Shown here: positions 1 through 64,000 of the stretch, one piece after another
Position numbering within the stretch: position 1 is the stretch's first letter
How the letters are laid out: each line of letters opens with the position of its first letter
NCBI GenBank assembly: GCA_017416425.1
Contig: JAFQCL010000029.1
Span: 28,703-92,702 of the forward strand
Direction of reading: 5' to 3'
Length of the DNA: 64,000 bases
Source of the DNA: Clostridia bacterium
Lineage (GTDB): Bacteria; Bacillota; Clostridia; Christensenellales; CAG-138
The notes under the pieces: model-generated
Seen by the model: the letters and a program-made list of their open reading frames with translations, nothing else
What the model was told of the DNA's origin: nothing
The model's database searches: none
Translations under genes and position numbers: made by a program

Positions 1-1
1 G

Positions 2-121
2 CATATCGCGATAGCGGCGGGTTCTGAGTGGGCAACACCCAAGGATATGCTCAAATACGGCGGAGTAATGTCCATATTATCGATAGCGATAGTATGGGCT
101 GTAAGCCTTATATTTGTATGA
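2..121 (+). CDS. 3' end of an integral membrane protein cut by the window edge (permease-like C-terminus)
   Basis: Frame is open from the window edge to TGA 119-121. Hydrophobic tail ...GGVMSILSIAIVWAVSLIFV. A strong terminator hairpin follows. Confidence 0.3.
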   Translation, partial: HIAIAAGSEWATPKDMLKYGGVMSILSIAIVWAVSLIFV

Positions 122-133
122 TGAGATGAAATA

Positions 134-176
134 AAAATCGCCTCTATTCTCCGAGATGGAATAGAGGCTTTTTTCT
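134..176. terminator. Bidirectional intrinsic terminator
   Basis: 10-11 bp stem GCCTCTATTC / GAATAGAGGC (140-168), flanked by an A-run upstream and TTTTTT downstream. Lies between convergent genes. Confidence 0.65.
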
Positions 177-183
177 TATAGCG

Positions 184-1185
184 TTATTTACCGGACATGA
201 CCTTCTCAGCAAAGGAGTTATCCACAAGCTCCTCAAAAGGTACCCTTGCGGCAAGCTCGCCGTTAAACTCCATAATGTCAAGCAGGCGGCTGAAGGCATC
301 TTCGCTCATTGCGGGCGTATACATCCAGGAATCGGTCTCACGATAGCTTTTCGCAACGAGAGCGAGCGTTTCTACACTCGTATCGGGGAAATAGCCCTGC
401 ATAGCTTCGGCTACTTCCTCATCCGAAGCGGTCTTAATCCACTGCTGCGCATTATATATGGCGCGGACAAAGCCCTCTACGAACTCGGGATCATCCTCTA
501 TCATATCAGGACGTACCATGAAGGTTGTATAGGGTACTTCGCCGGATTCAAGTCCGATATTGGCTACTATATGCCCCTTACCTTCGGCTTCAAACATGGA
601 AGCGGTAGGCTCAAAGAGGGTGACAAAATCGCCTGTTCCGCCCTCAAAGGCGCCTCCCATCAGATTAAAGGCAATGTTGCTTATGACCTCAACATCCTCG
701 CCCGGGACAAGGCCGTTTTCATTGAGCACATAGTTGAGCGTCATGAAGGGCATACCGCCGGGACGTCCGCCGATTATGGACTTACCTCTTAGCGCTTCAA
801 ATGAAAATTCCTCCATTGCCTCTCTTCCTACGAGAAATGATCCATCGCGCTTTGTAAGCTGGGCAATTATGATGGGATGATCCTCTTTGCCCTCATTGAT
901 TACATAAACACCGGTCTCAGGTCCCATAAGGGCCACATCAGCATCGCCGGAGAGGAGTGCTGTCATGCTCTTATCGCTGCCTCCGCCCGTTACGATGTTG
1001 ACTTTCATGCCCTCTGCCTCAAAAAAGCCCTTGCTTTCAGCTACATATAGAGGAGCGTAGAATACGGATCTTGTAACCTCGTTTAAATTTACTTCACGAA
1101 GAATGCCCTCCTCCTCGCAGCCAAAAACGCAGAAAATTGCTGCTGTTATGAGTAAAAAAGCAAGTACTGCTGCAAATTTTCTCAT
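184..1185 (-). CDS. ABC-transporter substrate-binding lipoprotein, NMT1/THI5-like (nitrate/sulfonate/bicarbonate type)
   Basis: 333 aa. Signal peptide with lipobox-like FCVFGC. Sequence resembles the NMT1/THI5-type binding fold. No adjacent permease or ATPase genes. Confidence 0.7.
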   Translation of the reverse strand: MRKFAAVLAFLLITAAIFCVFGCEEEGILREVNLNEVTRSVFYAPLYVAESKGFFEAEGMKVNIVTGGGSDKSMTALLSGDADVALMGPETGVYVINEGKEDHPIIIAQLTKRDGSFLVGREAMEEFSFEALRGKSIIGGRPGGMPFMTLNYVLNENGLVPGEDVEVISNIAFNLMGGAFEGGTGDFVTLFEPTASMFEAEGKGHIVANIGLESGEVPYTTFMVRPDMIEDDPEFVEGFVRAIYNAQQWIKTASDEEVAEAMQGYFPDTSVETLALVAKSYRETDSWMYTPAMSEDAFSRLLDIMEFNGELAARVPFEELVDNSFAEKVMSGK

Positions 1186-1382
1186 GTTTTACCTCCTTTG
1201 AAATTATGCTTCATAGTATTCAATATGCTTAAACTTTGTGCATGTCCCCATCCGGCCTGTTTTTTATAAATAAGCTGTTTTTCGGCATTCATTTGAGCAC
1301 ATGCTATCCTATGTTTCGTAATAACGACAAATGTTTTTCGCATATAGATTCATAAGAACATAGATATGCGGAGGATTAAAAT

Positions 1383-2249
1383 ATGGCGTATAGAAGAAGG
1401 CGCAGCTATAGCAGCACAAATAGAAGACGGAGGAGAAACGAAGGTGGTGCAGGGGGACTTTTTATCGCTATAGTAGTTATAATAGGCATAATACTTGTGA
1501 TCGTGCTTACCCCCATGGGAGAATGGATAAATGATAATGTATTTTCACCGCTTTTTGGTACAACTACGCCATCCCCATCCCCTACGATGCCGGATATGCC
1601 GGAGGTAACGGACGCGGCTACAGTCTCAGAGGAGATTACACTTGACGCGATGGACTTTTATATGCTCCAAATGGGGGTGTTTACATCGCAGGAGAATGCA
1701 GCTTCATATGCCGAGTCGCTTAAAAAACAAGGAGGTGCGGGCTATGTATATGAGCAGGATGGGCGGTTCAGGGTGATAGCATATGCCTATTCCACCCAGG
1801 AGGACGCCAATACGGTAAAACAAAGATTGGTGGATTCGGGCTATGAGTGTGCAATATTTGCCCTGCCAATACATGGCGCAACATATAGGATAACCGCGAC
1901 AAACGATCAGATCAACAGCCTGACTTCCTCGCTGAGCGCCCTGAAAATGGCTATGGAAGCGGTCTCAGAGGTAGCGCTTACATTCGATTCGGAAAAGCTT
2001 ACCATTGAGGAGGGAAAGGAGAGAGTGCAAACCATATATGATTCTCTTGATTCGGCGCTTTTGACATTTTCTCCGGGCGGATCGACGCTGCTTTTAAGCG
2101 TAGATGAGTATTGTACAACATACAAAGATGCATTAAATAATATTTTAGTATCGAATTTTACGGAAACTATAGATTTTTCGTCGCTTTTAAAGTATACTCA
2201 AGTTATGCTTACATGTGAATACGCAAACCTTATAGATAGCCTTGCTTAA
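1383..2249 (+). CDS. SPOR-domain membrane protein
   Basis: 288 aa. Arg-rich N-terminus, one TM helix and a Pro/Thr linker. SPOR-like segment FYMLQMGVFTSQENAASYAESLKKQGGAGYVY...RVIAYAYSTQEDANTVKQRL. Confidence 0.65.
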   Translation: MAYRRRRSYSSTNRRRRRNEGGAGGLFIAIVVIIGIILVIVLTPMGEWINDNVFSPLFGTTTPSPSPTMPDMPEVTDAATVSEEITLDAMDFYMLQMGVFTSQENAASYAESLKKQGGAGYVYEQDGRFRVIAYAYSTQEDANTVKQRLVDSGYECAIFALPIHGATYRITATNDQINSLTSSLSALKMAMEAVSEVALTFDSEKLTIEEGKERVQTIYDSLDSALLTFSPGGSTLLLSVDEYCTTYKDALNNILVSNFTETIDFSSLLKYTQVMLTCEYANLIDSLA

Positions 2250-2278
2250 TAAGCGCTTTGCGTATAAAAGGAGGTATA

Positions 2279-2632
2279 ATGATACTGTCAGAAATTGCCG
2301 ATATTTTGGATGCAAAGGTGCTTTGCGGTGATGCCATGCTTAACGAGTGCGTAGAAAGCGCCTTTGGTGCGGATATGATGAGCGATGTGCTTGCGTTTGT
2401 GAAGCCTCATACCCTTGTTTTGACCGGACTTGTAAATCATCATGTAGTACGCACGTGCAGTATGCTGGACGTGCGCTGCGTAATATTTGTAAGAGGAAAA
2501 CAGCCAACTGCTGACATAGTAGAAGAGGCGGCCGATTCCGATATAATGCTCATGACAACTGACCATACGCTGTATGAAAGCTGCGGTATGCTCTATGGAG
2601 CTGGACTCCCGCCAGTGGAACGAGGTATCTGA
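2279..2632 (+). CDS. DRTGG-domain protein
   Basis: ATG 2279 follows AAAGGAGG, so the track's TTG 2258 start is less likely. DRTGG-like core ...GADMMSDVLAFVKPHTLVLTGLVN... First gene of a tightly packed 5-gene cluster. Confidence 0.65.
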   Translation: MILSEIADILDAKVLCGDAMLNECVESAFGADMMSDVLAFVKPHTLVLTGLVNHHVVRTCSMLDVRCVIFVRGKQPTADIVEEAADSDIMLMTTDHTLYESCGMLYGAGLPPVERGI

Positions 2633-2633
2633 T

Positions 2634-3056
2634 ATGACTATATATACAGAAGAATTCAGAGTGGAAAGGGGCAACTTTCAAGAAGCGGGAAGCGCCTCTT
2701 CCAAGATAAAGCGAACGCTTAAAAAGATGGGTATCAGCCCCGCCATAATAAGGGAAGTAGCTATTTCCTCATATGAGCTGGAGCTGAATCTTGTAATACA
2801 TTCGCTTGGAGGAACACTTAAGCTATCCATAGACGGCTCGCAGCTTCTTATAATAAGCGAGGATATGGGTCCCGGGATAGGCGATATCGAGCTTGTGATG
2901 CAGGAGGGCTACTCAACGGCTTCTGAGAGCGTGCGCGCTATGGGGTTTGGCGCGGGCATGGGTCTTCCCAATATAAAACGCCATAGCCATGAGTTTAGTA
3001 TAGAGTCCGAGCTTAATAAGAGTACCAGGATAGTTGCGAAATATAATTTGATCTGA
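2634..3056 (+). CDS. Small HATPase_c protein (SpoIIAB/RsbW-like serine kinase / anti-sigma-type ATPase)
   Basis: ATG 2634 lies 1 nt after the upstream stop and has a GAGGT SD. Motifs ISEDMGPGIGD and GFGAGMGLPNI are typical of GHKL ATP-binding folds. The track start at 2574 overlaps the upstream gene and is unlikely. Confidence 0.65.
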   Translation: MTIYTEEFRVERGNFQEAGSASSKIKRTLKKMGISPAIIREVAISSYELELNLVIHSLGGTLKLSIDGSQLLIISEDMGPGIGDIELVMQEGYSTASESVRAMGFGAGMGLPNIKRHSHEFSIESELNKSTRIVAKYNLI

Positions 3057-3077
3057 TAGATACAGGAGGAAGGCACG

Positions 3078-4385
3078 ATGTATCAACATTCAGTGCGAGT
3101 GGACCGACGAAAATGCGTTGGGTGTACTAATTGCATAAAATGCTGCCCTACTGAGGCAATAAGGGTGCAGAAGGGCAAGGCTATAATAAGAGGTGATCGC
3201 TGTATCGACTGCGGAAAATGTCTTGGAGCCTGTCCGCATTCCGCAATGGTGTCCGTAACGACACCGATCAGCGCACTTGGCTGTTTCAAATATAACATAG
3301 TTATACCTTCAACAACGCTTTACTCTCAGTTTAGAGGTATATGCAAGCTTGAAGACATATATGCGGGTCTTTATGCATTGGGCTTTGACGCGATATACGA
3401 GGAGGCAAAGGCTGCCGAGATACTGGCAGAGGCCATGAATCGCTACATACATGGGCCTGATGTGGTATTTCCGGTGATATCATGCACATGTCCTGTAATA
3501 CCAAGGCTTATTGCCGCGCTCTATCCGAGCCTTATCGATAATCTTTCGCCGTTTGTGTCGTCAAATGAGCTGGCTGCAAGGGTGGCCAAGGCGGAATTTT
3601 GCGAGGCTACGGGTATACCGGCAAGCGAAGTCGGAGCTTACTATATATCGCCCTGCTCCGCGGAGATAACACATATGCGTTCGCCGATGGGCATGGAAAA
3701 ATCCGAGATAAACGGTGTTTTTTCGGTGCGCGACATATATGGTAAACTTGTGGATATGATAGGAAAGCTTCCGGCTGACGCTCCGTGTATGATAGAGCAC
3801 AGAGCCGGCGCTTTTGGCCTTGGCTCCGCTGTGGTCGGCGGCCTTTCAATAGCCATAGGAACGGAGCATTATCTTGCAGTTGACGGCATGGAGAGCATTA
3901 TAGAATGCCTTGATGAGATAGATAATGACCGAATGGGAGGCCTTATGCTTTTGGAGGCCATGGCCTGCCGCGGCGGCTGCATTGGAGGCCCTCTTACGTT
4001 TGAAAACCAGTTTGTGGCCAAAAACCGCAACAGAAGGCTTCAGTATTCACAGCCAAGGCTTGATCTTGAGCGTGATGAGCATGTCCAAAAATATGTTGAT
4101 TCGCCGCTTATAAAATGTGATAAAGAGTATGAGGCCAAGGACATAATGAAGCTTAGCGATGATATGCTCGAAGCTATTCGAATGATGGATAAGATGGAAT
4201 CCATATGCAGACAGCTTCCCGGGCTTGATTGCGGCTCTTGCGGCTCTCCGACATGCAGATCGCTTGCCGAGGATATAGTGCGCGGTCAGGCTGTTGAGAT
4301 GGATTGCATATTTAAGCTGAGGGATAAGGTGCGACAGATGGCGCAGGAGATGGTAGACCTTGCAAGCGCGCAGAAGCGTGGATAA
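3078..4385 (+). CDS. [FeFe]-hydrogenase-like protein, putative sensory type (2x[4Fe-4S] ferredoxin domain + H-domain + C-terminal extra Fe-S motif)
   Basis: 435 aa. CVGCTNCIKCCP and CIDCGKCLGACP ferredoxin motifs. H-cluster-like motifs ISCTCPV, SPCSAE and EAMACRGGCIGGP. C-terminal LDCGSCGSPTCRS...DC motif. Confidence 0.8.
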   Translation: MYQHSVRVDRRKCVGCTNCIKCCPTEAIRVQKGKAIIRGDRCIDCGKCLGACPHSAMVSVTTPISALGCFKYNIVIPSTTLYSQFRGICKLEDIYAGLYALGFDAIYEEAKAAEILAEAMNRYIHGPDVVFPVISCTCPVIPRLIAALYPSLIDNLSPFVSSNELAARVAKAEFCEATGIPASEVGAYYISPCSAEITHMRSPMGMEKSEINGVFSVRDIYGKLVDMIGKLPADAPCMIEHRAGAFGLGSAVVGGLSIAIGTEHYLAVDGMESIIECLDEIDNDRMGGLMLLEAMACRGGCIGGPLTFENQFVAKNRNRRLQYSQPRLDLERDEHVQKYVDSPLIKCDKEYEAKDIMKLSDDMLEAIRMMDKMESICRQLPGLDCGSCGSPTCRSLAEDIVRGQAVEMDCIFKLRDKVRQMAQEMVDLASAQKRG

Positions 4386-4410
4386 AATACGGAAAGGATG
4401 AATTTTAAAA

Positions 4411-4752
4411 ATGACGGTAAAGGAATTATGTGAAAAACTGGGTGGAAAGCTTTTAACACAAGCAGGCGGCGACAACGATATAACCTGCGGCTGCAGCTGT
4501 GACCTTTTAAGCTGGGTGATGGCAAAGGGCGCTCCCGGCTGCGCCTGGGTCACTGTTCAAACGCATATGAACGTGATAGCCGTGGCATCGCTGCATGATA
4601 TGGCCTGCGTAATATGCCCGGAAGGTCTAATGCCGGATGAAAATGTGCTCAAAAAAGCGGAGGAAGAGGAAATTGCAGTCATATCCTCCGGCGATACCGG
4701 GTACGCAATCTGTTGTAAAATGCATGAAGCCGGCATAATGCCCGAACGCTGA
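4411..4752 (+). CDS. DRTGG-domain protein (second copy)
   Basis: 113 aa. ...CDLLSWVMAKGAPGCAWVTVQTHMNVIAVASLHDMACVICPEG... is typical of the DRTGG family. Confidence 0.65.
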   Translation: MTVKELCEKLGGKLLTQAGGDNDITCGCSCDLLSWVMAKGAPGCAWVTVQTHMNVIAVASLHDMACVICPEGLMPDENVLKKAEEEEIAVISSGDTGYAICCKMHEAGIMPER

Positions 4753-4753
4753 T

Positions 4754-5461
4754 ATGATGAAGTTTGCGGCTGATCTTCATATACATTCCTGCCTGTCTCC
4801 TTGCGGCGATATGTCCATGACCCCTAATAATATAGTGAATATGGCATATTTGAAGGGGCTGGATATCATTGCGGTCGCGGATCATAATTCGGCGCTCAAT
4901 CTTCCGGCGATATCAAAGCTTGCGCGTGAGAGGGACATACTTTTAATACCTGCTATAGAAGCAGAATCCCGTGAAGAGGTGCATGTGTTGTGCTATATGC
5001 CAACGCTTGAGGCAGCTATGCTTTTTGGCGAGTATTTACATGAAAATCTACCGCCGGTATCAAATGTACCGGAGCTTTTTGGCGAGCAGGTGGTCATGGA
5101 TGAGGCGGATGTTCCTATCGCAAAGGAGGAATATCTGCTTGTTCAGAGCACGCTTCTTAGCATAAATGAAATATGTGAAAAATGCAGAGCGCTTTTTGGC
5201 GTGCCCATTCCCGCACATATAAATAGACCCTCTACTTCGGTGATAGCAAGCCTGGGCTTTATACCAAAGGAACTTCATTTTACAAGCGTTGAGGTTAAAA
5301 ATACGCTTCCGCCGCCGAATATTGATCTATCGTCATACCATGTTTTATATTCCTCGGACGCCCATTATCTTGAGGATATATTGGAAAGAGAGATGTTTAT
5401 ATCGCTAAAAGAGAAAAGCATAGAGGAATTTTTAGCATATATAGCTAAACAAAAGCTATAA
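4754..5461 (+). CDS. PHP-domain metal-dependent phosphoesterase
   Basis: 235 aa. N-terminal ADLHIHSCLSPCGD and ...AVADHNS... PHP His/Asp motifs. Starts 1 nt after the upstream stop. Confidence 0.75.
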   Translation: MMKFAADLHIHSCLSPCGDMSMTPNNIVNMAYLKGLDIIAVADHNSALNLPAISKLARERDILLIPAIEAESREEVHVLCYMPTLEAAMLFGEYLHENLPPVSNVPELFGEQVVMDEADVPIAKEEYLLVQSTLLSINEICEKCRALFGVPIPAHINRPSTSVIASLGFIPKELHFTSVEVKNTLPPPNIDLSSYHVLYSSDAHYLEDILEREMFISLKEKSIEEFLAYIAKQKL

Positions 5462-5498
5462 ATAAAAGTAGTAATTTGTAGAAATCTGAAAACAGTGC

Positions 5499-5527
5499 TT
5501 GCTTAAGTTCCATGTATGCTGTATAAT
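5499..5527 (+). promoter_or_regulatory. Candidate sigma-A promoter for zapA
   Basis: TTGCTT (5499-5504), 17 nt spacer, TATAAT (5522-5527). Confidence 0.45.
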
Positions 5528-5563
5528 AACTCTGTAAAGTTATACCACAAGGGGGATGATAGG

Positions 5564-5902
5564 GTGGATACAAATAGAGTGGTAATAGAAATAGGAAGTC
5601 GTATACTGAAGATAAGGACTACTGAAAGCGCGCAGAAAATGCAGCAGCTTGCGGAGGACGTAAGCGCTCGCATGGCAGCTATTCAGGAGGCGTTTCCTTC
5701 TATAAGTGAATATGAGGCAGCAATGTTTGCTATGCTTAATATGGCCGAAGAGATAGAGGCGCTTAAATGCAAATATGATGAGCTGGAATCCAGGATACAT
5801 GAACTTCGTGAAGTTCCGATCCCTACGCCTGCCATGCCCAAAAAGCGTCCGCTGACCAAGAAAAGCGCCGCAAAGGAGCCGGAACCGGTGCCGGCTGAAT
5901 AA
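5564..5902 (+). CDS. zapA: Cell division protein ZapA
   Basis: ZapA-like N-terminal region (VVIEIGSRILKIRTTES...AAMFAMLNMAEEIEALK) plus a coiled-coil tail. GTG 5564 is preceded by AAGGGGGA. The track's ATG 5516 lies inside the predicted promoter. Confidence 0.65.
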   Translation: MDTNRVVIEIGSRILKIRTTESAQKMQQLAEDVSARMAAIQEAFPSISEYEAAMFAMLNMAEEIEALKCKYDELESRIHELREVPIPTPAMPKKRPLTKKSAAKEPEPVPAE

Positions 5903-5917
5903 AATAGAATGATCGAT

Positions 5918-5949
5918 AAAGCGTCTGACAAGATACCAGACGCTTTTTT
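5918..5949. terminator. Bidirectional intrinsic terminator
   Basis: 8-bp stem AGCGTCTG / CAGACGCT with A-run and T-run flanks, between convergent zapA and the udg-like gene. Confidence 0.65.
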
Positions 5950-5958
5950 ATGAAATAT

Positions 5959-6543
5959 TCAAATCAGATTAAGCTCAACTATTTTTTCGCGAAGCGACTT
6001 TAGATCCTCAAAGGCTTCGCGTTTTTTACTTTCATCACGCAAAAGCGCCGCCGGGTGGTAGGTGGAGCTTATGTATATGCCTTTGCGCTCATACCAAAAG
6101 CCATGTTCCCTTGTTATGCGAAATTCCGGGTCGATTATATGGCGCGCGGCTGTACTGCCAAGGCAAAATATTATTTTCGGTCGCACTAAAAGAAACTGTG
6201 CCCTCAGATACCCTATGCAGGCTTCTGCTTCATCGTAAAGAGGTGTGCGATTATTGGGGGGCCTGCATTTTACAATATTTGCTATATATACATTTGTTCT
6301 GTCAAGCCCTATGGAGGCGAGCATGCGATCAAGCAGCTTCCCCGCCGCTCCTACAAACGGAGTGCCGGACAGATCCTCATCACGACCGGGGCCTTCGCCT
6401 ACCAGCATTATGGCTGCATTTTTATTTCCATCGTCTACCACCGTATTGGTGCGTGCTTCTGCTAACCTGCAAGCATGACATATCTTTATTGTATATTCAA
6501 GCTTATCCCATGTTATATCCATAGTTTTTTCCTTTTTCTCCAA
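5959..6543 (-). CDS. Uracil-DNA glycosylase, family 4
   Basis: 194 aa. CHACRL...GEGPGRDEDLSGTPFVGAAGKLLD and the C-terminal HPAALLR motif are characteristic of family 4 UDGs. Confidence 0.85.
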   Translation of the reverse strand: MEKKEKTMDITWDKLEYTIKICHACRLAEARTNTVVDDGNKNAAIMLVGEGPGRDEDLSGTPFVGAAGKLLDRMLASIGLDRTNVYIANIVKCRPPNNRTPLYDEAEACIGYLRAQFLLVRPKIIFCLGSTAARHIIDPEFRITREHGFWYERKGIYISSTYHPAALLRDESKKREAFEDLKSLREKIVELNLI

Positions 6544-6693
6544 TTATACTTCATTTTAAGCATATATGCACTCGAGTATTGGACGTTTTTCATCTTTTCG
6601 GCGTAAACCATGCTATATCGAAAAATCAAGACATAGAATATGAGAGAAAAGCCCATAAAGCGGGGCGAATATTAAAAAGGATGGGTAAAACCG

Positions 6694-7383
6694 ATGCTGG
6701 AATGCTTTTCTTTTATACGTGAACTGTTATTTCTTGCAGGCTATATAAATACGCAGGGCGCCTTTCCGGAGCCTTTAAGTACGGAGGATGAAGCGAGGTA
6801 TTTAAAACTTTTCATTGAAAAGGGGGATATGGAAGCCAGAGGTAAGCTTATTGAGCACAACTTAAGGCTTGTGGCGCATATTGCTAAAAAATATGCTCAG
6901 CCCGGACGCGATCAGGATGATCTTATCTCGATAGGTACAATCGGTCTTATAAAGGGTGTTACTACATATTCTCCATTAAAGGGCACTTCACTTGCTACCT
7001 ACGCATCTAAGTGCATCGACAATGAAATACTCATGTACATGCGAAGCGAGCGTAAAACAAAGAGTGATATTTCGCTATCAGAGCCGATAGGTACGGATAA
7101 GGATGGGAATGAAATAGTGATAGGAGATATACTTGGCAGCGAGAGCGATGAAATATGGAATAGCGTTGAATTGGGGCTATGGGCAGAGCTTTTACGAAAG
7201 CTCATGGATAAGGTGCTGACGCAGCGTGAAAGTGATGTTATAACATTAAGGTTTGGCTTAAATGGCGGCTGTACGCTTCCTCAGAGGGAGGTTGGGCGTT
7301 TGCTTGGGATATCAAGAAGCTATGTGTCGCGCATCGAAACTGCGGCTCTGACGAAGTTAAGAAATTCCCTTAAATATAAATAG
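6694..7383 (+). CDS. sigK: Sporulation sigma factor SigK (pro-sigma-K), uninterrupted
   Basis: 229 aa. Hydrophobic pro-sequence followed by FPEPLS. IEHNLRLVAHIAKKY, DLISIGTIGLIKG and PIGTDKDGNEIVIGDILGSE closely match the SigK sequence I recall from Bacillus and Clostridium. Confidence 0.85.
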   Translation: MLECFSFIRELLFLAGYINTQGAFPEPLSTEDEARYLKLFIEKGDMEARGKLIEHNLRLVAHIAKKYAQPGRDQDDLISIGTIGLIKGVTTYSPLKGTSLATYASKCIDNEILMYMRSERKTKSDISLSEPIGTDKDGNEIVIGDILGSESDEIWNSVELGLWAELLRKLMDKVLTQRESDVITLRFGLNGGCTLPQREVGRLLGISRSYVSRIETAALTKLRNSLKYK

Positions 7384-7396
7384 TTTATGCAAAAAC

Positions 7397-7420
7397 CCCT
7401 AAAAATTCAATGCTTTTGGG
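7397..7420. repeat. AT-rich hairpin, copy 1 of a repeated 22-24 nt motif
   Basis: CCCTAAAAATTCAATGCTTTTGGG. Same core as copy 2 (AAAAATTCAAnGCTTTT). Confidence 0.4.
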
Positions 7421-7510
7421 TGTGGATCGCTGATAGAGTCGGCTTTGTGCTTTGATGCAGCTATTTTTACGGCTCGTTTTTTTACCAGAGGGCTTGCCGT
7501 TAGCTTAACG

Positions 7511-7532
7511 CCAAAAATTCAAAGCTTTTTGG
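7511..7532. repeat. AT-rich hairpin, copy 2
   Basis: CCAAAAATTCAAAGCTTTTTGG forms a 7-bp perfect stem. Lies in the same convergent intergenic region. Confidence 0.4.
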
Positions 7533-7545
7533 TACTTTTATGAAA

Positions 7546-7959
7546 TTATTCACCAAGGCGGAGTACTTGATCCTCACCCGGGATCTGTATGAAAGCAAGC
7601 TCTATATCGCCATCCACCATAAAAAGGGTTATAACCTTATAATCATCAAGCGCTATTAAAAGCTGGACTATATCGCCGCGCCGCATGGTGTCTGAAGGAA
7701 AACCTGCCTCCCTTGATTTTGAAACTATATCTGAGAGATACTCCCCTTCCAGCATTTCTTCAATGGTAGCATCATCCTGAGTGTCGGCGGGATATATGTC
7801 GCCTATGTCAATATCATAACCATAGGAATTTATGATGCGCGCTATGCGGCTGAGCTCTCCCGTTTCATTTGTAAAAAAGCTCCATATTATAGCTATAAGC
7901 AACAAAACACCTGCGGCTATGAGGAGTATTATGCGTGATTTTAAGGTCAATCCTTTCAT
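7546..7959 (-). CDS. Hypothetical membrane-anchored protein, translationally coupled to ecfT
   Basis: ATG 7959 overlaps the ecfT stop (ATGA). N-terminal TM helix (RIILLIAAGVLLLIAIIWSFF) followed by an acidic soluble domain. The track's longer ORF to 8103 runs inside ecfT. Confidence 0.5.
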   Translation of the reverse strand: MKGLTLKSRIILLIAAGVLLLIAIIWSFFTNETGELSRIARIINSYGYDIDIGDIYPADTQDDATIEEMLEGEYLSDIVSKSREAGFPSDTMRRGDIVQLLIALDDYKVITLFMVDGDIELAFIQIPGEDQVLRLGE

Positions 7960-8780
7960 GGCATTATGGCAAGCATGGGGAAAATTTGCGGGAGGATTAT
8001 CATAATAGCAAGCAGGGATATCATTATAAGCGTGCAAATACCATCGCCTAAGGTCAGCTTCATTACGCGCATTTTTGTGCGTCCTTCTCCGCCGTGGTAA
8101 CAACGGCTTTCCATGGCCATGGCAAGCTCATCGGCACGCCTGAACGAACCCACCAGCAATGGGATGAGTATGGGTATCATGGCTTTTACCCTTTTAAATA
8201 CGCTTCCGGTATCTATCTGCGCGCCTCTTGATATTTGAGCCTTCATTATCTTATCGGCTTCCTCAAGCAGAGTAGGTACAAAGCGGAGCGCAATAGTCAT
8301 TATCATCGCAAGCTCGTGGGCGGGGAATTTTATAACCTTGAGCGGAGAAAATATGCGCTCTATGCCATCGGTAAGCAGTATGGGGGTGGTCGTAAGTGTC
8401 AGAAGCGATGTTCCAAGCACTAAAAATACAAGCCTTATCGATATGAAAAATGCTTTATATATGCCGCCTGTTGTAAGCTTTATTATCCAAAAGCTCAGTA
8501 TTTCCGTACCGCTTTTTGTTAAAAAGAGGTTGAGAAGGAACATAAATACAAGTATCCATTTGAGCGGTTTCAGGCTCTTTAGCATATAAGAAATAGGCAC
8601 CTTGGACAGCAATATCGCGGCTGTAACAAAAGCAGCTAAGGGTATGAACATATAGAGCGACTGCGCAAGAAATACGATAACGATATAAAGCGTCATCGCA
8701 AGCAGCTTTATGCGTGGATCAAGCCTGTGTATGCACGATTCAGCGGGATAATACTGCCCAAGTGTGATATCTTTAAGCAT
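7956..8780 (-). CDS. ecfT: Energy-coupling factor transporter transmembrane subunit EcfT
   Basis: 274 aa polytopic protein in the CbiQ/EcfT family. Located directly after two EcfA ATPase genes. Confidence 0.85.
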   Translation of the reverse strand: MLKDITLGQYYPAESCIHRLDPRIKLLAMTLYIVIVFLAQSLYMFIPLAAFVTAAILLSKVPISYMLKSLKPLKWILVFMFLLNLFLTKSGTEILSFWIIKLTTGGIYKAFFISIRLVFLVLGTSLLTLTTTPILLTDGIERIFSPLKVIKFPAHELAMIMTIALRFVPTLLEEADKIMKAQISRGAQIDTGSVFKRVKAMIPILIPLLVGSFRRADELAMAMESRCYHGGEGRTKMRVMKLTLGDGICTLIMISLLAIMIILPQIFPMLAIMP

Positions 8781-9618
8781 GCAGATACCTCCTTAAAAGC
8801 TCATCCGCTATAGCGTCTTCATCGAGCATATCATTTTCGATCTCTATTCCGCGCTCACGGAGCGATCTGATAAGCTGTATGCTTTGAGGAAGCTTTAACC
8901 CCATAGCATTCAGTTCGCAGTTTTTAAAGACCTCGCCTGGAGTTCCGATGGCGGCAATTTTTCCTCGGCTGAGTATAGCTATCCTGGTTGCCACATGTAC
9001 TATATCATCCATGGAATGACTTACCATAATTATTGTGATGCCAAGCTCGCTTTGAAGCTGCTGTAAAAGGGAGAGTATGCTCTGCCTGCCCATAGGGTCA
9101 AGACCTGCCATCGGTTCATCAAGCACGAGATACTTGGGTCTCATCGCTATTATCCCTGCCAGCGCCACACGTCTTTTTTCGCCGCCCGATAGGTCGAAGG
9201 GGGATTTTTCCGAAAATTCTGACACACAAAGCCCAACGGCTTCCATTGCCGAGGTTATGCGCTCATGCGCTTCATCGCCCGTTATCCCAAGGTTTGCTAC
9301 CCCAAATTCAATGTCCTTATACACTGTTTCCGCAAAGAGCTGATGCTCAGGATACTGAAAAACCATTCCGACAAGCCGTCTGCCGGATATGAGCTGCTTT
9401 TTTTGGGACATATCAAAGCCATCCACAAGCACTTTGCCGCAGGTAGGCATTATAAGCCCATTAATGTGCTGTATAAGCGTGCTTTTGCCGCTTCCCGTCT
9501 GCCCGATTATACAAAAGAACTCGCCTTCTGAAACATTGAAGCTTATATCCGAGATAGCATTGTGAGCAAGCTCACTGTTATTCATATATGTATGCGTTAC
9601 ATTTAAAAACTCTATCAT
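8773..9618 (-). CDS. ecfA2: ECF transporter ATPase EcfA2
   Basis: Walker A GQTGSGKST, signature LSGGEKRRVA, Walker B LVLDEP. Second of the tandem ATPases. Confidence 0.85.
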   Translation of the reverse strand: MIEFLNVTHTYMNNSELAHNAISDISFNVSEGEFFCIIGQTGSGKSTLIQHINGLIMPTCGKVLVDGFDMSQKKQLISGRRLVGMVFQYPEHQLFAETVYKDIEFGVANLGITGDEAHERITSAMEAVGLCVSEFSEKSPFDLSGGEKRRVALAGIIAMRPKYLVLDEPMAGLDPMGRQSILSLLQQLQSELGITIIMVSHSMDDIVHVATRIAILSRGKIAAIGTPGEVFKNCELNAMGLKLPQSIQLIRSLRERGIEIENDMLDEDAIADELLRRYLHA

Positions 9619-10451
9619 TATCTGCTTAGCCTTTTTTCGATTTCATCCGCGAGCGAGTCGAGCGTAAGTACTGAAGCGGGAATGTTCATGCCCGAGGCAT
9701 TGAGCTTATCCCTTATAGCGACCGGAAGCGGTACATCAAGCCCCATGGAGCGCAGTTTATCCGCATTTTCAAATATCTGAGTGGGCGTACCGTCCATAGC
9801 TATCCTGCCCGCGTTCATTACGATCACGCGATCTGAAAGCAAGACCTCCTCCATGTGCTGCGTTATCATGACTATGGTCTTTCCCGCCGCGTGAAGATCT
9901 TTCATTATAGCGATAACATCCTCCCTCCCTTTGGGGTCGAGCATTGCGGTGGCCTCATCAAACACGATTATGGAGGGATGCATGGCGAGTACGCCGGCTA
10001 TTGCCAGCCTTTGTTTTTGTCCGCCTGACAGCATGTGCGGAGCGCGTTTTCTAAATTCAGTCATACCAACAAGCTCAAGCGCCTCATCCACACGCTCCCA
10101 TATCTTAGGGGTCTCAATGCCAAGGTTTTCCGGGCCAAACCCTACGTCCTCTTCGACTACGGTGGTCACTATCTGGTTATCGGGGTTTTGAAATACCATG
10201 CCGACATTTTGACGTATTGTGAGTATGCTTTCTTCATCGCTTGTAAGAAGTCCGTTTACATATACCTGGCCTGATCTTGGCAGCAAAAGCCCGTTTAAAT
10301 GCTTGGCAACGGTGCTTTTCCCGCTTCCGTTGTGACCGACTATGGCTAAAAACTCACCATCGTTTATTGTAAGGCTTATGTCTGATATAACATCCTCTGA
10401 ATCGTTATATCCATAGCTCACCGAAATAAGCTCTATCATTATATCCTCCAA
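9618..10451 (-). CDS. ecfA1: ECF transporter ATPase EcfA1
   Basis: Walker A GHNGSGKST, signature LSGGQKQRLA, Walker B IVFDEAT. First gene of ecfA1-ecfA2-ecfT. Confidence 0.85.
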   Translation of the reverse strand: MEDIMIELISVSYGYNDSEDVISDISLTINDGEFLAIVGHNGSGKSTVAKHLNGLLLPRSGQVYVNGLLTSDEESILTIRQNVGMVFQNPDNQIVTTVVEEDVGFGPENLGIETPKIWERVDEALELVGMTEFRKRAPHMLSGGQKQRLAIAGVLAMHPSIIVFDEATAMLDPKGREDVIAIMKDLHAAGKTIVMITQHMEEVLLSDRVIVMNAGRIAMDGTPTQIFENADKLRSMGLDVPLPVAIRDKLNASGMNIPASVLTLDSLADEIEKRLSR

Positions 10452-10596
10452 ACGCCATCTTTTAGCAGCATATCAAATAAGTATACATGAGTTTTTTTTG
10501 CTTAGCAAGTGAGTTTCTGTGAAAATGCCATATATTTTAGCGACAAGGCAGCTGATTTGGCGTAACGGTAAAGCGGCGTTTGGAATAATTTAGAGT

Positions 10597-11148
10597 ATGC
10601 CGTTTTTTATATGCAGTAATGATATTAAGATAGCGAATGCTTTTGAATATGGAGGGCTCATGCTTCCAAGCTGTGATACGCTTTGGACGGATGAGCGCAC
10701 GCTTTTTGCGTATACGCTCTTAAGCGATATTCTTGGCTATACGCCCGATGCATACCTTAATTTCAGGCGCATAGGGGAGTGCAGCGCTCGTGGAGAATCA
10801 CAAAGGCTTGCGGGGCATACGCTTATACTCGGGCGGCGTATATCAAAGGCAGACCGTGAGGAGCTTTATCATACATGTCTTCGTATGCCTGAGTTCTCGC
10901 TTGTTCGGTATGGCGTACTTGCGCCCCGCTGGGTGGAATGCTCAATTGACGCCTCTTTTCCAAATCTGTACGCAGGAGATGTAAGCGTATATGTTTTTGT
11001 GCTTCAAGATGCGCTTATAAAAAATGGAATGAGGGGTATCGCGCTTTCGGGCGTGTTTGACGCTGCTACGGAAAATGCGCTAAAGCAGCTTGATATGGGG
11101 TATAGCGGAATTGTAACACATAAGCTCTGGCGCAAGCTTTTAAAATAA
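10597..11148 (+). CDS. Hypothetical protein with C-terminal peptidoglycan-binding-like repeat
   Basis: 183 aa. C-terminal GDVSVYVFVLQDALIKNGMRGIALSGVFDAATENALKQL...LWRKLL resembles PG_binding_1. The N-terminal part is unrecognised. Confidence 0.35.
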   Translation: MPFFICSNDIKIANAFEYGGLMLPSCDTLWTDERTLFAYTLLSDILGYTPDAYLNFRRIGECSARGESQRLAGHTLILGRRISKADREELYHTCLRMPEFSLVRYGVLAPRWVECSIDASFPNLYAGDVSVYVFVLQDALIKNGMRGIALSGVFDAATENALKQLDMGYSGIVTHKLWRKLLK

Positions 11149-11265
11149 GGGATGCTACTTAATAAGGCATGTATTGACATTTTAAAGGTGTTTGGATATA
11201 ATATGATAAAATAGTCCAGAGGCTTTATTTGAGAATAGCGCCCCAAAACACCGGGAGGAGTTTAT

Positions 11266-12111
11266 ATGAACCCTTATGGAAATATAGTGCTGCTGACAGG
11301 AGCGTCAAGCGGAATAGGAAATGCAACGGCAAAGCTGCTTGCAAAAGAGGGCTTTAGCGTATATGGCTTATCAAGGCGTGGACAAGGGCGCACCGAATTT
11401 ACAGACGGCGGCTTTTTGCAGATGCTGGCTGCAGATCTTACGGATGAGGGATCGGTAAATGCGGCGGTGTCCCATGTGCTGGATATTGAAAAGCGCATAG
11501 ATATACTCATAAACTGTGCCGGAAATGGCGTATGCGGCCCTGTTGAGGAGTGTAGCCCAAAGGATGCTCTATTGCAGCTTGATGTAAACTATCTTGGCAT
11601 AATACGAATGCTGAATGCAGTGCTTCCGGGGATGCGCGAGAGGCAAAAAGGTCTTATAATAAATATAGGCTCAGTCGGTGGAATATTCGCGATACCCTTC
11701 CAGTCGCTATATTCGTCATCAAAGTTTGCTGTGGAGGCGCTTACGGAGTGTCTTAGGATAGAGCTTTTGCCATATGGCGTGCGTGCGGCGCTGATTGAGC
11801 CTGGTGATATAAAAACGGGCTTTACCGGTTCAAGGGTATATGCAAAGCGTGCGCAGAATTCAAGCTATGGCGATAAATTTGCCGCAGCTATAGCGCAGAT
11901 GGAACATGATGAGACCCATGGAATGGATCCTATAGAGGTAGCAAAGGTGATCTATTCAGTTATAAAGCGGAAAAATCCTCCGGTCAGGGTTGTGGTTGGG
12001 TTTACATATAAGTTGCTTGTGTTTTTAAAGAGAGTGCTTCCTTCAAGGCTTATTGAGAAGATACTTACGCTTATGTATCCAAACTCAAAGGCAGGCATTG
12101 AAAAGAAATGA
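11266..12111 (+). CDS. Short-chain dehydrogenase/reductase (SDR) family oxidoreductase
   Basis: TGASSGIG cofactor motif, NCAG, and YSSSK catalytic motif. Confidence 0.8.
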   Translation: MNPYGNIVLLTGASSGIGNATAKLLAKEGFSVYGLSRRGQGRTEFTDGGFLQMLAADLTDEGSVNAAVSHVLDIEKRIDILINCAGNGVCGPVEECSPKDALLQLDVNYLGIIRMLNAVLPGMRERQKGLIINIGSVGGIFAIPFQSLYSSSKFAVEALTECLRIELLPYGVRAALIEPGDIKTGFTGSRVYAKRAQNSSYGDKFAAAIAQMEHDETHGMDPIEVAKVIYSVIKRKNPPVRVVVGFTYKLLVFLKRVLPSRLIEKILTLMYPNSKAGIEKK

Positions 12112-12827
12112 GCGCGCTGCTTATAATGATAGGGGCAATTTTAGTGTTTATTGCTGTTTTGCCCCTTTTTTTTGATAAATGCCATGCGGGTATGGCTGCG
12201 CTCTTTGCTTTGGGAGCGCTTTTTGTCCTACATGGTTTATTTTTTGATACCCTATTGCCTTTTTTTGCGGCTTTTATGGTGGTATACGTTCTCTTCGTCG
12301 TTTGGCTGATCGTGCTCAGCATGTTTTTTATAGTGTTTGCATTTAAAAACGCTTCCTTGCCCTGCTATTTTGATGTGATACTCGTTTTAGGCTGTGGAAT
12401 AAAAGGATGCATTCTAAGTCGCACCCTAAAACTTCGATTGAATAAGGCTATGGAGTTTAAAAAAACGCACCCAAAGGCAAAGCTTATGCTGTCAGGCGGC
12501 ATGTCAAAAGGGGCTGATATATCCGAGGCGCATGCCATGCGTAAATATCTTGTGAAAAAAGGTTTAAGCGAAGATACGCTGATGATCGAGGATGAAGCGC
12601 TCTCCACATTTGAAAATTTCGCGTTTTCAACCGCCTTGATCGGCGATAAAAAGGTTTTAGCGGTGACCAGCGTTTCACATACATATAGGGCCTATCTAAT
12701 GGCAAGGGCAGCCGGTCTTGATATACGTATTTGTCCTGCAAAAGAGCCTCTTACGATGTTTTTTACAAACTATATCCGTGAGCTTATTGCAGTAACTATG
12801 TTTTTTATGTTTGGCCGCATCGTATGA
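12108..12827 (+). CDS. DUF218/YdcF-family membrane protein
   Basis: 239 aa. N-terminal TM helices, then a DUF218-like core (ILVLGCG...LMLSGG...EAHAMRKYL...EDEALSTFENF). 4-nt overlap with the SDR gene. Confidence 0.65.
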   Translation: MSALLIMIGAILVFIAVLPLFFDKCHAGMAALFALGALFVLHGLFFDTLLPFFAAFMVVYVLFVVWLIVLSMFFIVFAFKNASLPCYFDVILVLGCGIKGCILSRTLKLRLNKAMEFKKTHPKAKLMLSGGMSKGADISEAHAMRKYLVKKGLSEDTLMIEDEALSTFENFAFSTALIGDKKVLAVTSVSHTYRAYLMARAAGLDIRICPAKEPLTMFFTNYIRELIAVTMFFMFGRIV

Positions 12828-12878
12828 TGGGTCTATCTTAAAAGCTTGCTGCTTTATAACGCGCGAGCTTTTTTACGC

Positions 12879-14513
12879 TTAATTTGTATACATATACCAC
12901 GAGGCTATGGAGCTTAATATGTCCGGTTTTCGTGCACTGCTTGGGATGCCTTGGATTTTTGTGGAGCAGATGATGCTGTTCATGCGGAAATACAATACCA
13001 TAAAAGGCAGATCATTCGTAAACATAGTCATAATCTCGTTGGCAGCTTCACGCATATCCGATTGGCTGTCAGCCACTTTAAGATCCATAACAGCCAGCGC
13101 CATCTGGGTATTATTGTAATTGCCAAAGTTTTGTGAGCCCGAGGGAGACAAAAAGGGCGTTAAATCCAGATCCTGAGCCAAGTTAAAGCCGGCGAGCGCT
13201 ATGTCGAATTCTCCACCGGCAAGAAGCTCAGGGTAGGAGATAGTATCCCCCGTAGCTTCCATGGGAGCCACAACGACATTAACCCTTATTCCGATGGCTT
13301 CAAGCTGTGAGCTTATAAGCAGAGCCGCGTCATGCCTTACGCTTGTTTCCTTGTTTTCATTTACAAGCAGCGTGAGTGACAGCTCGGTTCTTGTAGCCGA
13401 ATACTCGAGAAAACCATCATCATCGTTATCAATATATCCCACATCATTTAAAAGCTTTTGCGCTAATGCTTTATTGTACTCAATGACTTTACTTCTTGGG
13501 TCGTATGCAAACGAGTCGGGGGCTATAGGCACATCGCATAGCTGTACCTTATACATGTATACATTTGCGGCAATGGTGGCTCTGTTGATGGCATAGGCGA
13601 TGGCCTTTCTTATGTTGACATTAGCGCAGGTACGCCTGTGGTTAAACAAAAGTACCTCCATGTTTTGCGTCAGCACATCCGTAACCGATGTAACATCCGT
13701 CTCACGATAGCTTCCCGAATAAAGCACATCCGTTACGAGAAAATTGAGCTGATCCGCAGCATACGAGGCAAGCGCTGTGGTCGAGTCGCTTTTTTCGATA
13801 AAGTGTATGTTTTGTATGTAGGGAACTGTGCGCCACCAACGGCTGTTCACGCTAAGGAGGACTTCTTCATCGGAGGATGAGGTCAAAAGGTAAGGCCCGG
13901 TGCCTATGGGTATTAAAGCTTGTGCGGCGGCTTTACATACTATGGGGAACGTCATAAGCAAAATGGGTGAAAAGCCCTCATGAGTAAATGTTATATTTAC
14001 CGTGTAGTCATCGATAGCAGAATAGCTCTCGATCTTGCTTACATTATGGGCGTAATATGTATTATCGCCAAGCGCGATCAGCCTGTCTATGGTGTATATG
14101 ACATCCTCCGATGTGAAACTTCCATAGCCGCCATGAAACGCAACATCACTTCTTAGCGAAAATGTCCACGTTCTTGCATCGGGACCTACATGCCAGTTTG
14201 AAGCAAGCTCCGGTGTAGGAAGTCCCGAATCATCAAGCTGCACAAGGCTTTCAAATACGAGCGAAAACATGGAAAGCATCTCCTCGGTGGTTACAGTCAG
14301 AGGGTCCTTTATATCGGCATTATGGGGCATGTACATATAGAGAGTGCCGCCCGCTGTGGGTGATATCATGGGTGTTTGCGTGGGCATCACTATAGGCGTG
14401 CCAAAGCCATCAGTGGAAATGGGAGCGGGAGATACACCCTCCTTTGGTGTATTGCACCCAAGGATACAGAACATGGTGGCAAGTATCAGTAAATATGACA
14501 GGTATTTTTTCAT
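12879..14513 (-). CDS. ABC-transporter substrate-binding lipoprotein, family 5 (peptide/nickel type)
   Basis: 544 aa. Lipobox ILGC. Typical SBP_bac_5 length and sequence. No adjacent permease genes. Confidence 0.75.
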   Translation of the reverse strand: MKKYLSYLLILATMFCILGCNTPKEGVSPAPISTDGFGTPIVMPTQTPMISPTAGGTLYMYMPHNADIKDPLTVTTEEMLSMFSLVFESLVQLDDSGLPTPELASNWHVGPDARTWTFSLRSDVAFHGGYGSFTSEDVIYTIDRLIALGDNTYYAHNVSKIESYSAIDDYTVNITFTHEGFSPILLMTFPIVCKAAAQALIPIGTGPYLLTSSSDEEVLLSVNSRWWRTVPYIQNIHFIEKSDSTTALASYAADQLNFLVTDVLYSGSYRETDVTSVTDVLTQNMEVLLFNHRRTCANVNIRKAIAYAINRATIAANVYMYKVQLCDVPIAPDSFAYDPRSKVIEYNKALAQKLLNDVGYIDNDDDGFLEYSATRTELSLTLLVNENKETSVRHDAALLISSQLEAIGIRVNVVVAPMEATGDTISYPELLAGGEFDIALAGFNLAQDLDLTPFLSPSGSQNFGNYNNTQMALAVMDLKVADSQSDMREAANEIMTMFTNDLPFMVLYFRMNSIICSTKIQGIPSSARKPDILSSIASWYMYTN

Positions 14514-14537
14514 CTTAAAAGCCTTTCAGGGTAGAAA

Positions 14538-15146
14538 CTAATCTATCCGCAGTAAACGCCTTGCAGCATTAAGCGCATCGTCTGTTTTTTTATAAAGCTC
14601 ATCTATCGTGCCGTCATTTGTTATCACGATATCGGCATATGTTATGCGATCTTCGTCCGAAAGCTGCGCGTTTATGCGTTTTTGCGCCACATCTGGAGTC
14701 ATACCGCTTCTTAGTTTAAGCCTATCTATGCGTGTTTTTTTGTTTGCGGTCACCACCCATATAATGTCGGTTTCTCTATAAAGCCCAGATTCTATAAGCA
14801 GCGGCACATCCCATACGATAAGGCGCTTGGGATCGTTTTTTAAGATGGCTTCCGTTTTAAGCCGGATCCTTTCCAAAATGAGCGGATGCATTATCTCATT
14901 TAGCCTTAAAAGCTTACTTTTATCCGTAAATACGATGGCAGAGAGGGCTTTTCGATCTAAAACACCGCTTGGAAGGAGTATGTCCTCGCCAAATTCCAGA
15001 GTGAGCCTTTCGACAACGCTATCACAGCGTGTCAGCGCGCGGGATATTTTATCGGCATCCAGCACAAAAAGCCCGTGCTTCTTTAGCCTTCTTGCGATAC
15101 AGCTTTTTCCGGAGCCTATACCCCCGGTAAGTCCGATTACAGGCAT
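14538..15146 (-). CDS. coaE: Dephospho-CoA kinase
   Basis: N-terminal IGLTGGIGSGKS P-loop. 202 aa. Located upstream of polA as in many Firmicutes. Confidence 0.85.
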   Translation of the reverse strand: MPVIGLTGGIGSGKSCIARRLKKHGLFVLDADKISRALTRCDSVVERLTLEFGEDILLPSGVLDRKALSAIVFTDKSKLLRLNEIMHPLILERIRLKTEAILKNDPKRLIVWDVPLLIESGLYRETDIIWVVTANKKTRIDRLKLRSGMTPDVAQKRINAQLSDEDRITYADIVITNDGTIDELYKKTDDALNAARRLLRID

Positions 15147-15185
15147 ATGTTCCTCCCTGATAGATGAAGCCCTTATAAAATGAGA

Positions 15186-17762
15186 CTATTTTGTATCAAA
15201 CCAGCTTTTGCCGGTGTGTACCTCCGCGATAAGCGGAACAGATAGAGTAAGCGCATTTTCCATACAATCGGTCAAAATGTCTGAAACTTCGGCGGCCTCA
15301 TCCTCGGGGCAATCGATTATAAGCTCATCATGAACCTGAAGTATCAGCTTTGCGCGAAGCTCTCTCTTTTTAAGCTCCCTGTCAACATTTACCATGGCAA
15401 GCTTTATTATATCCGCCGCGCTGCCTTGTATGGGCATATTCATGGCTATGCGCTCGCCGGAGGATCTCACGTTAGCGTTACTTGATTTAAGTTCAGGCAT
15501 GGCTCTTCTTCTTGAAAAGATAGTCTTTGCAAAACCCGCTTTTCTTGCCTCCTCTACGGAGCTCTTCATGTATTTTGCTACTCCGTCATAGCGTGAAAGG
15601 TACATATTTATGTATTCACTCGCTCGTTTTCTTGTAATACCCAGATTTTTTGCAAGCCCGAAATCCGATATTCCATAGACAATACCGAAATTTACGGCTT
15701 TTGCGGCTGAGCGCTGATCGGCTGTGACATCTTCGGGAGCGATATTGAATACCTCGGCGGCAGTGCTTCTGTGTATATCGGCTTTGTTTATAAACGCGGT
15801 TTGCATACGAACATCTCCGCTTATGTGAGATAGTACGCGGAGCTCTATCTGTGAATAATCAGCACCGACAAGCACGTTTCCGGGGCTTGCTATGAATGCC
15901 TTTCGTATCTCCCTGCCCTCGGCTGTTCTTACGGGTATGTTTTGAAGGTTTGGTTCTGTGCTCGATATTCTTCCCGTAGCGGTTATAGTCTGGTGGAAGC
16001 TCGTATGGATTCGTCCGTCTTCGCCAATAAGCGCTCCCATGCCGTCTATATAGGTGCTTTTGAGCTTGGTTAAAAAGCGGTATTCCGATATTAGGCCGAT
16101 TATTTCGTGCTTGTCCATAAGCGCTTCAAGTGTGTCGGCGTCGGTGGAATAGCCTGTTTTGGTTTTTTTAATGGGCGGGAGGTTGAGCTTTTCAAAGAGT
16201 ATGTGGCCAAGCTGCTTTGTTGAGAGTATGGAAAAGTGCTCTCCCGCAAGCTCGTATATTCGGGAAGAAAGCGCATGAAGTCTTTTCCCAAAATCCTCGC
16301 CTATGGCCGTCAAAATGCTCTTATCGGTACAAAATCCCGCCGACTCCATGGAAAAGAGCACCGATACCAGAGGAAGCTCTATTTGAGTATAAAGCTTTAG
16401 CATGTTAAGCGCAAAGAGCGACTCCATTAATAATGGCTCAAGCGCAAATAGGGATGCCGCCTTGTTATAGGGGATGCCTACCATATCAAGCAGGCTCCTT
16501 AGATCCTTTGACGGGTTTATGGCGTGAAGCAGATAATCGGCTATCCGGGCATCAAACAGCTTGCAGCAAAGCCTGACATTCCATCTTTCAAGGATGTGCA
16601 TGAAGGCTTTCGCATCGAATATCAAAAGCTTTATATCCGGCTGTGAAAAGATGGGCATAAGGGGCGAAAGTATACTTTTAAGCTCAACCTCATCCGATGT
16701 ATCGGAAAGCTTATAAAGCTTTGTTTCAGAGGAGGCGATATAAAAGCCTTCGTCCATATGTATGGCAAATACTCCGCCAAGCTCTATTTCGGAAAATAGC
16801 GATGCCGCCTTTTCGGGCGTATCTATAAGCGCAAATTGAGGCTCGCTTGGGGTTTCATGTATAGGCTCGGGGGTGGGAGCCGGTGCTTTTGAAAGCTCCT
16901 TTTTAAGCCTGCCAAGGATACTTCTTAGCTGAAGCCTTTCAAGGGCAGGTACGGCTTTTTCCATACAGCTTATATCAAAAACGCAATCAAACAGCGTGGT
17001 ATCAAGAGGTATGTTTCTATCGATGGTGGCAAGCTTATGCGAAAGCCTTGCGCTGTTCGCATTTTCAAGCAGCTTTTTCTGAAGGGCGCCCTTTTCGTTG
17101 TGTGCGTTATTTAAAGCTTCCTCTGCGGTACCGTATTTTTCAAGCAGACGAAGCGCCGTCTTTTCACCAACACCGCTTATTCCGGGTATATTATCTGAAG
17201 CATCACCCATAAGCGCCTTTAGGTCTATGATCTGAGAAGGCGAAAGCCCATAGTCTAAAAGCAGTCTTTCTTTTGTGTATTCTATTGTTTCCGATATGCC
17301 CTTTTTGGTCATAAGGACATGTGTGGTATTGGAGATAAGCTGAAGCGCGTCCCTGTCGCCTGTAACGAGCGTAACGGCTATGCCGTTTTTTTCCGCCACA
17401 AGGGAAAGCGTTCCCAGTATATCATCGGCTTCATAGCCCGCGCATTCGCATACGGCGATCCCCATATCATGAAGTATGTCCCTTATGATGGCCATTTGGG
17501 TCTTAAGCTCATCCGGAGCGGGCTTTCTTGTGCCCTTATATTCGGGGTAAAGGCTATGGCGGAATGTTTCGCCTTTTACATCAAACGCAACGGCCATGTA
17601 TTCGGGATGCCTTGCTATAAGCGGCATGAGCATGGATAAAAAACCATGGATCGCGTTTGTAGGCGTTCCATCCGCGCTTGTCATGTTGTTTAATGCGTAA
17701 AAAGCTCTGTACATCAGGCTGTTTCCATCGATTATTATAAACTGATCCATATTTTTGACCAT
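15186..17762 (-). CDS. polA: DNA polymerase I
   Basis: 5'-nuclease domain (IIIDGNSLMYRAFYAL) and family A polymerase motifs (DYSQIELRVLSH, QVHDELI). Start chosen at ATG 17762 (MVKNMDQF...). 17750 and the track's 17822 are alternatives. See the leader feature at 17763-17827. Confidence 0.9.
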   Translation of the reverse strand: MVKNMDQFIIIDGNSLMYRAFYALNNMTSADGTPTNAIHGFLSMLMPLIARHPEYMAVAFDVKGETFRHSLYPEYKGTRKPAPDELKTQMAIIRDILHDMGIAVCECAGYEADDILGTLSLVAEKNGIAVTLVTGDRDALQLISNTTHVLMTKKGISETIEYTKERLLLDYGLSPSQIIDLKALMGDASDNIPGISGVGEKTALRLLEKYGTAEEALNNAHNEKGALQKKLLENANSARLSHKLATIDRNIPLDTTLFDCVFDISCMEKAVPALERLQLRSILGRLKKELSKAPAPTPEPIHETPSEPQFALIDTPEKAASLFSEIELGGVFAIHMDEGFYIASSETKLYKLSDTSDEVELKSILSPLMPIFSQPDIKLLIFDAKAFMHILERWNVRLCCKLFDARIADYLLHAINPSKDLRSLLDMVGIPYNKAASLFALEPLLMESLFALNMLKLYTQIELPLVSVLFSMESAGFCTDKSILTAIGEDFGKRLHALSSRIYELAGEHFSILSTKQLGHILFEKLNLPPIKKTKTGYSTDADTLEALMDKHEIIGLISEYRFLTKLKSTYIDGMGALIGEDGRIHTSFHQTITATGRISSTEPNLQNIPVRTAEGREIRKAFIASPGNVLVGADYSQIELRVLSHISGDVRMQTAFINKADIHRSTAAEVFNIAPEDVTADQRSAAKAVNFGIVYGISDFGLAKNLGITRKRASEYINMYLSRYDGVAKYMKSSVEEARKAGFAKTIFSRRRAMPELKSSNANVRSSGERIAMNMPIQGSAADIIKLAMVNVDRELKKRELRAKLILQVHDELIIDCPEDEAAEVSDILTDCMENALTLSVPLIAEVHTGKSWFDTK

Positions 17763-17827
17763 AATTTTCGCATAGCGAAAGTATCCTTTCTTATGGAATT
17801 GGGACTGGATTTGTGTTAACACAAAAT
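17763..17827 (-). promoter_or_regulatory. Conserved structured intercistronic leader, copy 1 (upstream of polA)
   Basis: Minus strand: TTTGTG-ttaa-CACAAA (P1, 17810-17825), CCAGTCCCAATTCCATA, AGAAAGGA (SD, 17784-17791), TTTCGC-tat-GCGAAA (P2, 17766-17780), att-ATG. The same blocks in the same order occur at 57082-57213 and 61110-61224. Confidence 0.6.
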
Positions 17828-17845
17828 CCCGGCCGGGCTGCTGTT

Positions 17846-19195
17846 TTATTTTAATACGTCCTGCGCCAAAGAGGGCGCTGCCGTAATTATATCATGCACT
17901 ATGGGCGAGGGGGTGACGGGTATATCCGAAAAGCTGAAAGCCGATTTAGTAAGCGATATTACATCGTTTAGCCTTTTTGTATCGTTTGCGTAAAGCGTAG
18001 CTATGCTTTCGCCCTGCATTACAGCATCACCTACACGTTTTTTTAGTATTATACCCACCGCCGGGTCTATAACATCGTACATTTTTTCACGTCCAGCGCC
18101 GAGCATGGCGGCCGCAATGCCTATTTTATGAGCATCTACGGCGTTTATGTAGCCTGTCTTATCGGAGGGAATATCAAGTTTGATGCTTGCATTCTCAAGT
18201 TTGTTTATATCGAGCATTGATGTATCCCCGCCAAGCTCCTCTATGAGTGAAAGGAACTTTTCTTTCGCAAGACCGCTTCTTATAGCCTCTTCAATGAGCG
18301 GGTAGGCATCCTTTGGCGTATCCACTACTTGGGACAAATAAAGCATGTATGCGGCAAGAAGCGTTGAAATGTCATACAGCGGATTGCCTTTTGTCATTTT
18401 TCCTGACAGCAACAAAAGCGCTTCGGATACTTCAAGCCTGTTTCCAATGGAAAGACCAAGCGGCTGATTCATATCGGTTATTATAGCGATCGTGCGCACG
18501 CCAAGCTCTTCTCCTATCATGGTCATGACCTGAGCAAGGCATCTTGCGTCATCAAGCGTCTCCATGAAGGCGCCTTTACCTACCTTTACATCAAGCAGTA
18601 TCGCGTTTGAGCCTGCGGCTATCTTTTTGCTCATTATGCTCGAGGCTATAAGGGGGATGCTTGCGACCGTTGCGGTAACGTCACGAAGCGCGTACATGAG
18701 CTTGTCCGCAGGGACCAGCTCCTTGCTCTGACCTATAACGCAGCAGCCGATACGATTTACGATATCCATAAGCTCTGTTTCGCTTCGTTTAGTGCATACT
18801 CCGGGTATTGATTCTAACTTATCGATCGTACCTCCTGTGTGAGAGAGGCCGCGCCCGGACATTTTAGCTACCTTTCCGCCGCAGGCGGCCACGATGGGTA
18901 CGGTGATGAGCGTTGTGGTATCTCCAACGCCGCCCGTGGAATGCTTATCCACCTTTATACCGGGTATTTGTGAGAGGTCGAGCGTTTTGCCGGTATCTAT
19001 CATGAGCTTTGTAAGCCATATGGTTTCACAAAGCGACATTCCCTTAAGGCATATCGCCATCATAAACGCTGACATTTGGTAATCGGGGATATCTCCCTTT
19101 GTAAAGCCGTTCAGCATATGTGAAAGCTCATCGAAGGAGAGTTCATGTCCTTGTCTTTTTTTGTCGATGATATCTACGGTTCGCACACTATCCAT
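17846..19195 (-). CDS. pdp: Pyrimidine-nucleoside phosphorylase
   Basis: 449 aa. KHSTGGVGDTT motif and the overall thymidine/pyrimidine-nucleoside phosphorylase family pattern. Confidence 0.85.
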   Translation of the reverse strand: MDSVRTVDIIDKKRQGHELSFDELSHMLNGFTKGDIPDYQMSAFMMAICLKGMSLCETIWLTKLMIDTGKTLDLSQIPGIKVDKHSTGGVGDTTTLITVPIVAACGGKVAKMSGRGLSHTGGTIDKLESIPGVCTKRSETELMDIVNRIGCCVIGQSKELVPADKLMYALRDVTATVASIPLIASSIMSKKIAAGSNAILLDVKVGKGAFMETLDDARCLAQVMTMIGEELGVRTIAIITDMNQPLGLSIGNRLEVSEALLLLSGKMTKGNPLYDISTLLAAYMLYLSQVVDTPKDAYPLIEEAIRSGLAKEKFLSLIEELGGDTSMLDINKLENASIKLDIPSDKTGYINAVDAHKIGIAAAMLGAGREKMYDVIDPAVGIILKKRVGDAVMQGESIATLYANDTKRLNDVISLTKSAFSFSDIPVTPSPIVHDIITAAPSLAQDVLK

Positions 19196-20534
19196 TTATC
19201 CTAAGCCCCTTTGGAAGTTTATTTTTAAGCTGTCCTCCCGAAGCCTTTCCAAGGCCTATGGGAAGAAATATGTTATCATATTCTGAATCTACGCATACGG
19301 CCGTATATCCGTTTTTATCACAGGGCAACACATCTCCGTGAAGGAAGGAGGTAAGCGCCTTTGAGTCCTGTTTCAAAAAGATCCGATTTTTAAATTTTTC
19401 TCCAAGCGCCATAACAAGCGTATGTGAAGGCTCAAAGCGCCCCTTTATAAGCTCGCCGGCAAACACCCCGCGAGAAAAAATGGGTATCCGAATATCCATG
19501 CCTTTTGGGGTCTTAAGCGATGTAAAGCACTCGGGCATAAGAAAAACTTTGCCTTCCTTTGATTCAAATGCCAAAAGTCCTGAAGTATCCGAAATATTTT
19601 CGGCAAAAAATGCTGCGATAGCGCCGGATTTTACAGGCTTTAATCCCTGCGTCGGATCAAGCTGAATGGCTCCTTTTACGGTAGCAGCACCGCCCTTTTC
19701 CAAAACCGCCACAAAATGACCTTCTCCGCGCATCAGGTGGGGATAGAGCCTTTTTGAAGATATGAGCGAAAAGTCGGAATGACGCTTTATAAAGGCTTCA
19801 AGCACCTCTTCATTTTCTTCTAAAGAAAATGTGCAGGTAGAGTATATAAGCTTTCCGCCAGGACGCAAGGTTATTGCCGCCGAATCGAGTATGTTCGATT
19901 GCCTTTTTGCACAGGCCGATACATGCTCCAAAGACCATTCCAAAATAGCGGCAGGATCCTTTCGGAACATACCTTCGCCCGAGCAGGGCGCATCAACTAT
20001 GACCTTATCAAAGGCGTTAAGGCAGCACTTTTCAAATTCGGACGGCGACGCGCTTGTAACTATACAGTTGGTTATGCCCATGCGTTCCACATTGCGGCAA
20101 AGAAGCTTTGCCCTTGAGGGGACTATTTCATTTGCTATAAGTAAGCCCTTGCCGCCAAGCCTTGCCGCAATGCCGGTTGTCTTACCGCCCGGAGCGGCGC
20201 ACATATCCAATACATAATCCCCGGGGGATACCTCCGCCGCAGCAATGGTGCTCATCGCGCTTGGCTCCTGCATGTAAAATAGACCCGCAATGTGAAGCGG
20301 ATGGTTTCCAATACCGCAAGCGTCATCTAAAAGTACAAAGCCTTCCTCAAGAGTTTCGCTTGGGATAAGCCTAAAGGGAAGCGCCTTTATCACGCCTATA
20401 TCCGCTTTAAGCAGATTGACGCGAAGCCCGCGTACAGGGGCGCCTTTAAGGCTTTCAAAAAAAGCATCGCTATCCGCCAACATATTTCGCATGCGGTCTA
20501 CAAATTCTTTGGGAAGGTCAAGTTCAGGCTTCAT
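19188..20534 (-). CDS. NOL1/NOP2/Sun-family RNA m5C methyltransferase (RsmF/RsmB-like)
   Basis: SAM motif DMCAAPGGKT. Catalytic Cys motifs DAPCSGEG and YSTCTF. ATG 20534 has an AGAGG SD. The track's longer start would overlap mpg. Confidence 0.8.
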   Translation of the reverse strand: MKPELDLPKEFVDRMRNMLADSDAFFESLKGAPVRGLRVNLLKADIGVIKALPFRLIPSETLEEGFVLLDDACGIGNHPLHIAGLFYMQEPSAMSTIAAAEVSPGDYVLDMCAAPGGKTTGIAARLGGKGLLIANEIVPSRAKLLCRNVERMGITNCIVTSASPSEFEKCCLNAFDKVIVDAPCSGEGMFRKDPAAILEWSLEHVSACAKRQSNILDSAAITLRPGGKLIYSTCTFSLEENEEVLEAFIKRHSDFSLISSKRLYPHLMRGEGHFVAVLEKGGAATVKGAIQLDPTQGLKPVKSGAIAAFFAENISDTSGLLAFESKEGKVFLMPECFTSLKTPKGMDIRIPIFSRGVFAGELIKGRFEPSHTLVMALGEKFKNRIFLKQDSKALTSFLHGDVLPCDKNGYTAVCVDSEYDNIFLPIGLGKASGGQLKNKLPKGLRING

Positions 20535-20571
20535 ATAAACCTCTGATGGTATTTTGTCATACGTAATGCTT

Positions 20572-21078
20572 TTATCTATCCAATATAAAGCGCCATGGTT
20601 TTTCCTGATCCTCCTTTGAGGCATAGCCTATTCCAACGCGCGGCGCTGTTTTAATATTGAAAGCGCTTCCGTCATCCTCAATTCGGATGAGATCATCTGT
20701 TATTATATCACGGCGATTAAAGCTCATATCTATTCCGAGCTTTTTTGTTAGTATTCCGGGTCCTTTGGCGTTTTCGCAGGCTCTTATGAGCACGCCCTGG
20801 GGATCATCGATATCCCCGGTAATCACATTCATGAGGTGATGTATCCCATAGCATAGGTAAACATATACGGTGCCCGCATCCATATAAAGCGCCTCACTGC
20901 GCTTTGTTCGCCCTTTATGGGCGTGACAGGCAGTGTCGTTTTCTCCAAAATAGGCTTCGGTCTCAGTTATTCTAAGGCATTTTTCATCAGCGCCTTTTTT
21001 TGTTATCAAAAGCTTGCCGACAAGCTCTCTTGCTACGGTAAGGCAGTCCCTGTGGTAAAACTCATAGGCAAGACGCAT
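20572..21078 (-). CDS. mpg: DNA-3-methyladenine glycosylase (Mpg/AAG family)
   Basis: LRITETEAYFGENDTACHAHKGRTKRSEALY...YVYLCYGIHHLMNV is typical of the AAG family. Confidence 0.8.
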   Translation of the reverse strand: MRLAYEFYHRDCLTVARELVGKLLITKKGADEKCLRITETEAYFGENDTACHAHKGRTKRSEALYMDAGTVYVYLCYGIHHLMNVITGDIDDPQGVLIRACENAKGPGILTKKLGIDMSFNRRDIITDDLIRIEDDGSAFNIKTAPRVGIGYASKEDQEKPWRFILDR

Positions 21079-21178
21079 TTTAAACCTCCATATTAATCCG
21101 GTTAAAGTATTATAGCATGTTTTTTATCAATAAAAAAAGGGAGGAAGAAAAGTATCTTCCTCCGGATAGGGTTTTATT

Positions 21179-22117
21179 TTACATTATTGTGGTGCCCGCA
21201 TCTCCGTTAAGAGCCAAAACAGCCTTATCAAGCGAAGTTATTACAGCCTTGCGGCCGGGCTTGCTTTCTACGAATTTTATAGCGGCCTCGATCTTGGGCA
21301 GCATGGAACCGGGAGCAAAGTGGCCTTCTTCGATATAGCGGCGCGCCTCGGCTACGGTCATGGTAGAAAGAGCCTTTTGATCCGGCTTTCCAAAGTTTAT
21401 GCAGACCTGCTCAACCGCGGTAAGTATTACAAGCGCATCGGCATCAAGGTCTTCGGCCAGCTTTTCGGAGGCCAGATCCTTATCTATAACGGCAGCAGTG
21501 CCTTCATAGTCGCCGTTTTCGTTCTTGATAACGGGTATTCCGCCGCCGCCTACGGTGATAGCGATAAAGCCATTGTCAACGAGACACTTTACGGCATCAA
21601 GTTCCACTATCTCAACGGGCATGGGTGAAGCTACTACCCTGCGCCAGCCGCGACCTGCATCCTCTTTCATTACATAGTTCTTTTCCTTTGCGATAGCCAT
21701 TGCTTCCTCTTCGGTGTAGAAGGGGCCTATGGGCTTGCTGGGGTTTTGGAATTTGGGATCATTTTTGTCCACTACGACCTGTGTAACTACGGTAGCTACG
21801 CGCTTTTTATTTCCGCGCTTTCTCAGAACTTTTTCAAGTCCCTGCTGCATGTGATAGCCTATATAGCCTTGGCTCATGGCTCCGCATACATCAAACGGCA
21901 AAGCCGGTGTAATCGGGTTTGCATATTCATTCTGAAGCACTATCCTTCCGACCTGGGGGCCATTGCCATGCGCCAGTATTGCGGTATATCCGGCTTCGAT
22001 TATATCAGCGATATATTCCGATGTTTTTTCAACTACGAGAAGCTGATTTTCAGCGGTTGCGGGCTGGCCGGCCTCTTGAAGCGCATTACCGCCAAGGGCG
22101 ATTACTAACTTTGTCAC
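21179..22117 (-). CDS. arcC: Carbamate kinase
   Basis: LVIALGGNAL and AHGNGPQVG motifs, about 313 aa. GTG 22117 is preceded by AAGGAGA. The track's 33-aa N-terminal extension lacks similarity. Confidence 0.8.
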   Translation of the reverse strand: MTKLVIALGGNALQEAGQPATAENQLLVVEKTSEYIADIIEAGYTAILAHGNGPQVGRIVLQNEYANPITPALPFDVCGAMSQGYIGYHMQQGLEKVLRKRGNKKRVATVVTQVVVDKNDPKFQNPSKPIGPFYTEEEAMAIAKEKNYVMKEDAGRGWRRVVASPMPVEIVELDAVKCLVDNGFIAITVGGGGIPVIKNENGDYEGTAAVIDKDLASEKLAEDLDADALVILTAVEQVCINFGKPDQKALSTMTVAEARRYIEEGHFAPGSMLPKIEAAIKFVESKPGRKAVITSLDKAVLALNGDAGTTIM

Positions 22118-22233
22118 GATGGTTCTCCTTAGAAATGGTTTATTTTTATCAATAATATTATATTGTTGTATACACGCTCTGTCAACAGCACCTTTGAAGC
22201 AGTTTTGTCCGTTTAACAATATATTTATGGCAT

Positions 22234-22452
22234 TTATTTGCGTTTTAGTCTTGAAAGGAGTTTTCTTATACGCTCCTGCCTCTCTTTTGTGCGTTCAGCA
22301 TCAAACACATAGCTGCACCCATCAAACCGTAGAACATCGCCCTCCTTTATGTTTTGTGGAAGAGCTGACTTGCCTATGCGTTTCATATTGCCGTCTTCAT
22401 CCTCGCATAGGGCAAATTCTCCCTCAAAACGGTCTAAAACAAAGTATGTCAT
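22234..22452 (-). CDS. DUF3006-like small protein
   Basis: 72 aa. The pattern VLDRFEGEFALCEDEDG...I.EGDVL resembles DUF3006. 4-nt overlap with the upstream kinase-fold gene. Confidence 0.5.
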   Translation of the reverse strand: MTYFVLDRFEGEFALCEDEDGNMKRIGKSALPQNIKEGDVLRFDGCSYVFDAERTKERQERIRKLLSRLKRK

Positions 22453-23534
22453 GATGCTTTCATCCTTTTAATTATATTTTCTAAAAGCTCCTCAAGCTTA
22501 AAGTAGGAGTCCTCGTAACGTTTACAGAAATCGATCAATTCTCTCGCTTTTTTTAGTGTATCGCCGGGGGCGCTAAGGTGAAAATAAACTTCTCCGTTTA
22601 GATAATCCGCTATGTAGCGAGAGATAAGCTCCCTTGTAACGGCAATGCAGCTTACAACGATAAGCGTTTCCTCAAAATCGGTAAGCAAAGGGGCGGTGTG
22701 TTCATACCAGCCCGAGAAAACAGCCTCAAATCCTGCGAGTATATCGGTGCTGTTTTTAAGGCAGCTTCTTACCATATCGCCAAAATCATAGAGCAGGAAG
22801 CCAAATGATACCGTATCAAGATCGACCACGCATATACGCTCGTTTGAAGTCTCATCAAAGAGTATATTGCTGATCTTGGCGTCATTATGCACCGGCCTTT
22901 TGGGTGTGGAGCTTATCTGGGATGCCAAAAGCCTTAAAAAATCTATGCCCTCTTCTATGTATAAAAGCTCGCTCCCTATTTCCTTTGTTCTATCATAAGG
23001 ATCGCGTTTTATTGCGTCCAGAAGTTCCTCATATCTTTGTATAGGGTCGTGTAAAGCTGCGCTATGCTTTGATAGAGCGTCCTCTTTGATATCGGATAAC
23101 GCCATATGAAATTCGCCGTATGCTTTTCCTGTCTGAAATATCATGGCGGTATCTTTAGGCTTAAGGAAGGTCTTCCCCTTTATAAAGTGATAGCAACGCC
23201 AGATGGCTCCGTCTTCATCTATAAAAAAAGGTTTGCCGTGATTTGTTAAAATGGGTGTTATAGAATCAGAAAAGCAGCCTTTTTCATTAAGATGCTTTGA
23301 GGCGGTATAGAAATTTTTCATAAGAGCGTGATGGTCATGAAAAACACCCGAATTTATGCGCTGAAGCACGAACTCATCGTTAATTATAAATGTATCGTTG
23401 ATAAGCCCGGTGGTATTTTTTAAAGGCTCGGCATTACTTAGCGAATAGGCGTCAAGAGCTTGGTTTAACAAATCAATAGACCATCCTTTTTTGGTATTTA
23501 AGCAAATTTTAGCAGAAAGAAGGAAGCTTTGCAA
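22449..23534 (-). CDS. Phosphotransferase-family (APH/ChoK-fold) kinase
   Basis: Catalytic-loop HNDAKISNILFD and VVDLDTVSFG motifs. The start is uncertain because the track start is a TTG. Confidence 0.6.
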   Translation of the reverse strand: MQSFLLSAKICLNTKKGWSIDLLNQALDAYSLSNAEPLKNTTGLINDTFIINDEFVLQRINSGVFHDHHALMKNFYTASKHLNEKGCFSDSITPILTNHGKPFFIDEDGAIWRCYHFIKGKTFLKPKDTAMIFQTGKAYGEFHMALSDIKEDALSKHSAALHDPIQRYEELLDAIKRDPYDRTKEIGSELLYIEEGIDFLRLLASQISSTPKRPVHNDAKISNILFDETSNERICVVDLDTVSFGFLLYDFGDMVRSCLKNSTDILAGFEAVFSGWYEHTAPLLTDFEETLIVVSCIAVTRELISRYIADYLNGEVYFHLSAPGDTLKKARELIDFCKRYEDSYFKLEELLENIIKRMKAS

Positions 23535-23622
23535 GCCCGGTAAAGGCCTTTATAAAATAGCAAAAGCAGGATATGACTTTAAAGACCTTGCAATTTTGCC
23601 AATCAAAAATTATAATATTGCC

Positions 23623-25479
23623 ATGAATGAGATAATAGCGGAAAAATTAAAGCTTTTACCTGATGCCCCGGGCGTGTATAAGATGTTGGATTGCTACGGG
23701 GAGGTCATCTATGTGGGAAAGGCGAAAAACCTCAAAAACAGGGTAAGACAGTATTTTAGGAGTACGGATACGCTTATGCCAAAGGTTGCGGCCATGGTAA
23801 GCTGCGTATGCGATTTTGAATATATTCTGGTATCCAATGAAATAGAGTCGCTTGCCCTTGAATGTAACCTCATAAAGGAAAAAAGACCAAAGTATAACAT
23901 ACTTTTAAAGGATGATAAATTTTTTCCGTATATAAAGGTAGATACAACAAGACCATATCCACGCTTTGAAGTGGTAAGGCGGCTGCCTGAGGGACGCAAT
24001 AAGCAGCAGGGGATATTCTACTTTGGTCCTTATATAAATTCCTCAGTGATGCGGGAGGCCATGACGCTGATACGCGATTATTATCCCATACGCCTTTGCA
24101 AAAAGGACATAAAGCGAGCCATAGACAGAGGCGAGCGTCCCTGCCTTATGTACCATATCGGAAAATGCTGCGGGCCATGCACCGGAAATGTATCCGATGA
24201 GGAATATGCAGGGTATGTGAATGATGTGATCCAGTTTTTAAAGGGCGATATCATGCCGGTAAAAAATGAGCTTACATATCGCATGAACCGAGCTGCCGAG
24301 CTTATGGATTTTGAGCTTGCAGCCGTGTATCGCGATAGGGTGCGTGCGGTGGACGCTATCGGCGAGAAGCAGCACGCCATAACAACGCTTGACAGAGCCT
24401 ATGACGTATACGCGCTATGCAGAAAGAGCGTTGACAGCATGGTGTTCGGGTTGTTTGTGCGTGAGGGCAAGGTCATAGGTACGCAGCACTATATTCTCAC
24501 CGCCGAAGAAAGTGAATCCGATGAGGATATAATGGCCTCATTTTTGCAGCAGCTATATGGCGGGTCAACCGCAAGGTCGATACCCTCCGAGGTGTTGGTG
24601 TCGGTGATGCCTACGGATGAGGAGGTTTTATCCCTATATTTGTCCGAGATAAACTCAAGGCGTGTAAAGATAGTCATGCCAAAGCGCGGGGATAAGCTTA
24701 CATATGTGGAGCTTGCCAGAAGCAACGGTTTTGACATGCTGAATAAGCGCGGAGAGCTTGTAAAGAGGGAGTGGGAGAAGGGCGAAGGCGCTTTGATAGA
24801 GCTTTCGGCATTGATAGGCATGGATACGCCGCCGCATAGGATAGAATGCTTTGACAATTCCCATATAATGGGTCGTGACACTGTGGGCGGTATGGTGGTA
24901 TTCACGGATGGAAAGCCGGACAGGAAGCAATACAGAAGATTTAAGATAAGAGCTAAGGCGGAAGGCGATGACCTTTTGGCCATGCGAGAGATGCTCACAA
25001 GGCGCTTTAAAAGGACGCTTGATGGAGATTTAAAATTTCCTTTGATGCCTGAGCTTTTGATAGTGGATGGCGGAGCGCTTCAGCTTAATGTCGCGCTTTC
25101 GGTGCTTTGTGAACTTGGCATTTCAAATGTATTCGCTATAGGGCTTTCCGAACAAAACGAGGAGATAATACTCCCCGGGAAAGATGCTCCGCTAATACTT
25201 CCCATGAAAAGTCCCGCGCTTCATCTTATTATGAGGATACGCGATGAAGCGCATAGGTTCGCAATAAGCTATCATCGCTCGTTGCGCCAGAAAAACGCGC
25301 TTTATTCCATGCTTTCCGATATACCGGGTGTTGGGGAAAAGCGGAGGAAGGCGCTTTTTGAGAGGTTTATCTCGCTTGACGCGATAAAGGCGGCAAGCGT
25401 GAAGGAGCTTTCGGCGACACCCGGCATAACAAAGCCTGTAGCTTTGGCCATATATGAGTATTTTCATAATAAAGACTGA
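23623..25479 (+). CDS. uvrC: Excinuclease ABC subunit C
   Basis: GIY-YIG domain (GVYKMLD...IYVGKAKNLKNRVRQYF), UvrBC-interaction region, RNase H-like endonuclease domain and C-terminal HhH. ATG 23623 (MNEIIAEKL...) was chosen because the track's upstream extension overlaps the divergent gene. Confidence 0.9.
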   Translation: MNEIIAEKLKLLPDAPGVYKMLDCYGEVIYVGKAKNLKNRVRQYFRSTDTLMPKVAAMVSCVCDFEYILVSNEIESLALECNLIKEKRPKYNILLKDDKFFPYIKVDTTRPYPRFEVVRRLPEGRNKQQGIFYFGPYINSSVMREAMTLIRDYYPIRLCKKDIKRAIDRGERPCLMYHIGKCCGPCTGNVSDEEYAGYVNDVIQFLKGDIMPVKNELTYRMNRAAELMDFELAAVYRDRVRAVDAIGEKQHAITTLDRAYDVYALCRKSVDSMVFGLFVREGKVIGTQHYILTAEESESDEDIMASFLQQLYGGSTARSIPSEVLVSVMPTDEEVLSLYLSEINSRRVKIVMPKRGDKLTYVELARSNGFDMLNKRGELVKREWEKGEGALIELSALIGMDTPPHRIECFDNSHIMGRDTVGGMVVFTDGKPDRKQYRRFKIRAKAEGDDLLAMREMLTRRFKRTLDGDLKFPLMPELLIVDGGALQLNVALSVLCELGISNVFAIGLSEQNEEIILPGKDAPLILPMKSPALHLIMRIRDEAHRFAISYHRSLRQKNALYSMLSDIPGVGEKRRKALFERFISLDAIKAASVKELSATPGITKPVALAIYEYFHNKD

Positions 25480-25494
25480 ACATGCGGAGGAGAT

Positions 25495-26307
25495 ATGGAA
25501 TATAAGCTTATCGCGTTTGATATAGACGATACATTGCTTCCGGAAAACAAGCATTTAAGCCGTGAAAATATGTATGCTATAGAAAAGGCTCTTTCCGCCG
25601 GCGTATTTGTTACACTTGCAACGGGAAGAGGCTATCTTGGTTCAAAGCCCATTGCCGAAGCGCTTAATATAGACGGACCCATGATAAACTATGGCGGCGC
25701 CATGATAAACGATGCAAAGACCGGAAGGAACATGCATGCCGAGTATATAGATTGGAGTATCGCGCGTGAGATAATGGAATTTGCAAGGGAGCAAGGCGTG
25801 CATGCGCATATCTATCAGGGCGATGGGCTCGTTTACGCGCATGAGAGCGAATATCCCGTGAGCTACGCTAAAAAGCTGAAGATCCCAAGCTCCTTTGATG
25901 AGGAGATGCACACAAAGGAATGGAGCCATATACCAAAGGTGCTGATCATGACGGATGAAAAAGGTGTAGAGCGTATTTATCCGCTTGCAAGGGAACGATT
26001 TTTCGGACGTGTTGAGATTGCGCTTTCAAGCCCGGGCTTTATTGAATTTAATCGCCTTGGTGTGAATAAGGGAAGCGCTCTTGCGCGTTTGTCGGATATG
26101 CTTAAAATAAGCAGGGATCAGGTGATAGCCGTTGGGGATAACACTCTTGATCTTGAGATGATAGAGTGGGCAGGCCTTGGCGTTGCTGTATCAAATGCGG
26201 CGGACTGCGTTAAGGAGGCGGCAAAGGTCGTGGGACCCTCATCCAAAGAGAGCGCCGCATTTTGGGTGATAGACAGATTCGTATTCGGAGGTATGCTTGG
26301 ATTATAG
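25495..26307 (+). CDS. Cof-type HAD-IIB phosphatase
   Basis: FDIDDTL motif I, TLATGR motif II, GDNTLDLEM motif IV. Confidence 0.8.
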   Translation: MEYKLIAFDIDDTLLPENKHLSRENMYAIEKALSAGVFVTLATGRGYLGSKPIAEALNIDGPMINYGGAMINDAKTGRNMHAEYIDWSIAREIMEFAREQGVHAHIYQGDGLVYAHESEYPVSYAKKLKIPSSFDEEMHTKEWSHIPKVLIMTDEKGVERIYPLARERFFGRVEIALSSPGFIEFNRLGVNKGSALARLSDMLKISRDQVIAVGDNTLDLEMIEWAGLGVAVSNAADCVKEAAKVVGPSSKESAAFWVIDRFVFGGMLGL

Positions 26308-27232
26308 GATAGGTATCGATATTGGCGGAACCAATGTCGCGATGGGAATTTTAAATGATAACATGGAGATCATAGCAAAGTCTACCGAACGTTTTTTAAG
26401 AGCGGACGGCGCTTTGGGTGTGGTAAGGCGCATACATAGTCAGGCAACACGGCTTATTTTTGAAGCGGGACTTACGCTTGATAATATATCGGAGATAGGC
26501 GTTGCCGTACCCGGAAGTATCGATATAAATAAAGGACTGGTGCATGATGCCTTTAATCTGGGTTTTTGTGATGTTCCGCTTCGGGATATGCTCTATGAAG
26601 CCTTTGGCGCCCATAAGATAATTCGGGTGATAAATGATGCGGACGCCGCCGCAAACGCCGAGCTTAGGCTGGGGGCGCTTTACGGTAGGCAGACGGCTGT
26701 ATTTCTCACGCTTGGTACGGGCGTCGGCGGTTCTTTGATAATAGGCGGAAGGCTGTTTTGCGGAGGCCTTGGTAATGGCACCGAGCCGGGGCATATGACG
26801 CTTAAGTATAATGGCTCTAAGTGCAGCTGCGGCAGACGGGGCTGCGCAGAAACGCTGTGCGCGGCTTCATCTCTTACCATAGCGGCAAAAAGGCAGCGCA
26901 AGATAGCGCGTTCATCGCCGCTTTACAGCATGAAAAACGGTAAGCTTACAGCAAAGCTCGTTGTTGAGGTGGCGCAGAGGGGAATAGAGCCCGCGTTGCG
27001 GCTTTTTGATGAATATATCGAGACTCTGGCTGCCTATATCGCTTCGCTTATTAATCTCCTTGACCCGGAGATCGTATGCATTGGCGGCGGGATGAGCAAT
27101 ACCGGCGATTTTTTGCTTGAAAAGCTGAAGCCCCGTGTGTATGAACGATGCTTCTTTAAAAAACACGCGGAGATAGTTATAGCGTATTTCAAAAACGATG
27201 CGGGTATAATAGGCGCCGCATGTGAGCTTTAA
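26297..27232 (+). CDS. ROK-family sugar kinase (glucokinase-like)
   Basis: IGIDIGGTN ATP-binding motif and CSCGRRGCAET zinc motif. Confidence 0.8.
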   Translation: MDYRIGIDIGGTNVAMGILNDNMEIIAKSTERFLRADGALGVVRRIHSQATRLIFEAGLTLDNISEIGVAVPGSIDINKGLVHDAFNLGFCDVPLRDMLYEAFGAHKIIRVINDADAAANAELRLGALYGRQTAVFLTLGTGVGGSLIIGGRLFCGGLGNGTEPGHMTLKYNGSKCSCGRRGCAETLCAASSLTIAAKRQRKIARSSPLYSMKNGKLTAKLVVEVAQRGIEPALRLFDEYIETLAAYIASLINLLDPEIVCIGGGMSNTGDFLLEKLKPRVYERCFFKKHAEIVIAYFKNDAGIIGAACEL

Positions 27233-27279
27233 TTTTTACTGTTTAAACTTATGACAAAACAATCAAGGAGGATAAAATC

Positions 27280-27999
27280 ATGTCTATAATGTGTGCTGTA
27301 TTTGTGCCGGAGGGCATTGCGCTCTCCACCGATAGCCGTATGACCGTTACCATGACGCCCAAGGAGGATCAAAAGCTTAAGGGCGTACCCGTTATGTATT
27401 CCTATTCCGACAATGCCCAGAAAGTAGTGCTTTTAAATAAGGTAAGAGTGGGCATCGCCGCGTGCGGGCTTGCGGTGCTGGATGATAAGACCATATCCGA
27501 TTATTTAAGAATATTTGAGATAACGCAGGTGAAGGCGGGCGACAGCGTGACCGATGTCGCGAATAAGCTTAAAAGATATGCCGCACCCTATTCACCCAAG
27601 GTGAATTTCCTTGTATGCGGCTATTGCGAGGAGGAGCCTTTTGTTTATACCGTAAATAAGGATGTTGTCCGAACAAACATGAAAAATGGCAAAGTGCTTT
27701 ATTCGATATCCTGGTCGGGTGAGCCTGTTGCTATAAGAAAGCTGCTCATGCCAAGTTCGGAGATGCCTATGCAGGAGAATGCTCCCGCGCTTCCCAAAAT
27801 GCCGGGTATGATGGTGAATATGCAGATGATGCCTCTGAAAGACGCAATAGACTTTTCAAGATTTCTTGTCGATACCACTATAAAGTATCAGCGATTTGAG
27901 CAAAGGGTTGCCACCTGCGGCGGGGATATAGACACACTTGTGCTTACAAAGGACGACGCTTTTTGGAACGCCCACAAGATATTTAAGCCTTACAGATAA
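27280..27999 (+). CDS. Proteasome-fold Ntn hydrolase-like protein (Ser at the nucleophile position)
   Basis: M-SIMCAVFVPEGIALSTDSR aligns with the proteasome-beta/HslV N-terminus (TTIVGVKFKDGVVLAADTR). Also QKVVLL, AACGLAVLD, LVCGY..EEPFVYTV and WSGE, which correspond to the conserved Lys33 region, the GxxxD motif, the GyD..gp.ly motif and the GSG motif. Confidence 0.45.
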   Translation: MSIMCAVFVPEGIALSTDSRMTVTMTPKEDQKLKGVPVMYSYSDNAQKVVLLNKVRVGIAACGLAVLDDKTISDYLRIFEITQVKAGDSVTDVANKLKRYAAPYSPKVNFLVCGYCEEEPFVYTVNKDVVRTNMKNGKVLYSISWSGEPVAIRKLLMPSSEMPMQENAPALPKMPGMMVNMQMMPLKDAIDFSRFLVDTTIKYQRFEQRVATCGGDIDTLVLTKDDAFWNAHKIFKPYR

Positions 28000-28132
28000 A
28001 TTTACGGGTATTTATCACAATTTATTCACTTTGAGTTCATGTGGGGGACAATATAAGTCGCTATAATAAAAACGTCGGAAGCAGAGACCGACAACATTGA
28101 TACCTCCCAAAGACCTCCTAAACGAATAGGCG

Positions 28133-28164
28133 AGCACCGTCCAATGCGGCGGTGTTTGTTTTTT
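28133..28164 (+). terminator. Intrinsic terminator, about 135 nt downstream of the Ntn-hydrolase gene
   Basis: Stem GCACCGTC / GCGGCGGTGT (core CACCG/CGGTG plus wobble pairs), followed by TTTGTTTTTT. Confidence 0.55.
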
Positions 28165-28189
28165 ATACACAATCTGTTCATAATTTTAT

Positions 28190-28233
28190 TTGAAAAGGTA
28201 CTTTACAAATAATATTATACAGCGTATAATATT
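28190..28233 (+). promoter_or_regulatory. padR promoter with overlapping perfect 10-3-10 inverted repeat (candidate PadR operator)
   Basis: TTGAAA (28190-95), 17 nt spacer, TATTAT (28213-18). Inverted repeat AATATTATAC-agc-GTATAATATT spans 28211-28233. Confidence 0.5.
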
Positions 28234-28274
28234 ACACAAAAGAAAACATAGATAAAAGTTTTGCGAAAGGAGAC

Positions 28275-28625
28275 ATGTTTGATGTGTTTCAGATAAGTTC
28301 ATCGATTCTGGAGGCATGTGTAATTGCCGTACTTCATAAAGGCGATGCCTACGGCTATACGCTTACCCAGAATGTTCGTCAAAGGATAGGCATATCCGAA
28401 TCTACGCTATATCCGGTGCTGAGGCGCCTTGAAAAGGAAGGGCATCTTATAACTTATGAAGAAAAACAGTCCGGCAGGTTAAGACGCTACTATAGGCTTA
28501 CTGAGTCAGGTATGCTGGAGTATGAGAAGAATAAGCAAAAGTGGGCGGAGTATTGCCAAAGAATAGAATCAATATTGTACGATAACAACCAGGACCAGAA
28601 GGAGGAAAAAAATGAGACGTTATGA
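28275..28625 (+). CDS. PadR-family transcriptional regulator
   Basis: 116 aa winged-helix protein: GDAYGYTLTQNV...ESTLYPVLRRLEKEGHL...RRYYRLTESG. Confidence 0.85.
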   Translation: MFDVFQISSSILEACVIAVLHKGDAYGYTLTQNVRQRIGISESTLYPVLRRLEKEGHLITYEEKQSGRLRRYYRLTESGMLEYEKNKQKWAEYCQRIESILYDNNQDQKEEKNETL

Positions 28626-29613
28626 ATATCTTTACAGGCTCGAACAGGAGCTGATGGGCATGCCTGAGGCAGAGCGCAGGGCGGCAATGCGTTTTTATGA
28701 GGATTACTTCGCGGATGCGGGCGATGAGAATGAGCAGCAGGTCATAGAGGAGCTTGGTACTCCTAAGGAACTTGCGAAAAAGCTTCTATCAGAGCTTTTA
28801 GGAACTGAAGCCAAAGCCGCACAGGATGGCAATGTATTTCGTGAGCCAAACGGTGAATATGTGCTCAGTGGCAGCGTAAAAATCACGGATATAGGCGATA
28901 TAAGGGAGCTTTTTGTAGAGCTTATAAATGCGGGATTAAGAATTAGCCGTACAAGCGAGCCGCTTCCCTCCTTTGAATGGGAGACTAATAATGAAAACGC
29001 GGAGCTTCGATATAGATTAGAGAACGGAAAGCTTAGGATAACAGAAAAGGTAAAAAATCAGCATATTTGGAGTTGGAATTTTTCCTTCGGGAGCCATAAC
29101 GACAACAGGAACATCATCACCATATATCTGCCTAATAAATGCTATGACGAGATATCGCTCAAATCGGTAAATGGGCGCATGGAGGCTGACTTTATTAAGG
29201 CGGATACGATAAGGCTTGACACCGTAAACGGTAAACTCTGCTCTTGCGATATTTCCTCAAGACGGTGTAAGTGTTCAAGCGTGAACGGCAAGATGGAGAT
29301 AAGCGGTATAAACGTATCCGAAAGCTTTGACGCAAGCACCGTGAATGGTAAAATGGAAATAAGCGGCGATTTTGCTTGCGATGTGCGTTTATCATCGGTA
29401 AATGGCGCGGTGGTGTTTAATACGGCGCAGCATGTGGATAAATATAAAATAAAGGCTTCATCTGTATCCGGAAGCATAAGGCTTAATGGTACACGCATAG
29501 GCAAGCGGTCATATGGAATAGGGGGTAATGCTGTGATTTTGAATGATAACGCCTCATATAACCTTTCGGCATCGACCGTATCCGGGGGAGTGCAGATAGA
29601 AACAAGAAAGTAA
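28612..29613 (+). CDS. DUF1700-like N-terminal domain fused to a DUF4097-like repeat (putative beta-helical) domain
   Basis: N-terminus YLYRLEQELMGMPEAERRAAMRFYEDYFADAG...GTPKELAKKLL. C-terminal half has iterated S[VT][NS]G units (SVNGRMEAD, TVNGKL, SVNGKMEISG, TVNGKMEISG, SVNGAVVF, SVSGSIRL, TVSGGVQIE). Overlaps padR by 14 nt. No TM helix is evident. Confidence 0.55.
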   Translation: MRRYEYLYRLEQELMGMPEAERRAAMRFYEDYFADAGDENEQQVIEELGTPKELAKKLLSELLGTEAKAAQDGNVFREPNGEYVLSGSVKITDIGDIRELFVELINAGLRISRTSEPLPSFEWETNNENAELRYRLENGKLRITEKVKNQHIWSWNFSFGSHNDNRNIITIYLPNKCYDEISLKSVNGRMEADFIKADTIRLDTVNGKLCSCDISSRRCKCSSVNGKMEISGINVSESFDASTVNGKMEISGDFACDVRLSSVNGAVVFNTAQHVDKYKIKASSVSGSIRLNGTRIGKRSYGIGGNAVILNDNASYNLSASTVSGGVQIETRK

Positions 29614-29618
29614 ACGGA

Positions 29619-29655
29619 TAAAAAACATGCGGCATATCTTAGCCGCATGTTTTTA
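29619..29655. terminator. Bidirectional intrinsic terminator
   Basis: 9-bp stem ACATGCGGC / GCCGCATGT, with A-run and T-run flanks, between convergent genes. Confidence 0.7.
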
Positions 29656-29665
29656 CTACCGCGTT

Positions 29666-30526
29666 TTAAAGCAGCTCGATATCAAGGTTTTGAAGGATTC
29701 CCTCAAGCTCATCCCGGCTTGAATAGGAAAGCGTGATAACGCCCTTTGAATCGGTGCCTTTTATGGTGGTCTTTGTGCCGATGCGCTCCCTTATAAGCGC
29801 CTCGAACTGCTTAAGCTGTGGCGTTAAGCCCGGCTTTTTTTTCGGGGGCGCTTTCGGCGTATCCTGCTTTATGGCCGCTGCCTTTTGCTCTATTTCTCTT
29901 GCCGAAAGTCCTTGCTGCTTTATGATCTCGCTGAGCTGTATTGCCTGCTTTTCGGGCATTCCTATGAGCGGCCTTACCTGCCCGGATGTCAGGGCCCCCG
30001 CTCTTATGTCGTCCTGTATCTGCTTTGGCAGCGAAAGCAGACGAAGAGCGTTTGTTATGGCGGAGCGGCTCTTTCCCATGCGTTTTGAAAGTTCGTCGTG
30101 GGTCATGTCGTGCTGCTCTATAAGGGCGTTTAATGCTTCCGCTATTTCGATCGCGTTTAAACCCTCGCGCTGTATGTTTTCAATTAGCGAAAGTTCGCGC
30201 ATTTGCTGCTCGGAGAGCGTGCGCACTATACATGGTATTGTCTGAAGTCCCGCAAGCCTTGCCGCGCGATATCTGCGCTCGCCCGCGACTACCATGAAGC
30301 GGTCTTCAGCAAGCCGTCTTACTATTATAGGCTGTACTATGCCGTGATGCTTTATGGATTCCGCAAGCTCGAGCAGCTTTTCTTCGCTGAAATATTTTCG
30401 AGGCTGGTCGGCATTTACGTCTATATCGAGTATGTTTATTTCGGATACGCCTTCACTCGGAGCTGCGGTATATTCTCCAAGCAGTGCATTAAGCCCCTTA
30501 CCGAGCCCCTTTTTAATTGTTGCCAT
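29666..30526 (-). CDS. spo0J: Chromosome partitioning protein ParB/Spo0J
   Basis: ParB box (IVQPIIVR...VVAGERRYRAA), an HTH, and a C-terminal dimerisation region. Follows soj. Confidence 0.85.
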   Translation of the reverse strand: MATIKKGLGKGLNALLGEYTAAPSEGVSEINILDIDVNADQPRKYFSEEKLLELAESIKHHGIVQPIIVRRLAEDRFMVVAGERRYRAARLAGLQTIPCIVRTLSEQQMRELSLIENIQREGLNAIEIAEALNALIEQHDMTHDELSKRMGKSRSAITNALRLLSLPKQIQDDIRAGALTSGQVRPLIGMPEKQAIQLSEIIKQQGLSAREIEQKAAAIKQDTPKAPPKKKPGLTPQLKQFEALIRERIGTKTTIKGTDSKGVITLSYSSRDELEGILQNLDIELL

Positions 30527-31307
30527 TTATCGTCTCCTTTGCTATCAGCTCCTTTGCAAGCGAGGTGTATGCTCGGGCGCCGGTACATTTTGGATCATAA
30601 AGCGTTATAGGAAGGCCAAAGCTTGGAGCCTCGCTAAGCCTTACAGATCTTGGTATTATAGTATCATAGACCTTGTTTTTAAAGAATTTTTTCACCTCGG
30701 AAACGACCTGAGAGCTCAGGTTGGTTCGTGCATCGAACATGGTGAGAACAACGCCCTCAACGTCCATATCGGGATTCAGATGCGTTTTAACAAGCTTCAC
30801 GGTGTTCATAAGCTGGGAAAGCCCCTCAAGAGCATAGTATTCGCACTGTATGGGTACGATGAGCGTATCGGCCGCCGTAAGCGCGTTAAGCGTCAAAAGC
30901 CCCAGCGAGGGCGGGCAGTCGATTATTATGTAGTCATAGTTTTTTTTAATTCCGCGCAAGGCTCTGTTTAAAACATGTTCCCTTGCTATTGCGCTGACAA
31001 GCTCTATTTCGGCGCCCGCAAGCTCTATGTTGGCAGGTATTATATCAAGACCCGAAACTGCCGTTTGCAGTATAGCCTCTTTTGCTGAGACTCCGTTTAT
31101 AAGAAGGTCATATATGCTAAAGTCAACGCGCTCCTTTTGGATACCAAGGCCGCTTGTCATATTTCCCTGCGGATCGATGTCTATGGCGAGTACACGCTTA
31201 CCCTCCTGAGCGGTACAGGCGGAGAGATTAAGAGCGGTCGTTGTCTTTCCGACCCCTCCTTTTTGATTTGCAATTGCTATTATCTTGGCCACAGAGCTAC
31301 CTCCCAC
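30513..31307 (-). CDS. soj: Chromosome partitioning ATPase ParA/Soj
   Basis: Deviant Walker A NQKGGVGKTT, with DCPPSLG and ParA-family motifs. Confidence 0.85.
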   Translation of the reverse strand: MGGSSVAKIIAIANQKGGVGKTTTALNLSACTAQEGKRVLAIDIDPQGNMTSGLGIQKERVDFSIYDLLINGVSAKEAILQTAVSGLDIIPANIELAGAEIELVSAIAREHVLNRALRGIKKNYDYIIIDCPPSLGLLTLNALTAADTLIVPIQCEYYALEGLSQLMNTVKLVKTHLNPDMDVEGVVLTMFDARTNLSSQVVSEVKKFFKNKVYDTIIPRSVRLSEAPSFGLPITLYDPKCTGARAYTSLAKELIAKETINGNN

Positions 31308-31389
31308 GCATTATTGTCCTATGTATAGTATAATTAAAGTTGCACTATATTACAAGATGCTAATTTGGGTGAATGTAGGGATCATTTTT

Positions 31390-31449
31390 GAACGGTTGAT
31401 TTTGCGCAATGAGAAGATTTTCTAACCAATTCGTGAGAACGGTTGATTT
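31390..31449 (+). repeat. Two direct 13-bp repeats GAACGGTTGATTT (31390-31402, 31437-31449)
   Basis: Exact 13-mers 47 bp apart, upstream of the HTH/methyltransferase unit. The second overlaps a -35-like TTGATT. Confidence 0.5.
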
Positions 31450-31471
31450 AAGGGTTTGATTATGCTATCAT
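31443..31471 (+). promoter_or_regulatory. Candidate promoter of the HTH-methyltransferase unit
   Basis: TTGATT (31443-48), 17 nt spacer, TATCAT (31466-71). Confidence 0.35.
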
Positions 31472-31523
31472 TTCAATAACCCATTTTTGTGTAAAGCATT
31501 TTATAGAAGACGGAGGCAAGACG

Positions 31524-31664
31524 GTGGCTGTTTGTTATAATAACCTGTGGAAGCTGCTTATTGACAGAAATATCAATAAAACCGATCTTAAAGAAGCGGC
31601 AGGGATCAGCTTTAATGTTATGGCACGCATGGGAAAAACGAATCTGTTTCATTTAAAAGTATAG
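31524..31664 (+). pseudogene. Frameshifted XRE-type HTH module (N-terminal 2/3) upstream of and continuing into the methyltransferase frame
   Basis: GTG 31524 has a GGAGG SD and reads VAVCYNNLWKLLIDRNINKTDLKEAAGISFNVMARMGK, then runs into a stop. The rest of the HTH (ESVSFKSIEKICVALNCNIGDIIEVV) continues in the methyltransferase frame. The shift maps to the A5 run at 31634-31638. Confidence 0.6.
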
Positions 31665-31711
31665 AGAAGATTTGTGTCGCACTTAACTGCAACATCGGAG
31701 ATATCATCGAA

Positions 31712-32752
31712 GTGGTTCAAGATGAACGATCTGTTGTTAAAAGTAAGCCTTTTACAACAATAGAGCTTTTTGCCGGAGCAGGTGGATTGGCTTGGGGCAT
31801 TGAAAAAGCTGGATTTAGTACGATCGGTCTTATTGAGCTTGATAAAGACGCGGCGGATACGCTTAAATGCAATCGACCCAATTGGAGAGTGATCAATGAC
31901 GATATTGCAAACATCTCTTGTCTTGATTTAAAAAAGTATTTTGGACTTGCCGAGGGTGAACTTAATCTGCTATCGGGTGGTGCGCCTTGCCAAAGCTTTT
32001 CCTATGCAGGCAGACGCTTAGGACTGGAAGATGCAAGAGGAACGCTGTTTTGTCACTATGCAAAATTTTTGAATCAACTCCAACCTAAGATGTTTTTATT
32101 TGAAAATGTAAAAGGTCTGCTCAGTCACGATAGAGGTCGCACATATAAGACTATTACAGATATTTTTGAACACACCGGATATACGATTCAGAAAAAAGTA
32201 TTGAATGCTTGGGATTATGGTGTCGCGCAAAAGAGGGAACGCCTGATCACAATCGGTATTAGAAATGACCTGGCTGATAAAGTCATATTTGATTTTCCGA
32301 TTCCTCATAAGTATAAACCCATTTTGAGAGATATTTTGCTTGACTGTCCTAAAAGTAAAGGCACGCCCTATTTTGAATATAAGCGAAAAATCTTTGAGAT
32401 GGTTCCTCCGGGTGGATATTGGAGAGATATTCCGGAGGATGTGGCAAAGGAATATATGAAAAGTTGCTGGCATATGGAAGGTGGTCGAACCGGCATTTTA
32501 AGAAGGTTAAGTCTTGATGAACCTTCGCTTGCCGTTTTGACATCTCCAAGCCAAAAACAAACAGATCGCTGCCATCCCTTGAAAGCTCGTCCATTTACTA
32601 TCAGGGAAAATGCTCGTTGCCAAAGCTTTCCTGATGACTGGCAGTTCTGCGGTAGTGTAGGACAACAATATAAGCAAGTAGGAAATGCAGTTCCTGTAAA
32701 TTTAGCTTATGACATTGCTATAAAAATTAAAGTAGCATTGGAGTGTTTATGA
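31712..32752 (+). CDS. DNA (cytosine-5)-methyltransferase
   Basis: Motif I FAGAGGL, motif IV GGAPCQSFS, motif VI ENVKGL, motif VIII QKRERL, motif IX RENARCQSFPD, motif X GNAVPVNLAY. The track's GTG start is used, but the frame is open upstream to 31616. Confidence 0.9.
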   Translation: MVQDERSVVKSKPFTTIELFAGAGGLAWGIEKAGFSTIGLIELDKDAADTLKCNRPNWRVINDDIANISCLDLKKYFGLAEGELNLLSGGAPCQSFSYAGRRLGLEDARGTLFCHYAKFLNQLQPKMFLFENVKGLLSHDRGRTYKTITDIFEHTGYTIQKKVLNAWDYGVAQKRERLITIGIRNDLADKVIFDFPIPHKYKPILRDILLDCPKSKGTPYFEYKRKIFEMVPPGGYWRDIPEDVAKEYMKSCWHMEGGRTGILRRLSLDEPSLAVLTSPSQKQTDRCHPLKARPFTIRENARCQSFPDDWQFCGSVGQQYKQVGNAVPVNLAYDIAIKIKVALECL

Positions 32753-32988
32753 TGTGGAACTTGTCTTTTATAAGTGAAGAGGAATTTACAAATCACGTTA
32801 AAGCTACGATCGAAAAATATGGCGAAAAGCTTGAATCTTTTGAGCTTAAACGTTTTAATAAAAAGATCATCGATCCGATAAAGCTGATTTTCGATAAGAC
32901 AGTCTATCGCTCATCTTGGGATGAAATCGTGAGTAACGAAATTTTCATTCCATACTTTATTTTTCACCCAAGCCTCACGGGCTATTGA
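32749..32988 (+). pseudogene. Truncated downstream partner gene (probable restriction endonuclease remnant)
   Basis: ATG 32749 overlaps the methyltransferase stop (ATGA) and has a GGAG SD. Only 79 codons long. The reading frame ends where the AT-rich islet meets core sequence. Confidence 0.4.
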
Positions 32989-33033
32989 GTATGGGGCAAG
33001 ACCATTCAAAATATATCCCTGCGAAAAACTTTG

Positions 33034-33065
33034 CAAAAAAGCCCGAATACAAGATGTACTCGGGC
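33034..33065 (-). terminator. Intrinsic terminator of sleB-ypeB
   Basis: Minus-strand stem GCCCGAGTAC / GTATTCGGGC (one mismatch), followed by TTTTTT. Confidence 0.6.
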
Positions 33066-33082
33066 AAAGTCAGGCCGTTTTG

Positions 33083-34408
33083 CTATACGGTAAGCGTGCC
33101 TTCTTCGGAATGTATTACAAGGTATATATTGACCTCATCGCCTGTCATGGCATCTATATAGACGATGTAGTCGTTGTCACCGGCGCTGCATTTAAATTCA
33201 TAGCATAAAGCTTCGGTCTGAGGCGTTATTGGGACTATAGCAAGTCCCTGATCGTCTATGGTCAGATTTCCCGACACCATAGCCTCTGCTTCCTCCATGG
33301 ATATAGCGGGCTCGTCAAAATCCCTTTCTGTATGACTGAACAGGTAGTTTCTCGCGTCTATACCTATTATGCTGTCGTCCGTTCGGTCTATCCATACCTT
33401 TACAAGGTCGTTATAAACTATTGCCCCGTCAAGCTCAAAGGCATAGTTTATTATGGCTGCTCCGTTTGTGTATTGTCCATAGGTAGGCACCATGTTTTCG
33501 TAGCCTATGGATGAAAGATACTCCTTTCCGATATCGTTAAGCCTTTGTATCTCATTATCATCGGGTATGCCGGAGATATCGCTCTTAGGGGAGGCCATCA
33601 TCCATATGACATGCCCACCTTGCCTGCTTATTGATACGTAGATGTTCCTGCCATCCTCTGTGGAGCCGGTAAAATCAAATGCCGGTATCGAACCATCGGA
33701 ATCAGTATCAAATTCGATGTTTGCTCCCTCCGGGATAAGCTCCTTCGCCTTTTCAAGCGCTGTGTCTTGATCCACTTCATCACCGGTAAGCCCTTTGGGC
33801 TCGGCTTTTTCAACACCCTCCGAAAAGGGTCCGTCATATATCAGCGTTGGGAATTGCTCGGTGCCCTCATTGTCGGCAAATTCTTCGCTTTGGGTGTAAT
33901 AGGCTTCATTATCCAGTATATCGCAGTAGATATCTCCGTTTGCTATGCGCGTTGTAAGTTCGTTTGATATTTCAACGCATTTTTGATGCAGGGAGCTTAG
34001 CTGTGAAGAATCGTCACTGGAAAACATCTGCCCCCCAAGTACCTTTTTTGTAAGCGTGCGGGCATAATCACCTACTCTTGTGATAAAGCTTGAAAGTTCA
34101 AGGGTATCCGCGTGCGATACTGGGAGCTGTGATATAAGGCTCGAGCATGCGCCGCTATAGCGCCATATATCATCTAGCAGCAGCACCATACGGCTTTGTG
34201 TGCCTGTAACCATGAGCTTATTGAGTGAAAGCTCCAAATTCCCGAGGTTTTCGGACAGCTCCATATACGTGCGTCTGTACATGGCATCCGTTGCCGAAGC
34301 ATAGGTATCAGCTCTTTTTGATTCCGAAACAGCCCATGAAGCAGTGCCGATGAGCGCGGCGGCGAGCAGAACCGGTATTACTATAGCAAGTGTTTTTTTA
34401 GCGTTCAT
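33083..34408 (-). CDS. ypeB: Germination protein YpeB
   Basis: 441 aa. N-terminal TM anchor and C-terminal PepSY-like repeats. Directly downstream of sleB, as in Bacillus and Clostridium. Confidence 0.8.
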   Translation of the reverse strand: MNAKKTLAIVIPVLLAAALIGTASWAVSESKRADTYASATDAMYRRTYMELSENLGNLELSLNKLMVTGTQSRMVLLLDDIWRYSGACSSLISQLPVSHADTLELSSFITRVGDYARTLTKKVLGGQMFSSDDSSQLSSLHQKCVEISNELTTRIANGDIYCDILDNEAYYTQSEEFADNEGTEQFPTLIYDGPFSEGVEKAEPKGLTGDEVDQDTALEKAKELIPEGANIEFDTDSDGSIPAFDFTGSTEDGRNIYVSISRQGGHVIWMMASPKSDISGIPDDNEIQRLNDIGKEYLSSIGYENMVPTYGQYTNGAAIINYAFELDGAIVYNDLVKVWIDRTDDSIIGIDARNYLFSHTERDFDEPAISMEEAEAMVSGNLTIDDQGLAIVPITPQTEALCYEFKCSAGDNDYIVYIDAMTGDEVNIYLVIHSEEGTLTV

Positions 34409-34449
34409 ATAGGTTTCCTTTCTACAGGGAGATCAATTAAAGACCCCAT

Positions 34450-35145
34450 CTATTTACAGAACACGTGCTGACCTATCCTAACGGATATTGGACGGCTCAG
34501 CATCCATTTGTTGGTCGTTTTAGCTGGGTTATAATAATAGAGGCAGCCTCCCGTGGGGTCCCAGCCGTTCATGGCGTCTCTTGCGGCATTTATAGCCGTT
34601 TGATCGGGCGAAAGGTTTATCTGACCATCTGCTACTACAGAAAAGGCTCCGCTTTGATAAATAACGCCAGCTATCGAATTGGGAAATTTAGAGCTTCGCA
34701 CTCTGTTTAATACGACTGCTGCGACCGCTACCTGACCCTTGTAGCTTTCACCGCGAGCTTCTCCATAGATAAGTCTTGCCAGAAGATTTAGATCATTTGA
34801 AGAATAGCCTCCTGAGCCGCTGGATGTGCTTGCGGAGCCAAGCGTCATACCAAGCGCAGCTGAAGTCGCAGGGCCGACTATACCGTCAACGGTCAACCCA
34901 TTTTTCCTCTGGAATGATTTTACAGCGGTGTAGGTTTGGTAGCCGTATATTCCGTCAACGCTGCCGGAATAGTATCCCCAGCGCTTGAGCTTTGTTTGAA
35001 GTGTGTAGACTTGATCCCCCCTTGAGCCATAGCGCAGTACTGTTGCGGCAAGCGCTGTACCCGTATGGGCAAGCAACAAGGCGGCGAGCAACATCAGGGT
35101 AAGCGCCATCTTTAGCTTTACGCCGGAAGGAGTATGTTTTTTCAT
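34450..35145 (-). CDS. sleB: Spore cortex-lytic enzyme SleB
   Basis: Signal peptide, PG_binding_1 repeat (GDQVYTLQTKLKRWGYYSGSVDGIYGYQTYTAVKSFQ) and a Hydrolase_2 domain (LLARLIYGEARGESYKGQVAVAAVVLNRV). Confidence 0.85.
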   Translation of the reverse strand: MKKHTPSGVKLKMALTLMLLAALLLAHTGTALAATVLRYGSRGDQVYTLQTKLKRWGYYSGSVDGIYGYQTYTAVKSFQRKNGLTVDGIVGPATSAALGMTLGSASTSSGSGGYSSNDLNLLARLIYGEARGESYKGQVAVAAVVLNRVRSSKFPNSIAGVIYQSGAFSVVADGQINLSPDQTAINAARDAMNGWDPTGGCLYYYNPAKTTNKWMLSRPISVRIGQHVFCK

Positions 35146-35217
35146 AGTTTACCTCCGATTTTATATAGCATTTATCTACAGTCTTACCGATTTTAGCCTA
35201 TTTATTCGCAACCGGGC

Positions 35218-35246
35218 TTGAAAGTCTCGCAATAGTGTAGTATCAT
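35218..35246 (+). promoter_or_regulatory. Candidate promoter of the glg operon
   Basis: TTGAAA (35218-23), 17 nt spacer, TATCAT (35241-46). Confidence 0.4.
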
Positions 35247-35279
35247 GGTAGTATAATATAGAAAGTAGGGCTTTGATCA

Positions 35280-37142
35280 TTGATAGACGAGAAAGGAGCC
35301 TGGTTTTTCAATACGGGCAGATCATACGACGCATATAAGCGATTTGGCTGTCACAAAATGTCGGACGGCTCATTTTCATTCGCGCTTTGGGCTCCGCATG
35401 CGCTTTCTGTGAGCGTGGTAGGGGACTTTAACGGATGGGATCGCCAAAACGATAAAATGCATCGCATATTGGATACCGGCATATGGTATTGCGTATGCGA
35501 TAATGTAAAAGAGGGAGATTGCTATAAGTTTTCCATTGAAAATCAGGATTATTCCGTACACATGAAAGCGGATCCATTTGCCTTTTATACGCAAAAAAGG
35601 CCGGATAATGCCTCTATAGCGACAGCGGACTGCAAATTTATCTGGAGCGATGAAGTCTATTTAAAGGATAGAAAAAGATATAATGGTAAGGATGCCCCCA
35701 TATGCATATACGAGGTTCATTTGGGCTCGTGGCGCAAGGGGCTTTTATATAGGCAGCTTATAGATACCCTTATACCCTATGTAAAGGATATGGGCTATAC
35801 GCATATAGAGCTTATGCCCATAATGGAGCATCCGCTTGATGATAGTTGGGGCTATCAGGTAACTGGCTTTTTTTCACCGACGTCAAGATACGGTACGGGC
35901 TATGAGCTTAAAATGTTTATAGACGCCTGCCACCAAAACGGCATAGGAGTGATACTGGATTTTGTGGCGGCACACTTCCCAAAGGATGAGCATGGCCTTG
36001 CCCGCTTTGACGGCACGCCTCTTTTTGAACACCATGACTTTAGAAGAAGCGAGCAAAGGGACTGGGGCACGTTTATGTTTGACTACTCAAAGCCACAGGT
36101 GAGAAGTTTTATGCTCTCCTGCGCCATGTATTGGCTTTGTGAATATCATTTTGATGGACTAAGGGTGGATGCGGTGAGCTTTATGCTGTACCATGATTAC
36201 TGCAAAGCCCCTTCGGATGTGCTTAAAAACGAGCATGGAGGCAGTGAGAATATAGAGGCGATGGCTTTTTTCAAAGAGCTTTCAGATATAGTCGAGAAAG
36301 AAACTCCGGGCGCTTTGCTGATAGCTGAGGAGAGCACCGCTTTCCCAAATGTAACGGGCGACACAAAAAAAGGCTCATTGGGTTTTAATTTCAAATGGAA
36401 TATGGGCTACATGCATGATACCTTAAAATACATGGAGCATGATATGCGGGGTAGGCAACATAAGCATGAGTACCTGACATTCCCCATGTGCTATGCTTAT
36501 GCAGAGCGATTTATACTGCCCTTTTCGCATGACGAGGTCGTCTATGGGAAGCGTTCGCTGATAGGGCGGATGCAAGGCTCCTATGATGAGAGATTTATGA
36601 AACTGAGGCTGCTTTTTCTCTACCAATACACATCGGTAGGAAAAAAGCTTAATTTCATGGGAAACGAATTCGCTCAAATGGATGAGTGGGATTTTAAGAA
36701 GTCGCTTGATTGGAACCTTTTATCATTTCCAAGGCACGAGGAGATGAAACGCTTTTCTCGGGAATTAAACAGGCTTTATCGTGCCTATGACGCCCTGTAT
36801 ACGAGGGAAGATGGCTGGCACGGCTTTTCGTGGATAAGCGTTGACGACCGAGAGAACTGTACTTTAGCCTATATAAGGCATGGCGACCATGGAAGATCAC
36901 TTCTTTGCGTGCTGAACTTCGGAGATAAGACCCTTTATGACTATGAGCTTACATTGCCGCCGGATACGCTTGCCATAAGGCTCATATCTACCAATGAATG
37001 GCAATATGGCGGGACGGGGAGCTGCGCATTTGACAGATTACAAAGCGGCAAAGACGGAATGGTAAAAGTTACGGTATCGCCCCTTGAGGGCTGTGTATAC
37101 GAGCTTATTCGGCAACAATTGTGTTGCTCAAAACTTACTTAA
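35280..37142 (+). CDS. glgB: 1,4-alpha-glucan branching enzyme
   Basis: 620 aa GH13 protein with conserved regions DFVAAHF, GLRVDAV and EESTAFP. The start is a TTG and is uncertain. Confidence 0.85.
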
Positions 37143-37165
37143 AAATAGATACGGAGGTAATGAAC

Positions 37166-38410
37166 ATGATGAGAAAAAAGCTTATCGCAATGCTGCTTGC
37201 CGGCGGACAGGGCAGTAGGCTCGGCGTTTTGACAAACAGAATGGCAAAGCCCGCCGTACCGTTTGGCGGTAAATATCGTATTATCGATTTTCCGCTTTCA
37301 AACTGTGTAAATTCCGATATCGACACGGTAGGTGTGCTTACGCAGTATGAGCCGCTTGAGCTGAACGCGTATCTTGGCACAGGCCAGCCATGGGATCTTG
37401 ACAGGCTGAACGGAGGCGTTTTTGTTCTGCCGCCCTATATGTCGGGAAATAATGGACGCTGGTATTCGGGAACGGCAAATGCCATATGGCAGAATACGGC
37501 ATTTATCGACCGTTATAATCCCGAGCATGTTTTGATACTTTCGGGAGACCATATTTATAAGATGAACTACTCTACCATGTTCCGCTTCCATCTTGAAAGC
37601 GATGCCGATGCTACTATTGCCGTTTTAAAGGTGCCTATGGAGGAGGCAAGCCGCTTTGGGATAATGAATACCGATGCATCCGGAAGGATATTCGAATTTG
37701 AGGAGAAGCCAAAGGCTCCAAAGAGCAATAATGCTTCGATGGGTATATACATATTCAAGTGGGATGTGCTTAAACGCTTCTTGTCGGAGGACGATAAAAA
37801 TGATTCCTCGGCGCATGACTTTGGCAAAAATGTCATCCCGGCGATGCTTGGTGCCGGCTGCAATATGATGGCATATGCGTTTAACGGTTATTGGAAGGAT
37901 GTTGGAACCATATCAAGCCTTTGGGAGGCGAATATGGATCTGTTGACCGACCCGCCGAAACTCGATCTTTATGATAAGGATTGGCGTATATATTCAAAGA
38001 GCGCCGTAATGCCCCCTCACTATATGGGCGCTAACGCGAAGATAGAGCGTTCCATGATAACGGAGGGCAGTGAGGTTTATGGGAGCGTATGCCACAGCGT
38101 GGTGTTTGCTTCGGGAATAATCGAGGAAAATGCGGTGGTGAATGATTCCATTATAATGCCGGGAGCGGTAATAAAGCGTGGGGCGACAGTAAATAAGGCC
38201 ATAATAGGCGAAGGCGCGGTTGTGGGAGAGGGCGCGGAGATAGGCTGCCGGCCAAATGAGAGCGACCCGGAGTTTGAAGCCACACTTACGGGCGATATAA
38301 CGCTTGTAAGCAACAATGTAGAGATATCGGACAAAAAAAGAGTGCCAAGAGGCATGATAGTAACCGGTTCAATGGTGGATAAGCTTAAAGTAAAGGATGG
38401 TATGAACTAA
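37166..38410 (+). CDS. glgC: Glucose-1-phosphate adenylyltransferase
   Basis: LAGGQGSRL...[16 protein letters not shown] motif. ATG 37166 has a GGAGG SD. The track's upstream extension overlaps glgB. Confidence 0.85.
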
Positions 38411-39534
38411 TGATCTTTAATGCTTTTGGACTTGTATATACGGCTGAATCAAATCTGATGCTGAGGGAGCTTACAAATTCACGCTCAATCGCTGCTGTCC
38501 CATATGGAGGAAGGTACCGCTGCATAGATTTTGTGCTCTCAAGCCTTGTAAACTCGGGAATAAGTAATGTTGGCCTTATAATGCAGAAGAATTATCACTC
38601 CATAATGGATCACTTAGGCTCCGGCAAGGAGTGGGATCTAAACAGAAAGCGTGATGGACTTTTCATACTGCCGCCCTTTGTCACAAAGGAGAATACGGGC
38701 ATATATAAAGGAACGGTGGACGCGCTTCATTCGGTAATGGGTTATGTCAGAAGATCATCGCAGAAGTACTGCATATTGACAGGAAGCCATACCATCTACA
38801 ATACCACCTTTAACGATATGCTGAAGCAGCATATAAAGAGCGGCGCTGATATCACGATCATGTACAGCGAGGAAAAAAGCTTTAATCCGGACGATCAGTT
38901 TGACGATTTAAGGCTTACCATGGACGCTTCGGGAAGAGTTGTGGAGCTTGAGATAGACCCATATAGACCAAAGACCAACTATCAATCCTGCGATGTGTTT
39001 ATACTCGAAAAATCGCTTCTTGAATACCTTGTGGAGGATGCGTACGCAAAGAGCTGCTATGATTTTACAAGGGATGTTCTTATTAAAAAGGTAGGCACTC
39101 TTAAGATACACGGCTATAGGTATGATGGCTTTGTTGCAAGGCTTAATTCCGTGGGTATGTATTTTTCAAAGAGCATGGAGCTGCTTAAAAAAGAGGTGAG
39201 GGATGAGCTGTTTAATCAGGAGCACCCCATATACACTAAAGTAAAGGATGAGGTGCCTGCGTTTTATGGAAGGGATGCTAAGATCGTAAACTCATTTGTA
39301 GCCGATGGCTGCGTTATAAACGGCAGAGTTGAAAACAGCATACTATTCAGGGGCGTACATATCGGAAAGGACGTTACGCTTAGAAATTGCATAGTTATGC
39401 AGGCATGTGAGATACAGGATGGCAGCGAGCTTGACTATGTGATAATGGATAAAGGCGTGCTTGTTAAGCGTGGAAGGAGGCTTTCGGGTCATAACAGCTT
39501 CCCGGTAGTTTTAAGAAAGGGGATGACCGTTTAA
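38410..39534 (+). CDS. glgD: Glucose-1-phosphate adenylyltransferase regulatory subunit GlgD
   Basis: GlgC paralogue lacking the GGxGxRL motif (RSIAAVPYGGRYRCIDF). Position between glgC and glgA is typical of Firmicutes. Confidence 0.8.
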   Translation: MIFNAFGLVYTAESNLMLRELTNSRSIAAVPYGGRYRCIDFVLSSLVNSGISNVGLIMQKNYHSIMDHLGSGKEWDLNRKRDGLFILPPFVTKENTGIYKGTVDALHSVMGYVRRSSQKYCILTGSHTIYNTTFNDMLKQHIKSGADITIMYSEEKSFNPDDQFDDLRLTMDASGRVVELEIDPYRPKTNYQSCDVFILEKSLLEYLVEDAYAKSCYDFTRDVLIKKVGTLKIHGYRYDGFVARLNSVGMYFSKSMELLKKEVRDELFNQEHPIYTKVKDEVPAFYGRDAKIVNSFVADGCVINGRVENSILFRGVHIGKDVTLRNCIVMQACEIQDGSELDYVIMDKGVLVKRGRRLSGHNSFPVVLRKGMTV

Positions 39535-40991
39535 TGGCTCTTAATGTTCTGCTTATTGCATCTGAGGCACACCCGTTTGTAAAAACAGGGGGGCTTGGAG
39601 ATGTATCGGGTACGCTTCCCGCCGCCTTAAATCGTATAGGCGTAAATTGCTCCCTTATGCTTCCGATGTATTCTAAAATTTCGAGTGAATATGTAAATAA
39701 AGCGGAGCTTGTAGCTAATTTTGATGTAAAACTCGGCTGGAGGATGCAGCCTTGCTCACTTTTTAGACTCACGCATGGCGGCATTTGTGTGTATCTTATA
39801 GGCAGCGATTATTATTTTAACAGACCATATATCTATGGAGACGGCATGTCCGATGCGGAAAGATTTTCGTTCTTTTGCAAGGCTGCAATAGAGTCCATAC
39901 CGCACCTTGATGAGATTCCGCATGTTTTGCACTTAAATGATTGGCATACGGGTATGATACCCCTGCTTTTAAAGCAGGAATACTTAAAGCATGAGCTGTA
40001 CTCAGGGATAAAAACGCTTTATACCATACATAATCTTCGCTATCAGGGACTATTTGATATGGGAAGTATAAAGGAGCTTTTGTCCATAGATGATGAATAC
40101 GCTACACCCTCCGGCATGGAATACTATGGAAACGCATCGTTTATGAAGGCCGGCATAGTGTTTGCGGACAGGGTAAGCACGGTATCCGAAACATATTCGC
40201 GTGAGATATTAAAAAGCGATGCCGGTGAAGGTCTTGATGGCGTTTTAAGGAGCAGGCAGGATGGGATATACGGAATAATGAACGGTATCGATACTACATC
40301 ATTTGACCCAAACAGCGATCCTTCTATCGAGGCGGGCTTTTCGGCGGATATGCCCGAGAAAAAGGTGCTTTGCAAGGCAGCGCTTCAGCGTGAGATGGGA
40401 CTTTTTTTGGAACCTGATATGCCTCTTATCGGTGTGGTGAGCAGGCTTACGGAGCAAAAGGGTTTTCAGCTTCTAACGGAGTGCATGGATGCTGTATTAA
40501 ATCTTGGTGTGAGCCTTTGCGTGCTGGGCTCGGGCGATGCCTGGATGGAGGAGTATTTTTCACGTATCGCTCATGAAAATCCGGGTCGTGTAGCTTTCTA
40601 TTGCGGCTATAGCGATGCCCTCGCGCGCAGAATATACGCTGGAAGCGATATGATACTTATGCCTTCTCAGTTTGAGCCCTGCGGCATATCGCAGCTTATA
40701 GCCATGAGATACGGCAGCCTTCCTATAGTTCGTGAAACAGGCGGACTTAAGGATAGCGTTGAGCCTTATAATCGCTTTACAAGGCAAGGTACAGGATTTA
40801 CATTTACATTCTTTAATGCGGTGGATATGTATAACGCCATAGAAAGAGCTGTTACATGCTATCATGACAAGGCGGCATTTAACGCGATAAGGCGAAATGC
40901 CATGGATAAAAGCTATGATTGGCTCGTATCGGCGCTGAAGTATAGGAACTTATATGAAAGCATGCGCGGCGCGCCGGAGAATGAGGCGTAA
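39534..40991 (+). CDS. glgA: Glycogen synthase
   Basis: N-terminal SEAHPFVKTGGLGDV motif. 485 aa GT5 protein. Confidence 0.9.
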   Translation: MALNVLLIASEAHPFVKTGGLGDVSGTLPAALNRIGVNCSLMLPMYSKISSEYVNKAELVANFDVKLGWRMQPCSLFRLTHGGICVYLIGSDYYFNRPYIYGDGMSDAERFSFFCKAAIESIPHLDEIPHVLHLNDWHTGMIPLLLKQEYLKHELYSGIKTLYTIHNLRYQGLFDMGSIKELLSIDDEYATPSGMEYYGNASFMKAGIVFADRVSTVSETYSREILKSDAGEGLDGVLRSRQDGIYGIMNGIDTTSFDPNSDPSIEAGFSADMPEKKVLCKAALQREMGLFLEPDMPLIGVVSRLTEQKGFQLLTECMDAVLNLGVSLCVLGSGDAWMEEYFSRIAHENPGRVAFYCGYSDALARRIYAGSDMILMPSQFEPCGISQLIAMRYGSLPIVRETGGLKDSVEPYNRFTRQGTGFTFTFFNAVDMYNAIERAVTCYHDKAAFNAIRRNAMDKSYDWLVSALKYRNLYESMRGAPENEA

Positions 40992-41033
40992 TAATGTAAA
41001 ATGAAAACTTTATGATATGTTTGCCCCCGCCTA

Positions 41034-41061
41034 AGCGTTTTACTTCGAACAGTAAAACGCT
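41034..41061. terminator. Strong hairpin after glgA (putative terminator, no clear U-tract)
   Basis: Perfect 11-bp stem AGCGTTTTACT / AGTAAAACGCT with a 6-nt loop. Confidence 0.45.
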
Positions 41062-41129
41062 ATACGCATTTATGCTATCATTTTTTAACGAAAGAGTGCA
41101 ATAAACTGGAATTTGCAGGAGAAGTTAAA

Positions 41130-41606
41130 ATGAAAGTCGATGTAAAAAAAATAGTAAATATTGATATAAGCATTATAGAAAAGATAACCGTATGGATGTA
41201 TGAATGGTGGGGCGAAAATGAAGGATATAGTTATGATGCAATAAAAAGCTATATGAAATATAGTCTGCAAGAAAAACGTTTGCCTCAAACATATGGTATA
41301 TTTTTAGATGATAACCTGATTGGTATCTATCAATTTAGATTAGATGATTTGTTTGTTCGTCCGGACAGGTATCCCTGGTTGGCAAATGTCTATATTGATG
41401 TTCCTTATAGGAATAAAGGATACGGAAAAGCCTTAATGGAAAGCGTAAAAAGCAATGCGAAACAGTGTTTAAGTTATAATGAAATATATTTATACACAAC
41501 ACATATAGGGTTGTATGAAAAATACGGATGGGAATTTGTTTCGGAAATTGATACATGTTTAGAGCAAAATCGAATACAGAGATTGTATAAACTGAATTTG
41601 GAATAA
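41130..41606 (+). CDS. GNAT-family N-acetyltransferase
   Basis: 158 aa. Acetyl-CoA-binding-like RNKGYGKALM motif. The gene and its flanks are visibly more AT-rich than the neighbours. Confidence 0.7.
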   Translation: MKVDVKKIVNIDISIIEKITVWMYEWWGENEGYSYDAIKSYMKYSLQEKRLPQTYGIFLDDNLIGIYQFRLDDLFVRPDRYPWLANVYIDVPYRNKGYGKALMESVKSNAKQCLSYNEIYLYTTHIGLYEKYGWEFVSEIDTCLEQNRIQRLYKLNLE

Positions 41607-41861
41607 CAAATGAAAATCTATCGGGCGATTGAAGATTCCGGGCACTAAAAAGGGCGCTTCTATGCGCCCATATCGGAAGTCTTGTGCGTCTTGTAAAACT
41701 TTATTTTGGGCCGGCAAAAACAGAATGCAGCGTCTTTATTTGGTCAAGGCAGCGACATCACATTTACGCTGCTATATCGCCTCCGCCCTGTAGACTTGCT
41801 ATCCACAAACGTTATGATAAACCGCTTGCTGTCAGTATTCTTGAAGAGTAGATATCAAATA

Positions 41862-41895
41862 ATCCTCCGCATGATCTCAAACATACGGAGGATTA
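41862..41895. other. 9-bp-stem hairpin downstream of spoIIE (possible terminator)
   Basis: AATCCTCCG-16 nt-CGGAGGATT. Only a weak U-tract on either strand. Confidence 0.35.
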
Positions 41896-41958
41896 ACTGT
41901 TTATGAACACCGCCCTGTAAACGGAGGGCATTTTAGCATGATCTCAAGGATTTTAGCT

Positions 41959-43665
41959 TCAGGTTATACGTCCCACAAGTACGCTCATATCATCGATGCG
42001 CCCTTTATCATGCATGGCGCTTTGAACCAGAGCAATAGCAGCGTCCTCGGCTGTGTTGGCACAGCAAACCTTTTCAAGCAAAGTAGCGATAAGCTCGCTT
42101 CCAAGCGCTTCGGTTATACCGTCCGTCATCATTATAACGCTATCGCCCGGCTTTAGATATACATCCTGTACGAAGGGCTTTGCCTGGGGCAGTATTCCGG
42201 CCGGAAGCGCTTCGGCATATACCGTATGTATTTTGCCTTTTCTTATTATAAAGCTTGGAGGGGCGCCCAGCTTTATAAAAGTAGCCTTGCCGCAGCTTCT
42301 GTTTAAAACAAGCATGTCAAGTGTTGTGTACATATCTCCAGTGCCGTTTGCGATGAGCAGCCTGTTTATGGATGTTATAGCCTCTTTTGGGGCAAATCCG
42401 GCTTTTATAAGTTCGCTTAGCTTAATGAGCGCTCTGCGGCTTTCATTTCTTGCTTCATAGCCCGAACCCATGCCATCTCCCATAAGCATTATGTGCAGCG
42501 CTTCATGCTCAAATATCTCCATGCTATCCCCCGAGCGTTTCATGCCGGCCTTTGGGACACAGGCTTTTCCCACCGATATATTTATTATTGGGGTCTCGGC
42601 TTCGAGAGGACTTGTTATCCTATCCATAAGATTTGATATGGACATGAGCTGTCCATGAGCAAAACTATCACCGGCGGTAAAGGCGTCCGCCATATCTGCT
42701 ACCGCTAAGGAACACTGTTTTAAACTGCGCTTAATACGTATAAGCTCGGTTTCGGCCTGAGAAAGACCCTGTCTTTTTGGAATGAAGCGAGCTATAAGTC
42801 CCTTTGGCGTAAGCATAAATAGTAAAGCTGCAATAACGCTTTCGGCAATGCTTGTAATCCCATCCAGAGGTAAGAATACGGATATGGCAATAGTGCATGC
42901 GATATATCCAATAGAAAGCATAAGTTTGCCGTAGCCTGATATCAGCATGCAAACAAAAGCTGTAAAGCAAAGCGATACGGAAAGCATAGAGGAGTCACCG
43001 CCTATTATGCGCCCTATGCTAAGTGCGATAGCAATGGTTGCGGGCATGCTTTTACATATCAGAAAGCATAACAGAACATAACACGCGATAATGACGCCTA
43101 TTCGTATATTGGCAATATTCAGCATGCCAAATGAGGCGCAAAAAAGCATTGCAAGCGCGGCTATCCCAAGGCGGGCGGATTCAGAAACACTTGCCCTTCG
43201 ATATGACAGTAAAAGACCTTGAAGACCGTTGCATAAAAGCGGACCGCATGCCGTTGATATGATGGCGCACAATATGGAATGAAGCATATCCTCCGTTGAG
43301 CTGCTGAAAAGGGGGATCATAAGTAGCTGCGCCCCGCAGAACATAAGTATACGGTCGAGCCTTGAAAGCCCTTTTTTTATGAGTGCAAGACATATGCAAA
43401 GCGCCGATGCAAGCGCTATCGATGAGGCTATAAAAAGACTTCCGCCTACTATTCCACCGGCTATCCCTGCGAATGTTGCCGTTATCGCGAATCGGCTTTT
43501 TGGCATAAGCCACAGCGCAAGCACCATGCCCGCTCCAAAGGGCATAAGGTACTGGCCGCCTATCATGCCAAAAAGAAGGGTCACTATAAAAAATGAAACA
43601 TGAAATGCTATGTCCGCAATAGCGATATTTTGGGCATAGGCTCTTTTTAAATGAAGCTCCTCCAT
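41959..43665 (-). CDS. spoIIE: Stage II sporulation protein E (short form): polytopic membrane domain + PP2C-type phosphatase
   Basis: 568 aa. About 300 aa of TM helices, then a PP2C/SpoIIE domain (GDSMEIF...LMGDGMGSGYEA...TLDMLVLN...IMMTDGITE...DDMSVLV). Confidence 0.75.
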   Translation of the reverse strand: MEELHLKRAYAQNIAIADIAFHVSFFIVTLLFGMIGGQYLMPFGAGMVLALWLMPKSRFAITATFAGIAGGIVGGSLFIASSIALASALCICLALIKKGLSRLDRILMFCGAQLLMIPLFSSSTEDMLHSILCAIISTACGPLLCNGLQGLLLSYRRASVSESARLGIAALAMLFCASFGMLNIANIRIGVIIACYVLLCFLICKSMPATIAIALSIGRIIGGDSSMLSVSLCFTAFVCMLISGYGKLMLSIGYIACTIAISVFLPLDGITSIAESVIAALLFMLTPKGLIARFIPKRQGLSQAETELIRIKRSLKQCSLAVADMADAFTAGDSFAHGQLMSISNLMDRITSPLEAETPIINISVGKACVPKAGMKRSGDSMEIFEHEALHIMLMGDGMGSGYEARNESRRALIKLSELIKAGFAPKEAITSINRLLIANGTGDMYTTLDMLVLNRSCGKATFIKLGAPPSFIIRKGKIHTVYAEALPAGILPQAKPFVQDVYLKPGDSVIMMTDGITEALGSELIATLLEKVCCANTAEDAAIALVQSAMHDKGRIDDMSVLVGRIT

Positions 43666-43855
43666 ATTTATTCCATCCTTTGTACTTGATTTGCACTCAT
43701 TTTTACACGTTTTTTCACATGTGGCTGTCGATGTGTATGCGAAATAAAGCGCAAATTTTGTGTAAAGGAACCGTATATGTTAAGATTATAATTAATTGAA
43801 AAAATTCGCCGATATTTATGCTATAATCTATTTTAAGAAAATAGGAGGATAATGT

Positions 43856-45355
43856 ATGGAACTTAATGTTGCAATAGAAAAGTTTAAAAACACCATGAAG
43901 CAGCTTCGGGCGTACAATCATGCCACTAGCCTGCTTTATTACGACTCTGTGACCGGCGCTCCGGCCGGCTGTCAAAAGGGCGTCGGGGATACCATGCAGT
44001 TTTTCAGCGAGGTGGCCTATAAGCTTACGGTAAACGAAGAAGCCTTTTTAGTGCTGGACACGCTTATGGAGCATCTGAATGAGCTCGATCCCATATTAAA
44101 GCGCGAGGTTGAGGAGGCGAATAAATCCGTTCGTGATATGAGAAAGATACCCATGGATGAATATCTTGAAGCAGACAGAGCCTTTAATGACGCTCAATTT
44201 GCATGGCACAAAGCAAAGGTAAGCAACGATTACGCGTCATTTGAGCCGCATCTTGCAAAACTGGTTGATATAACCAAGCGCTTTAGCGGCTATACAGATC
44301 CGGATAAAGATATGTACAACGCTCAGCTTGATAAATATGAAAAAGGGCTTGATAAAGCTACCCTGGATACATATTTCGGTCTTTTAAAGGAAAAGCTTAT
44401 ACCCCTCATCAAGCGGATAGGTGAGGCTGAGCAGATAGATGATTCCTTCCTTTACCGCTCATATCCGATAGAAAAACAGCGTGAGTTTTCAGATTACCTT
44501 ATGCAGGTGATGGGTATAGATCGCACGCATTGCGCCATTTCGGAAACAGAGCATCCATTTACACTTAATTTCAGCAAGTATGATGTGCGCATAACCACTC
44601 ATTATCACGAGAATATGCTGGCAAGCTCTATGTACAGCGTTATACATGAGGGCGGTCACGCGCTTTATGAATTAAATACAGGAGATGACCTCTACGGCAC
44701 TCTGCTTGCAAACGGCGCTTCCATGGGTATGCATGAATGCCAGTCACGATTTTATGAGAATATAATCGGTCGTTCACGTGAATTTATTGAGCTGATATTC
44801 CCGAAAATGCAGGAAATATTTTCTGAGCAGCTCAGCGATGTTACCTCCGAGCAGATGTATCGAGCGGTAAATAAGTGCCAGCCTTCCCTTATAAGAACTG
44901 AGGCCGATGAGCTTACCTATTCCCTGCATATACTTATCCGCTATGAAATAGAAAAGATGCTCTTTGACGGCAGTGTTACTACAAAAGAGCTTCCTGATCT
45001 TTGGAACAGGCTTTATAGGGAGTATCTTGGAGTGGATGTTCCAAACGATACGAATGGAGTGTTGCAGGATTCGCACTGGTCAGGCGGTTCGTTCGGTTAC
45101 TTCCCTTCATATTCGATAGGCAGTGCATATGCGGCACAGATAATGCATCATATGAAAAAGACCATCAATATTTTGGAGGTCATTAAAGATGGCGAGATAC
45201 ATCTTATAACCCAATATCTTGCCGAACGCATCTATAAGTATGGCAAGCTGCTTACTCCGAATGAACTGATTATGAAGTGCTGCGGCGAGCCCTTTGACCC
45301 GCGGTACTATATAGACTATTTGACCGATAAGTTCACGGCGCTTTATGGCTTATAA
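43856..45355 (+). CDS. Carboxypeptidase Taq-like M32 metallopeptidase
   Basis: 499 aa. HEGGHALYE zinc motif and an overall M32 pattern (HPF, IRTEADE, GVLQDSHW). Confidence 0.85.
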   Translation: MELNVAIEKFKNTMKQLRAYNHATSLLYYDSVTGAPAGCQKGVGDTMQFFSEVAYKLTVNEEAFLVLDTLMEHLNELDPILKREVEEANKSVRDMRKIPMDEYLEADRAFNDAQFAWHKAKVSNDYASFEPHLAKLVDITKRFSGYTDPDKDMYNAQLDKYEKGLDKATLDTYFGLLKEKLIPLIKRIGEAEQIDDSFLYRSYPIEKQREFSDYLMQVMGIDRTHCAISETEHPFTLNFSKYDVRITTHYHENMLASSMYSVIHEGGHALYELNTGDDLYGTLLANGASMGMHECQSRFYENIIGRSREFIELIFPKMQEIFSEQLSDVTSEQMYRAVNKCQPSLIRTEADELTYSLHILIRYEIEKMLFDGSVTTKELPDLWNRLYREYLGVDVPNDTNGVLQDSHWSGGSFGYFPSYSIGSAYAAQIMHHMKKTINILEVIKDGEIHLITQYLAERIYKYGKLLTPNELIMKCCGEPFDPRYYIDYLTDKFTALYGL

Positions 45356-45616
45356 TGATGTGCTAACTGTAGTGTTATAAATAAATTTCTTTTGCCGCTA
45401 AGTTTTGGGATATATACAGCTATTATAAGGGCGTTATGGGGAGCTCGTTTTGTAAAATGTGAAGTGAGAGCAAAGCCTCTGCCAATTGGAGAAGGGAGGA
45501 GGCTCCCTGAATGCATTTAAATAAAGTTTTTGAAAAACATAGCGGCAGATCCCAAAACAAAAAGCAAGACCCGCATAAGCGAGCCTTACCAAAATTTAGG
45601 AGGGGGAAGAAGCGAG

Positions 45617-45650
45617 GGATGAGAGGGGGAACAATTCTCATCCTTTTATT
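45617..45650 (+). terminator. Orphan plus-strand intrinsic terminator in the M32/MBL intergenic region
   Basis: 8-bp stem GGATGAGA / TCTCATCC with an 11-nt loop, followed by TTTTATT. Lies about 260 nt after the M32 stop. Confidence 0.5.
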
Positions 45651-45734
45651 CATCTAACTATAATACGGCTGGGCTTAAAAAAGGTTGCAGAGAAAATTAA
45701 AAAATTTTTAAAATGCGGGGTGAGTTTTGGTTGA

Positions 45735-45763
45735 TTGAAAAACGAATCATTGTAGGTTATAAT
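45735..45763 (+). promoter_or_regulatory. Candidate promoter of the MBL-fold gene
   Basis: TTGAAA (45735-40), 17 nt spacer, TATAAT (45758-63). Confidence 0.5.
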
Positions 45764-45791
45764 AAAACGATTATGCTTTTTGGAGAAAATG

Positions 45792-46577
45792 ATGAAACTT
45801 TGTCCCCTTTTTAGCGGTTCTTCGGGAAATTCAACATACCTTGAATGCGGCAAAAAAAGTTTTTTAATAGATGCCGGTATGCCTGCAAAGCATATCGAAA
45901 ACGCGCTTGCGCTCGCGGGGAGTGATATGTCAAAGATTTCGGGTATACTTATAACGCATGAGCATATCGATCATGTGCGCGGAGTGGGAGTGCTTGCAAG
46001 GAGATACCGCACACCGATATACGCGAATGAAGCTACATTTAAAGCGCTTCCATCGGCAGTGGGAAATATACCCGAGAGCTGCTTGCGCTATATTGCATCT
46101 GATTGTGATTTTTTTATAGGCGATGCCAGGATCCAGCCCTTTAGGACGCCCCATGACGCTACTGAATCCGTGGGCTACACCATATTCCATGGCGGAGCGC
46201 AGGCAAGCGTACTTACGGATATAGGTCATGTAACGGATAGGCTTCTATCCTCCCTATATGGCTCAAGACTTGTTCTTATCGAATCCAATCACGATGTGGA
46301 TATGCTAAGAGCCGGCCCCTATCCTTATGAATTAAAGAGGAGGATACTTGGTAATAACGGCCATCTGTCAAACAAAGCATGTGGGCAGGCACTTGTGCGT
46401 CTTTATAAGAGCGGGGTGCGCATGGCGATACTGGGACACTTAAGCGCTGAAAACAACCATGAACAGCTTGCATATGAAACAGTACGAGAAATACTTCGCG
46501 CTGAGGACATATATGATGAGCGTCTGCATATTTCGGTGGCGCACAGAGACAGACCTTTAGGCATTTTTGAGCTATAA
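45792..46577 (+). CDS. MBL-fold metallo-hydrolase (YycJ/WalJ-like)
   Basis: MKLCPLFSGSSGNSTYL...ITHEHIDHVRG motif. ATG 45792 lies 5 nt after GGAGA. Confidence 0.75.
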   Translation: MKLCPLFSGSSGNSTYLECGKKSFLIDAGMPAKHIENALALAGSDMSKISGILITHEHIDHVRGVGVLARRYRTPIYANEATFKALPSAVGNIPESCLRYIASDCDFFIGDARIQPFRTPHDATESVGYTIFHGGAQASVLTDIGHVTDRLLSSLYGSRLVLIESNHDVDMLRAGPYPYELKRRILGNNGHLSNKACGQALVRLYKSGVRMAILGHLSAENNHEQLAYETVREILRAEDIYDERLHISVAHRDRPLGIFEL

Positions 46578-46599
46578 TGTAATAAAAAGGAGGTATGAA

Positions 46600-47550
46600 A
46601 TGAAACAAGGCAACAGAGCGGGGCTATTTATGCTCGTATCCATAGGACTTTACCTTTTGATGTCGCTGGTGCTTGGCATAGCAATGATCGTGTTTCCCCA
46701 AATCATGCATGATTATGTTACGATGATAGGCGCAAGCTCCATAGTAGTTACGCTTCCCGCGATACTCATGCCGGGATTGCTCACAATGAGAAAGCCCTAT
46801 AAGCGGTTTGGCTTTCAGGGCACAAGCATAGGCGTAATACTTTTAAGTTTAGTCCTTTCCGTAGGTGTGTTTTTCTTAAGTACGGGTGTAAACTCATTTA
46901 TGACGCTTCTTGCGGAGACCCTTGGAGCAAATTCCGATGTGTATTCGCAAAACCTTATGGGAGCAAATAGCCTTGAGGGTTTTTTGCTTTTAACGCTTTT
47001 TGTCGCTGTTATACCCGCTGTCTGTGAGGAACTCTTCTTCCGCGGGGCGCTTTTAAACTCCTGGAGGGGTCTTGGCAGAAAAAACGCCATATTGATAACT
47101 ACCGTCTTATTCTCGCTTATGCACTTAACGCCCATGTCGCTTCCAAGCTTTCTTATAATAGGCTACATACTTGGTAGTTTAGCGTATGATTCACGCTCGG
47201 TGCTTCCAAGCATGCTGGTGCATTTTGTACATAACTTTATAACCGTTGTAATTCTCTGCCTGCCGATAGATGTCGCGGCGCAGGATGAAGCCGCTCTTGC
47301 GGTAAGCCCGACCGATACCATCATAGCCGGCGGAATAATGACTGCGCTTGGTATTATAATAACCGTTATATCATGGATAGCTATAAGATCAAGGCTCAAG
47401 GCCTATCAAAAGCGTATTGAACCTTGTGAAACGGCAGTTTTGGAGATAATAGAGCCCAGCCATACGCTTAGAGCCTATATCACCATATCGGGCATAATAC
47501 TCCTTGCGCTTAATGTGATAATGCTTCTGCTTTCGTTTATACAAGTATGA
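46600..47550 (+). CDS. CPBP-family intramembrane glutamic endopeptidase (CAAX protease-like)
   Basis: EELFFRG, FSLMH and HFVHN motifs in a polytopic protein. ATG 46600 follows AAAGGAGG. Confidence 0.75.
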   Translation: MKQGNRAGLFMLVSIGLYLLMSLVLGIAMIVFPQIMHDYVTMIGASSIVVTLPAILMPGLLTMRKPYKRFGFQGTSIGVILLSLVLSVGVFFLSTGVNSFMTLLAETLGANSDVYSQNLMGANSLEGFLLLTLFVAVIPAVCEELFFRGALLNSWRGLGRKNAILITTVLFSLMHLTPMSLPSFLIIGYILGSLAYDSRSVLPSMLVHFVHNFITVVILCLPIDVAAQDEAALAVSPTDTIIAGGIMTALGIIITVISWIAIRSRLKAYQKRIEPCETAVLEIIEPSHTLRAYITISGIILLALNVIMLLLSFIQV

Positions 47551-48026
47551 CCATTCGGATAATTTGCATAGGAAGGCTTAAGGAGCGCTTTTTACAGGAT
47601 GCTCAGGCTGAGTTTTTAAAAAGGCTCTCTCGCTTTGCGACGGTGGAGGTTTTAGAGCTGCCCGATGAAAAGGCGCCTGAGCAGCTTTCTTCTACGCAGA
47701 AGGACCTGATAAAGCGCAAAGAAGGTGAGCGCATACTTTCAAAGGTCACGGATGGCGATCATCTTATAGCAACGGTCATAGACGGAGCAGGCTTTACAAG
47801 CGAGCAGTTTTCAAAAAAGCTTAGCGACTGCATGTTGAACGGTAAAAGCCGCATAGCGTTTGCCATAGGTGGTTCGCTGGGGCTTTCTTTTGAAGTGATA
47901 TCGCGTGCGGATATTCTGATTTCGTTTTCACCGATGACATTTACGCATCAGCTTTTTCGCATTATGCTGCTTGAGCAGATATATAGAGCATTTAAGATAA
48001 TGAATAATGAGCCTTATCATAAATAG
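47547..48026 (+). CDS. rlmH: 23S rRNA (pseudouridine1915-N3)-methyltransferase
   Basis: 159 aa SPOUT protein: IICIGRLKE...IAFAIGGSLG...SFSPMTFTHQLFRIMLLEQIYRAF. Confidence 0.85.
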   Translation: MTIRIICIGRLKERFLQDAQAEFLKRLSRFATVEVLELPDEKAPEQLSSTQKDLIKRKEGERILSKVTDGDHLIATVIDGAGFTSEQFSKKLSDCMLNGKSRIAFAIGGSLGLSFEVISRADILISFSPMTFTHQLFRIMLLEQIYRAFKIMNNEPYHK

Positions 48027-48049
48027 GGCTTACTTTAGGATGACCTGCT

Positions 48050-48556
48050 ATGACTGAAAATGAACTTAGAGCATGTGAGTTTTTAACTGAAAATAACATA
48101 GAATATACCTATTATGAGCATGAAGCGGCAGTAACGATGGAACTATGCGATCTTATCGATATGAAAACGGGTGCGTATCACTGTAAGAACCTGTTTATGA
48201 CAAACCGAGCAAAAACGCTTTTTTATCTGGTACTGATGCTGCCGCACAGACGCTTTAAAACCGCTGAAGTGAGTAAAAAGCTTGGCGTATCAAGGCTAAG
48301 CTTTGCGGATGATGAGCTTCTTTTTAAGCGTATGGGGTTAATGCCCGGCGCTGTTACGCCGCTTGGGCTTTTAAACGATGCAGAGCATGTTATAAACGTA
48401 GCGGTGGATAAGGCGCTGCTTGAGTCTGAGTACATATGCATACATCCGATGGTAAGCACAGCTTCTTTAAAGCTTAAAACGTGTGAGATGCTGCGTTTTA
48501 TACGCATTTTAGGCTATGAACCAAAGCTTATAGAGCTTATCAATCAGGATGAATAG
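48050..48556 (+). CDS. YbaK/prolyl-tRNA-synthetase-associated editing-domain protein
   Basis: 168 aa. Pattern KNLFM....LVLM...R....EVSKKLG..RLSFA....L....G..PGAVTP.GL is typical of YbaK/ProX-type deacylases. Confidence 0.6.
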   Translation: MTENELRACEFLTENNIEYTYYEHEAAVTMELCDLIDMKTGAYHCKNLFMTNRAKTLFYLVLMLPHRRFKTAEVSKKLGVSRLSFADDELLFKRMGLMPGAVTPLGLLNDAEHVINVAVDKALLESEYICIHPMVSTASLKLKTCEMLRFIRILGYEPKLIELINQDE

Positions 48557-49085
48557 ATCAAAGCTTAAAAAAATCATGCTGACCGCCCTAAATGCGGCTA
48601 TACTCTGTATACTGGCTCCGCTTAGCATACCGGTCGGTACTGTTCCAATATCGCTGGCAACGCTTGCTGTCTATTTTATAGGCATAATATTACCGCCTTT
48701 TTTAGCGCTGTCATCAGTGCTGTGCTATATACTGTTAGGCGCTGTAGGTCTTCCCGTTTTTTCGGGCTTTACAGGGGGGATATCTGTACTGCTTGGACCG
48801 ACAGGCGGCTATATAATGGGCTACATACCCTGCATTCTTATAATATCCTTTTTGGCGAAAAAATGTGAAAAGAAGCCCTATATTTTGGCAATGGTTTTAA
48901 TTTTAGGTACACTTTCCTGTTATTTTTTTGGCACATTATTCTTTATGATCCAAGCAAACTGCGGATTTTTTGAAGCGCTTTTTACATGTGTATTGCCATT
49001 TTTTCTCGGCGATGCTTTGAAAATCGCATGCACTTTGGCAGTTGCGCCAAAGCTTAGACAAAAACTGATCGAGCGTATATATTGA
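48549..49085 (+). CDS. bioY: Biotin transporter BioY (ECF S-component)
   Basis: 178 aa, about 6 TM helices. PVGTVPISLATLAVYF...LGPTGGYIMGY motif. Confidence 0.8.
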   Translation: MNRSKLKKIMLTALNAAILCILAPLSIPVGTVPISLATLAVYFIGIILPPFLALSSVLCYILLGAVGLPVFSGFTGGISVLLGPTGGYIMGYIPCILIISFLAKKCEKKPYILAMVLILGTLSCYFFGTLFFMIQANCGFFEALFTCVLPFFLGDALKIACTLAVAPKLRQKLIERIY

Positions 49086-49110
49086 CATCCTGGGCGTTAT
49101 ATGCTAAACT
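49082..49110 (+). promoter_or_regulatory. Promoter of the ABC-F leader
   Basis: TTGACA (49082-87), 17 nt spacer, TAAACT (49105-10). Overlaps the bioY stop. Confidence 0.55.
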
Positions 49111-49139
49111 ACTTTAAATATCTATATTGGGGTGAAAAA

Positions 49140-49148
49140 ATGAGATAA
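49140..49148 (+). CDS. Mini-uORF 1 in the ABC-F leader (Met-Arg-stop)
   Basis: GGGGTG SD, 5 nt later ATG AGA TAA. Confidence 0.35.
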   Translation: MR

Positions 49149-49178
49149 CTTTCTTGCTTGTATTTTGAGGCGATTAAA

Positions 49179-49199
49179 ATGGGGGTGCATAGACCCTGA
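49179..49199 (+). CDS. Mini-uORF 2 in the ABC-F leader (MGVHRP)
   Basis: GAGG 8 nt upstream. ATG GGG GTG CAT AGA CCC TGA. Confidence 0.3.
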   Translation: MGVHRP

Positions 49200-49293
49200 T
49201 TTTAATTTACCAAAAAGTTTCAAAGCAAGCGGGAGAGTGTGCGTTTTTTTGCTGACATTATACGGTATTGATCTTTTTTGAAATACCTCTTTT

Positions 49294-49330
49294 TCGGCGT
49301 TAAAGCGACCCGCTTGAAGCCGATTTTTTT
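49294..49330 (+). terminator. Leader attenuator terminator immediately upstream of the ABC-F SD
   Basis: TCGGC-g-TT-a-AAGCG-acc-CGCTT-g-AA-GCCGA gives about 12 bp with one bulge and one mismatch, followed by T7 (49324-30). An alternative pairing is CAAGCGGG (49226-33) with CCCGCTTG (49309-16). Confidence 0.6.
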
Positions 49331-49347
49331 GATTTGGAGGTAATTTT

Positions 49348-50835
49348 ATGTCACTTATAAGCGTTTTTGATTTGACTTTCGCATATGATGGCAGCTATGA
49401 CAATGTATTTGAGAATGTGAGCTTTCAGATAGATACAGACTGGCGGCTTGGATTTATCGGAAGAAATGGCAGAGGCAAGACCACCTTTTTAAAACTCTTA
49501 TCCGGTGAGCTTACATCTGGGGGAAGCATATCCGCAAGCGTTGACTTCTCATATTTTCCATATGATGTAAAGGATAAGAGCGTGGACACGATCGATGTAG
49601 TAGCAAAGATATACCCTGAGTATGAGCTGTGGCAGCTTTTGCGTGAGCTTTCTCTGCTGGAAGTTGATAAGGATGTGCTTAACAGGCGCTTTGATACGCT
49701 TTCGGAAGGCGAAAAAACAAAGGTGCTGCTTGCCGTCATGTTTATGCGCGAAAATAATTTTTTGCTGATAGACGAGCCCACAAATCACCTTGACATGAAG
49801 GGCAGGGAGGTAGTAAGCAGATATCTTAGCGGTAAAAAGGGCTTTATACTCGTATCGCATGACAGGGCTTTCCTTGATGGGTGTATAGATCATGTGCTTT
49901 CGATAAACAGGATGAATATTGAGGTGCAAAAGGGCAATTTTTCATCATGGCTTGAAAATAAAAGGCGCCTTGACGCTTTTGAAATGGCTGAAAACGAAAA
50001 GCTGCAAAGGGAGATAGGCAGGCTTAAGGATACCATCGCACAAAAAACCGCATGGTCAGACAGAGCGGAGCGAAAAAAGGTAGGTATAGACCCAAATGAG
50101 GTGGATAGCAAAAAGGGTCATAGAGCGCTTTGGGGGGCAAAATCAAAGAAGCTGATGAGCAGAGCCAAGGCCATAGAGCAGCGCCGTGAAAAAGCCATAC
50201 AGGAAAAATCCAAGCTGCTTTTAAACATAGACCACAATGAGGAGCTTAAGATCGCCCAGCTTGAGTATCACAGAAAAAGACTCATATCGCTGTCAAATGT
50301 CAGAATAGTATATGACGATGAACCTGTGAATGAGGCGGTAACTTTCACCATTGAGCAGGGGGATAGAATAGCGATATTCGGAAAAAATGGGTCGGGAAAA
50401 TCCAGCATAATAAAGCTGATATGCAGTGAAGGAATACCCTATGACGGTGAGATCATAAGGGGAAGCAGCATTAAAATATCGTATGTTCCGCAGGACACGT
50501 CTATGCTATCCGGCAGCCTTGCCGAGTTTGCTGCTAAAAGCGGCGTAGATGAAACGCTATTTAAGACCATACTCAGAAAGCTTGATTTTGAGAGGATACA
50601 GTTTGACAAGGATATGCGGCATTTTAGCGCGGGACAAAGAAAAAAGGTACTGATCGCAAGAAGTCTTTCCGAAAAGGCGCACCTTCATGTGTGGGATGAA
50701 CCCATGAACTATATAGATGTGATATCAAGAATGCAGATCGAGGCGCTGCTTTTAAAATTTCGCCCTACGATACTGTTTGTTGAGCATGATAAAGCATTCT
50801 GTGATATGATAGCAACAAAGTTTATCAGGCTTTGA
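49348..50835 (+). CDS. ABC-F family ATPase, Lsa-like (candidate ribosomal-protection antibiotic resistance protein)
   Basis: 495 aa with two ABC cassettes and no TM domain. GRNGRGKTT/LSEGEKTKV/LLIDEPTNHLD and GKNGSGKSS/FSAGQRKKV/HVWDEPMNYID. Basic inter-domain linker. Overall pattern resembles what I recall of Lsa(A) (FAYD, VSHDRAFLD, LAENEK). Confidence 0.75.
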   Translation: MSLISVFDLTFAYDGSYDNVFENVSFQIDTDWRLGFIGRNGRGKTTFLKLLSGELTSGGSISASVDFSYFPYDVKDKSVDTIDVVAKIYPEYELWQLLRELSLLEVDKDVLNRRFDTLSEGEKTKVLLAVMFMRENNFLLIDEPTNHLDMKGREVVSRYLSGKKGFILVSHDRAFLDGCIDHVLSINRMNIEVQKGNFSSWLENKRRLDAFEMAENEKLQREIGRLKDTIAQKTAWSDRAERKKVGIDPNEVDSKKGHRALWGAKSKKLMSRAKAIEQRREKAIQEKSKLLLNIDHNEELKIAQLEYHRKRLISLSNVRIVYDDEPVNEAVTFTIEQGDRIAIFGKNGSGKSSIIKLICSEGIPYDGEIIRGSSIKISYVPQDTSMLSGSLAEFAAKSGVDETLFKTILRKLDFERIQFDKDMRHFSAGQRKKVLIARSLSEKAHLHVWDEPMNYIDVISRMQIEALLLKFRPTILFVEHDKAFCDMIATKFIRL

Positions 50836-50953
50836 TATGATCACCACAACCAGTAAAGGCTCCTTAAGTGATCTTTGCACTCAAAAGGAGCCTTTTTTTT
50901 TCGCGGCCGTGGCCAATTATGGAATAAAAAGACTTTTCGCTGATAGCAAGGCT

Positions 50954-51538
50954 TCATGGCAGGTCGAATTCACGGTCGATGCTTGCTCGAACTACCCCAA
51001 GCGCATTTTCGTTATACGGCATCTCGCCATTATCAAACATAAGAGCGGCTCCGAATATGAGCGATCTTACGACATAGAGCTTACGAAATTTGATCTCGGC
51101 CGGCATGTTGACCGATTCACAATACCTTTCCACAAGCTGCTGCGTGAGGCTTGTAAGCTCGCCGCGCAATTTGTGATATGTATTATCAAAGTTATCGTCC
51201 TTTAGCATAAGTATGGAGCGAAAATGAGGGTTTTCTACCAGAAATTTCACATAGCTCACGCTTATTCCGACTATCTGCGATCTTAGGCTGCCTCTGTTTT
51301 CCTCGACTATACGGAGCTGCTGCTCGCGCCATTGCGTATTTATATACTCTATTATGGCGGCTAAAAATCCATTTCGATCTCCAAAATGCTTTGCGGGAGC
51401 CGCGCAGGACACACCGCAGGCCATCGCTACACGGCGTATGGACAGGCCTGACAGGCCATATTTATTTATCTCAGCGATGCCGGCCTTTATAAGATCGACT
51501 CTTTTACTTCCGCGTCTATGCTTTTGTGGGGTCTCCAT
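50954..51538 (-). CDS. TetR/AcrR-family transcriptional regulator
   Basis: 194 aa. N-terminal HTH (LIKAGIAEINKYGLSGLSIRRVAMACGVSCAAPAKHF). Last gene of the fab/acc gene string. Confidence 0.8.
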   Translation of the reverse strand: METPQKHRRGSKRVDLIKAGIAEINKYGLSGLSIRRVAMACGVSCAAPAKHFGDRNGFLAAIIEYINTQWREQQLRIVEENRGSLRSQIVGISVSYVKFLVENPHFRSILMLKDDNFDNTYHKLRGELTSLTQQLVERYCESVNMPAEIKFRKLYVVRSLIFGAALMFDNGEMPYNENALGVVRASIDREFDLP

Positions 51539-51591
51539 AGATAGTACTCCATTACTTTGGGTTATATTTTATTTAGGGTATAGGACTGACT

Positions 51592-53232
51592 TTAAGCTCC
51601 ATGCCTTTTTCTAAGCTTGGCCTTACATATTTTACCGCTTATGGTCTTAGGCATTTCGGAAACAAACTCTATTATGCGAATCCACTTGTATTCTGCAAGC
51701 CTTGCGTTACAGAATTCCCGGATATCCTTTTCAAGCTCTAAAGAAGCAGAATAGCCCGGAGCCTGCACGATAAATGCCTTAATAGACTGACCGCGCAAGG
51801 GATCCGGAACGCCTATTACGCTGCATTCCAGCACCGCAGGGTGCTTTAAGAGTATGTTTTCAACTTCATATGGTCCAATACGAAAGCCACCACTTTTAAT
51901 TATATCATCAAATCTTCCATGAAACCATAAAAAACCGTTTTCATCCTTATACGCTGCATCACCTGTGTGATATACTCCATCCGAAAATGCCTGCTCATAT
52001 AGCTTGCTGTTATCAAGGTATCCTATGAAAAGCCCCGGTATAGGCTTATCATTTTTAGGTATAACAACAATCTCGCCTATCTCGCCAACGGGAACCTCAA
52101 GGCCATCCTTTCCCCTCAGCTCTATCCTATATAGAGGAGAGGGTTTTCCAAGCGACCCGTCGGCTAAGTCGTTTTCATCAAAATTTGCCGTAAGCAGGGT
52201 GGTTTCCGTTTGACCGTAGCCTTCTCTTAAGGTAAGACCGGTACGCTCGAAAAATTTACTAAACACTTCGGGGCTTAAAAATTCACCTGCGGTTGTAGCA
52301 TGGCGAAGTTTCGGCATGGAGGGGGTGCTTTTTCGCACGAGATAGCGGTAGATGGTCGGCGGTGCGCAAAATGAGGTCACACCATAGCGGTTTATAACGG
52401 TCACGAGCTGTTTTGGGTCAAAATTATCAAAATCAAACACCATTACGGCGCTGCCGACCAGCCATTGTCCATAGAGCTTGCCCCATGAAGCTTTAGCCCA
52501 GCCTGTTTCGGATACGGTAAAATGAAGACCGCCATCCTCGGCATGCTGCCAGTGCTTTGCCGTTACTATGTGGGCAAGGGGGTATGTGAAGTCGTGTATT
52601 ACCCCTTTGGGATAGCCTGTGGTGCCGGATGTAAAATACATGACCATGGGGTCGTGAGCAAGCGTGGGCTGTCTTTCAAATTCGGCGCTTGCGGCTTTCA
52701 TGGAGGTGGTCAGATTTAAAAATCCGGGTATATCCTTTTGCACGCTGAAAAGCTTGCAGGGGATATTGAGGCTTAAAACGGCGTCTAAAGCCTTTTTTGG
52801 CACCTCATCCATGGGGGTGCATATGATAGCGCTTACCTTTGCGCTTCGGATACGGTATATAAAATCCTCGGTAGTCAGCATGTGAGTTACGGGTATGAGC
52901 ATAGCGCCTATCTTATGAAGGGCTATTGCACAAAACCAGTATTCATAGTGCCTTTTAAGTGCGACGATCACCCTGTCGCCCCTTTTTATACCTGCGTCCT
53001 TCAGCGCGTTTGCGGCTCGGTTGCTCTCGTTTTTTATATCACGAAAAGTAAACACACGCTCTTTGTCATTGGCATTACACCAAAAGAGCGCCTTTTTATC
53101 GGGCTCTTTATCCGCTATGGCATCCACCACATCGTAGCCAAAGTTGAAATCATCGTTAAAGCTTATGTCTATATCTGTTATTTTGCCGTTTTCATCGGTT
53201 ATTTCTCTGTAAAAATTTTGATATATGCTCAT
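51592..53232 (-). CDS. AMP-forming acyl-CoA synthetase (medium-chain/ACSM-like)
   Basis: 546 aa. YFTSGTTGYPKG AMP-binding motif and GYGQTET, TGD...DGF.WF.GR.DD.IK.GG motifs. The ATG overlaps the accA stop (ATGA). Confidence 0.8.
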   Translation of the reverse strand: MSIYQNFYREITDENGKITDIDISFNDDFNFGYDVVDAIADKEPDKKALFWCNANDKERVFTFRDIKNESNRAANALKDAGIKRGDRVIVALKRHYEYWFCAIALHKIGAMLIPVTHMLTTEDFIYRIRSAKVSAIICTPMDEVPKKALDAVLSLNIPCKLFSVQKDIPGFLNLTTSMKAASAEFERQPTLAHDPMVMYFTSGTTGYPKGVIHDFTYPLAHIVTAKHWQHAEDGGLHFTVSETGWAKASWGKLYGQWLVGSAVMVFDFDNFDPKQLVTVINRYGVTSFCAPPTIYRYLVRKSTPSMPKLRHATTAGEFLSPEVFSKFFERTGLTLREGYGQTETTLLTANFDENDLADGSLGKPSPLYRIELRGKDGLEVPVGEIGEIVVIPKNDKPIPGLFIGYLDNSKLYEQAFSDGVYHTGDAAYKDENGFLWFHGRFDDIIKSGGFRIGPYEVENILLKHPAVLECSVIGVPDPLRGQSIKAFIVQAPGYSASLELEKDIREFCNARLAEYKWIRIIEFVSEMPKTISGKICKAKLRKRHGA

Positions 53233-54062
53233 TCAACGCTCCCTTGAATAGTATCTTTTTCAGCGGGGTCTTTCTCTTTGGGGTCATTTTGCATGCCGAA
53301 CTTTCTGAAGCGCTTATATCGATTATCCAGCAGCTTCGGATCCATATTTAAAACGTCAAGCTCATGCAAAAGCTTTTCCTTGATCCTTTGATAGAAGGTA
53401 CTTTCGCCTAAATTTGTTTCGGAAAGTATATCCTCTATAATGCCGTAGTAAAGCGCGTCCTGCGCCGTAAGCTTTAAGCAGGCGGCTGCCTGAGCAGCCT
53501 TGCTCGGGTCTTTCCAAAGTATGTTCGCGCAGCCCTCGGGCGATATCACCGAATACACGGCATTTTCAAGCATATACACCCTGTCCGCAACGGCAAGCGC
53601 CAAAGCTCCGCCGCTTCCGCCCTCGCCTATGAGTATGGATATAATGGGCACATTCAGCGTCATCATTGTCATAAGATTTTCGGCTATGGCCTGACCTTGA
53701 CCGTGAGCTTCAGCCTCTATGCCGCAATAAGCGCCCGATGTATCCACAAAGCATATTATAGGGCGCTTAAATTTCTCAGCCTGCTTCATAAGCCTGAGCG
53801 CTTTTCTATAGCCCTCGGGATTGGGCGAGCCAAATGAACGAAGCGTGCGTTCCTTTGCGCTGCGCCCTTTTTCGATAGCTATTACGGTGACGGGAAGCGA
53901 ATTTAAGAACGCTACGCCCGCTACTATGGCGGCGTCATCCGAATAACGCCTGTCGCCGTGAAGCTCCAAAAAGTCCGTAAATATGCCGCGTATGAAATCA
54001 AGTCCGGTGGGACGATCGTTTCCGCGTGCTATTTTCACCTTGTCATATGCGGTCTTATTCAT
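53229..54062 (-). CDS. accA: Acetyl-CoA carboxylase carboxyltransferase subunit alpha
   Basis: PNPEGYRKALRLMKQAEKF..PIICFVDTSGAY...GEGGSGGALA. Confidence 0.85.
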   Translation of the reverse strand: MNKTAYDKVKIARGNDRPTGLDFIRGIFTDFLELHGDRRYSDDAAIVAGVAFLNSLPVTVIAIEKGRSAKERTLRSFGSPNPEGYRKALRLMKQAEKFKRPIICFVDTSGAYCGIEAEAHGQGQAIAENLMTMMTLNVPIISILIGEGGSGGALALAVADRVYMLENAVYSVISPEGCANILWKDPSKAAQAAACLKLTAQDALYYGIIEDILSETNLGESTFYQRIKEKLLHELDVLNMDPKLLDNRYKRFRKFGMQNDPKEKDPAEKDTIQGSVE

Positions 54063-54925
54063 GCTGTCCCTCTCATTGGATGATGCATCTTTAAAAGCTT
54101 TGTAAGTACGGATTTTTGTGTATGCCTTGGTACTATCGCGTCAACAAATCCGTGTTCAAGCAGAAATTCTGCGGTCTGAAAGCCCCTTGGAAGCGGCTTT
54201 CTTGTGGTCTGCTCGACTATGCGCGCCCCCGCAAAGCCTATGGTCGCTCTGGGCTCCGCGAGTATTATGTCGCCCTCCATGGCAAAGCTTGCCGTGACGC
54301 CGCCCGTTGTGGGATCCGTAAGAACAGGTATGTAAAGAAGTCCCGCATCGCTGTGTCTTTTTACAGCTCCGCTGGTTTTTGCCATTTGCATCAAAGAGAG
54401 AATGCCCTCCTGCATGCGCGCTCCGCCGGATACCGTATAGCCTATTACGGGCAGGCGGTTTTGCTGAGCGAACTCAAACAGGCTTGTTATCTTTTCACCA
54501 ACAGCCGTACCCATGCTTCCCATCATGAAATATGATTCCATCACGAAAATGCAGCAATCATACCCGCCAATAGCGGCTATTCCGCATACAACGGCTTCGA
54601 CTTCACCGCTTGCGGCACAGACCGTTTCCATCTTCTGGGTGTATCCTGGGAAATTAAGCGGATCGGCTGCCTTTATGCCGCAAAACAGCTCGAAAAAGGA
54701 GTCCTTATCCGTTATGAAGTGTATGCGCTGCCTTGCGGTCATCCTGAAATGATATCCGCATGGGCATGTATTATGATTTGCCCAAAGTCTGCTGAGCGGT
54801 ATGGGTTTTCTGCAATTGGGACATGTCTTTTCGGGCTCGCCCGCATCCTCCTGTATGGGCGCAGCCATACGGCCTTCCTTTTCCAGCTCGTTTTGAGGTC
54901 TGTGAGTAAAGCTTAAAAGCGGCAT
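54059..54925 (-). CDS. accD: Acetyl-CoA carboxylase carboxyltransferase subunit beta
   Basis: N-terminal Zn ribbon CPNC...CPCG and a carboxyltransferase domain (MGSMG...SGGARMQEG). Confidence 0.85.
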   Translation of the reverse strand: MPLLSFTHRPQNELEKEGRMAAPIQEDAGEPEKTCPNCRKPIPLSRLWANHNTCPCGYHFRMTARQRIHFITDKDSFFELFCGIKAADPLNFPGYTQKMETVCAASGEVEAVVCGIAAIGGYDCCIFVMESYFMMGSMGTAVGEKITSLFEFAQQNRLPVIGYTVSGGARMQEGILSLMQMAKTSGAVKRHSDAGLLYIPVLTDPTTGGVTASFAMEGDIILAEPRATIGFAGARIVEQTTRKPLPRGFQTAEFLLEHGFVDAIVPRHTQKSVLTKLLKMHHPMRGTA

Positions 54926-54929
54926 ATTG

Positions 54930-56237
54930 TCACCTGCCTTCCATGAAACGCAGGTCGTATTGTCCTGCTATGAATCTTTTATCGCTTACAAGCGTAAATT
55001 GTTCCTTTATATTGGTCTCCACGCCATCGATGACAAGCTCGCAGAGGGCAGCCTTAAGCTTTCGCATGGCTTCCTCCCTCGTGCCCGCGTATACGATGAG
55101 CTTACCTATGAGTGAATCGTAAAATGGGGATACATTCGCGCCTTGAACCATGTATGTGTCAAAACGCACGAAGGGTCCGCCGGGTATATGAAGCATAGTC
55201 ACCTGTCCCGGCGACCTTGCATTTATGCGGCATTCAACGGCAACGCCGTTAATCGCGACTTCCTCCTGCGTGAAGCGTATGGGAATGCCGGCGGCGGTGC
55301 GTATCTGCCATTTTACAAGGTCTATATTTGTAAGCATCTCGGTTACGGTATGCTCCACCTGAAGGCGCACGTTCATCTCCATAAACCAAAAGCATCCCGC
55401 CTCGTCAAGCAAAAATTCAAGCGTGCCCACACCCACATAGCCTATTTTCTTTATGGCTGCCGTTGCGGCCTGCATAAGCTCTTTTCGTGTATTTTCGTTC
55501 ACGGCGGGCGATGGGGATTCCTCAATAAGCTTTTGATGACGCCTCTGTATGGAGCAGTCACGCTCCCCAAGGCTTACTACATTTCCCATTTCATCGGCCA
55601 GTATCTGAACCTCTATATGCCGTGCGGGATATATGTATTTTTCAATGTATAGCGCGCCGTCTCCAAATGCCGACTCGGCCTCTTTAATCGCGAGCGGGAA
55701 CCGGTTTTGCATATCCTCGGGAGCGGCTATCATCCTTATCCCTCGTCCGCCACCGCCCGCCCTTGCCTTTAGCATTACGGGATAGCCTATCTCTTTGGCA
55801 ACATCAAGCGCGGCCTCAAGCGTAAAGACGACCTTGCTTCCGGGGATCACATTTAAGCCCGCCTCCTGCATAAGGGTCTTTATTACGGCTTTATCGCTGA
55901 GCCTTTCCATATCCTCTGCAAAGGGGCCTATAAAGGCTATGCCGTTTTTGCGGCAAAGCGCAGCAAAATGCGCGTTTTCGGAGAGAAAACCATAGCCGGG
56001 GTGGATGGCCTTTGAATCCGTTACGAGCGCGGCGCTTATTATGCGCTCCTCATTAAGATAGCTTTCGGTGGCAGAGGAAGGGCCTATACATATGCTTTCA
56101 TCGGCAAGCGCCACATGCAGAGCATCGGCATCGGGCTTAGAGTATACCGCTACCGTAGCAATGCCCATCTCCTTACAGGCACGAATTATTCGTACCGCTA
56201 TTTCTCCGCGGTTTGCTATCAGTATCTTTGAAAACAT
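54930..56237 (-). CDS. accC: Biotin carboxylase
   Basis: MFSKILIANRGEIAVRIIRACKEMGI, ATP-grasp motifs and EMNVRLQVEH. Confidence 0.9.
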   Translation of the reverse strand: MFSKILIANRGEIAVRIIRACKEMGIATVAVYSKPDADALHVALADESICIGPSSATESYLNEERIISAALVTDSKAIHPGYGFLSENAHFAALCRKNGIAFIGPFAEDMERLSDKAVIKTLMQEAGLNVIPGSKVVFTLEAALDVAKEIGYPVMLKARAGGGGRGIRMIAAPEDMQNRFPLAIKEAESAFGDGALYIEKYIYPARHIEVQILADEMGNVVSLGERDCSIQRRHQKLIEESPSPAVNENTRKELMQAATAAIKKIGYVGVGTLEFLLDEAGCFWFMEMNVRLQVEHTVTEMLTNIDLVKWQIRTAAGIPIRFTQEEVAINGVAVECRINARSPGQVTMLHIPGGPFVRFDTYMVQGANVSPFYDSLIGKLIVYAGTREEAMRKLKAALCELVIDGVETNIKEQFTLVSDKRFIAGQYDLRFMEGR

Positions 56238-56656
56238 GCTTCACGCTCCATAATGACGAATGAAAACTCCGCCTCTACGCATAGTCTGTCGCCTACATAG
56301 CCGCGGCCTTTTGCGTAATAAAAGGGCGGCTTTGCTCTTGTGATACTGCACTTTGTTTTAAATATATCCCCGGGCACGACAGGCGACTTAAAGCGAACGT
56401 TATTAAGCCCCGTATACATGGGCAGTTTTTCTTTTGTCATAACATCCTTTAGGAGTATGCAGGCGGACTGAGCAAGTATTTCACAGAGTATAACGCCCGG
56501 GACTATGGGATGATTTGGGAAGTGACCCTTTAAAAACCACTCATCGCCGCGAATGTAAAGCGAACCTATGGCGGTGTCGCCTATGTGCTCAACGCTATCA
56601 ATAAGCAGCATATTATCCCTGTGGGGGAGTATGCTTAAAAGCTCGTCTCTTGTCAT
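56219..56656 (-). CDS. fabZ: 3-hydroxyacyl-ACP dehydratase FabZ
   Basis: LPHRDNMLLID...HFPNHPIVPGVLCEILAQ hot-dog fold motif. Confidence 0.85.
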   Translation of the reverse strand: MTRDELLSILPHRDNMLLIDSVEHIGDTAIGSLYIRGDEWFLKGHFPNHPIVPGVILCEILAQSACILLKDVMTKEKLPMYTGLNNVRFKSPVVPGDIFKTKCSITRAKPPFYYAKGRGYVGDRLCVEAEFSFVIMEREACFQRY

Positions 56657-57081
56657 GCCATAGACCTCCGAATGCGAAACAGCTCACATCCATAGTCAAC
56701 TACCTGACCATTTTTTACGCATATTTCCATTAAAGTTCCGCCGTGATCGGCCGTTATCTCGTTCATGAGCTTCATCGACTCGATTATGCAAAGCTTGCTT
56801 CCGGGCTGGACCCTGTCGCCGACCTTAACAAAGGGTTCGGCATTTTCAGCGGGCGCTGCGTAGAATGTGCCTATCATTGGCGAAGAGACGCTTATGTGAT
56901 CGGAAGAAGGCTCAAAAGCGGCAGGCTGGGTTTGAATCTGAGCGCTGACAGGGGTCACCGTAGAAGCGGCAGCTCCTGCGCGCTCAAGACGCACAAAACA
57001 GTCGTTTTCCTTTATTTCAAGTCCGGTAAGCTCCAGCTCCTTCATAAGGACAGCGTATTTTCTGATATCTGATTCATTCAT
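56653..57081 (-). CDS. accB: Biotin carboxyl carrier protein
   Basis: 142 aa. Ala/Pro linker and a biotinyl domain with the CIIESMKLMNEI attachment motif. Confidence 0.85.
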   Translation of the reverse strand: MNESDIRKYAVLMKELELTGLEIKENDCFVRLERAGAAASTVTPVSAQIQTQPAAFEPSSDHISVSSPMIGTFYAAPAENAEPFVKVGDRVQPGSKLCIIESMKLMNEITADHGGTLMEICVKNGQVVDYGCELFRIRRSMA

Positions 57082-57213
57082 AAATATGACTATTACTTTC
57101 GCTGGGCGAAAGACTCCTTTCTACTGGAATTGGAATCGGTTTTGTAAAAATGCAAAGTCAAAGCCGGTAGGCTGATAAGGGCACAAAACACGGTTTGAAA
57201 ATTATTTTTAAAC
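57082..57213 (-). promoter_or_regulatory. Conserved structured intercistronic leader, copy 2 (fabF-accB spacer)
   Basis: Minus strand: AATTTTCAAACCGTGTTTTGTG (box 1), about 37 nt variable sub-hairpin, TACAAAACCGATTCCAATTCCAGT, AGAAAGGAG, CTTTCGC-cca-GCGAAAG (57096-57112), 14 nt, ATG. Aligns block by block with 61110-61224 and 17763-17827. Confidence 0.6.
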
Positions 57214-58455
57214 TTACACCTTTCTAAAGGCAAGGCAGGCGTTATGCCCTCCAAAACCAAGCGAGTTTGATAACGCAAGCTGAATATTGGCATGTACGGC
57301 CTTATTAGGTACATAGTTAAGGTCGCATTCCGGGTCGGGCTCAAGAAGATTTACGGTAGGCGGGATGATTCCCGTTTTCAAAGCCATGAGGCATGCTATG
57401 GCCTCTATAGCGCCGGCCGCTCCAAGCATATGACCAGTCATGGATTTTGTGGAGCTTATATAGGAAGCGCGCGCGTTTTCTTCGCCAAGGGCATTTTTTA
57501 TAGCCTTTGTTTCCGCTATATCGTTGAGCGGCGTGCCTGTTCCGTGGGCATTGACATATACCCGCTCATCTCCTGTGTAGCCTGCTTCACAAAGCGCTTC
57601 CTTCATGGCGCGCGCTCCGCCGCTTGCATCGGGAAGCGGGGCTGTGATGTGATACGCATCGCAGGTGGAGCCATAGCCGCAAACTTCGCCATATATGGTG
57701 GCTTTGCGTGAGATAGCGTGCTCGTATTCCTCAAGCACGAGAGCCGCTGCGCCTTCACCTATTACAAAACCACCTCGGCGTATGTCAAAGGGAAGGGATG
57801 CGGCGTTTGGATCTTCGGCTACGGAGAGAGCCTGCATATTTATAAAGCCCGCTACGCCGCATTCTGATATGGCAGCCTCGGAGCCTCCGGTGATGACCGC
57901 ATCCGCATAGCCGTGTCTAATCGCGCGAACGGCCTCGCCTATGGCGTTTGAACCTGAAGCGCAGGCAGTTACGGCGGGAAGCGCAGCGCCTTGGCAATTA
58001 TAGCGAATGGCTATCATGCCGGCTGCCATGTTGGCTATCATCATGGGCACAAAGTAGGGGGAAACTCTAGTGGGTCCGCGGCTTATAAGCTTTAGGTGCT
58101 CATCGGTAAATGTTCTTATGCCGCCAATGCCGGAGCCAAAGTATACCGCGACGCGCTCGGGGGGGAGAGTGCCTATAACTCCGCTTTCCAAAACCGCCTG
58201 ACCTGCCGCCGCGACTGCAAACTGCACGTATCTGTCGCTTCTTAGTACATCGGCCTTATCCATATAATCACGGGGATTAAAGCCCTTTACCTCTGCCGCG
58301 AGCCTTGCCTTATAATTGGTCGTATCAAAGAGCGTTATGGGAGCTATGCCGTGTATGCCGGCGGTCATGCTGCTCCAAACCTCATCTATGCTGCTGCCTA
58401 TCGGGCTGATCGCGCCAAGCCCTGTTACTACAACTCTACGAATATTCTGAATCAT
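57214..58455 (-). CDS. fabF: 3-oxoacyl-ACP synthase II
   Basis: 413 aa KAS II. Active-site ACASG, and HGTGT and GHMLGAAG motifs. Confidence 0.9.
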   Translation of the reverse strand: MIQNIRRVVVTGLGAISPIGSSIDEVWSSMTAGIHGIAPITLFDTTNYKARLAAEVKGFNPRDYMDKADVLRSDRYVQFAVAAAGQAVLESGVIGTLPPERVAVYFGSGIGGIRTFTDEHLKLISRGPTRVSPYFVPMMIANMAAGMIAIRYNCQGAALPAVTACASGSNAIGEAVRAIRHGYADAVITGGSEAAISECGVAGFINMQALSVAEDPNAASLPFDIRRGGFVIGEGAAALVLEEYEHAISRKATIYGEVCGYGSTCDAYHITAPLPDASGGARAMKEALCEAGYTGDERVYVNAHGTGTPLNDIAETKAIKNALGEENARASYISSTKSMTGHMLGAAGAIEAIACLMALKTGIIPPTVNLLEPDPECDLNYVPNKAVHANIQLALSNSLGFGGHNACLAFRKV

Positions 58456-58468
58456 CTTTAATTACTCC

Positions 58469-59206
58469 TTATATCGCAACGCCGCCGTCCACACGAAGCA
58501 CTTCGCCCGTTATATAGGTACTCGATGCAAGAAACGCGACCGCTTCGGCCACTTCCTCCGCTGTTCCCATACGGCCGAGCGGTATCATAGCGGCAAGGGG
58601 ATTGTTTTCCTGTGAGATATCCTTTGTCATGTCCGTTAAAATAAAGCCGGGCGCTACAGCATTGCAGGTGATACCCTTTGGCGCGAGCTCCCTTGCTACG
58701 GATTTGGTAAGCCCTATAAGGCCGGCCTTTGAAGCTGAATAGTTGGCCTGACCTGCGTTTCCGAGCATGCCCGAAACGGAGCTTATGTTTATGATGCAGC
58801 CGCCTTTGTTCCTTATGAAAAAGCTGCTGCAGTGGCGTATCATGTTGAACGCGCCCGTCAGGTTTACGGACAATACATCGGAGAAATCCCGCGCCTTCAT
58901 AGTGATAACGAGCCCGTCCTTTGTAATGCCCGCGTTATTTACGAGTATGTTTATATTGCCAAAATCAAGCTTTATGTTGGCAACTGTTTCCTTTACCGCG
59001 TCATAATCGGACACATCGCAGGAGTAAGCGGCGGATCTTACGTTAAATTCATCGCGGCAAGCCTGAGAAAGGGTCTTTGCAAGCTCCTTATTTCCCGCAT
59101 AGATTATGGCAACATCCGCTCCAAGGGATGAAAGCTTTTTAACTATAGCCGCGCCTATCCCGCGCGAGCCGCCTGTTACGACGGCAACTTTTCCTTTGAG
59201 ATTCAT
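58469..59206 (-). CDS. fabG: 3-oxoacyl-ACP reductase
   Basis: SDR protein with TGGSRGIG, NNAG and YSASK. 245 aa, in the fab operon. Confidence 0.9.
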   Translation of the reverse strand: MNLKGKVAVVTGGSRGIGAAIVKKLSSLGADVAIIYAGNKELAKTLSQACRDEFNVRSAAYSCDVSDYDAVKETVANIKLDFGNINILVNNAGITKDGLVITMKARDFSDVLSVNLTGAFNMIRHCSSFFIRNKGGCIINISSVSGMLGNAGQANYSASKAGLIGLTKSVARELAPKGITCNAVAPGFILTDMTKDISQENNPLAAMIPLGRMGTAEEVAEAVAFLASSTYITGEVLRVDGGVAI

Positions 59207-60114
59207 AGTACCTCCGATAATATAGCGTTAAGTCCCGCCTGATCCGAAAAACTAAAAGCGCGAACGCTTGAGTCGATCTTTTGGATAAGTCCGCAAAGGG
59301 TCTGTCCGGGGCCAAGCTCTATGAATGTGTCGGCGCCCTCTCTTATCATGTTTCTAACGATCTTTTCAAAGAGCACAGGTGAGGATATCTGCTTTGAAAG
59401 CAGCTCCTTCATATTTTCGCCATAGGGCATACCTGTAACATTCGAATAAAGCGGCATCATGGGGTTGTTCAGGTTATATGCATCAAGCTCTTTTAGATAC
59501 TCTGCGGCAGCGTCAGCCATAAAGGGGGAGTGGAAGCCCGCGTTTACCTTTAAAGGTACGCTTCTTCCTCCCACCGCTCTCACAGCCTTTAGAAAATCGG
59601 GCATGCTTTCACAAAGTCCCGCTACCGAAATCTGCCCGGGGCAGTTGTAATTTACAGGGTATACACAGTTAAAACCTGCGCAAAGCCTTTCGACATCTTC
59701 GTTTGAGAGCCTGAGTACCGCTACCATTTTTGTATCCACTTTTGCGGCAACAGCCTGCATCAGCTCGCCGCGCCTGCATACGAGCTTAAAGCCCGTCTCA
59801 ATATCCACAGCTCCCGAATAGGCGAGGGCGGCAATTTCACCTAAAGAAAAACCCGCGACCATATCTGCTTTTACGCCATGTTCCGCTAACACGGCAGCGC
59901 ATGCCATTTCGACAGCAAACATACACGGCTGTGTGTTCTTGGTTTCAAGAAGCGCCAACTCATCGCCAAAAAAGCACTCTGCGGATGTATTTGGTCTTAT
60001 TTCGTCCAAGCGGCGAAACATCTCCAAGGCCGCTCTGAAGCTATTATTAAGCTCAAGCCCCATTCCGGGGTACTGGGCGCCCTGACCTGCAAAAACAAAC
60101 GCTATTTTACCCAT
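59203..60114 (-). CDS. fabD: Malonyl CoA-ACP transacylase
   Basis: FAGQGAQYPGMG and the GFSLGE active-site motif. Confidence 0.9.
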   Translation of the reverse strand: MGKIAFVFAGQGAQYPGMGLELNNSFRAALEMFRRLDEIRPNTSAECFFGDELALLETKNTQPCMFAVEMACAAVLAEHGVKADMVAGFSLGEIAALAYSGAVDIETGFKLVCRRGELMQAVAAKVDTKMVAVLRLSNEDVERLCAGFNCVYPVNYNCPGQISVAGLCESMPDFLKAVRAVGGRSVPLKVNAGFHSPFMADAAAEYLKELDAYNLNNPMMPLYSNVTGMPYGENMKELLSKQISSPVLFEKIVRNMIREGADTFIELGPGQTLCGLIQKIDSSVRAFSFSDQAGLNAILSEVL

Positions 60115-61109
60115 TTTGATGCTCCTTTAAGTATTGCTGCCGCTTCCTCCGTTACCTCACGCACGATCTCGCCCGCAGGCTGATACTTTGTTACCATAGC
60201 GGCAGTTTGACCGGCCAAAAAGCAGCCGTTTTCCGGATCGCCCTCTACGACGGCCTTTCTTAAAGAGCCCACCGCGAAAGCTTCAAGCTCATCGTCCGTT
60301 ATGCCGCTATATTCCATTTTTTCATAGTTTCTCGAAAAAGGAGTTCTAAGGCTTCGAACGGGATGACCGAGCCTTTTTCCGGTGATGATGGTGCAGCGGT
60401 CGCTTGCTTTTAGTATTTTTTCCTTATATGCAGGGTGGATATTGCACTCATCCGCGCTTAAAAAGCGTGTGCCCATCTGAACGCCGCATGCCCCAAGCAT
60501 AAATGCTGCCGCCAAGCCTCGTCCGTCCGCTATTCCGCCCGCCGCTATTACGGGAAGCTTCACGGCATCGCATATCATGGGAATGAGCACCATGCTATTC
60601 ATATCCCCGATATGACCGCCGCTCTCGCCGCCTTCGGATATTACGGCGCATACGCCAAGCCTTTCCATGAGCTTTGCCATGGATGCTGCCGCTACAACAG
60701 GTATCACATGTATGCCAGCCTCCTTCCAGCTTGCAATGTACTTTGCGGGATTGCCTGCACCGGTGGTCACAACGGATACTCTCATATCGGCTACAAGCTT
60801 TGCTATATCATCGGCATGAGGGCTCATGAGCATTATGTTTACGCCAAAGGGCTTATCGGTAAGCGACCTTGCTATATTTATCTGTTCGCATACATATTCC
60901 TTGGGGGCGTTTCCGGCCGCAATTATTCCAAGGCCGCCGCCGTTTGATACCGCGGCAGCCAGTCTGCCATCGGAAATATGAGCCATTCCTCCCTGAAATA
61001 TGGGGTACTCGATGCCAAGCATCTCGCATAAAGGCGTTTTTATCATAACTATGACCAGAGCTTTTACGCAGCGAACGCCACAAAACACGGCTTGAAAATT
61101 GATTGCCAT
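60102..61109 (-). CDS. fabK: Enoyl-ACP reductase II (FabK, NPD/nitronate monooxygenase fold); start ambiguous (61109 or 61046)
   Basis: FabK similarity begins at Met22 (ATG 61046: MIKTPLCEMLGIEYPIFQGGMAHIS). The 21 upstream codons are made of a partial copy of the leader box 1. However, ATG 61109 has the same SD-hairpin-3 nt geometry as polA. Confidence 0.8.
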   Translation of the reverse strand: MAINFQAVFCGVRCVKALVIVMIKTPLCEMLGIEYPIFQGGMAHISDGRLAAAVSNGGGLGIIAAGNAPKEYVCEQINIARSLTDKPFGVNIMLMSPHADDIAKLVADMRVSVVTTGAGNPAKYIASWKEAGIHVIPVVAAASMAKLMERLGVCAVISEGGESGGHIGDMNSMVLIPMICDAVKLPVIAAGGIADGRGLAAAFMLGACGVQMGTRFLSADECNIHPAYKEKILKASDRCTIITGKRLGHPVRSLRTPFSRNYEKMEYSGITDDELEAFAVGSLRKAVVEGDPENGCFLAGQTAAMVTKYQPAGEIVREVTEEAAAILKGASKWVK

Positions 61110-61224
61110 GAGTTTCGCCGGGCAAAAATTTCCTTTCTTGTGGGATTGGTACTGGTTTTGTACAAACGCATAATCTTAGAAGCAAGTATGCGCAGGTCAC
61201 AAAACACGGTTATAAAATTTATGA
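61110..61224 (-). promoter_or_regulatory. Conserved structured intercistronic leader, copy 3 (acpP-fabK spacer)
   Basis: Minus strand: AATTTTATAACCGTGTTTTGTG (box 1), variable sub-hairpin CGCATA...TATGCG, TACAAAACCAGTACCAATCCCACA, AGAAAGGA, TTTTGC-ccg-GCGAAA (61113-61127, one G-U pair), ctc, ATG 61109. An extra box 1 copy lies at 61079-61100. Confidence 0.6.
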
Positions 61225-61455
61225 TTAAACTTTACTCCTGAGTTTTTTCTCGATGAAGGCAACAAGATCGCCGACCGTTTCTATCTTCTGATCCAATTCG
61301 ATCTCGATACCAAGCTTGTCCTCAAGATTCATGAGAAGATCGACCGTGTCAAGGGAATCTATGCCAAGATCACGGAACTTGCTTTCCATTTTGACCTCTG
61401 CTATGTCGCACTCAAGACGCTCCGAAATAAGCTCTGCAATTGCCTGAAATATCAT
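61225..61455 (-). CDS. acpP: Acyl carrier protein
   Basis: 76 aa. The LGIDSLDTVDL phosphopantetheine attachment motif. Confidence 0.9.
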   Translation of the reverse strand: MIFQAIAELISERLECDIAEVKMESKFRDLGIDSLDTVDLLMNLEDKLGIEIELDQKIETVGDLVAFIEKKLRSKV

Positions 61456-61485
61456 AATAAACCTCCTGAAAAAAGTTGTAATTAG

Positions 61486-61500
61486 GTTATCAGTGATAAC
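61486..61500. promoter_or_regulatory. Perfect 7-1-7 palindrome GTTATCA-g-TGATAAC between the acpP promoter and SD (candidate operator)
   Basis: Located 10-24 nt downstream of the -10 element and 31-45 nt upstream of the acpP ATG. Confidence 0.5.
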
Positions 61501-61510
61501 TTTTGGGTGA

Positions 61511-61539
61511 ATTATATCAACAAGCTAATATCTTGTCAA
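61511..61539 (-). promoter_or_regulatory. Consensus sigma-A promoter of the acpP-fab-acc operon
   Basis: Minus strand: TTGACA (61539-61534), 17 nt spacer, TATAAT (61516-61511). Confidence 0.7.
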
Positions 61540-61735
61540 CAGAATATTTTGGGAATTTATAACTTGTTTTCTTTTTTGTAATAATTGAAAAAGCCTGAAA
61601 AAATTACATTATATGGAATTAGCCAAAAATAAAGCAAAAATAGCGAAAGCAGCGACTGCCGCTCTCGCATGTACTGTTCACTTTTTGTTTGCATTTTAAG
61701 TTTGGTTATTTTAAGAGCTGCGCCGAGTAACAAAT

Positions 61736-61770
61736 AAAAAAAGACGCTATTTTACAATAACGTCTTTTTA
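61736..61770. terminator. Bidirectional intrinsic terminator downstream of the tRNA pair
   Basis: Stem AAGACG / CGTCTT with a 14-nt loop. A-run upstream and T-run downstream. Confidence 0.55.
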
Positions 61771-61774
61771 AAAG

Positions 61775-61845
61775 CAGCGGAAGCTGGATTCGAACCAACA
61801 CAATACGAGTCAGAGTCGTAGGTGCTACCATTACACAATTCCGCT
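61775..61845 (-). tRNA. tRNA-Gln (anticodon CUG)
   Basis: Manual cloverleaf. Acceptor AGCGGAA/TTCCGCT, D-arm GTGT-AATGGTA-GCAC, anticodon arm TACGA-CTCTGAC-TCGTA, 4-nt variable loop, T-arm GTTGG-TTCGAAT-CCAGC. CCA is not encoded. Confidence 0.8.
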
Positions 61846-62046
61846 ACGCTACATAAAAGGCTACCCATGATGCCGTCCGTCTTACATATATCACCCGCCC
61901 TCCGGCAGGGTGGAGATCATAAACAGTTTTCAGCTTATCGTCAGCGCAGAAAACGCTTTACCCGATGGCTTAGAACGTGCTATCCGAGCTCCAAAAATAA
62001 TGCGTCGGTATATCACATAAAACGTTACGCACAACGCAGGTCAGCC

Positions 62047-62123
62047 TGGTGGGATTAGTTGGAATCGAACCAACGACCTCTACGATGTCAACGTAGCGCT
62101 CTAACCAGCTGAGCTATAACCCC
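62047..62123 (-). tRNA. tRNA-Val (anticodon GAC)
   Basis: GGGGTTATAGCTCAGCTGGTTAGAGCGCTACGTTGACATCGTAGAGGTCGTTGGTTCGATTCCAACTAATCCCACCA. Canonical arms, with CCA encoded. Confidence 0.9.
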
Positions 62124-62301
62124 GATGTGCAAATAATATTATACACGAAGTGAGGAAAAATGCAAGTACTTTTTTAAAAATTTTTTAAATGTAAATATCT
62201 TTTACTTCAGGCTGATTTTTCTATGAATGATAAGAAAAATCGGGGCAAAGGCTTATTCTGACGCTTTGCCTCGAAAAACGATTTAATTATATATAATTGA
62301 G

Positions 62302-62868
62302 TCATGAGGGCATATTGTCATATAAAGCGCGCGGGCCGCCTATATATTTGGGTCTTGTTTTTGCCATGATAACGTTTGCATGACCTATGCTTCTATTTTG
62401 AGTATGTATCGGAACCACAACAGGATGCATATGCATTCCTATAAGCGTTCCACCAATGTCTATTCCAGCGCTTGCTTTTGCTTTTATATCTTCCACCATT
62501 ACAGGATCGTCAAAGCGTGCAAGCGCCTGAAGGGAAAACGCGCCGCCTGCGTGAAGCTGAGGACGCACCCAAACCTGAGTTAAGTCATAGCGCTGCATGC
62601 ACTCCCTTTCGACCACAAGGCAGCGATTTAAGTGCTCGCAGCATTGCACCGCAAGATAGCAGCCATGTTCCCTGAGCTTGGGTAAAAACGCACTCATAAT
62701 CGCGTGCGCTGCTTCCTCGCTTGAGGCGCTTCCTATCATTTTTCCGCAGACTTCGCTTGTGGAGCATCCAACGACCACTATATCGCCGGGCTTAAGCGAA
62801 ATCGCTTTTTCAAAAAGCTCATCGATTATAATACTTGCCTGATTATATATCTCATTTACTTTTTCCAT
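62302..62868 (-). CDS. UPF0340/YwlG-family (TIGR01440-like) protein
   Basis: ATG 62868 (MEKVNEIY...) has a GGGGG SD. GDIVVVGCSTSEV...AVQCCEHLNR...GGTLIGMH is as I recall for YwlG. The track's 31-aa extension is unlikely. Confidence 0.65.
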   Translation of the reverse strand: MEKVNEIYNQASIIIDELFEKAISLKPGDIVVVGCSTSEVCGKMIGSASSEEAAHAIMSAFLPKLREHGCYLAVQCCEHLNRCLVVERECMQRYDLTQVWVRPQLHAGGAFSLQALARFDDPVMVEDIKAKASAGIDIGGTLIGMHMHPVVVPIHTQNRSIGHANVIMAKTRPKYIGGPRALYDNMPS

Positions 62869-63029
62869 GGTTCTCAGCCCCCTGATATTACTGAAAATTG
62901 CCATTTTTAAGAGGCATTTTACTTTCGTGTTGATTATAGTACCGCCCGGCTTTAAAAGCAAGCAATTTGGACAAGTTTATAGTATAATGGGGTGAACGAG
63001 AATTATAAAGGAAAGTGATGGTTGTAAAT

Positions 63030-63989
63030 ATGACGATACTGGTTACGATGCCTCATGATGAGGTTATAAAAAAGCGCTTTACCGATGCCTCACCGCAAGC
63101 CGAGTTTATATTTTGTGATGAAGGTAAAGCTTTGGATCAACAGCTCTCAAAATGCGACATAATAATAGGAACTGTACCGGTAAAAAGGCTGGTTGGCCTT
63201 GAAAAACTCAAATGGATACACCTAAGTAAAGCAGGCGCGAATGAATATGTAGAATTATCAAAAAAGGGAGTTCTGGTCACGGTGTCAAGCGGCGCTTATG
63301 GGCTTGCTATAAGCGAACACATGCTGGGAATGCTCCTTATGCTTATGAAAAAGCTCCACTTATATCGAGATAATCAAAATAGCGGGCTTTGGAATGATGA
63401 AGGCGCTGTTGATTCCATTTTCGGCGCCACTGTGCTTGTTGTGGGCGTTGGCGATATTGGTGGCGAATTTGCCAAAAGATGCCATAAACTTGGTGCATAT
63501 GTTATCGGCATTCGGCGCATGATAGGAATGAAGCCCGATTACCTTGATGAGTTACATGACATGAGCGCGCTGCATGAGCTTATCAAAAGAGCGGATGTTT
63601 TGGCTTTATCGCTGCCTGGCGGTGAGGATACGCACCACATAATATCAAGATCAGAGCTTGAGATTATGAAGCGGGGAACGATAATTTTAAATGTTGGCAG
63701 AGGGAATGCGATAGATACGGAAGCGCTGGCGGACTTCGTGGCGGATGGACGCATCTGCTGCGGGTTAGATGTAACGGATCCTGAGCCTCTCCCAAAGGAG
63801 CATAGGCTTTGGTATATGAAAAATGCCTTCATTTCTCCGCATATATCGGGCTTCTATCATTTAAAGCATACGCACGACAGAATAGTGGATATCGCATGTG
63901 AGAATATCCGCAGATATTTTGATAAAAAAGAGCTTTTAAACCTGCTTGATGAGCAAACAGGCTATCGTATGTCTGATAACAGAGCTTGA
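63030..63989 (+). CDS. D-isomer-specific 2-hydroxyacid dehydrogenase family protein
   Basis: NAD-binding VGVGDIGGEFAKR and catalytic region NVGRGNAID...DVTDPEPLP...SPHISG. Start 63030 (MTILV...) or GTG 63015. Confidence 0.8.
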   Translation: MTILVTMPHDEVIKKRFTDASPQAEFIFCDEGKALDQQLSKCDIIIGTVPVKRLVGLEKLKWIHLSKAGANEYVELSKKGVLVTVSSGAYGLAISEHMLGMLLMLMKKLHLYRDNQNSGLWNDEGAVDSIFGATVLVVGVGDIGGEFAKRCHKLGAYVIGIRRMIGMKPDYLDELHDMSALHELIKRADVLALSLPGGEDTHHIISRSELEIMKRGTIILNVGRGNAIDTEALADFVADGRICCGLDVTDPEPLPKEHRLWYMKNAFISPHISGFYHLKHTHDRIVDIACENIRRYFDKKELLNLLDEQTGYRMSDNRA

Positions 63990-64000
63990 TCTCGTTTATT

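Follow-up and report, generated by a model that had tools for sequence, protein, structure and literature searches.

Three spacers in the 64-kb stretch of Clostridia DNA analysed here (the window), those preceding polA, accB and fabK, carry the same sequence blocks in the same order, including a Shine-Dalgarno (SD) sequence separated from the next ATG by a small hairpin. The question raised by the polA spacer is what these blocks are, and whether they make up a conserved leader that joins polA with fatty-acid synthesis genes, as the first-pass annotation had suggested. We compared the three copies with each other, with copies in other genomes, and with the corresponding junctions of related genomes. 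In our estimate the probability is about 0.65 that each window leader is a copy of one dispersed repeat, small and non-autonomous, which carries its own SD-hairpin-ATG and came to lie between the host SD and the start codon by insertion.

A structured motif recurs at three sites in the window

The sequence CCAATYCCANNAGAAAGGA occurs exactly three times in the window, always on the minus strand (17784-17802, 57115-57133 and 61131-61149), against a chance expectation of 0.04 from shuffled sequences; none of 100 shuffles gave three occurrences. The minus-strand consensus common to the three copies is CCAATYCCA-NN-AGAAAGGA, followed by a YTTTYGC-NNN-GCGAAA hairpin. A search for AGAAAGGA-NN-YTTTYGC-NNN-GCGAAA returned the same three sites and nothing else, even with 3 mismatches allowed. 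The earlier description of a recurrent, non-random, structured motif is thus borne out, with three sites against zero expected by chance. That the similarity reflects chance or an assembly artefact is a negligible prospect, given the zero matches expected and the fact that assemblies made independently in different studies contain identical copies; for the polA copy, three such assemblies of one species agree in every base.

All three copies lie directly 3' of the stop codon of the upstream gene, within co-directional gene strings (pdp-polA, fabF-accB and acpP-fabK), in agreement with the placement first reported. The reading of AGAAAGGA as an ordinary SD at ypeB also holds, since it lies 7 nt before the ATG at 34408 there.

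Overall architecture of the element

Alignment of nine copies indicates that the blocks first spotted make up just the 3' half of the whole unit. The element extends over ~95-185 nt across copies, and is about 130-170 nt long when complete. It consists, in order, of an AT-rich hairpin, H0 (GTTTGAAAAT/ATTTTCAAAC); a conserved block, CGTGTTTTGTGAC; a hairpin, H1, which differs in sequence between lineages and is followed by a T-run, GATTTTGTG; a small hairpin, P1' (TTTTGTG-NNNN-CACAAAA); a pyrimidine-rich conserved block, CCAGTCCCAATTCCACA; an extended 8-nt SD, AGAAAGGA; a hairpin, P2, with a stem of 6-9 bp; and an ATG-bearing tail, (T)CATGGTCA plus 4-5 AT-rich nt, which leads to the host ATG about 12 nt from the element ATG.

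Copy 1 (17751-17845, minus strand) is a 5'-truncated element without H0 and the first conserved block (the CCGTGTTTTGTG region). It occupies the interval between the pdp stop codon (17846-17848) and the conserved polA start, and matches positions 54-156 of the nhmmer profile (E = 3e-28). Specifically, its minus-strand sequence contains the P1' hairpin TTTGTG-TTAA-CACAAA (17810-17825), the pyrimidine-rich block CCAGTCCCAATTCCATA with the extended SD (17784-17808, the SD itself at 17784-17791), whose columns are invariant in the alignment, and the P2 hairpin TTTCGC-TAT-GCGAAA (17766-17780), which lies between the SD and the first ATG (17760-17762).

Copy 2 (57082-57213, minus strand; nhmmer E = 1e-39) is a full element between the fabF stop codon (57214-57216) and the accB ATG (57079-57081). 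H0 (57193-57213, one mismatch) and the 5' block CCGTGTTTTGTG (57182-57193) together span 57182-57213 of the minus strand, and are followed on the same strand by a weak H1 hairpin, AGCC-TACC-GGCT (57162-57173), and T-rich sequence. The conserved block, the SD (57115-57122) and P2 (CTTTCGC-CCA-GCGAAAG, 57096-57112) lie within 57096-57133, also on the minus strand.

Copy 3 (61101-61231, minus strand; nhmmer E = 4e-37) is a full element as well, and begins right after the ancestral acpP stop codon (TAA, 61232-61234), with the SD at 61131-61138, P2 at 61113-61127 and the first ATG at 61107-61109. Behind it lies a partial second copy (61047-61100, minus strand; nhmmer match 61058-61104), in which the 5' block reads AATTTTCAAGCCGTGTTTTGTG and the shared 3' tail reads CTGGTCATAGTT; it has no SD, and ends at the conserved fabK start (ATG, 61044-61046). 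The same arrangement of copy 3 and partial copy is found at locus L022, which carries the orthologue of copy 3 in a sister species of the window organism (FabD 88% identical).

The alignment corrects one point of the first-pass annotation, which had taken P1 of the polA copy as the counterpart of a long-range P1 in the two fab copies. The polA P1 matches the local hairpin P1', which is degenerate in the fab copies, whereas the long-range pairing is that of GTTTTGTG...ACAAAAC; CCGTGTTTTGTG, further upstream, forms a 5' block of its own. Two further long-range pairings, between the 5' block and the 3' tail and between GUGAC and AGUC, were rejected, as neither is conserved across copies. A coding frame that is open in most copies (QSQFHKKGxFRxAK) was rejected likewise, because the codon in the P2 loop varies strongly between copies (Y, P, P, I, F, F, R), the frame is interrupted by a TAG in copy 2, and it has no protein homologues.

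The element has no terminal inverted repeats, and a repeat search recovers only the local hairpins H0, H1, P1' and P2. The flanking DNA is rich in A and T; several copies have TAA, AAA or TA on either side as candidate target-site duplications, without consistency, and AA precedes every 5' junction. No transposase was found among the ten large window ORFs scanned against Pfam, nor any transposase partner in the loci retrieved around the copies.

These ends bear on the possibility that the element descends from an insertion sequence of the IS200/IS605 type, either as its left end in a decayed state, with the SD and ATG of the lost transposase gene, or as a miniature derivative with hairpin ends, and is mobilised in trans by a Y1 transposase acting on single-stranded DNA. 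The lack of terminal inverted repeats and of a clear target-site duplication, the subterminal, strand-specific hairpins with G-U pairs on one strand only, the terminator-like H1 and the AA before every 5' junction all fit such an origin. However, the two ends of IS200/IS605 elements usually resemble one another, whereas the two end hairpins here are dissimilar, and no tnpA or full-length relative is present in any retrieved locus. The left end of IS200 holds a terminator (nt 12-34), a structured 5' UTR with a strong SD (nt 69-138) and then the ATG within about 140 nt (PMC4513863), and the element has its SD beside a hairpin about 110-140 nt from its left end. This parallel, which is one of architecture only, may hint at a possible origin. 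Nevertheless, the IS200 stem sequesters the SD and the IS200 ATG opens tnpA, whereas the main hairpin of the element lies past the SD and its ATG leads into host genes. We consider descent from such an insertion sequence improbable.

P1' and P2 are maintained as hairpins

Across the nine aligned copies, 88.9% of the cells of P1' and P2 can pair, compared with 31-56% after sliding of the 3' partners. Changes on both sides are seen in five of the 16 pairs, three of them among the seven pairs of P1' (U-A to G-C, U-A to C-G and G-C to A-U) and two in outer P2, where pairs covary among A-U, U-A and G-C. Three further changes in P2 give U-G wobbles on the sense strand, among them the change in the fabK copy, which retains pairing as first described. 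The hairpin between the SD and the next ATG is thus maintained, as had been proposed. Between lineages, H0 differs by a U-A to C-G exchange and by an insertion that is itself paired. The covariation comes from nine related sequences, and 11-16 of 500 shuffles reach the observed values; we therefore regard it as moderate evidence for P1' and P2 in the aligned copies. Because the wobble pairs occur on the sense strand only, the hairpins probably act in mRNA or in sense-strand single-stranded DNA.

In isolation, P2 is predicted to fold with -9.1 kcal/mol, and an alternative pairing of its 5' arm (CUUUC) with the SD with -4.6 kcal/mol. In thermodynamic folds, the GGA core often pairs with UCC of the conserved block, or the SD with the P2 5' arm. 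These competing folds suggest that the SD may be partly masked rather than simply presented, so that switching would be possible.

H1 raises the question of a transcriptional role, in which the element would be an intra-operon attenuator or insulator: H1 with its T-run would stop sense transcripts, P2 with TCCTTTCT would stop antisense transcripts, and the ratio of upstream to downstream expression would be set thereby. On the sense strand, H1 is indeed terminator-like in L001, L002 and L005; on the antisense strand, five copies give a terminator-like score for P2 followed by the SD complement TCCTTTCT. However, none of the three window copies, all of which stand before essential genes, has an H1 strong enough to score, and the antisense tail is a mere complement of the SD. 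A promoter scan limited to the sigma-70 consensus found borderline matches (9/12) in window copy 2 (partly within fabF), L001 and copy 3 (two antisense), and no promoter-like site in window copy 1 or the L002 element. Since the element contains no clear promoter, strong termination at H1 would silence the genes behind it. An attenuator or insulator is accordingly a very unlikely reading of the element.

The element is a previously undescribed repeat family

Nine distinct copies, the partial fabK copy apart, are present in about five genomes of uncultured Clostridia: three in the window, two in the metagenome-assembled genome (MAG) RGIG4697, one in each of two other MAGs, one at L022, and one in a set of metagenome contigs. 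When 185,579 species genomes were scanned for the core CCNNTNCCAATYCCANNAGAAAGGA, four true and two chance matches resulted, the true ones in three MAGs of uncultured Clostridia from the gut of ruminants and other hosts; the pattern left both hairpins unconstrained and would miss two of the nine known copies. A scan of JGI metagenomes gave 14 matches, all of them chance, including two with extended matches that lie in apparent coding sequence. Copy number therefore appears low, as judged by this strict pattern. The ninth copy, that of the metagenome contig set, was found through a 43-aa ORF called inside the element, using an X-padded translated query, and this ORF was the only match in an exhaustive protein search with the translated element.

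The element was not found in three scans of viral contigs, and blastn against plasmid and phage collections found nothing. Against Rfam 15 at gathering thresholds, the window yields only two tRNAs; in permissive searches with copies 1 and 2 and with L003 and L002, which are preserved best, nothing came within about 18 bits of any threshold, the best score being 18 bits for the Moco model, whose threshold is 36. A literature search for the core sequences found no paper. In line with the first-pass remark that no described RNA motif was recognised in it, no Rfam family is matched, and the element is a previously undescribed repeat family.

The genes downstream of the element are polA, accB, fabK, rsmD-coaD, a lipoprotein PPIase gene, a KH-domain gene after rpsP and a gene for a SleB-like hydrolase; they share no function.

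Empty sites in relatives place the insertion between host SD and start codon

Related genomes with the same gene order lack the element at all three window sites. At the acpP/fabK junction, L023 (FabD 70% identical) reads CTCAGGAGTAA-ACT-ATG and L024 (66%) reads GAGTAA-GTC-ATG; at the fabF/accB junction, L024 reads AGAAAGGTGTAA-GCACT-ATG. At L029 (PolA 58% identical), the order rsmF-pdp-polA-coaE is kept, and the stop codon TGA is followed by a 25-nt spacer with AAAGGAGG 5 nt before the ATG. The gaps at the empty sites are thus 3 nt (acpP-TAA to ATG-fabK), 5 nt (fabF-TAA to ATG-accB) and 25 nt (pdp to polA), with a canonical SD near the ATG in each case. In the tight junctions, the SD of the downstream gene lies within the last codons of the upstream gene.

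These ancestral signals can still be read in the window. AGAAAGGTGTAA and CTCAGGAGTAA are both present, now with 132 and 185 nt of element, respectively, between them and the conserved start. Over all the window junctions compared, the element takes up 95-190 nt. A host SD is found in the 5' flank of window copies 2 and 3, L001, L005 and L022. Because the empty sites of relatives keep the SD close to the ATG, the element is seen to sit between the host SD and the start codon; eight of the nine copies lie between the original SD and the start codon of a gene. Setting the empty sites against the filled ones indicates that the element is an insertion and not an ancestral spacer.

The L001 and L005 copies are each located in a 5' UTR, between the host SD (AAGAAAGGA and GAAAGGAGG, respectively) and the ATG. 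A TG-extended TTTACA-17-TACAAT promoter-like site is present in host DNA upstream of the L001 copy, and the host DNA before the L005 copy shows a TG-extended TATAAT. A riboswitch or attenuator reading of these two 5'-UTR copies was rejected, a 10-codon leader ORF being present only in L005.

The initiation module and the choice of start codon

The SD AGAAAGGA is invariant in the eight gene-adjacent copies, and the first ATG past it is kept in six of them, being in frame with the gene in five and forming an ATGA overlap in one. The latter is L002, where a tail shorter by 1 nt gives rise to a 4-codon ORF, whose stop codon overlaps the ATG of the gene. In the accB and L003 copies the first ATG is replaced by ATA or ACG (ATA at 57091-57093 in the accB copy), and at accB the SD lies 33 nt from the only usable ATG (57081).

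At polA and fabK, the distance of 21 nt from the SD to the first ATG (17762 and 61109, respectively) is as the first-pass annotation had given it, while the ATGs that it named as starts are not the conserved ones, which in both genes are the second ATG, further downstream. Specifically, homology of PolA begins at the ATG at 17750 (MDQFIIIDGNS..., minus strand, 17748-17750), 12 nt past the first ATG, which is in frame and would add MVKN. Homology of FabK begins at the ATG at 61046 (MIKTPLCEMLGIEYP), 63 nt past the first ATG. Gene callers disagree at both genes because of the element: PolA is annotated with 854 aa by NCBI and with 858 aa by other callers, and FabK with 314 or 335 aa. The fabK frame from the first ATG is open for 21 codons in both orthologues (window and L022) despite 10 amino-acid differences; the partial second copy, of 51 nt, lies between the first and the genuine fabK ATG, and leaves the frame without stops in the two species.

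The conserved SD, the maintained hairpin and the retained ATG support a putative SD-hairpin-ATG module. Insertion of the element would move the host SD more than 100 nt from the start codon, so the downstream gene would probably now rely on the initiation module of the element. If P2 folds in the mRNA, it would shorten the distance between AGAAAGGA and the element ATG from 21 nt to some 0-6 nt, and use of the element AUG would add 4 residues to PolA and 21 to FabK. The element is presumably tolerated in essential operons because translation is restored in this way.

The fate of the module away from start codons is consistent with such a role. In the sole copy that does not adjoin a start codon, the SD has decayed to AGAAAGCA and the ATG to ACG, which suggests that both are kept elsewhere because the downstream gene needs them.

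The geometry differs at accB and L003, where the real ATG lies 33-35 nt from the SD, and about 12-14 nt with P2 folded; the bridged-SD model is weak for these two copies.

A more far-reaching proposal is that the element is a new kind of mobile DNA that homes to the gap of a few nucleotides between SD and start codon, and moves horizontally between distantly related gut Clostridia as a portable and possibly switchable initiation cassette. The purine-rich SD at the target might then be recognised via a single-stranded DNA or RNA intermediate, and the P2 5' arm, which in predicted folds pairs with either the SD or the P2 3' arm, might act as a switch. We regard this proposal as a long shot.

Horizontal spread and near-neutral drift

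The window organism and RGIG4697 are distantly related, with UvrC proteins that are 36% identical. Over the 72-nt 3' half, copy 1 nevertheless shares 83-85% DNA identity with the copies of the RGIG4697 type, but only 72-74% with copies 2 and 3 of its own genome. This similarity across hosts, together with the empty sites in closer relatives, points to horizontal spread among gut Clostridia, with at least two separate arrivals in the window genome. Mobility is inferred from the distribution only, because the copies revealed neither a partner transposase nor terminal inverted repeats, nor a consistent target-site duplication; the mechanism of spread would be strand-specific and leave no terminal inverted repeats behind. 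The first-pass annotation had named a strain-specific recent duplication without conservation as grounds for refutation. This applies by half: the insertions are indeed lineage-specific, but the family recurs in distantly related hosts.

The window fabK copy and its L022 orthologue are 78% identical. For the flanking genes of the same species pair, identity is 72-87% at third codon positions and 93-99% at first and second positions. As the element falls within the third-position range, most of it appears to drift nearly neutrally. Within the orthologous pair, the 5' block (87% identical) and the SD block (83%) have changed slightly more slowly than the H1 hairpin (67%), so some function at the level of the host is possible.

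These rates also bear on whether the element could be a cis-regulatory mRNA leader, through which a protein, an sRNA or a ligand would co-ordinate polA, accB and fabK as a post-transcriptional regulon. The conserved single-stranded blocks, the hairpins with covariation, the high sequence similarity across distant hosts and an SD that is predicted to alternate between free and masked states are what such a leader would show. On the other hand, the element is missing from syntenic relatives at all three window sites, the downstream genes differ in every genome and have no common function, the orthologous pair drifts at about the synonymous rate, and there is no Rfam match. We therefore think a regulon unlikely, and the conserved leader proposed at first to join polA with the fatty-acid genes does not stand, in view of the syntenic relatives without the element, the unrelated genes behind it elsewhere, and its near-synonymous drift.

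Discussion

Taken as a dispersed repeat inserted between host SD and start codon, the element can be compared with several known systems. By analogy in size and content, the nearest known kind is the class of Neisseria REP2 and Borrelia IR-A/IR-B, which are 120-180 bp long, have no terminal inverted repeats, contain internal stem-loops, and provide downstream ORFs with a fused RBS and ATG; duplication of a 5' UTR is their presumed origin, and REP2 and IR-A also carry a promoter (PMC3184786). The element likewise has no terminal inverted repeats, contains internal stem-loops and an SD with ATG, and occurs in several dispersed copies per genome upstream of ORFs (three in 64 kb here and two in RGIG4697, with eight of nine copies abutting a start). 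It differs in having no clear promoter, in its position, which is in most cases within an operon and separates the native SD from the start, with a hairpin between SD and ATG, and in its hosts, which belong to another phylum and share the element at only 36% identity in UvrC. Sequence homology to REP2 or IR-A is unlikely.

Mycobacterial interspersed repetitive units (MIRUs; Supply et al. 1997) are short intergenic repeats of 40-100 bp in polycistronic mRNA, often in tandem, whose insertion was shown from empty and filled sites, with small ORFs that overlap the stop and start codons of their neighbours, so that flanking translation is preserved (PMC3184786). The element shares their intercistronic, translation-preserving logic and the evidence of empty and filled sites. 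However, it supplies a fresh SD-hairpin-ATG, and shows a stop/start overlap only at L002 and a partial tandem copy only at the fabK site.

The small MITEs Correia, ERIC and RUP are non-autonomous, co-transcribed with host genes and able to alter expression, and have empty and filled sites, terminal inverted repeats and TA duplications. The element resembles them in its empty and filled sites in related genomes, but neither terminal inverted repeats nor TA duplications are evident in it.

To our knowledge, the textbook cases of a hairpin-bridged SD have so far been genes of phage T4. The element may add to them, from bacteria of the Firmicutes type, a natural set of SD-AUG sites with a predicted bridging hairpin. 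In T4 genes 38 and 25, the second of which is intercistronic, a hairpin reduces the distance between SD and AUG from 22-27 nt to 5-11 nt (PMC3014915). The predicted fold of P2, from 21 nt to about 0-6 nt, is similar. The T4 sites, however, are single-locus phage features, whereas the putative module described here belongs to a dispersed repeat.

The presence of the same blocks before polA, accB and fabK reveals no new regulatory link between DNA repair and lipid synthesis. For annotation, the element matters in that it affects the start calls of PolA and FabK. For the communities of the ruminant gut, its high similarity between hosts that are only 36% identical in UvrC would mark DNA exchange within them. 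For the family itself, the finding is that of a selfish or neutral repeat, which would enter the tightest junctions of essential operons (the fab, polA and rpsP operons) without polar damage, probably because it carries its own initiation signals.

Genomic and transcriptional context

Genes at 33083-45355 of the window encode YpeB, a SpoIIE-domain protein, a glycogen branching enzyme, a starch synthase and an M32 carboxypeptidase, and point to a spore-forming, glycogen-storing Clostridia organism. The nearest PolA beyond the species is only 58% identical, indicating that the lineage is poorly sampled.

Upstream of acpP, a perfect TTGACA-17-TATAAT sequence with a TG extension (61511-61539, minus strand) is probably the fab operon promoter. 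Thus, the element copies at fabF/accB and acpP/fabK would lie within one transcript. Rfam matches in the window are limited to two tRNA genes, located just upstream of the fab operon at 61775-61845 and 62050-62123, both on the minus strand. The Moco riboswitch model gives a weak sub-threshold match (18 bits, where the threshold is 36; E 0.11) at 57201-57323 on the minus strand, covering the end of fabF and the 5' hairpin of the element, and we judged it a chance match.

Element boundaries and the opposite strand

The SD region of the element is often repeated in its 5' flank, as in the window (57113-57122 against 57216-57225), where AGAAAGGTGT is matched by AGAAAGGAGT, and in L002, the locus with a copy preceding rsmD (4610-4619 against 4735-4744), where CCACAAGGAA in the last uvrC codons is matched by CCACAAGAAA in the element. 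Insertion just behind a host SD explains most of this likeness, though not the CCACAAG match in L002.

Read on the opposite strand, P2, the hairpin between the element SD and its first ATG, together with the SD complement TCCTTTCT that comes after it, receives an intrinsic-terminator score in five copies. Specifically, these are window 17764-17782 and 57096-57112 (both plus strand) and the copies in L001, L002 and L005, loci of other genomes. The arrangement could halt transcripts running antisense to the operon, or could merely reflect the SD sequence as a by-product.

Start codons, small ORFs and the acpP stop codon

Because of the element, annotations of PolA and FabK disagree. PolA is 854 aa in NCBI (MBQ3552661.1) and 858 aa in other gene calls (17748-17762, minus strand), while FabK is called as 335 aa in the window and in L022, the orthologous sister-species locus, and is 314 aa in relatives that lack the element (61044-61109, minus strand).

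In L002, the element ATG begins a 4-codon ORF, ATG GTC AAA ATA TGA (4572-4590, minus strand). Because the element tail is 1 nt shorter, the stop of this ORF and the start of rsmD overlap in the sequence ATGA, a classic layout for translational coupling. In L005, a 10-codon ORF with a TTG start (4835-4880, minus strand) begins 5 nt after the orphaned host SD (GAAAGGAGG), crosses the 5' hairpin and takes its stop, TGA, from the GTTTTGTGAC block; no such ORF is present in the other element copies.

The acpP run GAGAAAAAA(A)CTCAGGAG (61225-61240, minus strand) is one A shorter in the window than in L022, and the frame therefore shifts near the end of the ORF. The window product has 76 aa and the C-terminus KKLRSKV, compared with 74 aa and KKTQE in L022. 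The window ORF runs two codons further, to a TAA within the 5' hairpin of the element; thus, the upstream gene takes its stop codon from the element.
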